A stretch of DNA of 63,062 nucleotides, filler included, from Craspedostauros australis (taxonomy: Eukaryota): the NCBI GenBank assembly GCA_030167865.1. It is 13 parts of 13 records of this genome, joined end to end, with 100 filler letters (N's around TTAATTAATTAA, not from the genome) between each part and the next. Parts side by side here need not be neighbours in the genome. Positions count along the whole stretch, not along the records: positions 61,276 to 63,062 come from JALAGF010003152.1; 12 more parts are not named here. One strand, 5' to 3'. Made by a program: the position numbers and the translations under genes. Below, in pieces: positions 1 to 63,062 of this stretch (within the stretch, counting starts at the first letter, position 1; every line of letters starts with the position of its first letter). Under the pieces are notes generated by a model that was not told where the DNA came from, did not search any database, and worked only from the letters and a program-made list of their open reading frames with translations.

Positions 1-2854
1 GATGTTCCACCTGCGGGTTGCTCTGCACTTTTTGCTCTCGTTGTATCGTCGTTCATCTTTTTGCTTCGGAAAATCAGGTGTCGGCGGTATCGAACCCATG
101 AAGTTGGTTCGGTCTGATTCTTCCTCAGTCAACTATTTCGCTCTCCCGGGCGTAAGCCACAGGTTTACGTTACCATGTCGAAATTCCCCGTAGTCCNAAA
201 AGTAACGTGCTCCTGTAACGCTCAGGAGTGATCGATCATGCGCTTGCCACGTTGACGATAGGGGGGTATTTGTTGTTTCTGTACTCTATTTTGGTTCAGT
301 CCCGTACAATCGGGAATTACTGATGTCACACATTTCGACAGGAGATGGAAGGTGCCACGGTAGATTCTGTTGTGATGGTTTGTGGTGACCAACCGATTTT
401 CGATCTTGTTGTTGCCGCCATTGTCGCTGCTGTGGCTGCTGTTCACACCCTCTGCACGATTGTGTGCGTGCGTGTGTGTTGATGGTTCTTGATGGGTTCT
501 GATTTGATCGACTCCCAATCAACAAGACATCAATGTTCATTGATGGGTTGTCATCGAGTCCATCGTGTCGAACGGTCCTGGGCTTGTCGGTGGGCTTCTT
601 CGTGCTTCGGTGATACTCTCATCCAAGTCACGAACCAGTGATGGAGAACATTGCGGCCAAATCGAGGAAACGCTTTGGTTGTACACACGATGGCAGGCAG
701 CCAAAGAGAGAGCGATGGAAGAAAGACGGCAAACCCTTTTGGCTCCGCATTTCGGCAGCAACTCATGGAGGCATCCGCACGATCTTCACACGTATCTCGC
801 CCTTGTTCCTCTCTCTCTCTCCAGATATTAGCGGTACGGGAGCATTTCGCCTGTCCTATGCAATGCCATAGGTATTGGTTTGATGCGCCGCAACAATCCC
901 AGCTCGACAAGAGGATTCTGGCAAATGTGGAAGCGAAGAAGGTGAACACTTTCTTCTGTGGGAGAGATTGACACGCACTCGTACGACCAATGCCAGAAAG
1001 CTCCAGACATACGATCGGGAAGTGGAAGCAAGTGTGCCGCAAGCAATCGCGCTCGGCAGGTATGATGCTACACTCGCACTCTGCAACATGCCGCATGTCA
1101 GGAGCATCTCTTTCTCTACTCGTATTCGTACGGGCACGATCTATGCACCCACAACCCATCAACACCCCCGTGTTTCCAAGAGTCTGCGTTTTGAAATATT
1201 CCAAAAAGCTGCAGATTTGATGAATCTGCGTCCTCCTGCGATGGTACCATCAGGGCTTCTGTTAGATGTCAACATGTCGGGAAGTGGATAAAGGTCATTT
1301 CGCGAAGAAGTTCGACGCTCTCGGGGGAGGGCGTCAAACTCACTTTCTTCTCCCACCGGTAGCGATGAAAGCGGGTCGCCGGTGTACGTACCATAATCGC
1401 GCCCTCTCTCTCTCTCTCTCTCCACTCTATTATGCTAGCAAGCTCAACCTTATTCGTACATACTCGTGCGGCAACGCATCTACTCTTCGGCCATGACGGT
1501 TCCCTGTGGCAATTATGTGATCGTGTATGTTGCCGGTGGACAGAACGCGCGTTCGAGTTGCGAGTAGTCGACGCAACAATCAAGCCCACGACACTTCATT
1601 TCGGCAGAACCAAAGAAGACAAACACAACCCAAGACTAGAGAAGAGAGGCACTTCGGTACCGCCCCATGGAAGTGGGACGATTGGACACAAGGACACAAT
1701 GGCGCATTGAATCAGTGAAGCGTTGGCGAATGGACCCGAGCAGCCGCGCCATTGTGCGCACAATGTTGCCAAAACAACACCACTATACTCGTACGGTGAC
1801 GGCATCGTCGGTGGAGGTGGTTCAGTTTCTTGCGAGGAACTCATTGTGGTCTTGGAACGAACGTGCCAAAAAATGAGCGCGCGCAAATGTCACATGATGG
1901 TTATGGGGTCATCAACATTTAAACAGATCGTTCGTGCTCAATGACCGCACGGTCACGCTTTCGGGCAAATTGAGCCACCGTAAGGCTTGTTTGTGTGGGT
2001 GTCTCACGAAATTGTGCTGTTTTGGTTTGTGTCTCTTCACACAACGGACATGTCATCATTTCGTTACTTTGGAATCCAAGGGCGAGAATGTTTGCGTGGT
2101 TGTTCGTGAACTGTGGATGAAGACCATGAGCCAACCCGGCCTGGCCTGGCCCGACCCAAACCAGCCTGTGAGTATCACTACACCAAACCACCAGCCACTC
2201 TCCACGACCAAGGGCCGTTTCCTCTTCTCGCAGTCGTATGTCCAAGCGTGCATTGTCGTTGCCGTTTCTCACCATTGTCGATGTCGGTTTTGCTTGCGCT
2301 AAAGCCTGCTGCTGCTGCTTGTGTGCGTGTACTGCTGTTATCGTTGACGGCATCGTTGACCGCATCGTTCACGATGGTACCGTCACGGGCAGCGCTGCTC
2401 CGGACTTGCCGTGTGATGGAATCTCATGCGATGCCATGAAGCCAACGGTCTTTTGCTCTGCCAGGGGCCGCGATCCCAGGAAGTTGGAGCTGTGACCACG
2501 ACATTGAACAACGATTGGAATGACGGAGCAGTACCTGTTATTGTTCCAGAGAAAGAAGCGCAATAGTGAATACAGAAATTCGTTTTCTATACTAGTACAT
2601 TATGGTGCCTTCGTTGTATTGCGCCATGGGGAGATGTCTCTATGATGTTGTGCCTTCGTTGGATTTATCGCTATTGGCACAAGCGTTGTGTGTGTGAGCA
2701 ATTGCCTGTAGTTGCTTCTACTGCTGCTGCTGCTGCTACCGTCATCACATGTGAAGAGTTCATGGTGCCAAACCATGCACTCGACTTGTCATCGTAGTTG
2801 CGGTAGTTGTCGCCGTTGTCGTGAAGGAGGCGGTGTTTGGTCTCGGTGCGTTCC

Positions 2855-5014
2855 TCACGTGAAGATGGAGGTGGAGCTGTCGGTTGGGGCGAAGGATCCG
2901 TGGAGGCCGTGTGGGATGGAGCTCTTGGTCCAGACCTTGCAGACTGGTCCGTGGCTCATGTCCTTCTTGAGGTCGAAGATCGAAAGGAAGGATCGGTTCT
3001 TGGCAGAGTCCTTGACCATGCCGAGGAGGTAGGCGTCGCGCTCGTCGTTGGGGTCGCCGTTCTTCTTTGGAACCACGACGGGTTCATCGGTGAAGTATCT
3101 GGATCCGAACCAGTAAGCATCTACATCTTCGTTCTTCTCTCCCTGTTGAAGTTTGGTGTTGCTGCCCTTTTCCACCTCCAATCGGCAGTATCCGTTGGGT
3201 GCGGTACTGTCGCCGACAACGTTGCTGGCTAGAGCAAAGATGTTGTCAGCCTTGGAGGTGGCAAAGCTCGGGTGCACTGCTGGAAACTCGAGACAAGTGT
3301 TGGCAGAACCTGGGGCCACGTCGAGGGACACGGTCTTGCGGTTCTTGACGTCAACTTCCAATCGCCAGAGGAAAGTGGGTGGAATGTCCTTGAATTTAGG
3401 ACAGAATCCACCCCACGCTCCCAACAGATCGGTGTTATCTGATGGGGGCCATCCGGTGAAATGGGTGACGAAGTTGCCAGTCTTTGGGTCTTCGTAGCTG
3501 TTAGCAAAGTGCACGGAAAAGCAGGCGGGGACTTCAACTGAGAAGGGTTCGAATTGATTCTTGGAGGTTGGTCGAGGAAAGAACCAGGCTGTTGCTGGTG
3601 CTCGTCCGTCCATGGTGACACTCTCCGCGGGGCTCTTGAGCCCGAGGAGGAGCTCGTTGGTCTTGTCGCTTTTGAGGGCGTTGAACTTGAGCATGACGAG
3701 GTCGTCGGACATGGCCATGTCGTGGGGCGGCACGGCCACGTCTGGGACATTGAAGGTAGCGGTCTCGATCGGGTCGCAGCCGTCCTGTGAGAACTCGGAG
3801 AAGGTCAGGTCGAGGCTGTTGTCCTTGATGATCTGGGTGTATCGCCATGAGACGATGTTGCCGGTTCTGGGGCAAGTGGCTGGGTGGGCGGTGTAGGCGG
3901 AACCGCCCAAGATGCCCTTGGTGAGGTTGTCGAGCCAGTCGATGCCGAACTTGGCGGGCATGCCACCGGTGACGCCGATGCCACCCATCGTGTCCTCGCC
4001 GAGTGTCTTGAGGGTCTTTGGGTCGAGAGCGTGGGGAAGGCCGGCCTCGAACAAGGCGAGGAGCTTTCCACCGTGCGAGACGACGTGGGTGTTGGCCGGA
4101 TTCTTGAGGTTCAGGTTGAAGGCGTTGCCGAAGATCTTCGAGAGCCATGATCTCTCCATTGGTTCCGCGTCGATGCCCTTCTTGAGATGCTTGTCGAAGA
4201 AAGCGGCAGGGCCTGTGCCGAAGGTACCGCGGAAGATGGGCTTGCCGGCCTTGGTCTCCTCCTTGAGCGCCTCGGTCTCGACGAGACGCGAGGTGAAGTG
4301 GACTTTCCTTCGCGAGAATGGTCCCTTCTTCTTGGGGAACTCCATGCGGAGGACGAGGCCGTCGGCATCGAGGACGTGCTGTGCGCGCTCCTCGCCGACT
4401 CCGAACTTGCCTGGGCCGTTGCGGTACAGCACACCCTCGAGGTCGTCAGGCAGACGGCCCTCGACTTCGCAGGTGTACTCAGCATGTCCGGTTGCTTCGT
4501 CGATGAGGGTGGGGTTGTCGGCTGGTGATGAGTACGACTTCCACACGTCTCTCCAGTCGCATTCCAAGTACTGTCCGAGCCCGAGATCTTTTTGCTTCTC
4601 TTCTGGATGGGTTCTGCTGACGATGGCGTTGTACAGCTCCGTGGTGATGCGCTGTCCGAACGGGTGGATGTGGCTGGTTCCTCTTCTCCAGAACTTGCGC
4701 TCAGGAAGGGCATCGGCCTGAGGCTTGGCCGGTTGCTGCACGCGCTCGAGTTCGCGTCCGACCTCTCTCTGTTGTTCTTGTGGGTGCTGCGGTCTCGACA
4801 GTGGGCCGAGGGGGAAGCGGATGCCGGTGGAAGCGACGCTTCCCATGTCATCTGCAGCCACTGTGGCTTTGTTGGGACCAGCAGTGTTGATGCCGAACGC
4901 CGGTGGCTTTGGCATGTTTATCTGGAAGGCATCGACTGGGGAGGGCCCCATGGCGCTGGCCAGCAGAAGCGTGGCGCATGCTGCGTACCTTGTGGGTGTG
5001 TTAAGCTGTGTCAT
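2855..5014 (-). CDS. Carotenoid cleavage oxygenase (RPE65/CCD/ACO superfamily), probably plastid-targeted
   Basis: 719-aa intronless ORF. Motifs: VEGRLPDDLEGVLYRNGPG, HVLDADG, and the four iron-ligand His motifs YTAHP, PPHDM, SVHFANSYE and PHGLHGSF; also EFP and DEPVVVP. Hydrophobic N-terminus ending VDA-FQ. Confidence 0.92.
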   Translation of the reverse strand: MTQLNTPTRYAACATLLLASAMGPSPVDAFQINMPKPPAFGINTAGPNKATVAADDMGSVASTGIRFPLGPLSRPQHPQEQQREVGRELERVQQPAKPQADALPERKFWRRGTSHIHPFGQRITTELYNAIVSRTHPEEKQKDLGLGQYLECDWRDVWKSYSSPADNPTLIDEATGHAEYTCEVEGRLPDDLEGVLYRNGPGKFGVGEERAQHVLDADGLVLRMEFPKKKGPFSRRKVHFTSRLVETEALKEETKAGKPIFRGTFGTGPAAFFDKHLKKGIDAEPMERSWLSKIFGNAFNLNLKNPANTHVVSHGGKLLALFEAGLPHALDPKTLKTLGEDTMGGIGVTGGMPAKFGIDWLDNLTKGILGGSAYTAHPATCPRTGNIVSWRYTQIIKDNSLDLTFSEFSQDGCDPIETATFNVPDVAVPPHDMAMSDDLVMLKFNALKSDKTNELLLGLKSPAESVTMDGRAPATAWFFPRPTSKNQFEPFSVEVPACFSVHFANSYEDPKTGNFVTHFTGWPPSDNTDLLGAWGGFCPKFKDIPPTFLWRLEVDVKNRKTVSLDVAPGSANTCLEFPAVHPSFATSKADNIFALASNVVGDSTAPNGYCRLEVEKGSNTKLQQGEKNEDVDAYWFGSRYFTDEPVVVPKKNGDPNDERDAYLLGMVKDSAKNRSFLSIFDLKKDMSHGPVCKVWTKSSIPHGLHGSFAPTDSSTSIFT

Positions 5015-8000
5015 TGTGTTATGTTTGTGCTCTGTTGTTTGTTGTGTGTTCTTGTTCTGCGTTTTGTTTTTGGTGGTTGTTGTTTTTATGACAGCTGAAG
5101 GTGCTGGAACTGAAGTGTTGGTTGTTGTGGTTGGGGGAGGAGACTTGCGCTAGCGTGCGATTGTTTGCGATTGTTTGCGATTGTCGTTTGCTTTTGTCTG
5201 AGCTTGAGATTTGTGAGCGGAATGAAGCATTTTGATTTCAGAATGGAATGGGGTTGACCGCGCTTCACGCTCGCCGTTGATGTTCGCGTTTTCGTGGACG
5301 TCGGCTTTGGTGGCTCCATCAACACGCAACCAATGCGACAGAGATTGCAAAACCAGAACCGGAGCAACTTTTTGGAGGAAGTGAGGAGATTGGGGCCAAC
5401 GAAACAACAACTCCCGCCCATCGCGCTTTTCCCGCGAATACGATATGTGCGCGAGTCATGGCCAAACTCGCGCGAATGACCTTTCTCCTACGGAATGAAG
5501 AAGACGGAATGCCTCGATGTGTCGATGTGCGGAAGGAAGCGGACAAGTTTGTTTCTACGATCTCGAAAAGCACGATTCCAGCTTTCTTTTCAATGGTAAC
5601 AGCAGCCAAATTCGAGAAAATGAACAAAAAATAACGTTTTGGTCCGAAGGATGGTGCCCATCTCACGATTTTGGTGCCATTTTCAAACCGGTCATGTTTC
5701 GGGGCCTCAGTGATCGTGCGCTGTTGACGAATATGTCGCTGCTACCGCCGCTCATCTTGAGAAATCCACAGACAATGAACACCAAAAAGTCAAATTTGAT
5801 CAATTCTGCAGAAAATATGTGGACAGGTCGTCAGCGAAGGGAGGAGACTGCTCGGAGAAGTACCCTGGATGGAGCAACGCTTTGGCGCACTCTCGGAGAG
5901 GTTGGGAGGAGGCGAGATCACAAGACCCTAAGACCACAAGACCCCAAGTTTTGCCCAAGGAGAGAGAGAGAGCAGTTGCAAAGTTCCCATGCATAGAACA
6001 GCACTGTTCATGGGTACCAATGAATCCGTCTTCACCGTCGTCATCGTCGCCGTCATCGTCGTCATCATCTTCGTTCTCAACAGCCCGTTCGTGTTGCCTG
6101 TTGCGTGTCTGTCCACGTTATCGACTGGCATTCAACCTCAAGACGATTCGATTCTTCCATGCCTTCGGCTGTACCTTCTCTTCGCAAGTTCCGACTCCAA
6201 CTTCTGCGTGTGGTATGTTAGGAGGCGTTCGTGGGAGGGAGTCTGCCGACACCAGTAAGAGTCATATGTACTGGCACGAGTATGGATACGTACACTCTGG
6301 CGTACTACTATAACATACGTACTCCATTCCAAAGTTACTTAGTCTTCCACATCTGCTTCCTAACTCAACCCATTTGAATCCGCAATCTTACGAGCAAGGT
6401 TGTGGAAAGTTCGTTTTGCTCCAGTGAAGGGGTCGTTCGTGCCATCCCATCAACGCAGAGCAAGAGAGAGCAAGACACACGATGCCGTTGGATGCGGCTC
6501 CGACACCACACGTCTGCATCCTTCCCTCTCGCCGTATCTTGTTGCCGCCACACCCATTCCTCTGCATGCCCCTCCATTTGTGTGCATCTCCTCGTGTGCT
6601 CCTCCAAGATCCAAAGAGTTCCTTGTCTCTTCGTTGCGCATTCATCGAGTCTTGCTTCAAAGCACAACGCGCTTCAAAAAATCGCTCGCTTTCTATCGGG
6701 TTTGCAGCGCAAGACATCACTTCTCTCCACTTTGTGAACTGCGTGCGCAACACAGGCCGTTGACACTCTCGGACTTCCAAATGATACTGAAATACCTCTC
6801 GATTGAAGGAAAATATGTATGACCGTGACAATAACTACCGCCCTTATTGACAAGTAATCGGACATATTTGCCATCATTGGTCGTGCATGACATTCAGTGC
6901 CTCATCGTGATACGTCAGTGAGGAAGAGTGGGGCTGGAATGTGACTCTGTGTCGCCAACTAACGCGTTGTTGGGAGAAAAACAGTTATTCCACCTATGAC
7001 TGTTCTCTCATCGCGCCCAGCCACGCCAGCACCAAGGTGAAGTTTCGGCCATTTTCGGGGATGGGACATGGACATCGAGGAACCTAAGGCAGCAACTTCA
7101 TTTCGAGACACTGGCCCATCGCCATTGTGAAGCAGACTTCTTGGTCAACGTCACTCAGTCATCCGCATTCATTCAACCAAGAGCAAGACCCTCCCAATGG
7201 CGAATGTTGAGATTGTGCTCTTGTTTTGAAACGAGGCGTTGGAGTTGTGTTAGTACGGGGAATGACGACTGTATTTACAACCTCCTCGTGCGCATGCATC
7301 ACACCATTGTTCGTACCAATGCCGACAAGCACAAGGCACAAGAGCATGTCCAAGAACAATTCACAAGCCCGAACAGTGCCATGTGCTTGAATTCCAACGG
7401 AGCAGAACATTCATTCAAGTACGCGTGATACTCAAGCCCAGGCTGCGCACGACTACAGCGGGCAGAATACTCCCGAGGCAATGCAATGTAGAATAGCAGA
7501 TGACCCTCCAAAGTAGAATATTGTGTGATCTGTGACGCTCGCGCTACTGCATCCTGCAAAGGATGGTGCATACCAGGAATCAAGCCAACGGAGCAGAGGC
7601 AAGGAGCGGATCAGCCCAAGGTGTCAATCTTGGGTGCGGAGCCATCATTGCACGGGTCTCGCGATACGGAGATGGCATCTCCTGTGCTATGCAGGTACGA
7701 GCAGTCAGGTAGGATCATACGTGTACGGGAGCATGCATACGGGAGAGCATGGCTCGTATGAGCACAACCTGCATATCACTATACCCAAATACAACCAGAG
7801 ATGCAACGTATGATAGGTACAAGTACGTACGGAAACGTGGCACCATGGACTCATTCGCTGCCTCCAGGCGACCTCTTCATCACGGACTTCAAATCTCATC
7901 GTCTGGAGAGATGGAAGCTGCCAATCCCGATGTCGGTTGGCACACGTAGGTACGCATCGGATCTGAAGTTCACTGTGTCATCATTTTCCTTCTTTTCTTT

Positions 8001-11000
8001 GCATTTTTTCTTGTTTTCAATCTCTCATTTCCTCTGATGAATCGATGCGTTTGCAGACTGATTTGATGCTGTTGCTGCTGCTGCTTCTGCTGGTGCCGCA
8101 ACTCTGATCGTCGATGCTGCGACACAAGTTGCCTGATCACGAATCAGAAAGAGTACGGTGATGCTGGGACGTGCGGTCTCATGGATAGAGACGAAGAGCA
8201 ATGAGAGTCTTGGTCGGACAAAGGTGAAGTGCACCAACGGTGTCAATCAAGAGACGCTCATCCCAAAATGTTGGTTGTCCAACTAGGAAAGCCAAGTGAG
8301 GAAGCTGAAGCCGAAGCCGAAGCAGAAGCAGACAGAGAGAGAACGGAGAACTTTATGCACGAGCGACGATGTTTGGTGAGCTGTGCGGGACGAACATCGT
8401 GATCTGGTTCTTTTGGTCGGACAAGAACACTGTGGAGGAAAACGACGGGATCTGGTCAATAAATTCGAAGGCATCAGGTTTCGTGGTTCAACCATCAACT
8501 GCCTGCACAAGACCAAAACGAAGAACGAAATAGACGGCGTCTGGAAGAATGGCGCGAATGGGCATCCAGTAACGAACAATGACGCTGTCGACATTGCAGC
8601 CCCCATGGTTTTGGCGCGGCCCGACCACAGTATCCGAGTAAAGTTGGTCCGTGGCTGCCTTGTGAATGTCGATGTCAATGTCGATGTGGACGCTGGTGCT
8701 TCTTCACTCTTCCGTGGATGTGGGCCCTCGCACGTGGGGGCTTCTCATGTTGGTTTGTGTGGATGGAAAGGCGCACCAACATCGGCACAGATACGTACTT
8801 GGATTCGTAGGTTGTAGGTCGTTGGTCGTAGGTTGTAGGTCGTAGAGATGTTAGGAGGGGCGACAGCTGAACAACTATGGAGAGTGACACTGACCCAACC
8901 ATTCCAAGCGGAGAATCAAACCGAGACGCGCGAGAGTACGAGTACATGTAAGAAGCCAACACAATCACAGGAACAGGAACAACAGCAATGATTGCAGAAG
9001 AGAAAGGACGCATCACAATCCATGTACCCGTATCGGACGGCCAAGAAGGACCGAAGAATCGCATGTTCGCAACAGTGAGTGGAGGCAGGTTGCGTGATGG
9101 GGTGACGCAGCGCAGATACGAGTATGAGTACGAGTAGATACCAGTACGGCATTTTGCTTCGATTTCTTCCAATGGCTTTCCCCAACTTGCAACTGTCAAA
9201 GAAGGTTCTTTGGACCATTGGAACATGCGAGCCAAGAGTTTGAGACCCCAGATAAGGAAGCTGGAAGCCGCAAACACAGCCAGCCACGCATCAATGATCC
9301 ACTCCAGTGTATTCGCCAATCCGAGAGCTCGAAAGTCCGAGCCAATACATTCTGGCTTCCGTTGTCACATGTACGACTATGCTTCTGTCTTGCCCAACGA
9401 CTATTGGTGCGGGCCCAAATTCATCACTTTCTGTATCGCCACGATCCCAATTGTCAAGCATCACCGGGAAACGGCACATACTTGCTTCCATGATGGTACA
9501 ATCCTGTGCTCACATCCATCGGCGACACCCTTGCCGAAGAATCATGGATCCTTTGGGAATCGCCCTTTACCTGATCCGACGGGAGTACGGCAATCTCAGA
9601 ACACCGACAAACAGATTGGACGAGCATTTGCAAACCGCTATGCGATGCGCGGGTATACAAGGAGGACGAAAGAAACTTCCAAGACCAAATCCCGAAGGCA
9701 TTGGACCCGCGACTTGTCTCTGCGGAGAGAAACAGAACACTGAAGTACTCGCTGCACACTCTACTTTTGAACCAACGAGGCCCGGGGGTATGTTTGGCGT
9801 TGTATTGCAACTATGTGGAGTGGTGTTTGTCGCGTCAACGGCACCATAGACTTCTGAATGTCACGTTGGTCTCAATTGCTATCGTGCTTTGATCTTGTGT
9901 TGAGTTCCGTTCCATCGCATCGAGAATCCAGCGTCTCCCTTTCTCTTACCTTGGCTCCTTCTCCCTCCTTTCGCTGCCCGTTGCCGACAGAACAGCGGCA
10001 AGATCCTTGCCGGCTGGTTCTCTCCTCCTGCTGCCGTCGCCGTCGTCATCATGGTCGTGGTCGAGACTTCTGGTCGAACCGTGGATGATCGATGCGCGGA
10101 TCGACGATGAGTCCGCTCTCATCGACAGTACGAGTGTGTATTGTCAACGATGCCGATGCTGCTTGTGCTGCGACTGATACGGCTTATCTTGCTCCCAACC
10201 TGGGTCGAAGGATGGCGCCACAACCCACGAAGGGGGAATGGAGGCATGCGCCTTTCCCCCTTTGCGATCTCTGACGCTCTACGAGCAGGAGGTATGTTGT
10301 TGTTGCTTCTCTCCATTCCAAATTCCACTTTGCGGGTGCATCGAGAGTGCACTTGCCCTTCGCCGTCCCCATTTCCGAATCAAGATCGGGCGGAATCACA
10401 TCCGAATCGAATTCGAATCAGGCTAGATCGTTGCGTCATCTCTGGGCGTCTTGGTTGGAAAGAGGGTAGGCCGCAATCGCCGCTTTCCCTTGCATCGATG
10501 TTCATGTTCGTGCCAAATTCCGTCCATCATCTTATCTGAGATTATCGCGCATGCTATTCGCTACTCGGGTCTGCCGCCTCATGCTTTGCCATTGTCGTGT
10601 GGTGTGCTAGGCATCTCGGGAAAAAGTATGCGGAGGGACGCGAAAGGAATGGCTGCCTTTGCCTGTTTCGGGTTTGGTGGAAGGCAACGGCGAGATTGTT
10701 CCGGACTTGCGCCAAAATGTGAGCAGAAAAACTCTCACGTTTGGGGAGGTCATTCTCGGAGTTTTTCTCCATCAACACTGCACCAAACGCCTCCGTAATA
10801 GTCGCATATGCCTTCCAGCAACAGGCCTATCACAAAGGAAACCTTCTTCAGATCTTGTGCCATTCATTCATGTGTGGAGGGTACCTTCCGTTGGGTCACA
10901 TTGGAATGCGACAATAAAGCCATGCGCTGTGCTGTTGGCTCGGTATCCTACGAGGCGTATCTCCGATGATCCTGCAGTACCGCCGACGCCACCATTCGTG

Positions 11001-12240
11001 CAAAAGTCACAACATCGGCATGATCGGCGATGTGGATGGAACGCGGCATGATGTGAGATGCGTTGGGAGATAGGCCGAGAACTATTGGCCTCCTTTCTGG
11101 CGTGTCCATCATGGATCACGATCACCGCAACCTCCTTCATCTCTCATGATGGCAACACGCAGGCCCGTAACCACAGCTGTGGTCGCACTGTGAGGACGTT
11201 CGGTTGTTCTTTCTCCAAAGGAGGAGTAACTCAACCACCTTCCACGATGGTCGAGGGTTGATCGCCGCCGAAGAAGTACTACGCCGCATCTTGCATGCGC
11301 TGGTAAGTTTCGGGGGAGGATCAATCTCGAGTACTGACTGGCATGCATGCCCTGTATCCATTTCGTCTCAATTGCAATCGATCAGATTTGTAGATTTCAA
11401 TTTCTCATTGGTTTCATCCTCAAATTGACTAAATCGGTGGCTTGGAGCAGAAAGGGAGCATGGTCGAGAAAGCGCCCACTTTCCGATGGCGACCCGGAAA
11501 GACGAGGTCGGTGGAACCTCCGCGCCGATGCCGAACATCGGCGGAGCATCGCGTTGCGTTGGCGATCGTGGCGAATTGAAAGCTTCCGATGGTGATGTGG
11601 CACGAGGTAAGCCTGTCTGCCGCGTGCCTCCTCGATGGATGATGAAGACTTCCTGCACAACCACGTACGTCCAGGTTCCCGTGCAGGCGAATATGCGCAC
11701 CAGTCGTTCGATGCAAAGGAGGATTCAGCACGCACCAGGCACTGTTTTGAAGATTGCGTTACACTTGGTGCACACAAGCGCGCCGCAGTGGTGCTCACGA
11801 TTGGCATCGGCTGGATCAGTTTGTTCTGTATCAACTCACTAGTTGCTGCACGCATTTGAAGCTGCTGATGTCTGGAATGATGATGGCGATGGAGTTGTTG
11901 ACCTTCCTCGCAATCGTATCCGCCGGAACGATCTGCTCGTACTTCTTTTCTTCGACTTGGATTTGCAAGATGCATCTGTGCAGAGTATTCGTAGTATGCA
12001 TAGCGTTGCTCGCCTCGATATTTTTGAATTGGGATGGGGCCGGTGCTATCGTGCTCAGCTCGAGTATGGGACGAGGACGTGTCGCGATGCATTCAGTATC
12101 GGAAGACGATCCCCAGGATCCACGCGAACGTCGGTAGAGATACAATACAATTCATCCCCGTTCTATACGTACCACACATGCTCGTACTCTAATTTACATG
12201 CGGTAGTTCACAATTCGTGATCGGCACAGGTTGAACCGCT

Positions 12241-13383
12241 TCACTTGTGCTGGATGTAAGCCAAGGTCTCGGTCTCGTTCTGCATGGAATGGAACCTCGA
12301 ATGCAAGGGATACCCCGTGATGATCTTCTCCCCGTACATCTCCCCCACGACTTGCTGCATGACGGCCTGATCGCAGACGTTTCCCTTGGCCGTGTCCAGG
12401 CGTAGATTCATTTCCTTGAGGAAAGGAACGAGCACCGACGTGTGACCGCCGATGATGCCGGCATTCAGCTGCCGCCGATACGGCGAGTCGACGCCGAGGC
12501 ATTTCTTCCATTGGCTGTTCTGCCACCGGACGGCCTTGAACTTGGGCTCGACTTCCTCTCCCACGAATAGCTGATGGTGATTGTCCACGCTTTCATCCAT
12601 CATCCGCATGTACCGGAACGGGTTGCGAAGAAACGATACATCCCGCACATCGTTGAGCAGGATGTAGTCGAAATCAAAATTGTTTCTTCCATCCGTGCGA
12701 AGTTGTGATGATGATGATGATGCCTGGCTGGTATACCCATCGCCCATTCTCGCTTTCGCGTCGACTTTCAACACCGCGTTCAAGTACTCTTCGATCACGA
12801 AGAATCGTTGATCGTTCAACGACTTGTTCATGCCGCGCGCGAAGCCCGCACCGCCGCGATCCACACGAACGAACTGCACCTGATCCGTCGTGTAGTTGGC
12901 AATGAAGGCATCATCGTGCATCGTCGTGAAGACGAGACCGTGCATATCGGGGAATCGATGCAGCGAGTTGTACCACGATGCGATGTACCGAAAGGGCTCA
13001 TCATGCGCCTGCGTGCGCTGGTGCAGATCGTCCTTGTGGTTGAAGGCCGCGACGATGGACAATCCGCGCGATGGTCCTTGTTTGTGATCCCGCTCGCATG
13101 GCACCTGCGCGCCGAAGGACCGCGCCATCAACGCCGTCGCCGTCGCCGCCGCCATGAGCACCGCGAGGTATCGGCCATGCCGTCGCGCGCGCTGTTGTAT
13201 TTGCAGTTGCTTGGGCGGTGTGTTGGCAAGCGGCGAGAGTCGCAGTGATGCGAATGTCGCTGCCGAACGCGTGGGTGACGCGAGCAGGGAGTTCATGGAT
13301 GCAGACAGCTGCGGTCTCGGAGACGCCATGGGCGAAGCCGGAACCGCTGATTCCGCTGCGATGTATCGTTGGGACGGCGCCAT
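12241..13383 (-). CDS. Type II membrane protein, putative glycosyltransferase (GT-A-like)
   Basis: First ATG at 13383. One TM segment (YLAVLMAAATATALMA), then RFFVIEEYL, ILLNDVRDVSFLRNPF (DxxD-type motif), LNAGIIGG and CDQAVM. Confidence 0.65.
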   Translation of the reverse strand: MAPSQRYIAAESAVPASPMASPRPQLSASMNSLLASPTRSAATFASLRLSPLANTPPKQLQIQQRARRHGRYLAVLMAAATATALMARSFGAQVPCERDHKQGPSRGLSIVAAFNHKDDLHQRTQAHDEPFRYIASWYNSLHRFPDMHGLVFTTMHDDAFIANYTTDQVQFVRVDRGGAGFARGMNKSLNDQRFFVIEEYLNAVLKVDAKARMGDGYTSQASSSSSQLRTDGRNNFDFDYILLNDVRDVSFLRNPFRYMRMMDESVDNHHQLFVGEEVEPKFKAVRWQNSQWKKCLGVDSPYRRQLNAGIIGGHTSVLVPFLKEMNLRLDTAKGNVCDQAVMQQVVGEMYGEKIITGYPLHSRFHSMQNETETLAYIQHK

Positions 13384-13787
13384 TTCGTGCCTTGCCCTCT
13401 CTGCTGGGAAAGTGTAAGACAATACAATACTGCGTCCACGAGATCAGTACGACTAGTCGTATGGTACGGAGTGCTCCGGAGTGGTATGTCTCCTCGACGA
13501 GTAGGCGAACCAGTAGTCTTAGTGGTATGGTGCGAGTATGAGACTTGATGCTCAAGCTCAGCATGTGGTGTGTGTTGTGCGAGCAAGAGGTGGTGACGAC
13601 ACCACGGCAACAATAACAGCAATAACAACAGCAACAGTGACGACACTGTTGGCATCCGTACACCCGTACGATGACAGACGTCATCAGCAGCAGCAGCAGC
13701 GAACACAACAAAAGTCATCACCACTCTGTGGCCATAAATCCATCATTAGCACCAAAACACACACATCACACTCTCACGATACTGACA

Positions 13788-13810
13788 GGTTATGGCCTTT
13801 TCACGCTCCT
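13788..13810 (+). promoter_or_regulatory. Primer-binding site complementary to the 5' half of tRNA-iMet
   Basis: GGTTATGGCCTTTTCACGCTCCT aligns in register with the reverse complement of eukaryotic iMet anticodon and D arms (GGTTATGGGCCCAGCACGCTTCC, recalled). Confidence 0.7.
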
Positions 13811-13923
13811 CGTGAATCCATCATCTTCCTCTCTTCGCGTGTTGCTCAAGGACGATCCATTCCCTTGCTCCCGCGGTATCCTTCCTTGCCCTTTCCCCTC
13901 GCTCTCTACTCTTCGCTCCTCTC

Positions 13924-15569
13924 ATGATGACTGGTCTCGCCGACGACGTTCCCGTGGTCGACGACTTGGCTGACGCCAAGACGATCACCAAGCGCCTTGG
14001 GTGGAAATGGTTTGATGACGCGCGCATCGCGCTTCACGTCGCCAGCGATGAGGAGCTCTACGATCTCTTCGATACCGAGGATGCGCTCTTCCACGCTTGC
14101 ATGACGGAGTGGGGTGGCCCCTTGGTCCACATCCGCGGCATGTGGAAGCTCCGGTCGTGGTACAACGAACACCGCGACGACGATGACCCGTGGGTGGCCG
14201 CTCTCGATGCACGGCGGTTCCGCGCATACCTTCGCCGCTCCAGCGCCGTCCCACCCGAGTTCGATACTCTTCGCAAGCCGAGCGCTGTTCCGCCTCTGGC
14301 TTCGCCGGCTACCACTGACGACGAGCGTTCGGGTGTGCAACCAACGCCCACTGACGGCCCCGGTCCAGCCCCTACAGCTGGCGAATCCGTTCGCAAGGCC
14401 TCAGAGTCCACCGACGAGCTGCGCGGTCCGCGCGACGGCTTGGGCACGATTGATGAGGGCAGTACTGCCCCTGTGGGGCTCGCGCCTACCAGTCCGCCGC
14501 TGCCTCGCGACGACGCTCCCGCCGACGCCGTTGAGTTTGACTATGTCACAGACTCCGGTGTCCCGTACGCTGTTGCCAACGCCAGCCCTTCTGTCAAGCG
14601 GCATCCCAGCTACTCTATTGGTGAGGCTGTGGAGCGGCTCGAGTTCGGCGTACAACCCGCGTGGGACCGCTGGAGCGTCAAGCTCACCAGTGACGACCCC
14701 GATCACATCTTCGTGTGGTACGCGCAGCTCCAGACGGCAGCGGCGTCCATCGATGTCCATTTCTGCCCATTGGACGCCTTCCTCCCACATGCGTCGATCA
14801 TCCCTAACAACGTGCCAGGCGCTCGCATCTTCGACATGAACCAGAAGCTGACCGCCAAGCTCCAGTCCGAAGGCCTTGTGGATCGTGCTAACCCTGGCCT
14901 GCAGCTGAAATATGCTAGCAGCTTTGGTGTGCTACCCCATCGGCTGTCCGCATACGTCTTCCTTCACAAGGTGTTGGCAGGTGCGTTTGATGCGGTGCAA
15001 CAGCACAGCCACAAGGTGCCCGGCTTTGATGGGTCCGTGTCCGGCTTTGCCACACGACTCCTTGGTTTCCAGCACGTCGAAGGCTTGGTGTTCCGGCGCG
15101 CCGTGTCCAATTTGGAGCTCAGTCGCATCTTCCTTGAGGAACTCCGCGGGCATGGGTACTCGCTGGAGCACTATCGTACCATGCTGCGCACCATCACGTC
15201 TCCCAAGTCTCTCCCGTTCAACCTACAAGTAGAGCAGATGGCGCAGGAGATCCCGGATGCACCGACCACCGGTGTCCAGCCCAAGGCTCATCACGTCAAC
15301 ACTCGTTCCGGACGAGGGTCCCGCGATGGTGGCTCCGATCGCGATCGTTCACGTCGCCCCACCAACGCTTTCTATAAGCCGGACCCTGACGCGTTCTGCC
15401 CCGCTTGCTGCTCCATGGGACATGGCCCTGCCACGTGCAAGGCTTTTGGACGTGCTGCTCACTTGCAACACTATATCCAGGAGCACCCCAAGGAGGCTGA
15501 GACCATCAGGAACAACTTCCGCACTCACTTCAGCCGCGACAAGCGCAAGGCCACCGCGCGTGCTCTCCA
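13924..15569 (+). CDS. Gag-like protein with CCHC zinc knuckle (3' truncated)
   Basis: CPACCSMGHGPATC fits CX2CX4HX4C. Colinear homology with the ORF at 51848 (WYAQLQ/WYTQLQ, CPLDAF/CPLSAF, ELSRIFLE/ELSRRFLE). Confidence 0.8.
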
Positions 15570-15669
15570 NNNNNNNNNNNNNNNNNNNNNNNNNNNNNNN
15601 NNNNNNNNNNNNNTTAATTAATTAANNNNNNNNNNNNNNNNNNNNNNNNNNNNNNNNNNNNNNNNNNNN

Positions 15670-16825
15670 AGACGTAACGGAGATGGCGATGACAGGAGTC
15701 GACAACGACAACATCGACCGCGCCATCAACGAACCAGTCTATAGTCTCCCATCCCGTCCAAGCGCACTCGACGACATGATCGAGCAATCATCGCGTCGCG
15801 ACATGAACAACGGATGGTGTCCGTTGTGTCTCAAGCGCGGGCCTCTCTACGCATGGTGCGTAGACTGCCCGAACATTCCTTTCTTCATCCAGCTCGCCAA
15901 CGAGCCAAGAGGTGCTGTGCCTAGAAATGAAGGCGAAAGGATGGTACGTAGAGAGGTGCTAGAAGAGACGAGCGGAATGTTGTTCGTGACCNNNNNNNNN
16001 NNNNNNNNNNNNGTCCTTTCACCAAACGACGTCCGGTCCGAACTCTCCCTCATCTGCATCGACGCAGTGCATGACATTGCAACCCTCAGACTGACGGGAG
16101 TGGAGCCACGCTCCCTGTACTACTTGATGCACCAAATCGGAGTGCGAGGCGCACTCGACGTCTGTGTTAATGCATACCGGATGAACGGAATGCTGGAGAA
16201 CGTACGTCTTCAGCCAATTCAACAGGCGCTGATCGGAGCGATGAGCAGCATCGCATCGGAGCAGCTGATGTGGATGCACCATCCGAGCATCAATGGCATC
16301 CGTGATTATCGCACTCACTGCGAGCTACCACTGTACAGCGATGCCAACGGCCACGAAATGGCAATGGTGATCGGCGACTTGGACGACGTCGATACACGTA
16401 AGTCGACCATCGCACCCGACCGCCACGAGGCCAACACCTGGTTAGGAGACTCCGGCGCCTCCTGTCACCTCACGAACAACGACGAGGGTATGATCAACGT
16501 GCGCACAGCGAATCACTCCATCAAGGTAGGCAGCGGTCGATACCTCAAGGCAACCAAGGTGGGGGACAAGCGGATGAAGGTCATGCAGAAGAATGGCGAT
16601 ACCGCAATCATCCTCCTCAAGTCGGTGAAGTACGTGCCTNAGCTATGGGTCAACCTCTTGAGCATCAACAAGGCTCTCGAAAACGGTTTCGATATTAGCA
16701 ACCGAGGTGTGATCATGTCCTTGGAGAAGAAGGGACAACGCATTCGCTTTGATCGCATCATGGCGACGCACAGCGGATTTGTGAGTGGCGTGAACATGAT
16801 AGCCGCTCCTGCACTCGACGATCAA
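15670..16825 (+). CDS. Ty1/copia polyprotein fragment including aspartic protease
   Basis: NTWLGDSGASCHLT active-site motif and LKSVKYVPxLWVNLLSI post-protease motif. Upstream CPLC...CVDC cluster. Bounded by spacers. Confidence 0.85.
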
Positions 16826-17770
16826 NNNNNNNNNNNNNNNNNNNNNNNNNNNNNNNNNNNNNNNNNNNNTTAATTAATTAANNNNNNNNNNNNNNNNNNN
16901 NNNNNNNNNNNNNNNNNNNNNNNNNAGATATCCCCATACTTTGATGGCTCTCTCAAGGCGTCCTTTGCGAGATGATGCAGCGAAACGTGAAAGTGAAGAA
17001 GTTGCAAATGCAAAATCAAAACGTCCAAGTTGAACAACTCGGTTCATCATCCCGATGAGCTGCTGGAACTGGTGTTGTTAGTCAGGTGTTAGTAGTTTGG
17101 AGTCATCCGTTTCCAGATGATTCTTGTTCTGCATGGGACCATGTTGGTTGTGTATTGATCCATGTTGTTGTTCCAACTTGTCCAGTGCATTTGCAATGTA
17201 TTTGCTGCAGGCAGGCTTGCGGCAGATACTGTGATAACGCCTGATCCACAGCCACCGTTGGACCTCAAGAAGCCAATCGGCCACATGAATGATGTCATTA
17301 TGCTTCCGCTGACGCTGCACGAGAGTGCCAGCATGCACCCTGCGGCATTGGCTGCAGTGGGTCGCCGTCAGTGTGTCCACATGGCATGTCATGATGCTCA
17401 AAATGTCAAGCCATCCCAACAATACGGCATTTCACATCGACATGTTGTCATCTGGCAACCATCCACCTGCTGACATCACCTGGAACAGCATGAACGACGG
17501 AGAGCAGCTACATGCCTTCGACATCGCCCCTGGACATCGTGCTTGTCGCATTCCATAGTGATGATCCAGACTGTGGCATTCATGTCTCATGGATAGCAGC
17601 GAGCATGAGGTGTGGACCCTGGGCAATGTGGCATATTGGCAAGTTCCGCTCACGGATACTCTTGCGACTGTTGACGGTGGTGGTGGTGGTTGTTACTATT
17701 TTGTTTGCTATTTCATTGCGTTGTTCCGATGCCTCTTGGAGTCTCCCAATGCTCTTGTTGTCTCTCAACT

Positions 17771-18473
17771 TATCAACATCTAGATCGAAATTAGGTACCC
17801 ATCTCCCATGACTGAAACGTGATTCAGTATTTTTGATTCGACTCGATTTGAGAGTATAGTCGGATGAGTCTTGATACACGATTAATATTCGGTCACTACG
17901 GTCATCGAACATGACGTAGGCGCTGACATCATCGTATGACGTCAGAGGATCGGTCATTGTGATCCTCGGAATCGAGATTATATTTTAGTCATGGTATGCT
18001 GACCTGTCTAGCCTAGCNGANTGCATCATCNAGCACGTGGCAACAACATTTAGGATNCAGAACAACATCGTCAGAGGTGATGCATGCACCTTGTCGACGT
18101 AGACGGATCAATCCATATGTGATCAAACAGAGATCAAGATTAGGCAAGACCAGGAGAGATGAAGAAAGACCCAAAGGCGAGAATAACACGAGATATCGTG
18201 TAGATCAACATGCCATCTTGGGCAATGTTTTAGGAAAGACTGCGAGATACAACACGAGGTAATCAAGCAGCACGTTAGAAACCGTGCAATAGGCACCACC
18301 ATTAGAAATAGGAGATCATCATCTCATAATCAAACTCAATCATCAATTGAACACAACCTATTAGAACAACAACAAACACCAAACATCTCCAACTCCACCT
18401 GACGGATTGATCACCCTGGCGGCGTAGTAAGTGCAGTGTTTGGTGCCCTTCTGTATTTAATTGCTGATTATCA
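17771..18473. mobile_element. 703-bp insertion, probable solo LTR (family B)
   Basis: Absent from the homologous copy near 60830. Flanked by 5-bp TSD CAACT (17766-17770, 18474-18478). Ends in CA; starts TA (probably a mutated TG). Confidence 0.8.
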
Positions 18474-19022
18474 CAACTATCATCTGACTATGAGTTGGCA
18501 TGTGAGATGCTCTCTTGCTCTTTCTTGTATTCTCTTGCTCTTTCTCTCTCTCTCGTGTGTTGGTACTGCGCGATAATCAGTGATAGATACATACTCTGCA
18601 TTTGATACATATTCCATCATTTCGTCCTCTACTGGTGCACTACTCTGTGAGTATTCGCCAATGTCTCATCTGAACTCCTCCTTGCATATCCACGATCTTG
18701 ATGTCACTTGGTCATTGAATCTTCACCTTCTTGATCTGATGTAGAGACAGATGTTGATGTGGTGACATGATGACATCCTGTTGATGTCAGCTGTCGTCTT
18801 CCATGATCCTTCAGATTCCATATTCCATCAATGATGCAGTGGTATGGCAAGGATATTGTCATTTGAGGTTTAGTTGTGAAATACATCAATCCTTGCTCGA
18901 TGTCATGCATTTCTGTCAGTTGATGGACAGACTGCATTCCTGATGCTCTCAGAAATGAGTGTTCACAAATGCCCTTCCAAAATTCTGATTTTTTGTGTGT
19001 GCCTGATTTTGTGATGTGATTT

Positions 19023-19099
19023 CGATCAACCACAGATCATTCACAGATCAATCACAGATCAATCACAGATCACTCACAGGTCAATCACAGATCACTTAC
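19023..19099. repeat. 11-bp tandem repeat (AGATCAMTCAC), about 7 copies, inside LTR family A
   Basis: Directly visible. Reverse complement of the array at 60197-60284. Confidence 0.9.
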
Positions 19100-19591
19100 A
19101 ACACATATGTTTGCGCCGCTTGTGCGTAGAGCATAAGAGAACAATGGGTGAGCGATGCACATACACATATGTACATTCCAACAGGCAAGGCAGCAATNAC
19201 AGGGCACANNTTCANGGCTACTCTGGCTGNTANGGATTTCTGGCTGTTCATTGCTGTCACAACCATGGAGAACAAGACCATCTATGGCGCTGACATTTAC
19301 AATGCATTTGCTGAGGCTTCTTGTGGTGCACAGAAGTACTACATGCATGTTGACAGCCCCTTTGCTGACTGGTGGCAGTTGTAGGGACACGCACCCATTC
19401 CGTGCGGCTGCATGACTCTCATCAGCAAGAATCCTCAGGGTCATTCCTGAGCACTATGGCAGTGGGCAGTGCACATCAATGCACAGCTGNNNNNNNNNNN
19501 NNNNNNNNNNNNNNNNNNNNNNNNNNNNNNNNNTTAATTAATTAANNNNNNNNNNNNNNNNNNNNNNNNNNNNNNNNNNNNNNNNNNNNGT

Positions 19592-20524
19592 CCGCTCCAG
19601 AACAGCAGCCGCAAGTTCATTCAGCAGCTACGGCACTACAACCTCACGGCAATCGCATCTGTTCATGACCATATCCACTACACCATCGAGTATTTGTTGC
19701 GTGACTACGACGATAGCCACCCTTGGATCACGGTGGTGGTGCCACCACCTTTGGACAAGATCGGCGCCTCCGAGTACTTGACTTGGATGCTCTTCTACTG
19801 GAGTCGCATTCAGCTCGCAACATACTTCGGCCAGCTGGAGCAAGGCAAAGCGTACATCAAGCCATTCTACGCTGTAAGCAAGCTGGAGGCCACGTACATG
19901 ATGGAATCTACGAAGATCTACCATTCCGGACTCATCTGCTCCAGGTTGGCTCGGCAGTACAGGCAACAAAATCAGCAACGGCGGCATCGGAAGTACCTCC
20001 GACGAGCAAGGCAATTTCTCGCCCAAATGAAATACTGCATCGAAGCAAAGGGCGGTAACAACCTGCATCGCTTTCTGCTGATGGAGGCAGATATCGAAGC
20101 GGCATCGTCATCCCGATCCATCGATATCGCGAAGGCGGCATACAACAAGGCGATATCGTGCTCGGCCCGGTCTGGTCACATCCACGATACGGCCTTGGCG
20201 TACGAGTTGGCTGGTGAATACTTCATGTCCGCGCCCACCGTGGTCAACCCCCGCTCACCTGGCGCAAGTCATGAGGATGCCACTGACAACGCATTCTGGT
20301 CACGACAGTATCTGTCGAATGCGCTGTCGTTGTATGATGAATGGGGCGCAACGGCAAAAGTGCAGCAGATGAGGGCGACGTACCCGCAGGATCAATTCAT
20401 CGTTACATCCGAAGGAACCAATGGAGGGCGACAGTCAGGCCAAGCCCGGCACACCACCGATGCCCGCATGTGCATCGAGACTGCTCACAAGATGTTCGCT
20501 GAAATCAATTTTGATGTGCTCTAG
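19592..20524 (+). CDS. C-terminal helical region of a COG3899-type AAA-ATPase signalling protein (5' truncated)
   Basis: AYNKAI...GHIHDTALAYELAGEYF...YLSNALSLYDEWGATAKV matches the recalled ALAxELA...YxxWGAxAKV signature. The frame is open from the contig start. Confidence 0.75.
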   Translation, partial: PLQNSSRKFIQQLRHYNLTAIASVHDHIHYTIEYLLRDYDDSHPWITVVVPPPLDKIGASEYLTWMLFYWSRIQLATYFGQLEQGKAYIKPFYAVSKLEATYMMESTKIYHSGLICSRLARQYRQQNQQRRHRKYLRRARQFLAQMKYCIEAKGGNNLHRFLLMEADIEAASSSRSIDIAKAAYNKAISCSARSGHIHDTALAYELAGEYFMSAPTVVNPRSPGASHEDATDNAFWSRQYLSNALSLYDEWGATAKVQQMRATYPQDQFIVTSEGTNGGRQSGQARHTTDARMCIETAHKMFAEINFDVL

Positions 20525-21452
20525 CTCGGCATTCGGACAGGCACACGGAATACGTACACGTACGACCTGCATGGTACGAAGTTGGGAGATGGTGGGGTGG
20601 TGGATTCCGACGCACTGCAACATCATCCATACGAGTGTGGATGGAGTGCGCCACGAGTATGCCATCATAGTACATAGGCATGTGCGATAATCCGCTCGTT
20701 TCATTCTCAACTTTCCAGATAGCTCGTGACGTAGTTGCGGACACCGCGAGCCTGATTTGTGAGCGTGCTCTGACATGGGTTCGGTTGAAGGTTCGCTTCT
20801 CTCACGATCATCGCGCGAGCGCCATGGCGAGAATGCACCTCAACAGCGCCGGTCTCTTGGCGTCTTGGTCACCCCACCAAGCGCCAAGGGAAACATCGCA
20901 CTCATCCGGCACCCCTCGGGCCTGTTTCCGTTTCTATTGATACTCGACCATTACGTTGACGTTATGTAAAGGAAAATTGTCAATCAGCGAATTTACAGCA
21001 ATGACTCACGAACGGCGATGACACGCTTCGTAAAGTCGTATTTGTCTATCTGCCTCGTCGCCTTGACGTGACAGCAAGAACGCCCATTCTACACAAACGC
21101 AAACAGCCAACACGCCAAGCAGTCTCGCCACCTCTCTGAGGAATACGCCGCACCTGTTCGCGCATCTGCATGACATCACGCGCTCAAGAAACCGAGGAGG
21201 CGAACGCTGCCACATCCACAGCGAGTGCCGCGATTGTACGACCGCCCTCAGCGTTTCCCATCACTTCCGCCGGTGGCGCGAAAGTCGCAAAGTCAGTGGA
21301 ACTGCACAGCGCCCTTTGCCCTGATCTCTGTGCGCTCCTCCAGACGAGCGGGGAGCTGCTGTTTCAACACGCAAGGACGACAAACGCAAAGCAAGCATCA
21401 GACACTTTCGATAGAAAGGTACCGGGGCAGCACAACATCGTAACATCACGTG

Positions 21453-24400
21453 ATGGTGAAGTCCACGAGCAACATCAACAGCAACATGAACGGCAACATG
21501 AACGGCAGCAGCTGTGGTGATGGCCGACGCGATGGTTCTCGGATTAGCGATGGGTCCACCACAGATCCTGATTCGGAGACGCACAACACCACTAGCAACA
21601 GTAGCAACAGTAGCAACAGTAGCGACGAGAACGACGAGAACGCCAGCGAAGACACGACCGAAATCACTGGAGAGACTGTAGCTGTTGCCGCTGCCGCCGC
21701 CGCCGCTGCTGCTGCTGTCCACGCGACGACGGCTCGCACCTGCGACGAGCAACGTGGCAATGGAGAAGCTGATGTTTCGAGAACTACATCCGTCAGGCGA
21801 CACGGCATGATCCATCAGCTGGGAAATCAATCAAGCGATTCCGACAGCGGCGAAACAGGTTCCACTTGCGGCGCACAGAGGAGCATAGGTGCGAGCACCA
21901 TCACGACTGCAGCCGGAAACCGCGATAGACATCCTTCGCGCCACTCCGATCAGAGTGCCGTGGGCGCCCACGCCATCGCTGGGTTCGATGATGATGAGAT
22001 TACTGTGGCTCGATGTGCCCGCACAAATCGGTTGCGATACGTGAGAAAGAATGCGCTGCGCACGAGCGCGGATGCAGAGGTCGATGGCAAACGGTTGTCC
22101 GCCAAGGAAGATGGCATGGGCATGCCATTGGAATCTGCAGCAAGTGACAGCATGATGAAGAGCATGGATGTTCAACGGCAGCGCATGGCGACTATGATGT
22201 CCACGATGCCTGCCTCCTCGAATCAATCAATGGCACATGCGAGGACCAAAAGAACGCACGTTGCCGGCGCAGACGCTTCCGCGTATTCAATGCAGGAGCT
22301 CCTTTCTCCTGATCAAGATGAGTATGCCATGCCTCCTCAGAAAGAGCATGGCGACAATCGGGCCAACCGATCTGTCCGACTTCACGGTGTAGACATTGGC
22401 AATCACGACATCGAAAATGGTGAGATTGTGCGCCGCCCACATGTGTCAAATTCTGTCCGCGTGGGTGCAGAAGCGATCGAACCTTCCGTCGCTTCGGTCG
22501 ATGCCATTGCTGATAGATTCAGCCTTGGAAGCGTCACTGCCACTATGATCTCCGCTGGAGATCTTACCAACGATACTTCTGCAACCTTTCAAGGCCTGAG
22601 TGAAGTTGGAGGCATGTACGTCGTGCAAGCGGAGGTCTATGGCGAGACCCGCACTGTCGACCCCGACGACGACAGAGAGGCGCCGCCGGATCATGCTACG
22701 GCGGGCGCCTGTGTTCGGAACGCGTCTGTGGAAGTGAGGCAATCAGTGGATGGCGCTTCGACGCAACTCCGCATGCGCGAGAACGAGCAAGGGAGAGTGG
22801 AAGCTCAGGTCGACCCGCATCTGGGAGAACCTGTCGTGGGCGAGCCAATGGAACGCGCCTTGGTTGATCGCCATGGAAATCAGATATACTACAGCGACGA
22901 TGACGACGACGATGACGGCGGCGTTGGCGATGAGGGCGAAGACCTGACGAATAATGAAGACACCAGAAAGAGAGTGCACAAAACCCACGCTCCGAACCAC
23001 CTCGATGCTACCAGTGGCGGGGCCCCCAGATCTCGGCACCTCACCAACGCGTTCTGCCTGGCATTCTGTCTTAGCGTGGTTGCGATTCTATGTTCTCTGT
23101 TCTTCATTGACAGGTGCAAACTCCAACCGGCCCATTCCGTATGTCAAGAAGCTACCGATGCATCATCTATCTCACCCACAGCGAGCCCAACAGCAGTATT
23201 CGCCCTTGCGAGCTTGACTTGCGAAGAGGCCATCGCGCTGGAGGCCGACAATCAACAGGTCAACTTCGCATACGAAGCACCCGGGGGCGCAGCGACGCGA
23301 CAGGATCCAAGCATGGACCCACGGGACGTCGCTCAGACCACAATAGGCTGTGGAAATCAGGAGATGTGGACTGGATACCATTCGTGGCTTACAATCCCTG
23401 CGGCTGAAGATGGCGAAGACGGCATCGGGTACGCCATAGAAATCGAGACGACCGACATGGATGCAGCTGAAACATGGATCGTGGCTTTCCGTGGAGGTGA
23501 CTGCGGAGATCTGGTTTGCATCGCAGCAACCGATCAGAGGTGCACGCCAAGCCAATGTTCGTTGGCAATTCCCCAAGCCGAAGGTGGTGCATTGACTGTC
23601 GCCGTCGGCGGAAGCAAGGCGTCCAACTATGACATTGAGACGCGAAGGATAGCATCCAACGACGTGTGCGACCTGGCTCAGCCGGTGCAGTTGGCAATGG
23701 CACCAGAGTCAATGTCAGCGCAACCAGCGAAGACGAACAACAACACCTCTGTCGCAGCAAAAGTCGTGGTCCAGGGTAACTACAGATACGCCAGATCCGA
23801 AGATGCCTCGCTTTTCTCGTGTGGCGTGCAGGATGGGAGCGCCGAATGGTATTTAGTGAATGCAAGCTCATCAGGGGTTATAACCGCGTCAACCTGCGTT
23901 GACTACACAGAGTCACCAAAGACAAATACAAACACAAGCGTGAGTCATCCCGACCATATTACTGATACTGCGCCCGCGCACGTGGCAGTCCTGAAAGGCA
24001 GCTGCGACAATCTGCAATGCGTCGCCAAGGCTGACAGTGTCTCGTGCGGTGCTCGCAATCAAGTGACGTGGCTCTCCGACATCAACGAACGATACTACGT
24101 CGTCGTGTCCGCAGGGCGGGACGATCCTGTCACATCGACCAGCAGCACGAGTGGTAGCCAAAGCGGGCCCACACCAACCTTCGTCAAATCGAAGCCCGTG
24201 GATGATATCCACACGCACAACAGCCTTCGGTCGCTGTCACCAACTCCGTCACCGACTCCGCCACCAGCATCTTCAGAGGCAGCAGAAGCTGGAGACATTA
24301 TTCGTGACATCGACTACGAGCTGTCGATCCAAGAAAGTGCTCGCAATGATATCTGTCACGGGGCGATACCCATCGAGGAGCCCACATCGGCCACGCCCCA

Positions 24401-27400
24401 CAAGATATACTTCTCTCACCTGGACGCAACTCCTGATAACCTTCCATTCTGCGAGCAGCATCAAGGTGTGGCAGATGTGACACAGAGAAAAGGCACGTGG
24501 TACAAAGTGGAAGGAACTGGTTCGTTGATGAAGATTTCGACTTGTTTGGATGAAAACTTTGGCATCGATGGCATCGGCAACAACGACACCAACTCACTGC
24601 GCCAATCATTCGCGGTGCAAGTCTTCAGGGGATCCTGCAACGATCTGCGTTGTCTGAATCAAACTGAAGCTGTCTCAACTAAGAGATGTGAGCCTCCCCA
24701 AAGCATGGGTCTTCAAGCAACCATCGATGAGCCACGAGGATTCAATGAGGTTGTATGGTCAACAATCCATGGTGAGACGTACTATATCCATGCATCATCG
24801 GCATCATCGGCATCACTATATACGGTGGGTGCTTCCACGAGTGTCGCAGGCGCAGAATCTGGCACGAAAACCGCTCATGAACTTGCATTCACTATCCAAT
24901 CCACAGTGGCGAATGATCGATGTGCAACTGCCGCTTCTGTGCAGATCAACAGCAACATGACGACCTTTGGCTCGACGCTGCGGGCAACTATCCCAACCGA
25001 GTTTGTGTCCAGCTGCGATGGAGCATCCGATATACAAACGCCCGGTGTTTGGTATACCATGATTGGAGATGGTTCGCAGGTCGACGTCGACACGTGCGCA
25101 TCCGGAGAAGTGAAGCAGTATGAAGTGGATGAATCCCTCCTTCGGCAGTATCCGAATTTTCCCTTGCTGCCCAAGGACTCGCTTCAAGCCAACACATCTG
25201 TGTTCCGACTGTTCGATACTCAGATCACGGTTCTGACGGGAAGCTGTGGCAAGCTCGAGTGCGTGGCGGGGAACCACCAAGGGCGGACATGCTTCACCCA
25301 AAGCAGAGTCTCTTGGTACGCCGAGCCTGGCCGGCGATACTACATTCTCGTCCACGGTGCGTTGTTCGGTGTGGGCGATTTTCTTCTATCTGCAAAGAGT
25401 GATCACCACAAGATCGATGGTATCGACCAGTGCAGGAAAGCACCATCCGTCGGCGTTGGGGAAGCCATAATAAGAAGCACTCAGCATGGTTCCATCGCAG
25501 CTGGTCCCCAATGTGGAGGATTCGAGACATCGGGAATCACGTATTGGTTCAAGACCGTTGGCAACGGGAGGCGACTCACTGCTTCGACATGCGCCTGGGA
25601 AACCAAGTACAACTCGAGAGTCTTAATGCTTCAGGGCGACGACTGCGATTCTTTGCGCTGCAAGTTTGTCACCTACGGATCCTGCGAGTTTGAAGACCAG
25701 TATGGCAACAAGGCAAGACAGGGGTACGTCGAATTCGATTCTGAAGAAAACGTCACCTACTACATACTCGTGCATGGCGCCTCCGGAGAATCCGGGCAAG
25801 TCAAGCTTCAGATCAGCGAAGTTGTCGACAATGATTCATGTGATAAAGCGCAGTCCTTGCAAGCAAACAGTGGCTATTCCACCCGATCGACATTGGCAAG
25901 CACCAACATGGAATCCGTTGGTGATTGTGTCTTGGCGGAAACTGAAAGAGTTTCCATTGGCGCACTTTGGTACAACTTCACCACCATCGAACCGTCCAAA
26001 ATCACGCTTCGCGTTTGCACTCTGCTTGCGCCGCTAACGCTTTACATCAACGTGTACGGTGGAGATTGCTCAAAGGACACCTGCGTCGCTCAGGAACTGC
26101 TTAGCTCCAGAAATCCTGTGCTCTGCGACAGCGTGGAGGCCCACACTACTTCGCTGGTATGGGTGAGCGAAGCCGACGCAACTTACTTTGTCGCGGTGTC
26201 TTCTTCCGCGGCATTGGCACCAAAGGTCGCCTCTTTCAACTCCGAGGTTCGAATTTCTCTATCAAGCGAACTGTTGATGAGCAACGACGATTGCGACACG
26301 GCATCCCATCTTCAATTGAACGAACGGGTCCACGGAACCTTCAATGCGGCCAGCTCTGATAGGTTCCCGACAAATTGCTTCATAGATATGGTAGATGCGG
26401 AGGACGCCGCGCTGGCGATGATCGGTTCTTGGTATTCCATCCGTGGAACAGGCCGACGGATGCTTGCTTCTTCGTGTCACAGTGAAGTGACATCAGCGGC
26501 ATCTATTGTGAGCGTGACGACAGGGGAATGCGCCAATCTCACGTGCATTGCTTCGAACGGGCATTTCTGTGGTTTGAACGGACAGGTGTCGTGGGAAAGT
26601 GAAGCTGGGACGTTGTATTACGTGTCGATTGGAACCACCGAATTGTCTCCAGACAACTATACGCTGATAGTGATAGATGACCCGGATCCTTCCTCAGACG
26701 AATGGATGGATCTCGTCGGAATCGACCTACCACCATACGATCAATGTGGCCATGCCGTTTCGATCGATTTGTCGGCGGAAGGATCAGTCGCTAGCATTGA
26801 GGACACATCGCTGCCGACAGTGCTCGCGACCATCGATGATATCGATCTGTGTGGTGCCATCATCCCGCAGACCATCGGTGGGGTGTGGTTCCACGTGCAT
26901 GGTATGGGTGAGCTGGTAAAGTTGACATCCAGCACAAACAGCTCGGTAGCCAGAGATCGAAGACTTCAAGACCTCCTTGCCCAACCGGCGCAGATGGTAG
27001 TTTATCAATCAGGCCGGAGATCATCATCCAACTCAGCGCCCAACTGCGGGACGTTGCATTGCGTCCATTCCAATACACAGCTGGGGCAATCTCGTTCAGA
27101 GTCCTTCGTGACATGGTTTGCCGAAAGCGATGTCGATTACTACATCTTGGCATACAACCGATACCCATCCATCAGTGTACGTCTCACCCTCCCTGAATAT
27201 CGCGAGCCAGGTGCCGCGTGCCAGGACAATCTTGCCGATGGACGGATCACAAATCGCGTTAGGCCGAAGGATGCGTTCCTGTCCTTCACCAGGCGACCCG
27301 CTGATGGGGGCACGCAGTTTGTTCCGTGCAACGATGATCAACGCGGCAATAGCATCGCGCATAATGGCACAGGTGCATGGTTCGCTTTCCTTGGCAACGG

Positions 27401-29123
27401 GCAACGTGTCCGTGCGTCCACGAAGAGCACAGCAACAAATGCCGACATGGCAGTGTCTGTGTACTACGGTGACCACTGCGTCGACCCCGATTGTGCAGAG
27501 GTGTCATATCACCAAGAACACGCGCACGTGGTGAAGGATGGCAGGCTCCATATCGTGACCTCGCATGGCGTTGCCGATTGGACATCGAAACGCAATCAGT
27601 GGTACAGCATATTCGTATATCCCTCCGAGTCGGAGTATGCCGAGATACAACACGTGGTGGAGTTGAACATCAGCGTTCTGGACATCCGTGATACCTGTGA
27701 TGGGGCAAAGCAAATCCAGGTTGGGAAGCTGGGGAGAATAGTGGAGAGAGACGAATCAGGTCCCGACATGATGGGCCCAACCTGTGACGATTCGCCGGCA
27801 CAGTGGAACGATACGCCTGGTGCATGGTACAAGGTAGTTGGCGATGGGACGACGATGGTTTTATCAACCTGCAATTATGCGCGCATCGGGCGCCAGGGCA
27901 TTGATACGCAACTGAATCTGTACGGAGGCAACTGTGAAGCATTGACTTGCATCGCGAGTAACAGCGAATACTGTGAAGACAATGCTCAGATCACATGGCA
28001 GAGTGAGATTGGCTCCGTGTATTACGTTCTGGTCCGTCGGTCCAAGTCCCATGTGACTGATGGTGAAAAGGTCGCGCTCGATCGAGTTGTGAGAGGATCG
28101 CGTGCGTGCCATGACGCCAATGTAACAACGATGGAAGCCGGCGACGAAGCTATTTTTGCTTTCCCGCCCTCGCATATTGGGGAGGACCGGACAGAGAAGC
28201 AAGGTGGCCATGTACAATCGGCATCCACCGCTCCCTCTTGTGATTTCGCATCCAGTACGACAAAGACGGCGACGGTTGCGGTTGCCGCCACGTGGCTCAA
28301 GGTGATCGGGAGCGGAGGGTTTATGATTGTGACAACACATGGCTACGCCACGCGAATGAACACCACGGCAGAGTTGTACGGGGGAGCTCACTGTGGACAA
28401 CTGGTGTGTGTCGACGGAGCAGTCCAGAGCTGGCACCGAGGGTGGATTGGTGCGAACGGTCGTATGTCCCTGAGCTCTCTCAATGCAGGCGGGACGATGG
28501 TGCGCCATGGCTCCGTCGTTTGGCCTAGCATGCTCGGAGAGACTTACTACATTCGGCTGTCAGAGACCATGGCTGATGCTGGTGCTGGTGTTTCAGGTGT
28601 TCCAGCGTCTGCCGGCCGTCAAGCTGCTGGTAGTGGCCTTGATGATGATGAACGTCCTACCGAGTCTTTGATGTCCGTCTTCGTCAAGCAAGTTGCCTCC
28701 AATGACATTTGCGAGAACGCAGTTCCATTGTTCGATGGCGATAGTGTGTCCGGGGACACGGCTACCGCAACCATGGACGATGTCGAAGCATGCGGCCACC
28801 CATTGCTGGGGGATGCTGATGACCGAACTCCATTCTCGCCAGGGCTTTGGTACCAAATCCCACTGGCGGAGCTACGGCAGTCTGACCATGGCTTCAAGGT
28901 CTTGGTCTGCTTCCCCGACCGGGTTGCCACCATGACTGTCTTCGCTGGAGATAGCTGCGAAGATCTCCAGTGCCTCGCGACGCAAAGTGGGGACGTACGA
29001 CGGTGCATCGAGTACGTCACTCCGACACGACTTGAGACGAACATTTACATCCTCGTCTACGGGTTTTTGAGCACCGGCTCGGTGCGGTTAAACCTGAGGA
29101 GGTTGTATTGGTGGTCCGTTTAG
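21453..29123 (+). CDS. Giant single-pass (type II) membrane protein with 12 extracellular Cys-rich repeats
   Basis: Uninterrupted 2,556-codon ORF. About 530-aa low-complexity N-terminus, TM AFCLAFCLSVVAILCSLFFI, then repeats NDxCxxA...GxWY...STC...GxCxxLxC...WxSxxGxxYYIxV. Confidence 0.88.
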   Translation: MVKSTSNINSNMNGNMNGSSCGDGRRDGSRISDGSTTDPDSETHNTTSNSSNSSNSSDENDENASEDTTEITGETVAVAAAAAAAAAAVHATTARTCDEQRGNGEADVSRTTSVRRHGMIHQLGNQSSDSDSGETGSTCGAQRSIGASTITTAAGNRDRHPSRHSDQSAVGAHAIAGFDDDEITVARCARTNRLRYVRKNALRTSADAEVDGKRLSAKEDGMGMPLESAASDSMMKSMDVQRQRMATMMSTMPASSNQSMAHARTKRTHVAGADASAYSMQELLSPDQDEYAMPPQKEHGDNRANRSVRLHGVDIGNHDIENGEIVRRPHVSNSVRVGAEAIEPSVASVDAIADRFSLGSVTATMISAGDLTNDTSATFQGLSEVGGMYVVQAEVYGETRTVDPDDDREAPPDHATAGACVRNASVEVRQSVDGASTQLRMRENEQGRVEAQVDPHLGEPVVGEPMERALVDRHGNQIYYSDDDDDDDGGVGDEGEDLTNNEDTRKRVHKTHAPNHLDATSGGAPRSRHLTNAFCLAFCLSVVAILCSLFFIDRCKLQPAHSVCQEATDASSISPTASPTAVFALASLTCEEAIALEADNQQVNFAYEAPGGAATRQDPSMDPRDVAQTTIGCGNQEMWTGYHSWLTIPAAEDGEDGIGYAIEIETTDMDAAETWIVAFRGGDCGDLVCIAATDQRCTPSQCSLAIPQAEGGALTVAVGGSKASNYDIETRRIASNDVCDLAQPVQLAMAPESMSAQPAKTNNNTSVAAKVVVQGNYRYARSEDASLFSCGVQDGSAEWYLVNASSSGVITASTCVDYTESPKTNTNTSVSHPDHITDTAPAHVAVLKGSCDNLQCVAKADSVSCGARNQVTWLSDINERYYVVVSAGRDDPVTSTSSTSGSQSGPTPTFVKSKPVDDIHTHNSLRSLSPTPSPTPPPASSEAAEAGDIIRDIDYELSIQESARNDICHGAIPIEEPTSATPHKIYFSHLDATPDNLPFCEQHQGVADVTQRKGTWYKVEGTGSLMKISTCLDENFGIDGIGNNDTNSLRQSFAVQVFRGSCNDLRCLNQTEAVSTKRCEPPQSMGLQATIDEPRGFNEVVWSTIHGETYYIHASSASSASLYTVGASTSVAGAESGTKTAHELAFTIQSTVANDRCATAASVQINSNMTTFGSTLRATIPTEFVSSCDGASDIQTPGVWYTMIGDGSQVDVDTCASGEVKQYEVDESLLRQYPNFPLLPKDSLQANTSVFRLFDTQITVLTGSCGKLECVAGNHQGRTCFTQSRVSWYAEPGRRYYILVHGALFGVGDFLLSAKSDHHKIDGIDQCRKAPSVGVGEAIIRSTQHGSIAAGPQCGGFETSGITYWFKTVGNGRRLTASTCAWETKYNSRVLMLQGDDCDSLRCKFVTYGSCEFEDQYGNKARQGYVEFDSEENVTYYILVHGASGESGQVKLQISEVVDNDSCDKAQSLQANSGYSTRSTLASTNMESVGDCVLAETERVSIGALWYNFTTIEPSKITLRVCTLLAPLTLYINVYGGDCSKDTCVAQELLSSRNPVLCDSVEAHTTSLVWVSEADATYFVAVSSSAALAPKVASFNSEVRISLSSELLMSNDDCDTASHLQLNERVHGTFNAASSDRFPTNCFIDMVDAEDAALAMIGSWYSIRGTGRRMLASSCHSEVTSAASIVSVTTGECANLTCIASNGHFCGLNGQVSWESEAGTLYYVSIGTTELSPDNYTLIVIDDPDPSSDEWMDLVGIDLPPYDQCGHAVSIDLSAEGSVASIEDTSLPTVLATIDDIDLCGAIIPQTIGGVWFHVHGMGELVKLTSSTNSSVARDRRLQDLLAQPAQMVVYQSGRRSSSNSAPNCGTLHCVHSNTQLGQSRSESFVTWFAESDVDYYILAYNRYPSISVRLTLPEYREPGAACQDNLADGRITNRVRPKDAFLSFTRRPADGGTQFVPCNDDQRGNSIAHNGTGAWFAFLGNGQRVRASTKSTATNADMAVSVYYGDHCVDPDCAEVSYHQEHAHVVKDGRLHIVTSHGVADWTSKRNQWYSIFVYPSESEYAEIQHVVELNISVLDIRDTCDGAKQIQVGKLGRIVERDESGPDMMGPTCDDSPAQWNDTPGAWYKVVGDGTTMVLSTCNYARIGRQGIDTQLNLYGGNCEALTCIASNSEYCEDNAQITWQSEIGSVYYVLVRRSKSHVTDGEKVALDRVVRGSRACHDANVTTMEAGDEAIFAFPPSHIGEDRTEKQGGHVQSASTAPSCDFASSTTKTATVAVAATWLKVIGSGGFMIVTTHGYATRMNTTAELYGGAHCGQLVCVDGAVQSWHRGWIGANGRMSLSSLNAGGTMVRHGSVVWPSMLGETYYIRLSETMADAGAGVSGVPASAGRQAAGSGLDDDERPTESLMSVFVKQVASNDICENAVPLFDGDSVSGDTATATMDDVEACGHPLLGDADDRTPFSPGLWYQIPLAELRQSDHGFKVLVCFPDRVATMTVFAGDSCEDLQCLATQSGDVRRCIEYVTPTRLETNIYILVYGFLSTGSVRLNLRRLYWWSV

Positions 29124-29276
29124 TGCTGAAGAGCATGTGCAAAGATACCGGTAGCGACAGGCTGCACAGAGCAAGCCGCTACGAGTCCGAGTACGTAGAG
29201 TACAGTTGGTACGTTCGTGAAGCATTTGGTCGGTGAAAGGTGGGGAGATATTATGATACGACTACTGTCTAGTGTA

Positions 29277-30741
29277 CTATCCACGTGACAAGTATTGTAC
29301 GTATGGTACGCTCGCCCATGCCTTTATCCATGTGGATGCATGTGCGGGTGCGTGTGCGTCCTGACGTGGTGTTTGTTCTTTGAGAGTCATCGCAGGGGTC
29401 GGTCGAGACAGTGCGGCATTGCCTTCTTCAGAACAGGTCGCACGCATCGTGCGTGATGAGGCATGTTTGCTTCTGTGAGGTGCAGCAACACACGCCCGAC
29501 TACATTCCTGCAGATACTCCGCAACATCAGAAGGGTAGTCGGCCTTTGCCGTGTCTAATATTTGATCTTCGTGATCCACTATACGAACTATTCTTGGGCC
29601 AATTGGATCGTCCATGGAAGGGCGAGTGGCACAAGAGAGTAAGCGATAGGTAAAATAGGACCTTTGGGTTGCATACTCGCAATGGATGTGCGAACCTTTT
29701 CAAATACGTTTCCTCTTCGCGTGCCGAAAAAGGTGCAATGCCAGTGCCGGTATGACTGACGGAATTGCCTCCGTCTCCACATGTTCTAAGGGCTGCTCTG
29801 CTCACGCCGAGTTTTCGCCACGTACTCACCCAATGGAACTTCGGCATCGTAGATATCAGAGAAGACCTGGAGCTCAAAGAGGAGATCGGTGGTGGCATCG
29901 TAAAAGTTGTTCAGATTCCGGGTCAGCTTGTCATTGGTTGCTTGCACCAGTGCAGCTTCGAAGGCTTGCAACTTTCGAGAGCAGATGATTCCCGCCCATG
30001 AGTAGGGGGGCAAGGTGCTGAGTTCGAATGACATTTCGCCGACAGCGGCACCGCATGCGTCCAACGTCGACTGGGTGTTGTCCCAATCAGTCTCGGACCA
30101 ATTGTTCCCGATAATGATGATGTTGTTGATTGTGATCTATGGTACCATAGTGGCGCGCAGCGGATGGCGATTGTTGAATAGTGTCGGTGAGAAGCATGTG
30201 CATGTGGATGCAGAGGTGTATGGCGTGATGCACTCATGTGATACGAATCGATACCACGGTGCAGATTGCAGTGATGCATTGCGGAAGTCAAGCCACAGTC
30301 AACGAGGGCGGAGCAGAGGTCTCAGGGTGAATCGCTGACAACGTATTAAATGATAGAGAGCACAGAACGCTGGATCCCAAAGGCGACCACCTAGGATTGT
30401 CATGTGATGCGATGTGATGCAAGACGAAGCAATGGAATCGAATCGAATCGAAGCGCGACGTCGTGAGGTCTTACCACAAGCGCTTCCTCCGCATCCATCC
30501 GTGCGGTTAGTGGGGTGATTGGGCCGCCAGGGGCTGCCTCGTCATCGTCGTCGTTCTTTGTGGATCGAATGGCCACGAAGCAAGCATGCTTGTTGTCATC
30601 AGAGGCAGCTGCACGTGTTTGCCACGAAGTCAGGGGTGCTGCAACAAAGGCCGAAACACCTGTGAGGCCTCCGTAACTTTGGGACAATCCAACGATGGTG
30701 AGGATGACGAGAGAAAGGGTGGATGCGGTGACGATTTTCAT
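29277..30741 (-). CDS. Three-exon protein of unknown function, probably plastid-targeted (exons 30741-30475, 30136-29830, 29578 or 29587-29277)
   Basis: Signal peptide MKIVTASTLSLVILTIVGL...VSA-FV. Donors GTAAG (30474) and GTGAGT (29829) and their TAG acceptors are phase-compatible (0 and 1), giving about 290 aa. Confidence 0.55.
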
Positions 30742-33494
30742 GTTGCTGCGTGTTTGCGAAGGATGATGCAACTGTTGATTGTGTTGACAGTGTTGACAGT
30801 GGGTGGGCGCGAGGGTGTGTCTTGTGGCCTTTCTGGTTGCTCCTTGTGCGCTTTTTGTGAGTGTGCTGGACTCCAGTTCAGGTCCCAGCAGGTTGCGGTT
30901 GTTCATCTCATTGCGCAATCGCGTTGCCGTCGCTCTCCTCCCTCCTCGTGTTGTTGTTGTTGTTGTTGTCGTTGCCGTTGTTGTGGGAGGGAGAATCGTT
31001 GAAAAAATGTATGCGGGATTTGATGGCGTATCCTTCGTACATGGTTGTGGTCGATGCGAACACCTTCAGGGTTGACGTTCGCATCTTCCAGGAACAAATT
31101 TATGTTTGGCGACGGTGTGGGCGTGAACAGAAAATGGTTCACATGATACAGTATCGGTGGAACGTGATGCAGCTTACGCCCTGGGGCACTTCGTTGTGAC
31201 ATTGCTTGAAGTGAAGGCTGTCGAGTGCGTCTGTGCATTTTATCATTCGATGCATCGACTTCGGAACCAGAGCGACAACATCTCCGCTGTGTGGCGGCTC
31301 GCGCCAATCTCGCGATCTTCGTCCCCAGTCTCTCTTTGCACGCCACTGTCGCTCTCAGCGCAACGGCGGATCTTTCCACCATCTACCAAACCATACCCAC
31401 TTTTCCTGCTCCACCCTGGAGTGAGCGACAAAGAAGGAGGTTTGCAAAGAAGATGTCAAGGGCTCTGGCATGCATCAAGTATTGTGCGTTCTTCCACAAC
31501 AAAGTTCTGTTGTCCTTGCTGTTGATGTTTCTGTGGCTGTTGTGGGCTGTCGCATGCTTTTGTTCTTTATGTTCACCGGAAGAAAATCCTATCTTGGTAT
31601 GTTTATCTAGTTCGTTAAAAGTACATCTCGTCTTGGAGACAGGTGGAGTAGTATCCCCTTAGTACTATTACTGTCCGTGAAGTTGTCCGAGAATAAATTA
31701 CGAGAAAATAAGTTACGTCTGGACAGCATCCGTCAATGATGTGAGGAGGTCTGCTGGTGGAGTATTGTCGCTACAGCTCCTCTACGATACTCGTACCATC
31801 CTATTATAGAATATGTTGGTGCACTGCGAATAGAGTAACTTGGTTGGTTGTAGAGTAGAGGCGTGGTGAGAGGAGACTGACAGACTGATCGTACCGTCGA
31901 ACCTCTTCATGAAGAGTAACGTCATTGGATGGTGCCGAAGCCACAGAAGTGCAGAAAACACTTTGATGCCTCAAGACTGGGGACGAGTACGAGGAGGTCG
32001 CATGGGACAGCGCTCTGGGGGCTTGATTCAGTCGTTGTCGCAGAGCCACACAGGAGGAGTCGAAACAACATGAAAGGCATATGTTTTGCATGAAGGTATT
32101 GAAGTCTGAAGGGTATGCAAGTGATGGAAACATGGAAGTCGATGCAATCAATCAGTCGACCGACCAATCGAGCTGTCAACTGCTATGATAATACATTACT
32201 ATTAGTCAACCAATCGACTGGCTTTCCTTGACAGAGCAAAAGGCACCTCCAGAATGGACGGTTGCGACGAGACAGAGTGCTGTACTCTGCGGGTTCCCTG
32301 GTTCGTATTCAGCTCTGGCTCGTGCTGGGCTCGTCCTCTGCTCTGTGGCGTCAGCCGCTGACGCCGATCATTGTCCCTTCCATCCGATCCTCTTCACGAA
32401 GCTCGTCACCACGTCGCATCCACGAATACAACCCAAACGCAGAAAGTCTCACAGAAAAGCTGCGTTGGTTGCGAAGAAAGGTGGTCAGTCGCGGATGAAG
32501 TTTTGAGAGCAGATAGGCGTTGTGGAGGACGAGCCACGTGTGATTCTTGTTTTCTCGTCGATGTCGTCGTGGGAGGACAGCGCCATTCGTCTCCCTATGG
32601 GCTGTGTCAATCATCGTGAGCGAAGTATGCACAGTCTAAGTGTCACAGAGATCAGATGACGTTTGTGGAATGCGAGCAAAGGGTATGGCAGAAGTGGTGC
32701 AGAGCACGCGAGACCTGTGAAGACCTGAGTTCGTCACATGTTTAGGCCTGACGTGATCGTGGTTTGTCCCCCTCTCCGTTGTTCATGTTGATTGGTGATG
32801 GAAGTACTCTGCGACATATGGTACCACTTCGCAGATGTGCTTCGTCAGTTGAAGAACAACGGGTTCGCCACTCGCAGCGATTACGTGTTGGGAGTATTGT
32901 GGACGCTCACACAAATCCGATTTTTCTGGACGCGCGGATGGACGCAAGAAACAAGGACAGCCGAAAGGATGACGCAATTCGCAACCACATCAACCGCGCC
33001 AACCACGACAACGGCAACCACCGAATGGGAGGAACGGACCTCCCGTCAGCAGCCCAAAAGCTTTCTGCGCATCGGCTATCCATCCCTCTCTCGCCTCAAG
33101 GACGCTTCGCTCTTCGTTTGCCGAAGTGGCTTGGACAGCGCAGCAGCCCGAACAAAAGATAAAATCCTCGTGGGTTCACTGCCGCTTCCCATTCTCCTCT
33201 CCTTTTGGTGATTGCGGCGCACAAGGCACAACAAGGAGTTGTTTGAACTTTCCACGTCAAGTGCAAGCCTCCTCGTATTTCCACCCTCCAACATCATCAT
33301 TCGCAACAATACCGGCGAGAGCGAAAACAACCACACTCTCGCGCAACAACTCATGCAGCAAAGGAACAGTCACAACAACGCATCGCGCTCCCATCAACCC
33401 CATTGACGAGTATTGCGACAACAAGGAAAGTGACATACCAATTGTGCGCAAGGTTGCAACCACTTCAAAAACAACAACTCCAACTCCAACGACA

Positions 33495-36400
33495 ATGACG
33501 ACAATGGCCAGCAGCGCAAGCGACCAGCAAATAGCCGCCCTGCCACGTTCAGAGTCAGCCCCCTACAGAAGGCAAGACACACCCGATGCCATGGGCGACG
33601 CTTGTTCGTTCATCTCGGGTGGCGGCGCAGGGAAAACTGCACTCGCCGATGATACAGAGAGCACAGGCACGCATCAAGAACAGCGGGACAGATCGGCGAC
33701 GTATGGCTCGTCCGATGATCCGGTCAAGATGGAGACTGATATGCTGCGCTGCTCCAAGCTCCTCTTTCTCTTCGTCCTTGGGCTTGCGGCAGTGGCGATA
33801 TTCGGGGTTGTTCTCGTCATCATACAGCAAAACGATCAAGATGAATTCGAAACGAGGGTAAGTTCATATACCAGTGGCCTGGCTGTCCTCTTGTACGTGA
33901 ATTCAGGTTCACAGAGTCGGCACGGTGGCTACCGCAACACCGAAACACGTGAGGCTCACGCATGCACTGCAATGATCTGCAACTATTTTGATCACACGAC
34001 TGTTCTATCGACCGACTGTATTCGTAATCGTCTATCACCGTGAAACCAAACAACAATCTTCGTGATGAACACGCTGACGCGACGCAATTACAGTTCCACA
34101 TACTCGCTGAACATGTGGTGGAATTGTCGAGTATGAATGCGCGGGCTGTTGTGGGTTCGTTGGAAAGCGTGAGTTTCACCTTTGCTTCATATGCCAGCAT
34201 CAACAGTCGCAGCAACAGCAACAACAACGGCGCCAGCGCCAGCGGCGAGAAGGAAGACCTCGATGCCACGTGGCCGCTCCTTCATATTCCAAACTTCGAG
34301 GCGCACTACGAGCAGCTTCGACGAGCGACCGGTACCGAGATGCTCACCCTTACACCCCTCGTGACTGCGGACACCAAGTCGGCATTCGAAGATTTCCAAA
34401 ACGAAAACGGCGACTGGATTGAAGAGAGCTTGCGCTATGCGCAGCACGAGCAGTCCAACCTCACGATCATTCCACGGGTATGGGAGATCGCTGTGGATGA
34501 CACATCCAACGCCCCTGCCATCATGTATCCTCAAAACGAAACAATGTATGCACCGATATCGCAGCTTGCCCCGATCCAACCCTTTGGTCGATCTATCGTC
34601 AACATAGATACTCTGCGCGACAGCAACTTGGCATCACTTTTCAAGACCGTCCGGCAACGAAGAAGACCCATCCTATCCAACGCGTTGCATACCGACCTTA
34701 CGGTACCGATATCATCGCACAACAACGAGGCTGACTGCCCGTTCAGCTTCGTCGCGGTGCCAGTCTACGCTACGCTGACACCAAACCCAGCTATGGGTGC
34801 TGCAACCGGTGATCTGAACATGGCGGACGAACCTGAGTTTGTGGGAACCGTAAATGCGAAGATCCCATGGAGCAGATACTTTGAACACGTCACCTCCGAC
34901 CACGTAGATGATGTTGACGTCGCCGTTGTGATCGTCATCCAGAACACGTGCGGTGAAGACTTCACGTTCCGGATCGGAGAGTCTCAGCTTGAGTATGTCG
35001 GACTTGGCGATAAGCACAATGAAGACTTCGACGATTTTGAGGTGCAGTGGGACTTCTCAGTGATAGAAAGCGTCCACAACTGCTCGTATTCGATGAGCAT
35101 CTACCCAGCCACCGAACCACAAGAGGTCTACACGTCGAAGACAGTGGTATACACCGCTCTCATCGTTGTGGCGATCTTTCTCCTGATGGGCGTCTTCTTC
35201 TTCATGTACGATCGGCTCGTCCAGCACCGTCAGCGCAAGGTGCTCGAGTCAGCAGCCAAATCCAACTCTATCGTCCGAGCTTTGTTCCCCGCCAACGTCC
35301 GCGGCAGGCTGCTGGGGAACAGCCTCGCGCAACCGCAGGAAGACCAAGTGAAAAGAACAAGCAAAAGCAACCTTGATCTGAAGGACGACGCAGAGCGCGT
35401 CAGCCCCCTGGAAGATGACGCCATCAAGGTCCCAAGATCACGTCGCCGGCGCAGCGTCAAGAGCATTGGTTCTCGCGCATCCGACGCTTCCACGGGCAAC
35501 CTCGAGCCGTTTTCATCGGGACCCATCGCAGACTTCTTCCCCAGCGTCACCGTGCTGTTTGCTGACCTCGCGGGCTTCACCGCGTGGTCCAGCACGCGCG
35601 ATCCAGTGCAGGTCTTCACCTTGCTGGAGACGATCTACAACGCCTTCGATCGAATCGCCAACAGGCTGGATGTGTTCAAGGTCGAGACCATCGGCGACTG
35701 CTACGTGGCTGCCTGCGGTCTCCCAGAACCACGAGACGACCACGCAGTGGTTCTGTTCCGATTCTGCAGGCTTGCGCTGGCCAAGACGAAGGACCTCATC
35801 GAGAAGCTATCGCTCTCCCTGGGCCCAGACACAGGATCGTTGGCAATCCGCTTTGGGCTCCACTCCGGACCTGTCACGGCGGGAGTCCTGCGAGGGCAGA
35901 AGTCCCGTTTCCAACTGTTCGGAGACACGGTCAACACTGCAAGCCGCATTGAGAACAGCGGTCGACCCAACCGCATCCATCTGTCTCAGGAGACGGCGAA
36001 CGAGCTGAAAAAGCATGGCAAGGCGGCATGGTTCAAGCCAAGGGATGATGCCGTGATTGCCAAGGGCAAAGGCAGCCTCGTGACCTACTGGGGCATCCAC
36101 AAGGCTGACGGCATTGGCAGCGGTTCTGTCGCATCGTCAAAGAAGAAGCGAGATTCGGCTCACAACACCTCTCACAGTACCGCTATGAATCAGAGCGCGC
36201 ATTTCAGCGACTCCGGTTCCTTGGATTCGTTCGCCGGCCACCAAATGCCCGCTGTGCAACCAAAGCAGCCGCAGCTGCAAATGGAACCGCACATTATGTC
36301 ACTGGAAGCCCTGCGACAGCTCAAGGAAAGCCAACCGAGGGTGATCAATGCAAGGCTTGTCGCCAGCAAGGACATCGCGGAGATCAAGAAGATCGCATCA

Positions 36401-37951
36401 AAGTCAAAACAAAGAAAGCAGACTACGGAACGCCACATCATGTGGAGCGTGGTAACGTTCAAGCAAATGCTACGAATGATCATTGCCACCCGAGATCTGG
36501 AGGGAGATTCGCTGGATGATTCGTACTCCTCTTTCTCCGTGTCCACGTCGTCGTCGGTGTCGTCAGCATCATCGTCGTCGGTGCCATTGTGCGCAGAGAT
36601 GACTGAGCCGCTGTCGACGTCCATCGCGTCGTTGAAGAAAGGCACCGCGTTGGATGAACTTGCGGATGCTCTCACGATGCCCACGAAGAAGGTGCTGTTC
36701 TATACCGACCCCAACAAGATCGACCTGCCGCCGACCGTTGAAAGGCAGATCGAAGAATTCGTCCAGACGATTGCAAACTGCTACCGGTTCAATTCGTTCC
36801 ATTCCTTCACGCATGCTAGTCATGTGATTCAGTCCGTCCAGAAACTACTTTCAAGGATAACCAAGCCAACCGACGAGGAGGAGGATCTCAGCATGAGCGT
36901 CGAGAGCCACGGTGAAAACGACGTTGATCCCAACGACTTCGTCTACTCCATCCGATGCGATCCGCTGACTCGGTTTGCGTGTATCTTCGCCGCGCTCATC
37001 CACGACGTCGATCACATGGGGGTTCCTAACACGGTGTTGGTGGAGAAGAATCACCCAATGGCCGCCTTGTACAAAGGCAGGGCCGTTGCCGAGCAGAACT
37101 CGATCGACTTGGCCTGGAACCTCCTTTTCGAACCTCGATTCAACGAGTTCCGACAATGCTTGCTTTCCACCGAGCAGGAGCTGCGCACGTTCCGAAGCCT
37201 AGTGGTGCAGTCGGTTATCGCCACGGATATCATGGACAAGGATCTGAAGAAGGTTCGTACTGAGCGATGGCAGAAGGCATTCGCGCCGACCTTTGCGCCG
37301 ACCTTTGCACCATGTGTCTCTCCATCGCAGGCATCGACGGCGCTTGAAACGAAGTCTTCCTCGTCGGCGGACCCATCGACGTCAGCAACACCTTCGGCAG
37401 TGCCCAGGTCCATCTCAACGACAGTCTCAGCTTTGGGGTTGCCCGTCACTACCATCTCCACCGTCGCGGCCGATAAGCGCGATGCGAGCAACAGCAGTGA
37501 CACTGCAAGGATCGACAGCAACTCCGATGGCGATCACCTCCACTTGGACTGCCACCAGCATCATCATCATCATCGAAAGAACAGCGAAAGGCAGTACCGG
37601 AACAACCTGAAGGCGACATTGGTGCTCGAGCACTTGATTCAGGCCTCGGACATCGCACACACGATGCAGCACTGGCACATCTACATCAAATGGAACGAAG
37701 CTCTGTTCGATGAGCTGTACAAGGCACACCAAGACGAGAAGAGCTCGAAGGATCCGTCGGAAGGATGGTACGAGGGGGAGATTGGATTCTTCGACTTTTA
37801 CGTCATCCCTCTGGCCAAGAAATTGAAGGACTGCGGCGTGTTTGGGGTCTCGTCGGACGAGTACTTGAACTACGCCATTGCCAACCGGAATGAGTGGGAG
37901 CACAAAGGAGAAGACATCGTGAAACGATACTTGAAGAAGTATAACCCATAG
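33495..37951 (+). CDS. Receptor-type class III nucleotidyl cyclase / cyclic-nucleotide phosphodiesterase fusion (exons 33495-33857, 34094-37951)
   Basis: Phase-0 intron GTAAGT...GCTGAC...CAG. Two TMs flank an extracellular domain. Cyclase motifs: VLFADLAGFT, KVETIGDCY, RFGLHSGPV, FQLFGDTVNTASRIE. PDE motifs: FHSFTHASHV, IHDVDHMG, QASDIAH. Confidence 0.92.
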
Positions 37952-39916
37952 GTGCATGCCTACGAGTGCGAGCAGAGAAGGGTCAGAAGCTGGCCTCGCG
38001 AGATCTTTTCACAGGGGAATGAGAGAGGACACGAAGCCTTGATAGAGAATGCGCGATACAGACAGAGAGAGAGAGAGCAATCGGGAGTGCGCAGAGAGAC
38101 TGCTTGGCTATTCTATAACATTTTTGACATTGTATACATTACTTTGCTTTTCTCCGCCCGTACGAATACGTACGTGGCCCAAATGTTTCCTCTACGGGCA
38201 CGAGCAGCTCGCACACAGAGAAGCATGTCCACAGCACCAGCAGCTTCAAGGAGGTTGTGAATGGTCTTCACCCATCCTTGGATCTTTGGTGCTTACAAGT
38301 AGAAGCATCATGTTCTTGAGTTCCTATCTTGGCTCGTGCTTCACAGGGTGTGATTGCGATGCCAAGGATAGCGTGCTTTGTATAATGTCTACCACCATTC
38401 CCTCGCAGAGTAAAACGCGATCCTTTCCGCACATCTACAACCTCCATTGTGCGTACCTCTACGACTATGGCAGTAAGATGAGAAGCAGGTGCAAACATGG
38501 CAGATCTCGTTGGTGGCGCAGAGGGATGAGAAAGTTGGGAATGTGCGACCTGCAAGCGGCACATCACGGGTGTCGATCCGTGGCAAAGAGAGCACAGCGA
38601 TACATCCCTGTTCCGGAGCGTCGGAGTGCTGGACCCACCAGCTTCACTTCCTCGTCCACTCTGCGACGTGACGTTGTGGGGACGCGTCGTGTAGCGACAA
38701 GGATGCGGCCGCTCCAGAGTAACGCGGTACAGCATAATAGTTCGTAGATTCGATTGGTACAGTGTCTTGCGAGTGAACATGACTGTCGCAGATGGAGCGC
38801 TTCTGTCTCCGCCCCCACGCTGTTGGCGCAAGGGCGAGGCGACATACGGACGAATTGTTCGATTCCCTTTGCTATTTCTTGTGGCGACAGAATTTTGTTG
38901 GGCACGTAATCCGGACACGAAGAACATGAAGCAAGCCGCACATTTCAGAAACTCAATTAAGGGCCATTCACTCGTGAACCGCATTGATGTCAGAATGGAC
39001 ATTTGTGCACGCAGGTTCTCACTTTTTCCCAAATTGTCTCCGGCGCAAAAAGGGTAAGACGCTCGATGATGATGGCACGTTTTGTCTCCCACAGAATGGA
39101 GGTGTTTGCGTGGCTCATAATTTCATAACTGGCGAGGCTGGCGCGCCCCTATCCCGAGTCACGGTCCTAGTCCCGTTAACCGTATCGACTCAATGGATCG
39201 ATATGAGTCGTGTATACTATCCACGTTTCGATCTGGATCTTGCTCTTTTTGTGCAATCGTGCTCTTTACGGTTGTACAGCCTCCAAGTCTTGATATGCTT
39301 GCCTAACTGCTTCGGATGTTCCTTCATATGCTTCCGACTTGCTGGTGTGCCATGTACGCCAGGGTGGCTTTTGATCGTCTATGCATTGCATCTTCCATAC
39401 ATTATTGGTCTTCTTCCTGAATATGCATAGTGCGGATGCGTTGGAGATACTTCAAGACAATTGCAGTCACATCAATATGTTGAATCTGCGACGTGCCAGA
39501 TCACATCAACACAGGGTCACTGATTGTTGATTGACAGGAAGAGCCTTGATGGATGGCTTCAAGACAGCGGCAAGTTGGGTGAAGGACTCCCTAGTCATAC
39601 CAACGAAGTTGTAGAACTCCATAGCATCACCATGTTTGAGAATGCTTGCCAGAAGGTACTAGTGTCACAAGAGAAATTCCAAGCTCTAGTAGTGGCCTCT
39701 GTGCAAAGCAGTAGGCAAGCCGCTGTGGAGGTAGTCAGCGACAGCAAACATGAGAAGATGCTGCTGTNNNNNNNNNNNNNNNNNNNNNNNNNNNNNNNNN
39801 NNNNNNNNNNNTTAATTAATTAANNNNNNNNNNNNNNNNNNNNNNNNNNNNNNNNNNNNNNNNNNNNAACCAATACCCTATTCTACCTACTCTGACTCAA
39901 GCATCCGATCTTCATC

Positions 39917-41288
39917 ATGGTTTCCTTCGGCAAAGCAACTCTGTTCCTCTCGATCATGAGCTCCGTCATGGGCTTCACCTTGGGCGAAGGTGCGCAAAGC
40001 ATTAAGAGTGCTCCAGGCCTGCTGAAGACTGCATGTGCCCAACAACTGCATGGATGATCATCCAACTCACATCTCCGTTTGCACCGACATGCGTCTGCAT
40101 CGTCCATTGTCCATCGCAACTCTCAATGTGTATCCTCCTCCCGTCTCGTCGACCACAATAGAAACTCAAGTGATGATGCAGAAGACCCGCAACCTCAAGG
40201 GTGCCAGCGGCGGCTCCCAATCCAAGGGCTCCAAGAAAGGAGAATTTCCGCCCAATCAACCAGGGGCTGACCCGGAGGCATGGAGGCGCAGCCCCTCTGC
40301 TTGGTACTACGAGCAACTCGGTCAAATTCAAAACAGGGCACTCATCGAGCAACTGGCTGCAGTCACCGTCATTCCTATCGGTATTTCGGACGGCACGCTT
40401 GCCACCTCACTGAACTCGGCTGTTGGTGTCGATGCCTGCGTGGACGGCAATCCAGGGATCGGACGAAACGGAGAATTCACTGCGACGGCTTGCGATACTC
40501 TCAAGAGGCTCATCGAGTTTTGGTCGCTCGATCCTGCCATCGACAACACGCAAGTGGCAAGGATCCAAGTGCGAGGTGTGAAGGGACAACTTCTGGAAAA
40601 TACAGCCTTGCTGAAGGCAACCTTCGCCGGTTCTCCAACCATCACCGACGAACTCATCCTGCAGCTGCAGGCAGGGATCCGGCAGGGGCTGCCAGATGGT
40701 TTCGACAACCCTCTGCTCACGTCCGCCTCGGCTGGTACTGGGTTACTGGCCGACGCAGGGACGATTGTCCAGCCAATTATCGATCCATCCGGCGCCAGGA
40801 CCGTCCTGCAATACTCCACCGCTTCCATCAGTTTTGGAGACGGTTACACGGATTTGTTGGCAGAAACGGGTCTCGCATCAAACTTCTCTATGGAGAGGGC
40901 CATCATCAATCTCTTCCCCTTATTCTTCATGACCGTTGTTGAACCAGTTTCCAGCACAAATCCTCCCGGGTTGGCTCCGGAAACGGCAATCGACAACGAT
41001 TTCCGTACTACCGAACGTGATGCCATCCGCAATGCGTTGGAGGGATACTTTTTTGCTCATATGAAGGGTACCCTCTATTTTGATACCTTCTGTGACATGT
41101 TGGAGCAGCCGCGTGGATCCGGAGTGAGTCGCCTCTGCGGTTTCATCGTCGGCGCAAAGCTTGCTGAGATGGACGGGGAGGTGGTGAATGCGAAGAGGGT
41201 CGTCGAATATGCCAGAGCCAACAGGGAAGGCATTTTGAGCGCCGACCCATCCATCTGCCCAACCCCACCCGGCTGCTTCGATGGTTGA
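39917..41288 (+). CDS. Secreted protein, divergent relative of bacterial-type neutral zinc metallopeptidases (exons 39917-39989, 40162-41288)
   Basis: Signal peptide MVSFGKATLFLSIMSSVMG. A phase-1 GT...TAG intron joins it to a long ORF. Motifs LIEFWSL, GFDNPLLT, ISFGDGY and GYFFAHMKG recalled from that family. No HExxH. Confidence 0.6.
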
Positions 41289-41842
41289 GCTGTCAACCTT
41301 TGCGCACCTTGTCGATGCGAAAGCCATACTCGCGAATGGCCATGTCGGCATCAAACTTAAAACACCATCATGTAGTCGGTACTTAATTCATGGAAGTGAA
41401 CGATCATCGATCTACCCAGAGATCTCATTCATACCTGTACTTGCACTTGCATTTGTACTTGTGAGAGTTGTTGATCGAGGTCATGGTGCAAGCGGAGAGA
41501 GTCCGTGCCGCTTGGTGGAAACACTCGTCGATCGTACCATATCCATGGTGAGTTTTTTCCTTCCTTTGAAGGAAGCTTTCCTAGTGCACCTTCCTTCAAA
41601 GGAAGATCGGAGGGGTCAGNNNNNNNNNNNNNNNNNNNNNNNNNNNNNNNNNNNNNNNNNNNNTTAATTAATTAANNNNNNNNNNNNNNNNNNNNNNNNN
41701 NNNNNNNNNNNNNNNNNNNCCATTTCCCTCCCCCAGCTTCCTCACTACCACCCAGAAGACTACAGTCACTTCAATGCTTCATCAATGCTCTACTCCTGAG
41801 GTTTGAAATGATGGTGTCATATATATCCATGGAGAATTTTTT

Positions 41843-41929
41843 TTGCGTCAGGGTGCAAAAACGCCCATTTTTTGCATCCTGATGCAAGTCACCCAAAGAT
41901 TCTCAATTTGTTGCGTCAGGGTGCAAAAA
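41843..41929. repeat. Three copies of a 19-bp motif TTGCGTCAGGGTGCAAAAA (direct, inverted, direct)
   Basis: 41843-41861 and 41911-41929 are identical. 41869-41887 is an inverted copy with two mismatches. The layout resembles subterminal repeats of a DNA transposon. Confidence 0.7.
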
Positions 41930-44149
41930 ATAAACTCAACGCGGAGAATTAACACGGAGCNAAAAATGTTCTGACCCACTCGAATACTCGCCGAAAAAAT
42001 CATTCAATGTCGTCATTTGTCGCCTGTGCTTTTGAACAAGTACTGTGTGTTTTACCGTGTTGTTTTGTACTGATGGATGCAAATCTTATCTGCGCTCCAC
42101 ATCCAGCAACATTAGTATCGAAACAACTCTCTCAATGTTGCAATGCATACACTAGTGATGCTATGTGTTGTAAATTGCATTCGTTGCCTCTTGCATACTC
42201 TCCTGCTTGCGTAGAGGAGGAAAGGAGTTAGATGTGTTCTTATCAGGCTCCGTCGTCCTCCTTGCTGTTTTGAACCTACCATTCTCCTTGCAAGCTTTCC
42301 TGCCTATGTTTGCTACTTCTGTGTTCAAAGCATGCCTCCAGTCACCCATCAGTTCTGTGTTATCTGTTGTGCTGGTTGGGGTACATAGGTTATGCCTTCT
42401 GCACGACGATTCGCCTCCGTATATTGATCATCAACCACTTGTTTGTCACGCAAGTACAAGGCTCTCGTTCATTCCGTATCGCTTCAAATCAAAAGGGATG
42501 ATCCTTCATTTGTCCTCACACTTGTGCTTACCAGATTTGGACTTCCAACACTCAGCGCATCCCCACCGCAAAACAGGATCTCACCCAAGAGTTTGCACCA
42601 ATGAAGACATGGATGTTCTTCCTTTGCGGAGTTCAGTTCCAAGACCACATGAGGCATACATACAAGAGAAGCATATCATGTTTGCCGGTATGTGCATCCG
42701 CACCATTGTCAAGTGATCTCCCTTTTGTCGACAGAAACTGATGCGTGGGAAGGCATCTGCATTCTTGGCGGCCATATTTGTTGCCAGAATCTGGGTGAAT
42801 CCGATTGCCATCCTGCTGTCACACATGTTCATCTTCTTATTCACATTAATAAGAACAATAATAACTCACTGAATGACCTCCGTGTACAAAGTTACCTTGG
42901 AGACTTTAGTGTTGGCCACCTACAATGAGCCTAAGGCCGATTGCGCTGAAATGACTTCCCTGTGTCTCTCACTACCTATCCTACCACAGTTTGTCAGCAC
43001 CATGGGCCATCAAACATACCACACTGGGCATCCGGCTTGCGCCTGCTATGCTCTTTCACTAATATCATGCACTGATCCGTGCTCCGCGCCGTTGCTTGTT
43101 CGCCCTTCCTCCAACGCCCCGTATAACCGTCGTTTGCACAGACCCGTTTCTTGTCGTTGCCCTCTAACCGCGTCTGTGAGTCCTTGGCTTACTCCTCTTC
43201 TCTCTTGCATCGTCGCACGTTGTTTCTGCCTGACCGTCTGGGCAGTTATCCACACTGCTTGCACATGCTTCACCCACCGGCTCTGAGCATCCACTGGTCA
43301 CCTCACCACCTCCACTCTCACTACGTTCGTCATGAGAGCTTGGTCTGTGGCCAGGATACCTCCACCTCCGATTGCCCATTGCTTGTTCACCCTGGCTCAT
43401 ACTTCTTTTTCCTGGGCTGCCGCGCGCTTGCGTTCNNNNNNNNNNNNNNNNNNNNNNNNNNNNNNNNNNNNNNNNNNNNTTAATTAATTAANNNNNNNNN
43501 NNNNNNNNNNNNNNNNNNNNNNNNNNNNNNNNNNNCTGTGGCAGCCGAGGTGCCTCCATCAGCATCTGTCATCATACGGAAGTACGTATGCCAACAAGCG
43601 AGTTTGCAAAAGCTGAACAAAACAAAGCCAACTAAAAATACGCAAAAATACTAACTTCGACCAATTCGCGCAGTCATTATTTGTATTTTGGCACATTTCT
43701 GACAGCTGCATTATCCAAAACATAAGAAAATTAACAATTATGAGCGCTTTCGAACACCCGATGTGACGTCACGACACAGAATTGCGGGAAGACATCCACG
43801 AACAGAGGGGAGGGACAGAACGCATCGATGATAAAAACCTGTCGGATCGACACACAGAATGGTATCGCATTCTGCTGTCGTGGTACCTGGCACTGTCAGA
43901 GACCAGTGGCGAGGAGGTGAGTTTCGAAGGAAGGAAGATTCACTAAAAACAGGCAGTTTGGTTACCGCAACCCCCACTTTTGATGACGTCGTTGGTGTCT
44001 CAACACATGTCGCAAAAAAGATAAGTGGAAATCATTTCGGAACGGAGGAATAGGTTAAAACCATAGTGATAGTGAAAAGTGACATGTTCTCGAGAACTCT
44101 CAAAGAACTTGATGAAAGTCCCGCATTCGTATGCTACGTCTGGCGACAT

Positions 44150-45271
44150 TCAAATTGGTTTGTTCTTCTCTGGAGAATGCGGCTCCTTGGCCAGAACGAG
44201 GCCAGGAACTCTGCCGCCCAAGAGGTAGCTCGCCGACATGGTGATGCAAAATGGCAGGGTCAAGCACGGCGCGCCCACGGCACCGAACATCGTCTTGAAG
44301 GCACCGAACAGACCCGCCGTCGCTGCGGCGCCACCCGCGCTCAGCACCATGGTGGCTGGGGAATGGCAGAAGAAGACTGCCGTGCCCATGCTCGTGAGGC
44401 AGGAATTGAATCCCCACAATCCCATCGCCACCTCGGATGCATCGGCGCCGCACAGCAGGAATCCCACCAACGACCCCACCGTGCTGCCCATGACCGCGTG
44501 CATTGCCAGCTTGGGCGAGTAATCGGCGATGACGTACGTGAGGATGGCACCCGTCATGGACGATTCGACGACGAAGATCTGGCTGATGCCCTTGAGGGGT
44601 GATAGCAGAAGGCCTGCGAACGACGTGGTCGCAACGGCAGCATCTGCGGTTGCCGACAAGGGTTGCGTCCGCAACAAGTTGGTCAGCGTGACAAAGTTGA
44701 AGGCCAGCGTCCACTGCGGGACCTTCATGGTGGACAACGCCACCGCGCAGAACGGCGTCGCCGCAGCCCCGATGACCGTGAACGTGGTGGCGGCCAGGAG
44801 GGAAGACGGGCCGAAGACGGAGGCGGCGCAGCCCACCAAGCAACCGTTGTATCCCATCAGCCCATTCGCGATGGCGGTTTTATCCAGCCCAGATCGTGTC
44901 GCCGTCTCGTTCGCCGTGACGGTCCCCAGAGCCGCGAGCATCGCCAAGGATGGATCGCCGACCGCCAACCCGAGCAGAATTCCGGCACCGCAATGCGGCG
45001 AATTCAAGAAGATGACCTGGCCGACGCCGCGGGCGTGGGCATCGATCTGAGGTGGGAATTTGAGCTCGTCATCTTCCTTTTGTGGGTTTGGGGTCGAGGA
45101 AGTGAAGGCTCTTGCGATGCTTCGTGGGTTGAGCTGAGATGACGACGAGGAAAACGACGACGGCACCAACAACCGACGGTGAGATGGCTGCTGCCCTACT
45201 CGTCCAATTCCGCGGATCACGGCGCGGCTTGGCCTCATACTCGTAGCATGACGGAGAGACGAAGCGATCAT
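44150..45271 (-). CDS. Urea transporter (UT/SLC14 family) with probable mitochondrial presequence
   Basis: Duplicated UT signatures RGVGQVIFLNSP / KGISQIFVVES and GLMGYNGCL / GLWGFNSCL; TLAF/TLPF. N-terminal ~60 aa is Arg/Ser-rich with no acidic residues. Confidence 0.9.
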   Translation of the reverse strand: MIASSLRHATSMRPSRAVIRGIGRVGQQPSHRRLLVPSSFSSSSSQLNPRSIARAFTSSTPNPQKEDDELKFPPQIDAHARGVGQVIFLNSPHCGAGILLGLAVGDPSLAMLAALGTVTANETATRSGLDKTAIANGLMGYNGCLVGCAASVFGPSSLLAATTFTVIGAAATPFCAVALSTMKVPQWTLAFNFVTLTNLLRTQPLSATADAAVATTSFAGLLLSPLKGISQIFVVESSMTGAILTYVIADYSPKLAMHAVMGSTVGSLVGFLLCGADASEVAMGLWGFNSCLTSMGTAVFFCHSPATMVLSAGGAAATAGLFGAFKTMFGAVGAPCLTLPFCITMSASYLLGGRVPGLVLAKEPHSPEKNKPI

Positions 45272-45649
45272 TCTGTTTTCTGTCGGATTGTCCTTCTTTG
45301 TCTGTTACCCGGATTATGTCTTCAGCAGAGTGCTGTGCAGGTGTTGTGGAGGACACACCTGATGAATGAAGTTGATGTGTCGAGTTTGCGCTCTCCCATT
45401 CGCCCAGGAGTACGAGTACGAGTATAAGTAGTATGTCCTCGTGCTTGTAGTCCCTCCGACAACGGGAGCCAAGAGGAGACGTCTGCGGATTGCGGAGTAG
45501 GGATCGCACCGAACAAAGAACAGATGAGGTGCTCGGTGTCTGTCTTCCCATTCATTTGTGGGAACGACGTCGAGACAAAAAATATCTTTCGCGATTTGAT
45601 GTTCTTGTCTCATCCATACTCTATCAAATGAGAATAGAACAAGGATGGC

Positions 45650-46060
45650 CCTGATCTTCGGATTCACGCCTCCCTCGCACTTGCCCAACAGACACCTCAC
45701 GAGATCCAAGCAACCACTTGCGCATGCAGCATGCAGCGCAGTGTTGCCATAGGTGTCCTGGGTGTTGATGTCAACTACACCATTGATGCTGGTCCCACCT
45801 GGCCCGCGGCGTATTTTACGACATCCAAATGGCCCTGACGACATGCACAGTGAAACGGCGCTTCGCCTTTGGTACCCTCCATGGCGAGATCTGCACCGAG
45901 TGATTCTACCAACGCGGTCACAACGTCAATGTGGCCCTCAAAGCACGCATCGTGAAGAGCATTCTTGCAGGATGTATCTTGGAAGTCCATGTCACTTTCC
46001 TGCAATTGCACCAACCACGCCATGGCATCGATGGTGTACGTCCTCCAAAGGCCATCAAGT
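45650..46060 (-). pseudogene. Ankyrin-repeat gene fragment, frameshifted
   Basis: NALHDACFEGHIDVVTALV and APFHCACRQGHLDVVKY lie in one frame; GNTALHAACASGCLDLVRCLL lies in another. Confidence 0.8.
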
Positions 46061-46224
46061 CGAAATTGTCTAGTTTCTAATCATGGAGGATTGTCAATAA
46101 CGACTACATGGACTACATTCAGTCCTTCCAAGAACCAGCAATTCTTGAGAACTCTCTGAGTGGAATCCGACACCCTCTGGTGGGAACTGACAGGGCGCAG
46201 CAAAGACAACTACCGCTACACTCA

Positions 46225-49258
<3,034 letters not shown>

Positions 49259-49579
49259 TGTACGTAGTACTAAAGTCTGTATTGGCAAGATGATACATGC
49301 GGCATCTTTGCAGTCCGCTGCTTCGTCCAACTCTTCCTTCCAATATGCACATCATCGTTTGGTACGAGTATGGTAGAAGACGTACACGTCATGTGATGCA
49401 TCAGCACGCAATTTCCATGTCTGCAATGGAAAACCAGTCTCTCGAGCAGAAGCACTGTCGCATGCATCACGTGTACTTTTATTGGTAATGTTACTCGTAT
49501 GTACGTCCACGAATGGAACTGCCCCCCGTGCATGAGTACACACCAACCCATCCCGTCGCCTTTCCAGTACCCTCGTCCA

Positions 49580-50151
49580 CTATCCATCGAACTTGAATGC
49601 GATCGCACCCTTTGCCATCTTCTCGTGCCGGCTGCGGCGTTCGTCGAGCGTCGACATCATGCTGGGCAGCAATTTCCCTGCATCAACTGGGTACGACACG
49701 TACGGCATTGATTTGTGACCCTCCGAGATCTTTCGTTTCGCAAATTTCTCCAATCTGGTTGCCACACAGTACAGACGGTTCTTACCGAATGGAATGTCGA
49801 GAAGCTCGTGGTACACTCTGTCCTTGTTCTCTCTTACCTTGTCGTTGTCGATGGCAGAAGATCCGAAATAGTCCTTGGATTGGATACAGATGGTGTACAG
49901 TGCGTGATCAACCAACGTTCCATTCCTCCACTTGGCACCGATGAAGGAGACGTATCCATCTGCCAAGTTGCTGCTGCCCTCGGCCACAGTTGCGAGGGCC
50001 GGAATAAATACTCCGGGTGGTACAATCATCTTCATCCTTCTGATGTCTGCAAGTCCACCCACCAAACCCTTGTCGACCGCAAGGATTTCAGTCTTATCTC
50101 GTAATGCTGCTTCAACATCGAAGCTATCCAAGTTGGCCACCTTGCCAAGAT
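49580..50151 (-). CDS. Hypothetical protein, C-terminal fragment
   Basis: Open from the spacer to a stop (~190 aa) with globular-protein-like composition. No motif recognised. Confidence 0.4.
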
Positions 50152-50251
50152 NNNNNNNNNNNNNNNNNNNNNNNNNNNNNNNNNNNNNNNNNNNNTTAAT
50201 TAATTAANNNNNNNNNNNNNNNNNNNNNNNNNNNNNNNNNNNNNNNNNNNN

Positions 50252-51566
50252 CCGCATGAGTTGTGTGGTTCTGGCAAGGGTCTGTTTGATCACGTGCGTG
50301 GGCAGGTACCCGAGGTACGGTCGGATCTTGTGGAGGTCGATGGACTTCCATTTAGCTCGGAACGGGAACCCTTGGTGGCTGTACTCGGTCATAGCTTCCG
50401 CAGGGTGTCGGTCCATGGTGTCCATGGGATTGTCCTTTCCCGGATCATCGATCCCGACGGGGTTCTCGCATTTGGTGTGCCCGTGGTATTCAGGTACGCT
50501 TCGCGGGTCTCCTCGGAGGGTGTCAGCGCGCGTTGCCTTGGTCACGCCGATTTCGTTGGGGATGCGAAATGTTTCCCGATTTCTCTGGAACGCCGGTTCA
50601 GATCCTACCGAGTGTAAGGATGAGATGACGCTGTCTGCCTCGTCATCCGGATCTGATACCTTTGTCGATGGTACGTTGGTCGACTCGGTGTATCCCTTTT
50701 GGTTCGTTCCTACCGCGTTGGCTTCGCGATCGATGCCCAGCTCCCTGTATAGGTGGTCGATGTCTCCCGCGGAGAGGTTGTCCACCATGTCGAAAAGGGT
50801 GCCTTGGATCGAGATGGCCGTGTCGGTGGCCGATTGCGCGAATGTTACCGTGTCAATCGCGTGTGTCATTCCGATGAGTTCCTCGAGGCTTAGAGTGTCA
50901 AGGAATGCGTCCACCTTGGGGTACTTCTCGTGTACCCGGTTGGAATCTCCTGTGGCGTGCTCATCTGGGTGATGGGCGTTGGGGTCCATGGGTTCTCGTC
51001 CTTTCATGGGATCATCCGGGATACCGTCTATGGCCTGGTGTGTCTTGGGTTCCGTGGGATCCTTCGATACGTTGTGGGCGCTTGGGTCCATTGCTCCAGC
51101 GTCATACGGTGCATCATGTTGGTCATCCCAGTCGACAACCTTGTCTCCTCCAATTGGGTCCCTGGTAAGGTAGCAACCCATGGGCACGTTGCATATGTGT
51201 CCTCCTTGGTGATCTGAAGGGTTCCATCCTTGCTTTGGGGTGATGTCATAGGTGGGCAGATCCTCATCGTCCTCCATGATGGGAAAAACGTTGAACGTCA
51301 TCAGCGCGTCTCGCATCTCCAAGTTGATCGTCGTGTCTTCGTCAGGCATCAGGCATTGTCGGCCTGTGCCTGGTGTCGAGAACGATGCCCGGTGTTCCGA
51401 CGAAACCGTATCGAGGACGGCTCCACTGGCTCGAATTTGGTGGTCGGAGAGCAGCGTCACCCGACTGTCGACGTTCAGAGCTGCTTCGTAGATCCGGAGG
51501 ATCACTTCGTTGCCTTCTCTGGTCCTGGCCTTGATACTTGCGTCTACCACCGCGAGGTTGTTCTTC
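50252..51566 (-). CDS. Ty1/copia (CoDi-like) Pol fragment: post-protease region, acidic linker, pre-integrase
   Basis: ILRIYEAA...TLLSDHQIRASG and IRPYLGYLPTHVIKQTLARTTQ resemble recalled diatom copia motifs. The ORF spans the whole contig. Confidence 0.7.
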
Positions 51567-51666
51567 NNNNNNNNNNNNNNNNNNNNNNNNNNNNNNNNNN
51601 NNNNNNNNNNTTAATTAATTAANNNNNNNNNNNNNNNNNNNNNNNNNNNNNNNNNNNNNNNNNNNN

Positions 51667-53377
51667 CACACACACACACACTACTCGTATCGTCTCCCGA
51701 TCATCACAGGTTATGAGGAAATACGCTTATACTATATAAGACAATCCCCATTGCTTCGTCACCCTCTCTGTATTTTGGAAATCCCCATCCAAACGCAGCT
51801 CATCTCATCTCTCTCTTTGCTCCACGCCTCGTTCCATCACCGCCATCATGCCCGCCAGTGACAACCCCAACAAAACTCCGTTCCACGACACAGAGGAACT
51901 CTTCCGTCGCCTCAATTGGACGTGGCTCGCTGACTTCTCCAAGCATTCCAAAATCGCCTCTGACGGTGAATTCGCTGACTTCCTCGATACCTCTGAAGAG
52001 GAGTTCGAGGCTGTCTTGGACGGCTGGAAGTCTGGCTCCATCACTCGTTGTTTCGGGCTCCGCAATCTTCGCGCGTACGCGGAAGCGAACCCTGATTTTG
52101 ACGCGTGGTTCACCACACTGGAACGCCCCGTGCTCCGTGCATTCGGCAAGGCCAAAAAGCCTCCCGCTATTCGCGACAAGCTTCCCCCTGAAGCCCATGG
52201 TGCCTCTGGAGCCCTTGCGTCGGGTGGTACCACCGATGATGCCCATTCCTCCGAACGTGGTGATACATCTACACCCCGCGGTGACGTGCCAGTCGCAACC
52301 GCCGGTCGTGGTGTTGACACCAGCGATGCCCCTCTTGATGTTGGTGAAGAACCAGCGCCTGCCGTCGACTTCATCACCGGCTCTGGCCTTACCTACGCCA
52401 TGGCCCGCAACAACCCTGCAGTCCTCCCTCATTTCCACTTCAAGGAGGTTCCCATGGTCACAGAGCCCTCGTATGCCGCCATTGGATACTGGCAGCGCTG
52501 GGAGCTGAAGCTTGCTGGGGACGCGCCCGCTGGAGTACTCAAGTGGTACACACAACTCCAAGCCGAGGCTGCTGGTGTGGACATCCACATCTGTCCGCTT
52601 TCCGCGTTCAGTCCGCAGTGCTCCATCATTCCGCGCAACGCTCCACGTGAACGTGTCATCCGTGCCGGCGAGTGGCTGAACAAGAAGTTGCAACAGAAGG
52701 ACATCCTCGATCTGGACGACCCTGCCATCTCCCTATTCTATTCTGGGACTTTCGGCATGTCGCCACACCATCTGTCATCCTTCCTTTTCCTTCATCAAGT
52801 GCTCTCGGACGCATACATGCGTGTTGCCAACACCGTGAGCCAAGCGCCTGAGTATGGCGATTCGCAAGACGTCATCAAGTTCGCCACGGCGTTGTTGGAA
52901 TTCCAACAAACCGAGAGCGTCGTTCACCGTCGCACGATCACTGATGTGGAGCTATCCCGCCGATTCCTCGAAGGTCTTCGCTCTCACCACATGCCTGTGG
53001 AACACCACATCACGTCTCTGTCCCTGGTGCCAGGCAACAAGCGCGTGCCCCCTCACCTACACGTGTCGGCTCTTGCCCGTACCATCAGAGGAGATCCCAC
53101 TGCCTCAACGTCCAATATTGGCCACCGTGTGCAAACACGTTCGTCTGGGAAGTCTGGTGGCGATGGCAAGCGTGGCGAGCGCAAGCGGTCCGAGTTTTAT
53201 CAACCGGACAAGGATGCATTCTGCTCCGCGTGCCACCGCAAGGGACATCATGCGCGCAGCTGCCTTCCATGGGCACGCGATCTGCGTTTCGCTGAGCTCC
53301 GCGAGTCCGAACCTGACCTTGCTGCGAAGGTTCTCAAGACGTACAAGGAGGTCTACTCCAGCGAGCGTGCAAGCACA
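51667..53377 (+). mobile_element. Ty1/copia 5' end related to the 13.6-15.6 kb element (LTR end at 51708, PBS 51709-51728, gag)
   Basis: CA-rich LTR tail ...TCATCACA followed by GGTTATGAG...ACGCTT, then gag. Confidence 0.78.
51848..53377 (+). CDS. Gag-like protein with CCHC zinc knuckle (3' truncated)
   Basis: CSACHRKGHHARSC fits CX2CX4HX4C. Homologous to the ORF at 13924. Confidence 0.8.
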
Positions 53378-54827
53378 NNNNNNNNNNNNNNNNNNNNNNN
53401 NNNNNNNNNNNNNNNNNNNNNTTAATTAATTAANNNNNNNNNNNNNNNNNNNNNNNNNNNNNNNNNNNNNNNNNNNNTCAATCAGTACACCTCTCTTGAA
53501 CTGCATCACACGGCTATCCCGAAGCTGGCAGATCCAAGAGACATCTTCCACCGATTCGCGCTGACTACGCCCGAATCCTAACTATTTTTCTGTTTCGGGA
53601 TTGCTTTCTACAGCTGTTGATTTGCTTTGTGTCTGACAGTCGCTGTCTGCGCCTTCCGTGTGGTTCTGGCCCTCGCAGGTTGGCAGACTCTGTCGTTGTC
53701 TTCGCCATTCTTCCAGAAGACTTTTGTGCCGTCCGTCAGGCTGCGCTGGTTTGTGGTGGCGTTCATTTTTTNNNNNNNNNNNNNGTCGGTTGGCTGGGTC
53801 TACGCCTTCAGGCAGACAAAATCAATGCCGTCGACTTGCAATCGGTCGCCGCATTTCGGGTTTGATGATGGCAAGCCAAATCGATCTTCGCTTTGATCGC
53901 GTCCCATCGTCATCTCTCTGTTCTTCTGTGTATGTAGCACCCTTCTTCGTTCTTGTATTGCTATGATGCTCGCCCATTTTGGTTCCCTTCATTAATCATC
54001 CTGCTCCTCTTCGGTTGCCTTTCATCGATTCACACCATCACCCCCTCAGCCTGTCGATCAGCAGTTCTGTGAGACGTCTTCGTTCGTCGCTGTATCCTTC
54101 ACAGGCATCATAGGTGCGATCTTGTTCCCACACATGCACCCCCATGACAATGCAGTCACCCTTGTGCTAGTCATCTCGCCACTGTTTCTGCCTCTCCCCT
54201 TTTTCTCTGGGTGTGGCTGTCGAGCCCAGCGTGCCATCTGCATGCATCATTCGTTTCACCTCGCCGTATACGACTTCTTGTATCCTCGGTTGCAGCCAAT
54301 TCCCACAGCAACTCTACTATAGTGTGTACAACGATTCCTACACGAAAATAGCTTCACCAGTCCCATGCACTTCGCTCGCGCGCTCCCTTTCTTGGATCTG
54401 TTGCACTGGTCTGGTCCAAAGCAACACTTGTCAAGCAGCCAGATTGGCTTCCTCCTTGGTGCCTCTGTATTCCTGGGTCCGCACGATGTGAAATCACACC
54501 TCCAATATAGTAGCAGTGGCTCATTCAGCATACGCAGTCTCACAGAATCTCGGCATCATTTCTGGAGACATCGTTGGCAACTACGACTGTGTGGACACAA
54601 TGCACCATGCACATACACTCCTCTGCAATTCTGTGTTGGTTCACAGAAACATGTGTGCTCATTGCCCAAGCATACCATTGCATTGTTGTGTCGTATCAGT
54701 TTTTGGGGTCACCATTCCAGCGCCTCCATGCATCCCCTCGTGCTATCCAAAAGGCAAGACACACCACTACAACACCAAGGGCTGTGAATTAAACCTGTAC
54801 TCTATGAACCAATGTGTTATCTATGCA

Positions 54828-55232
54828 TTAGCTGTTCTGCTCTGGATCTTCCACGAGCGAGGCAACCCAGGTTCTCACCTCCATTATGTTTGCCATTGTC
54901 TGGTGAATGTCGAACAAGGGGTTAGTGTGCTGCAACTCCAGTTGTGTTATTGCAGCTACCGAATACATTGCAAACTGATGCCGCTCGTGAGCATGGCGCC
55001 ACTTGTTCTCAAGACACCCCCAATTTTTGAACCTCTTGTGGACGGTCTCATGGCGGGCACGGACAACTCCATTGAAACGAGTGCGCTCCAAACAACATGC
55101 TGCCTCGCCTCTGTAGCCTTTGTCTGTGACGACCTGCTCACCAGGATCCAGTTGCTGTCTGAGGCATTCACGGAAGATGGTGATGTCTGGGTATTCACCA
55201 CAAACATAGGGTCCCCGCACCCACACAAGATG
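54828..55232 (-). mobile_element. PIF/Harbinger (DDE_Tnp_4-like) transposase C-terminal fragment
   Basis: GPYVCGEYPDITIFR, VVTDKGYRG and RARHETVHKRFKNWGCL (DxGY and RxxxExxxxRxK motifs). Confidence 0.8.
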
Positions 55233-55765
55233 NNNNNNNNNNNNNNNNNNNNNNNNNNNNNNNNNNNNNNNNNNNNTTAATTAATTAANNNNNNNNNNNN
55301 NNNNNNNNNNNNNNNNNNNNNNNNNNNNNNNNATAACGCGGCGCATCACGACGAATGCAAACAGAATGATGATGATGATCACGGTCGTTCACACGAGAGA
55401 TGCTGCTGACCCTGCATCTTGCAATCAGTCCAGAACAACATCTCATCCTCATCTCATAATTCTAGAGTTCAATACAAACTCACCAACCAAACAGTAAACC
55501 AACTAATCGACAACTAACGATAACAATTACCTCCAAACCAGAGCCCACGATCTCACCACTGCCTACGCCGGTCTAATCAGTGCTGACATCTGGACACAAT
55601 ACCACACGCTTCCTCTGCGCAACGTCAAGGCAAACCACCTTAACCAAGCGCTACTACGGACCCTCAAGACGAACAACCAACGGCAAAGACACCATTTCGT
55701 CCCACGGCTCCAACGACAAGCAACGGTACCTGTTCACTGACTGGAAAACCCATCTGTCAGCAGCA

Positions 55766-57448
55766 ATGACGGGAACCATCACGACACGCTCGCAGACGAG
55801 CCAAGCCAACCAGGCGGCACAGCAGGCCGCCGGCCTCTCGGCGATGGCCAACCCAGCCAACAGCGAACCCCTCCAGGGCGAAGTGCCAACCGCACGCAAG
55901 CCAACGCCCAAACCAAGCAACGACGCCATCCCGACCAGCCAGGTGCAGAACCAACCTCAAGGCCAGTACTACGTCCCGCCCCTCCAAGAAGGCGGAACAG
56001 GCGCCGAAGGCCCTCGTCAAACCAATCGAGTGCCGACCCCGCAACCACGCGGCGGATTCCAGTTCCCGACCAGCGCAGACGGCGGCGGAGGCGGCGGTGA
56101 CAACGGCGGCGGCGGCGGCGGCGACGATGGAGGAGGCTACGGCGACGACATCGATCTGGACGCGCCGGACGATGACTTCTCCGACTTCGGCCCAGCGGAC
56201 GGTGGCCTTGGCGTCGGAGGAGCTGGACCCCCGGCGTTCCAATACGCACTGACTCCGGCGCGCATCCACAACACCCTGCTGAACTACAACATCCCGTCGG
56301 TGGCGAAGATGTACTACAAGGCTGTCCAACCCCTCCCTGTGGAGTTCAACATGACCTCGAACCTGGTGCACAAGTTCACGCACGCGATCAACGCTCGTGG
56401 AATGGAGTTCAATTGGCTACCAACGGTGAAGATCTTCATCCGAGGACGCATGCGCAACCTTTTCTTCGAACACAGCACGATTCGCTACGACGAGATTCGG
56501 AAGTACGCCGTGCGGTACTCGCTCAAAGCCACCCGACACGCCCAGATCGCGATGCAGATCGGTCGGTGCATTCAAGACTCTCTGACCCAGGACGCCAGAT
56601 CCCGGTTGCAGCTGGAGTCACAGCGGTACACAATGACCACCGTTGAAGGGGTGGTGCACGACGGACTCCTGATGTTCAAGGTACTCATGGAGAAGTCGCT
56701 GGTCAACACCAACGCGACCGTCAGCATGCTTCGCAGCAACCTGGCCAACCTGCCAACGAAGATCGGCGAGCTCTCCGACAACATCACGGAACTCAATGAG
56801 TACGCCAAGCATCAGCGCAGCGAGCTGAACGCCCGTGGGCAAGTCACCCACGATCTCTTGGTCTACCTCTTCGAAGCCTACAAGCAGGTGAACGACGAAG
56901 CCTTCCGCCGGTACATCGAAAGCAAGGAAGACCAGCACCACGAAGGAGAAGCTCTCAGCGCAGACTCGCTCATGGATCTCGTCGAGAAGAAGTTCAAGAC
57001 GATGATGGAGCGCGGCACCTGGAAGGCGCAGACCGACGACCAGAAGCACATCGTGGCCCTCACGGCCGAGATCGAGCGCATCAAGAAGAACCGAAACGGG
57101 AACAAAGGAAAAGAGAAGAAGGGCAAGCCAGAGAAAGAAGGCAAGGGCAAGAAGGGCAAGGACAAGGACAAGGACGGCAAGAAGGCTGGATCCGGAGACA
57201 CTCCGTGGTTCTACCAACCGCCGGCCAACGGAGCGTCCAAGTCCAAAAAGGACCCGAGCGGAAAGGACGTCCACTGGTGCCCGAATCACGGAACCAACGG
57301 AAAATGGGTCCGACACAAGCCATCCGAGTGCAAGGCCATCAATGGAGGGGCCAACAAGGGTGGGCAATCCGGCAAAGCCGGAGGAGACGGTGCTTCAGGA
57401 AACAAGCCCCAGGTGGCCATGCCACATGTGGTCGAAGAGGAGTACTGA
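55766..57448 (+). CDS. Gag protein with a variant (C-H-H-C) knuckle
   Basis: DGLLMFKVLM, LNARG..THDLLVYLFEAY...FRRYIE, a Lys-rich tract, and HWCPNH...WVRHKPSEC. Ends in TGA. Confidence 0.82.
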   Translation: MTGTITTRSQTSQANQAAQQAAGLSAMANPANSEPLQGEVPTARKPTPKPSNDAIPTSQVQNQPQGQYYVPPLQEGGTGAEGPRQTNRVPTPQPRGGFQFPTSADGGGGGGDNGGGGGGDDGGGYGDDIDLDAPDDDFSDFGPADGGLGVGGAGPPAFQYALTPARIHNTLLNYNIPSVAKMYYKAVQPLPVEFNMTSNLVHKFTHAINARGMEFNWLPTVKIFIRGRMRNLFFEHSTIRYDEIRKYAVRYSLKATRHAQIAMQIGRCIQDSLTQDARSRLQLESQRYTMTTVEGVVHDGLLMFKVLMEKSLVNTNATVSMLRSNLANLPTKIGELSDNITELNEYAKHQRSELNARGQVTHDLLVYLFEAYKQVNDEAFRRYIESKEDQHHEGEALSADSLMDLVEKKFKTMMERGTWKAQTDDQKHIVALTAEIERIKKNRNGNKGKEKKGKPEKEGKGKKGKDKDKDGKKAGSGDTPWFYQPPANGASKSKKDPSGKDVHWCPNHGTNGKWVRHKPSECKAINGGANKGGQSGKAGGDGASGNKPQVAMPHVVEEEY

Positions 57449-58576
57449 ATCACAGGCCGGAGGGTGTGGGCATTTGTGTTCACCCTCTGCAGGCCATTCA
57501 TCGTGGCGTTACTGGCTACACTCTGCATCAGCGCAATCGCATGTGGGGATGAGGAGTCAGTGACGACCGTGGTGGTGGTCGCCCTGGTAACTTGGGTCGC
57601 TCAGCGCATCGCGCTGATCCAACGAGACTCTCGCAAACATACCAGATGGCGATCAAGCCACACGAAGTGCCGACGCTTCTACGCGCGTGGCACCAGAACC
57701 AGACCACCCAGGATCGGATCCAAGGACGGCAGACCCTCACGGAGAATGCTGCATCTTTGGACAATCGCCGACCAGGAGCAGCAGCACGCGCACACCATGC
57801 CGCTTGCCAGATTCGATTCAGATTCATTCGAGATGGCAGTGGACAACTGTGCCACGACCTCCTTCACGAACAACAAGGAGGACTTCATCGGAGATCCAAT
57901 CAAGATTGACAAGGTGGTGAAAGGAGTGGGAACGCGGAAAGTGCATCTGCAAGGCAAGGTGGAATGGCGAATCGAAGACGACAACGGGAATCGGCACGTC
58001 ATCGAGCTGGACGGGGTCATCTACGAACCTGGCCTACCGTTTCAACTGCTCTGCCCACAGCACTGGGCGCAATGCAGCAAGGATCCAGAAGGTACAGGAT
58101 GCACCACCCTTGGGAATCGCATGGAGATATTCTGGGACCGACGAAGACACCAGAGGTCGATACCTCTCACATCCTCCAACATTGGGATGATCCGGACAGC
58201 AACCGGATACAGCGGAGTTCGCAAATTCTGCATGGCTACCGAAGTCCCCATATCCACGCCAGACAACCAACTGGACGCGACCCACCTGGTGAGCGACGAC
58301 GAAGAGTCAGTGGTGATGGACGACGACGAAGGCAGCGTCAATCAGAGCGAACAAGCCATTGACACCAGCGGAGCCGAAGACGACCTCAGCAAGGAGCCAA
58401 CGCGAATCGACTTCCGGGACATCCCCTACCGAGCGCCCATCGACCATGCATCCGAGTTCAGCACCACTCCAACCGCGGACATGCTCTGGCTGCACTACAA
58501 GCTGGGACACGTCTCATTCAACAAGATGCGGACCATGGCTTCCAAGGGAGAGATCCCAGCGAAGTTCAGGGACTGT
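57449..58576 (+). CDS. Pol N-terminal part (hydrophobic segment, protease, integrase Zn-finger start), in frame with gag
   Basis: FDSDSFEMAVDNCATTSF, LLCPQHWAQ and LWLHYKLGHVSF...FRDC. Separated from gag by a single TGA. Confidence 0.85.
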
Positions 58577-60112
58577 NNNNNNNNNNNNNNNNNNNNNNNN
58601 NNNNNNNNNNNNNNNNNNNNTTAATTAATTAANNNNNNNNNNNNNNNNNNNNNNNNNNNNNNNNNNNNNNNNNNNNGTCCCAGTGCCTCGTGAAGAGGGG
58701 CGGAGAGGTCTGCTTGGTAGACATGTTGGCAGCAATCAAAGCAGACAAGTTTCTGCGAACACAATGTGGTCGTTTTCCACCCAGTGTTGAACAGCAAAAT
58801 GTCGAATGGCGCCGTGGCGTGTGCGACGCGAGGGCTGCTGTGCGTTGGCCATCATGAGCGCAATTCAGTTGTTCTCGTACAGCACCGTACCACATCGCTG
58901 AAGTACACCAAGCTTGCCAAGGATGCAACGAATGCATAATGTCATGCGACCAGCATCGGAAGCACAGAGAAGTTCAGCCTCTGTGCTGGACATGGCAACC
59001 GTGATCTGCACTCTCGGTTTCCATGCGATGGCAGCAGCAGCAAGATGGAAAACAATGGACGACACTAACTGTTGTTGCTGAGTGTCCATGGTCCAATCAC
59101 TGTCAGCATACCTTTAGAGGAAATTGGGTTGTTCTGCTGGATGGCCAAATACATCATCATGTGCTGGCATTTGCTTGGCTGGAACAGGCATGGGCGGTAG
59201 TGCAGGGACAGCGTCAGTGCAATGTAGCGCGATGCCTTGAGCGGGAGTGCGGAAGAGATATCAAGAAACCTGCTTGGCGACAGCGAAATGATCTATGGCC
59301 AGCCTTGCCAAGAATTGCAAGAGTTTCACGATGGGAAAAGCGATGGCTGGCCTACAGGTAATCATGGGACAGATGAGTTTGCCAACAGCCTCACAATAGC
59401 ATTTAATGTCTGCCTGTGCCTGCTTGAGGCCACATGCATCCAAGGCTTCAGAATCGTCCAGCTTGCGTATGTGCGCATTGCCATCATCCATTGGAGTGAG
59501 CACACCATTCATCTTCTTCTGCTCATTCCATTGAAAACCTTGTTGAGATGTGTACTATTGTGGATGGAGACATGTGTGGCAGTTTGGATCAGATCTGCAC
59601 CAATGAAGTGTTGGAGAACGCTGAATCATTTCATGGGAATGAACAGGAACGAATCCAAGCTCATCGCAGATTGTGGAGCAAGCCGCTACATCACTGCATG
59701 CAATGGCAAAGTTATCAACCTGATGTAGAAAGAGCATGTTGTGTTCTTTGGAAGCGCCGCGGTATAGGCATAGAGCATGCGTGGTGGGCCTGAAACCCAT
59801 GCGCTGCAGCTGTGCTTCGATGTGCACCGCCCACTGCCATAGTGCTCGGGAATGACCCTGAAGATTCTTGCTGATGAGAGTCATGCAGCCACACGGAATG
59901 GGTACGCGTCCCTATGACTGCCACCAGTCAGCAAAGGGGCTGTCAACATGCATAAAGTACTTCTGTGCACCACAAGAAGCCTCAGCAAATGCATTGTAAA
60001 TGTCAGCGCCATAGATGGTCTTGTTCTCCATGGTTGTGACAGTGATGAACAGCCAGAAATCTGTAGCATCCAGAGTAGCCATGAATGTGTGCCCTGTGAT
60101 TGCTGCCTTGCC

Positions 60113-60961
60113 TTTTGGAATGTACATATGTGTATGTGCATCGCTCACCCATTGTTCTCTTATGCTCTACGCACAAGCGGCGCAAACATTTGTGTCGTGA
60201 GTGATCTGTGATTGATCTGTGAGCGATCTGTGAGTGATCTGTGAGTGATCTGTGAGTGATCTGTGGTTGATCTGTGATTGATCGAAATCACACCACAACA
60301 TTGGGCACACACACAAAATCAGAATTTCGGAAGGACATTTGTGAACAATCATTTCTGAGAGCATCAGGAATGCAGTCTGTCCATCAACTGACAGAAATGC
60401 ATGACATCGAGCAAGGATTGATGTATTTCACAACTAAACCTCAAATGATGATATCCTTGCCATACCATGGCATCATCGATGGAATATGGAATCTGAAGGA
60501 TCATGGAAGACGACAGCTGACATCAACAGTATGTCATCATATCACCACATCAACATCTGTCTCCACATCAGTTCAAGAAGGCGAAGATTCAATGACCAAG
60601 TGACATCAAGATCGTGGATATGCAAGGAAGAGTTCAGATGAGACATTGGCGAATACTCACAGAGTAGTGCACCAGTAGAGGACGAAATGATGGAGTATGT
60701 ATCAAATACAGAGCATGTATCTAACACTGATTATCGCACAGTACCAACACATGAGAGAGAAAGAGCGAGAGAATACAAGAAATAGCAAGAGAGCATCTCA
60801 CATGCCAACTCATAGTCAGACGATAGTTGAGAGACACCAAGAGTATTGGGAGACTCTGAGAGGCATCGGAACAACGCAATGAAATAGCAAGAAAAATAGT
60901 AACAACCACCACCACCACCGTCAACAGTCGCAAGAGTATCCATGAGCGAAACTTGCCAATA
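60113..60961 (+). mobile_element. Solo LTR family A
   Basis: T(T)TTGGAA...CTTGCCAATA flanked by TGCC repeats. Homologous to 47665-48490 and 17634-19183. Confidence 0.8.
60197..60284. repeat. 11-bp tandem repeat (GTGAGTGATCT), 8 copies
   Basis: Directly visible inside LTR A. Confidence 0.92.
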
Positions 60962-61293
60962 TGCCACATTGCCCAGGGTCCACACCTCATGTTCGCTGCT
61001 ATCCATGAGATATGAATGGCTCAGTCTGGATCGCCACTACGGAATGCAATGAGCACGATGTCCAGGGGCGATGTCGAAGACATGTAGCTGCTCTTGGCCG
61101 TTCATGCTGTTCCAGGTGATGTCAGCAGGTGGATGGTTGCCAGATGACAACATGTCGATGTCAAACGCCGTATTGNNNNNNNNNNNNNNNNNNNNNNNNN
61201 NNNNNNNNNNNNNNNNNNNTTAATTAATTAANNNNNNNNNNNNNNNNNNNNNNNNNNNNNNNNNNNNNNNNNNNNTGTGCCCGTCTTTGATTG

Positions 61294-62691
61294 TCAAGAA
61301 CCGGCGTTCCATGGTCCTTGGGTGCCGGGTCGTCCGGTCTTGTGATCGCCCGTGCGAGGTCGCTTGGGCCCTCGCTGGGTCAGTGGCAACTCGAGGTTGC
61401 GCGCATAGTCTGCTGGCTTGTTGCGCTTGAGGGTTTCCTCATCAATGGGTTTCCCGGTGGTGCGGAAGTGACGAGACGCTTCGACGAGGAGCACTTGAGT
61501 GCTCACCGGCATGCGACGGAAGACGGAGTCCGGCAACCGAAACGATGCGGCGCCCTTGCGATCCCACTTGGAGGATTCGCGTGGCCTCTTGCGGTCGTCC
61601 TTGGTGTCCTTCTGCTGGTAGCGACGGTTGCGCTTGGGAGAGTAGTGTCCTTCCGATTTCGTAAGGAGTGCGTCATGTTGCATGAACGCCTCGCGAATTG
61701 CGTTGAAGGAGTGTTCCGTGTTGCGGAATCTGGACATCTCGCTTGTGAAGCGATCGTCAGTGATGTTGCGAAAGAACTTCGCGATCTTCTGCTGGTCGGT
61801 CATTTGCTTTCCATTCTGCTCCATGACACGGATGCATTTGGAGAAAGCGTTGACGAAGAATGGGAAGGGCTCTGATCCGTCGTAACGGAGCTCAGCAATC
61901 TTCTGTTCTTCCTCAGCGATGGCCTCAGCTTTGTGATCGACGGACTCGTAGTTACGCACGAGTGCCTGGTACGCGTCGTGGCCGTTCGGTTCGTGTGCTT
62001 CCACGATGAATGCCGCACATCCCTTCTCTGTCTTGGTGTGCAGGACAGTGTAGAGCTGCGCGTCGATGTCCTCTGCGAAATGTGATGGCTTGTCGACATC
62101 GAGGTACGCGGCGTATCTGGATGTGACCAGCTGTCGCTTGAATGCGATCTTCCAGTCATACCAGTCGCTGTTGTTCCCGGTGAATTCGGGTGCCTCCGGC
62201 ATGCTGATCTTGTCGAACTTCCATCCTGATGGAGTCCGTGGTGTTCGTGGTGATCGCGGGGTGCGTCGCGCGCGGCTCGGTGAGCTGACGGTGATTTCGC
62301 GACCCGCGGTTCCAGTAGCATCCGCTGCTGCGGCTGCCTCCCTGATCGCCATCTCCGATCGCACTTGAGCAGCGGCGTTCGCAACTGGCGTGTTGACCTC
62401 TGGTGGTTCGTAGTTGTTCGCTTCGTTGAACAAGTCGATCGCTGCCCAATCCGTGCGTGCGGTGATGGTGTTGGATCGCGCGTACGCGAAGATGCGGAGG
62501 ATGTTGGTGATGTTGATTGATGACAGCGTTGGCGAGAGCGCCAAAGCCGCCACGATGGTGGCGTCCGAGTTGCGGATGACACGATCGATTCTCCCGAGTT
62601 TCTCGCCGATGAACGCCATCTCTTCGTCATCGAGCTGTACCAGCTCTTGGATGATCTTGTTGAAGGTGTTGATGTTGGTTGGCCGGTCCAT
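61294..62691 (-). CDS. Ty1/copia Gag (UBN2/Retrotran_gag_2-like)
   Basis: PEFTGNNSDWYDWKIAF, QLYTVL, NGHDAYQALVRNYE, LRYDG and QKIAKFFRNITD. 465 aa, ending TGA-CAATCA. Confidence 0.82.
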   Translation of the reverse strand: MDRPTNINTFNKIIQELVQLDDEEMAFIGEKLGRIDRVIRNSDATIVAALALSPTLSSINITNILRIFAYARSNTITARTDWAAIDLFNEANNYEPPEVNTPVANAAAQVRSEMAIREAAAAADATGTAGREITVSSPSRARRTPRSPRTPRTPSGWKFDKISMPEAPEFTGNNSDWYDWKIAFKRQLVTSRYAAYLDVDKPSHFAEDIDAQLYTVLHTKTEKGCAAFIVEAHEPNGHDAYQALVRNYESVDHKAEAIAEEEQKIAELRYDGSEPFPFFVNAFSKCIRVMEQNGKQMTDQQKIAKFFRNITDDRFTSEMSRFRNTEHSFNAIREAFMQHDALLTKSEGHYSPKRNRRYQQKDTKDDRKRPRESSKWDRKGAASFRLPDSVFRRMPVSTQVLLVEASRHFRTTGKPIDEETLKRNKPADYARNLELPLTQRGPKRPRTGDHKTGRPGTQGPWNAGS

Positions 62692-62737
62692 GGTGGTAAC
62701 TCGTAAGATGGTAAAAGGTGGTGTGGTGTTGGGTGTT

Positions 62738-62767
62738 GCTCAGTGTTGGTAAGCACGACTCTTAATC
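62738..62767 (-). promoter_or_regulatory. Primer-binding site complementary to the 5' half of tRNA-Lys(CUU)
   Basis: Immediately follows the LTR end TTTGACA. The plus strand reads GCTCAGTGTTGGTAAGCACGACTCTTAATC, resembling the D and anticodon arms of tRNA-Lys(CUU). Confidence 0.78.
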
Positions 62768-63062
62768 TGTCAAACAGTGCAAGTAACTACGAAANACGTA
62801 TTGGCCCGTTGTTNCGTGCCCTGGTCGGAGCTCTTGTTGTTTATTTGTGAGTGCTGTCCGAAGACAGCCCCCGACCAGTATTTGACTAATAGGATTAGTA
62901 GAAGAGTAAGAAGTAAAGAATTCTGTGAGAATTGTCAATGCACATCAATTACGTACTACAGATTCCGTGCTCTCTTCCCGCACAGCAGGAAGTTGCAAAG
63001 AGGCGGAGCAAGGCGCCTACGGAGCAGATGCCCAGGAGGTAATCTAATCTTTGCATTTTAAT
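62768..63062 (-). mobile_element. 3' part of the 5' LTR of the gag element at 61294-62691
   Basis: Ends ...CTGTTTGACA adjacent to the PBS. Contains AATAAA and a UUCG hairpin on the element strand. Confidence 0.7.

Follow-up and report, generated by a model that had tools for sequence, protein, structure and literature searches.

The stretch of DNA analysed here (the window, 63,062 bases) is composed of 13 contig pieces, whose joints are twelve N44-TTAATTAATTAA-N44 spacers; pieces that are adjacent in it are not necessarily neighbours in the genome. A repeat search of the window returned a 103-nt "repeat family", which turned out to be the joining spacer and was discarded, not being a genuine repeat. 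The site described below is in the last piece (61276-63062), which runs past the window end. On the minus strand of this piece ...CACTGTTTGACA is followed by GATTAAGAGTCGTGCTTACCAACACTGAGC (62767 to 62738), then by a 46-nt C/A-rich leader and an ATG at position 62691, with which a long reading frame begins (Table 1). The tRNA-like string that a preliminary description had placed at 62738-62767 was located correctly: its reverse complement is exactly GATTAAGAGTCGTGCTTACCAACACTGAGC, and ...CACTGTTTGACA precedes it on the minus strand. Past the stop codon of the reading frame the contig continues for only 18 nt before breaking off, with spacer from position 61275.

Table 1. Position, strand and nature of the features of the window.
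Feature	Position	Strand	Remarks
Putative 5′ LTR, 3′ part (R/U5)	62768..63062	-	ends ...CACTGTTTGACA at 62768; cut by window end
RNA hairpin enclosing AAUAAA	62816..62884	-	MFE, z = -6.46
Candidate core primer binding site (PBS) GATTAAGAGTC	62757..62767	-	complementary to tRNA-Lys(CUU) nt 30-40
Interrupted antisense copy of tRNA nt 8-29	62736..62756	-	D arm and start of anticodon stem
Untranslated C/A-rich leader	62692..62735	-	between tRNA-like stretch and gag start
Predicted gag ORF, intact, 465 aa + stop	61294..62691	-	translation; copia type by homology
ACA + exact CAGGTTATG	13783-13795, motif at 13786	+	before ORF 13816-15567
ACA + exact CAGGTTATG	51704-51718, motif at 51707	+	before ORF 51740-53377
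iMet-type site, one mismatch, two extra bases after ACA	42383-42396, motif at 42386	+	
Spacers 1-6	15570-15669, 16826-16925, 19490-19589, 39768-39867, 41620-41719, 43436-43535		N44-TTAATTAATTAA-N44
Spacers 7-12	50152-50251, 51567-51666, 53378-53477, 55233-55332, 58577-58676, 61176-61275		N44-TTAATTAATTAA-N44

Searches with the translated 465-aa ORF gave no direct Pfam match even at E<=10, and a word-based protein search (similar length, E<=1e-3) found no match either. HMMER analysis of 1.84 billion representatives identified 40 homologues at E<=1e-3, all of them stand-alone proteins of 161-587 aa. Alignment with the best of these (P0003, E 1.4e-28) spans the homologue's own gag domain. Retrotran_gag_2, the copia-type gag domain of Pfam, was detected in 24 of the 40 homologues at E<=0.01, and in 8/40 it scored above the 27-bit cut-off; two further homologues matched Retrotrans_gag only and the remaining 14 had no Pfam match. 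Because its homologues carry the copia gag domain, the ORF is predicted by transitive homology to be a copia-type gag. The superfamily was assigned from gag alone, since the contig contains no pol.

Several observations were made on the homologues themselves. A twin of the best one is present in a transcriptome set of marine protists. Another, P0006, was deposited with a Marinobacter metagenome-assembled genome, where it is annotated as hypothetical; it comes from a contig of 1452 nt, which is probably eukaryotic and binned with the bacterium. A metagenome scan with gag gave 114 pattern matches that came down to one locus, and this was rejected as an AT-rich unrelated gene sharing one peptide word.

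The 295 nt visible upstream of the tRNA-like stretch were assigned to an LTR from architecture only, and both the LTR status and the edge at position 62768 are putative. This LTR-like region is present as a single partial copy, no second copy being found within the window, and no ORF of at least 130 aa lies wholly inside it. Neither a 3′ LTR nor a target-site duplication was seen. It does contain a stable predicted RNA hairpin (62816..62884), with an MFE of -27.9 kcal/mol vs -12.6 +/- 2.4 for 200 shuffled sequences, none of which equalled it. The inner stem of the hairpin is capped by UUCG, AAUAAA sits in a side loop, and the outer arms were recovered also in the inverted-repeat search (I1); the structure looks like an R-region poly(A) hairpin. 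Single N bases occur at 62795 and 62814 within the LTR-like region. With draft quality this low, not too much should be read into individual bases of U5.

RNA of positions 62670-62794, covering the candidate PBS and the leader, is unstructured (z = +1.19). The triplet TGG, which marks a site for the 3′ end of a tRNA, is absent from position 62767 to the ATG at 62691. A conventional tRNA 3′-end site is thereby excluded between ACA and the start codon.

The 11 nt that directly follow ACA are complementary to GACTCTTAATC, which in tRNA-Lys(CUU) contains the anticodon CTT, then AA, then TC; these 11 nt cover the anticodon loop together with two nucleotides of each strand of the stem. Comparison by eye showed that human tRNA-Lys(CTT), as printed in PMC8216282, has GACTCTTAATC at nt 30-40. 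For stand-in tRNAs, prokaryotic genomes were scanned with a D-arm/anticodon pattern sufficiently relaxed to admit the spacing found in the window. This yielded at least 120 loci, with 126 matches among those listed, and ARAGORN called tRNA-Lys(ctt) in all five loci that were checked out of these at least 120. In 126/126 matches listed GACTCTTAATC was at nt 30-40, the motif being required by the pattern. Since the 31:39 pair of tRNA-Lys(CUU) varies from one eukaryotic group to another, the host tRNA need not have the 11-mer. No tRNA gene was found in the window itself (ARAGORN, 0 genes; Rfam, 0 at E<=10). Contiguous complementarity to the human and prokaryotic tRNAs compared, from which the host's own may differ, extends over only 11 nt.

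The significance of the core PBS derives from its fixed position. The 11-mer anywhere in the window is not rare, as one match at <=1 mismatch was found vs 0.74 expected, while the chance of the 11-mer at one fixed position beside ACA is ~2e-7 per site. The perfect 11-bp RNA duplex formed by the core is AU-rich, with a predicted energy of -13.7 kcal/mol. A copy of the tRNA would imply C29 and hence G41; the last LTR base would then be unpaired, and complementarity would stop exactly at ACA. The 17-nt string made up of ACA and the PBS was also encountered at two loci of viral contigs, which were rejected as chance matches in apparent phage coding sequence, with no tRNA present.

Likeness to the tRNA continues beyond the core in interrupted form. 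In the best gapped alignment the window resembles canonical tRNA-Lys(CUU) from U8 to C40 with three changes, namely two additional bases in the D loop, one D-stem base (G22) missing, and two anticodon-stem bases missing. Among the prokaryotic matches listed, GCTCAGT is separated from GGTA by 1 nt, and GGTA from GACTCTTAATC by 8 nt, in 126/126 cases, whereas the spacing around GGTA in the window is (3,5) against the canonical (1,8). The length from G10 to C40 is accordingly 30 nt in the window vs the canonical 31 nt, again in 126/126 matches listed.

To judge this likeness, several comparisons with random expectation were made. The window has a single instance of the pattern GCTCAGT-N1-4-GGTA-N0-2-AGC, which was seen in 0/100 shuffles, and the probability of finding the D-arm pattern within nine offsets of the 11-mer is ~4e-7. 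The score obtained when the 21 nt adjoining the core were aligned to tRNA nt 8-29 was reached by 0/200,000 21-mers of the window, and by 15/200,000 sequences obtained by shuffling the same 21 nt (62736..62756). The patterns tested were chosen after the alignment had been viewed, and these probabilities are generous. The D-arm likeness is non-random. Of the "about 30 nt complementary" with small gaps given in the preliminary description, the likeness to nt 8-40 therefore stands, but contiguous pairing is limited to 11 nt.

Duplexes of the site with 5′ halves of bacterial tRNA-Lys(CUU), used as stand-ins, had predicted energies of -36.6 to -43.1 kcal/mol. When the D-arm tail was shuffled, the duplex with the same bacterial stand-ins gave -28.1 +/- 3.5 kcal/mol, and 0/2000 shuffles were as stable. 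The duplex prediction proposed earlier came out positive for these bacterial tRNAs, in that the bulged duplex beats shuffled tails. The greater stability of the bulged duplex favours a stabilising extension; a decaying relic is still compatible with it. Most likely, the D-arm likeness adds bulged helices that stabilise the AU-rich 11-bp core. Alternatively, it may be a remnant of reverse transcriptase copying deep into the primer during plus-strand strong-stop synthesis. That the 33-nt footprint (nt 8-40) is either wholly functional, through the core and two or three bulged helices, or else the record of a reverse transcriptase copy to about nt 8-10, can be put forward only tentatively, and we are inclined to doubt it.

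Sites of initiator-tRNA type are present elsewhere in the window (Table 1). GGTTATG of the ACA/GGTTATG sites complements CATAACC of the initiator tRNA (PMC8216282). Three iMet-type sites had been reported in the preliminary description; two carry an exact CAGGTTATG, but the third has a mismatch and complementarity in all three is only 7-9 nt. The iMet motif at <=1 mismatch was found seven times in the window vs 10.2 expected, which is not above chance, and a human-type iMet 12-mer at <=2 mismatches gave three matches in the window vs 2.93 expected, none of them at a 5′ end. The register of the tRNA-Lys site had been likened to that of the copia iMet site, and it does equal the register of the two exact ACA/GGTTATG sites of the window.

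The ORFs that follow the two exact sites are related to each other, with 33% identity over 555 aa, and neither has a Pfam family. Comparison of the gag family by hhalign with ORF 13816-15567 gave a probability of 0.2%, and with ORF 55577-57445 a probability of 0.1%, indicating no relation in either case. No second copy of the regions preceding the iMet-like sites was found in the window. The proposal that "all four 5′ ends" use internal tRNA fragments is consequently upheld to the extent that two related ORF-bearing contigs share ACA/GGTTATG, but their ORFs are not tied to gag.

Further features were noted on other pieces of the window. An ORF at 44153-45304 (minus strand) encodes a putative urea transporter. 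Of its 346 homologues at E<=1e-20, 120 were listed, and in these all 13 rows that name an organism are diatoms (49-59% identity), which indicates that the host is a diatom with no close relative among those named. In the 1307-aa product of the ORF at 34028-37948 (plus strand) the catalytic domain of a guanylate/adenylate cyclase (E 1.2e-43) is combined with a phosphodiesterase domain of the cyclic-nucleotide type (E 3.6e-28), so that a cyclase-phosphodiesterase fusion is predicted. For an uninterrupted ORF of 2559 aa (21444-29120, plus strand) Pfam gave only a sub-threshold galactose-binding-like match, at 16.9 bits vs the 27-bit cut-off. Copia-type fragments, both on the plus strand, are found at 16013-16639, with a Pol beta-barrel domain (E 1.8e-10), and at 57449-58576, with a weak GAG-pre-integrase match (E 7.8e-4) that is below cut-off. 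Contigs seem to break inside transposons. A tandem array with an 11-nt unit occupies 60186-60294 (plus strand) and includes seven overlapping copies of a 43-nt register (family D2).

We consider it likely that the last piece of the window derives from a Ty1/copia element of a diatom whose primer is a tRNA-Lys(CUU) 5′ fragment with its end at nt 40. The sequence, position and register of the site, the copia-type gag and the lack of any site of the TGG type are the observations from which this reading starts; from them we infer the LTR edge, the sequence of the host tRNA, its cleavage and the actual priming. The minus strand of contig 61276-63062 would hold the 5′ terminal part of an LTR retrotransposon of Ty1/copia type, arranged as R/U5 of a 5′ LTR ending in ACA, PBS, short unstructured leader and intact gag. 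It is this succession of LTR end, tRNA complement, leader and gag, together with the register, that identifies the tRNA complement as a probable primer binding site.

The PBS would be complementary to the inside of tRNA-Lys(CUU) and not to its 3′ CCA end; it would begin at nt 40, the second base in the 3′ strand of the anticodon stem, and run back through the loop. On the model of copia and Ty5, the primer would be a 5′ fragment of the tRNA with its 3′-OH at nt 40, which would anneal there and prime minus-strand synthesis into U5. A PBS for a 5′ fragment of tRNA-Lys(CUU) was what the preliminary description had proposed, and the placement and register of the site fit it, as do the LTR-like ACA end, the copia-type gag and the lack of TGG. 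The further suggestion that stress-cleaved tRNAs supply the primer found no support, the implied 3′ end at nt 40 being in the stem and not in the loop. Stress-induced tRNA halves are cut in the loop and end in a 2′,3′-cyclic phosphate, which makes them unable to prime. For Ty5, the primer has been attributed to RNase P-type cleavage (Ty3 review, PMC5371799).

The same data could be explained in other ways. It is possible, though in our opinion improbable, that the tRNA-like stretch is a passive relic, left when reverse transcriptase once ran deep into the tRNA-Lys serving as primer, or recombined with a copy of a tRNA, and now decaying, so that at most the 11-nt core still works, or nothing does. 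Three indels relative to the spacing of 126/126 matches listed agree with this, as a faithful functional complement would need none, and the likeness begins at about nt 8-10, where base modifications of the tRNA can halt reverse transcriptase. However, a gag that is intact over 465 codons indicates a young copy, and yet the three indels are already present. The core has also remained in the exact register of a PBS, and the advantage of the bulged duplex with stand-in tRNA halves over shuffled tails (0/2000) fits a sequence in use. A domesticated or stand-alone gag-like gene, whose ordinary 5′ UTR resembles tRNA by chance, would account for a window with no LTR pair, pol or second copy, and for homologues that are themselves stand-alone proteins (161-587 aa). 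This is very unlikely given a joint chance of ~1e-13 for the fixed-site 11-mer and the adjoining D-arm pattern, and given the copia gag domain in the homologues; a contig break 18 nt past gag is, moreover, typical of repeats in draft assemblies.

Read along the plus strand, the stretch follows the tRNA in sense orientation from about nt 8 to nt 40 and stops abruptly at TGTCAAACAG, which is what might be expected of a disrupted tRNA-Lys gene, a tRNA pseudogene or an element of tRNA origin in or beside which an LTR element had inserted. But gag is on the tRNA-like side of the ACA edge, which places the stretch inside the element and not in flanking DNA. ARAGORN detected nothing there and neither did Rfam with a threshold as loose as E<=10, the stretch has no recognisable acceptor stem in front of it, and its spacing (3,5) is non-canonical; we therefore give this origin very little credence. 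Self-priming of the Tf1 type, in which the 5′ end of the transcript folds back onto the site, appears the least credible of all: GACTCTTAATC occurs only once in the window, at the site itself, and of the two inverted-repeat pairs detected in 62600-63062 neither involves the PBS. With no inverted repeat pairing with the PBS in the visible 295 nt, self-priming of this kind is without support. Even when the gag-like gene, the broken tRNA gene and self-priming are combined, they make up an improbable set of explanations.

Priming by an internal fragment of tRNA-Lys(CUU), which we prefer, has close parallels in described elements. In the FunCo1 Copia clade of filamentous ascomycetes the PBS, ATTAAGAGTCT, is the complement of a stretch inside tRNA-Lys (Donnart et al. 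2017, PMC5445492). Ten consecutive bases of ATTAAGAGTCT are identical to positions 62757-62766 of the window, so that 10/11 are shared. Both FunCo1 and the element described here belong to the Copia superfamily (the latter by gag alone), whereas the host is a fungus in one case and a diatom in the other. As the PBS motif follows from the tRNA, the shared bases of ATTAAGAGTCT are no proof of kinship with FunCo1. The text of the FunCo1 paper gives no D-arm extension, and its supplements mention neither the motif nor tRNA (PMC5445492).

Half-tRNA priming by initiator tRNA-Met is known for Drosophila copia and yeast Ty5 (cited in PMC5371799 and PMC10886601). With these elements the present one shares the apparent use of an internal 5′ tRNA fragment, a site that starts two bases past the anticodon loop, and the location of this site directly after an LTR ending in ACA, the LTR being putative in our case. 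The difference is that initiator tRNA-Met was shown experimentally to be the copia and Ty5 primer, whereas tRNA-Lys(CUU) is here deduced from sequence. Among plant Ty1/copia lineages, Bianca has a site for half of tRNA-Ile, and Osser and Bryco have one for half of tRNA-Met (Neumann et al. 2019, PMC6317226). Like the diatom element, Bianca and Osser/Bryco have half-tRNA sites within Copia, a non-Met tRNA included, and theirs are lineage-specific; the tRNA and the host kingdom are different. Anticodon-loop sites for Tyr, Ile, Asp, Asn and iMet have been reported in rust-fungus Copia and in Helenus non-autonomous elements (Kojima 2024, PMC10886601), but Lys, to which the element here is assigned, is not among these. 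In view of these reports the premise of novelty in the preliminary description does not hold, both internal tRNA-Lys priming (FunCo1, PMC5445492) and half-tRNA priming by Ile, Tyr, Asp and Asn having been published. Half-tRNA priming by non-initiator tRNAs, including by an internal part of tRNA-Lys in Copia, is thus already in the literature.

Sites that pair with more than one part of a primer tRNA are known from Ty1 and Ty3, whose bipartite or extended PBS includes extra segments of element RNA that pair with further parts of the tRNA (PMC5371799). In Ty1 and Ty3, however, pairing of the core is with the 3′ end of the tRNA, and experiments have mapped the partners, while the putative extension described here is contiguous with its core and bulged. 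In diatoms, CoDi Copia-like elements such as Blackbeard and Surcouf are reported to be activated by stress (Maumus et al. 2009, PMC2806351). They are Copia-type and from diatoms, as is the element here, whose contig has no pol by which it could be placed among them. The main text of the CoDi paper contains no PBS or tRNA analysis; the word "tRNA" does not occur in it, and "PBS" appears there once, meaning the buffer (PMC2806351). A primer assignment for diatom Copia was not found in the literature searched, which is a weak negative, subscription journals and figures having been outside the scope of the search. Nothing usable on tRNA fragments of diatoms came up either.

By the reading preferred here, a diatom joins the hosts in which Copia elements are apparently primed by an internal piece of a tRNA other than the initiator. 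With either interpretation of the extension, diatom Copia would here receive its first primer assignment in the literature searched. The occurrence of the same tRNA-Lys core site in ascomycetes and diatoms, which are very distant, suggests that this primer came into use repeatedly or long ago. LTR finders that seek only sites for the tRNA 3′ end would miss a PBS of this kind. The possible D-arm extension is the sole feature that might teach how half-tRNA primers are held: if the extension is functional, the whole 5′ half of tRNA-Lys(CUU) would be bound, by a kind of extended PBS that has not been described for half-tRNA primers.
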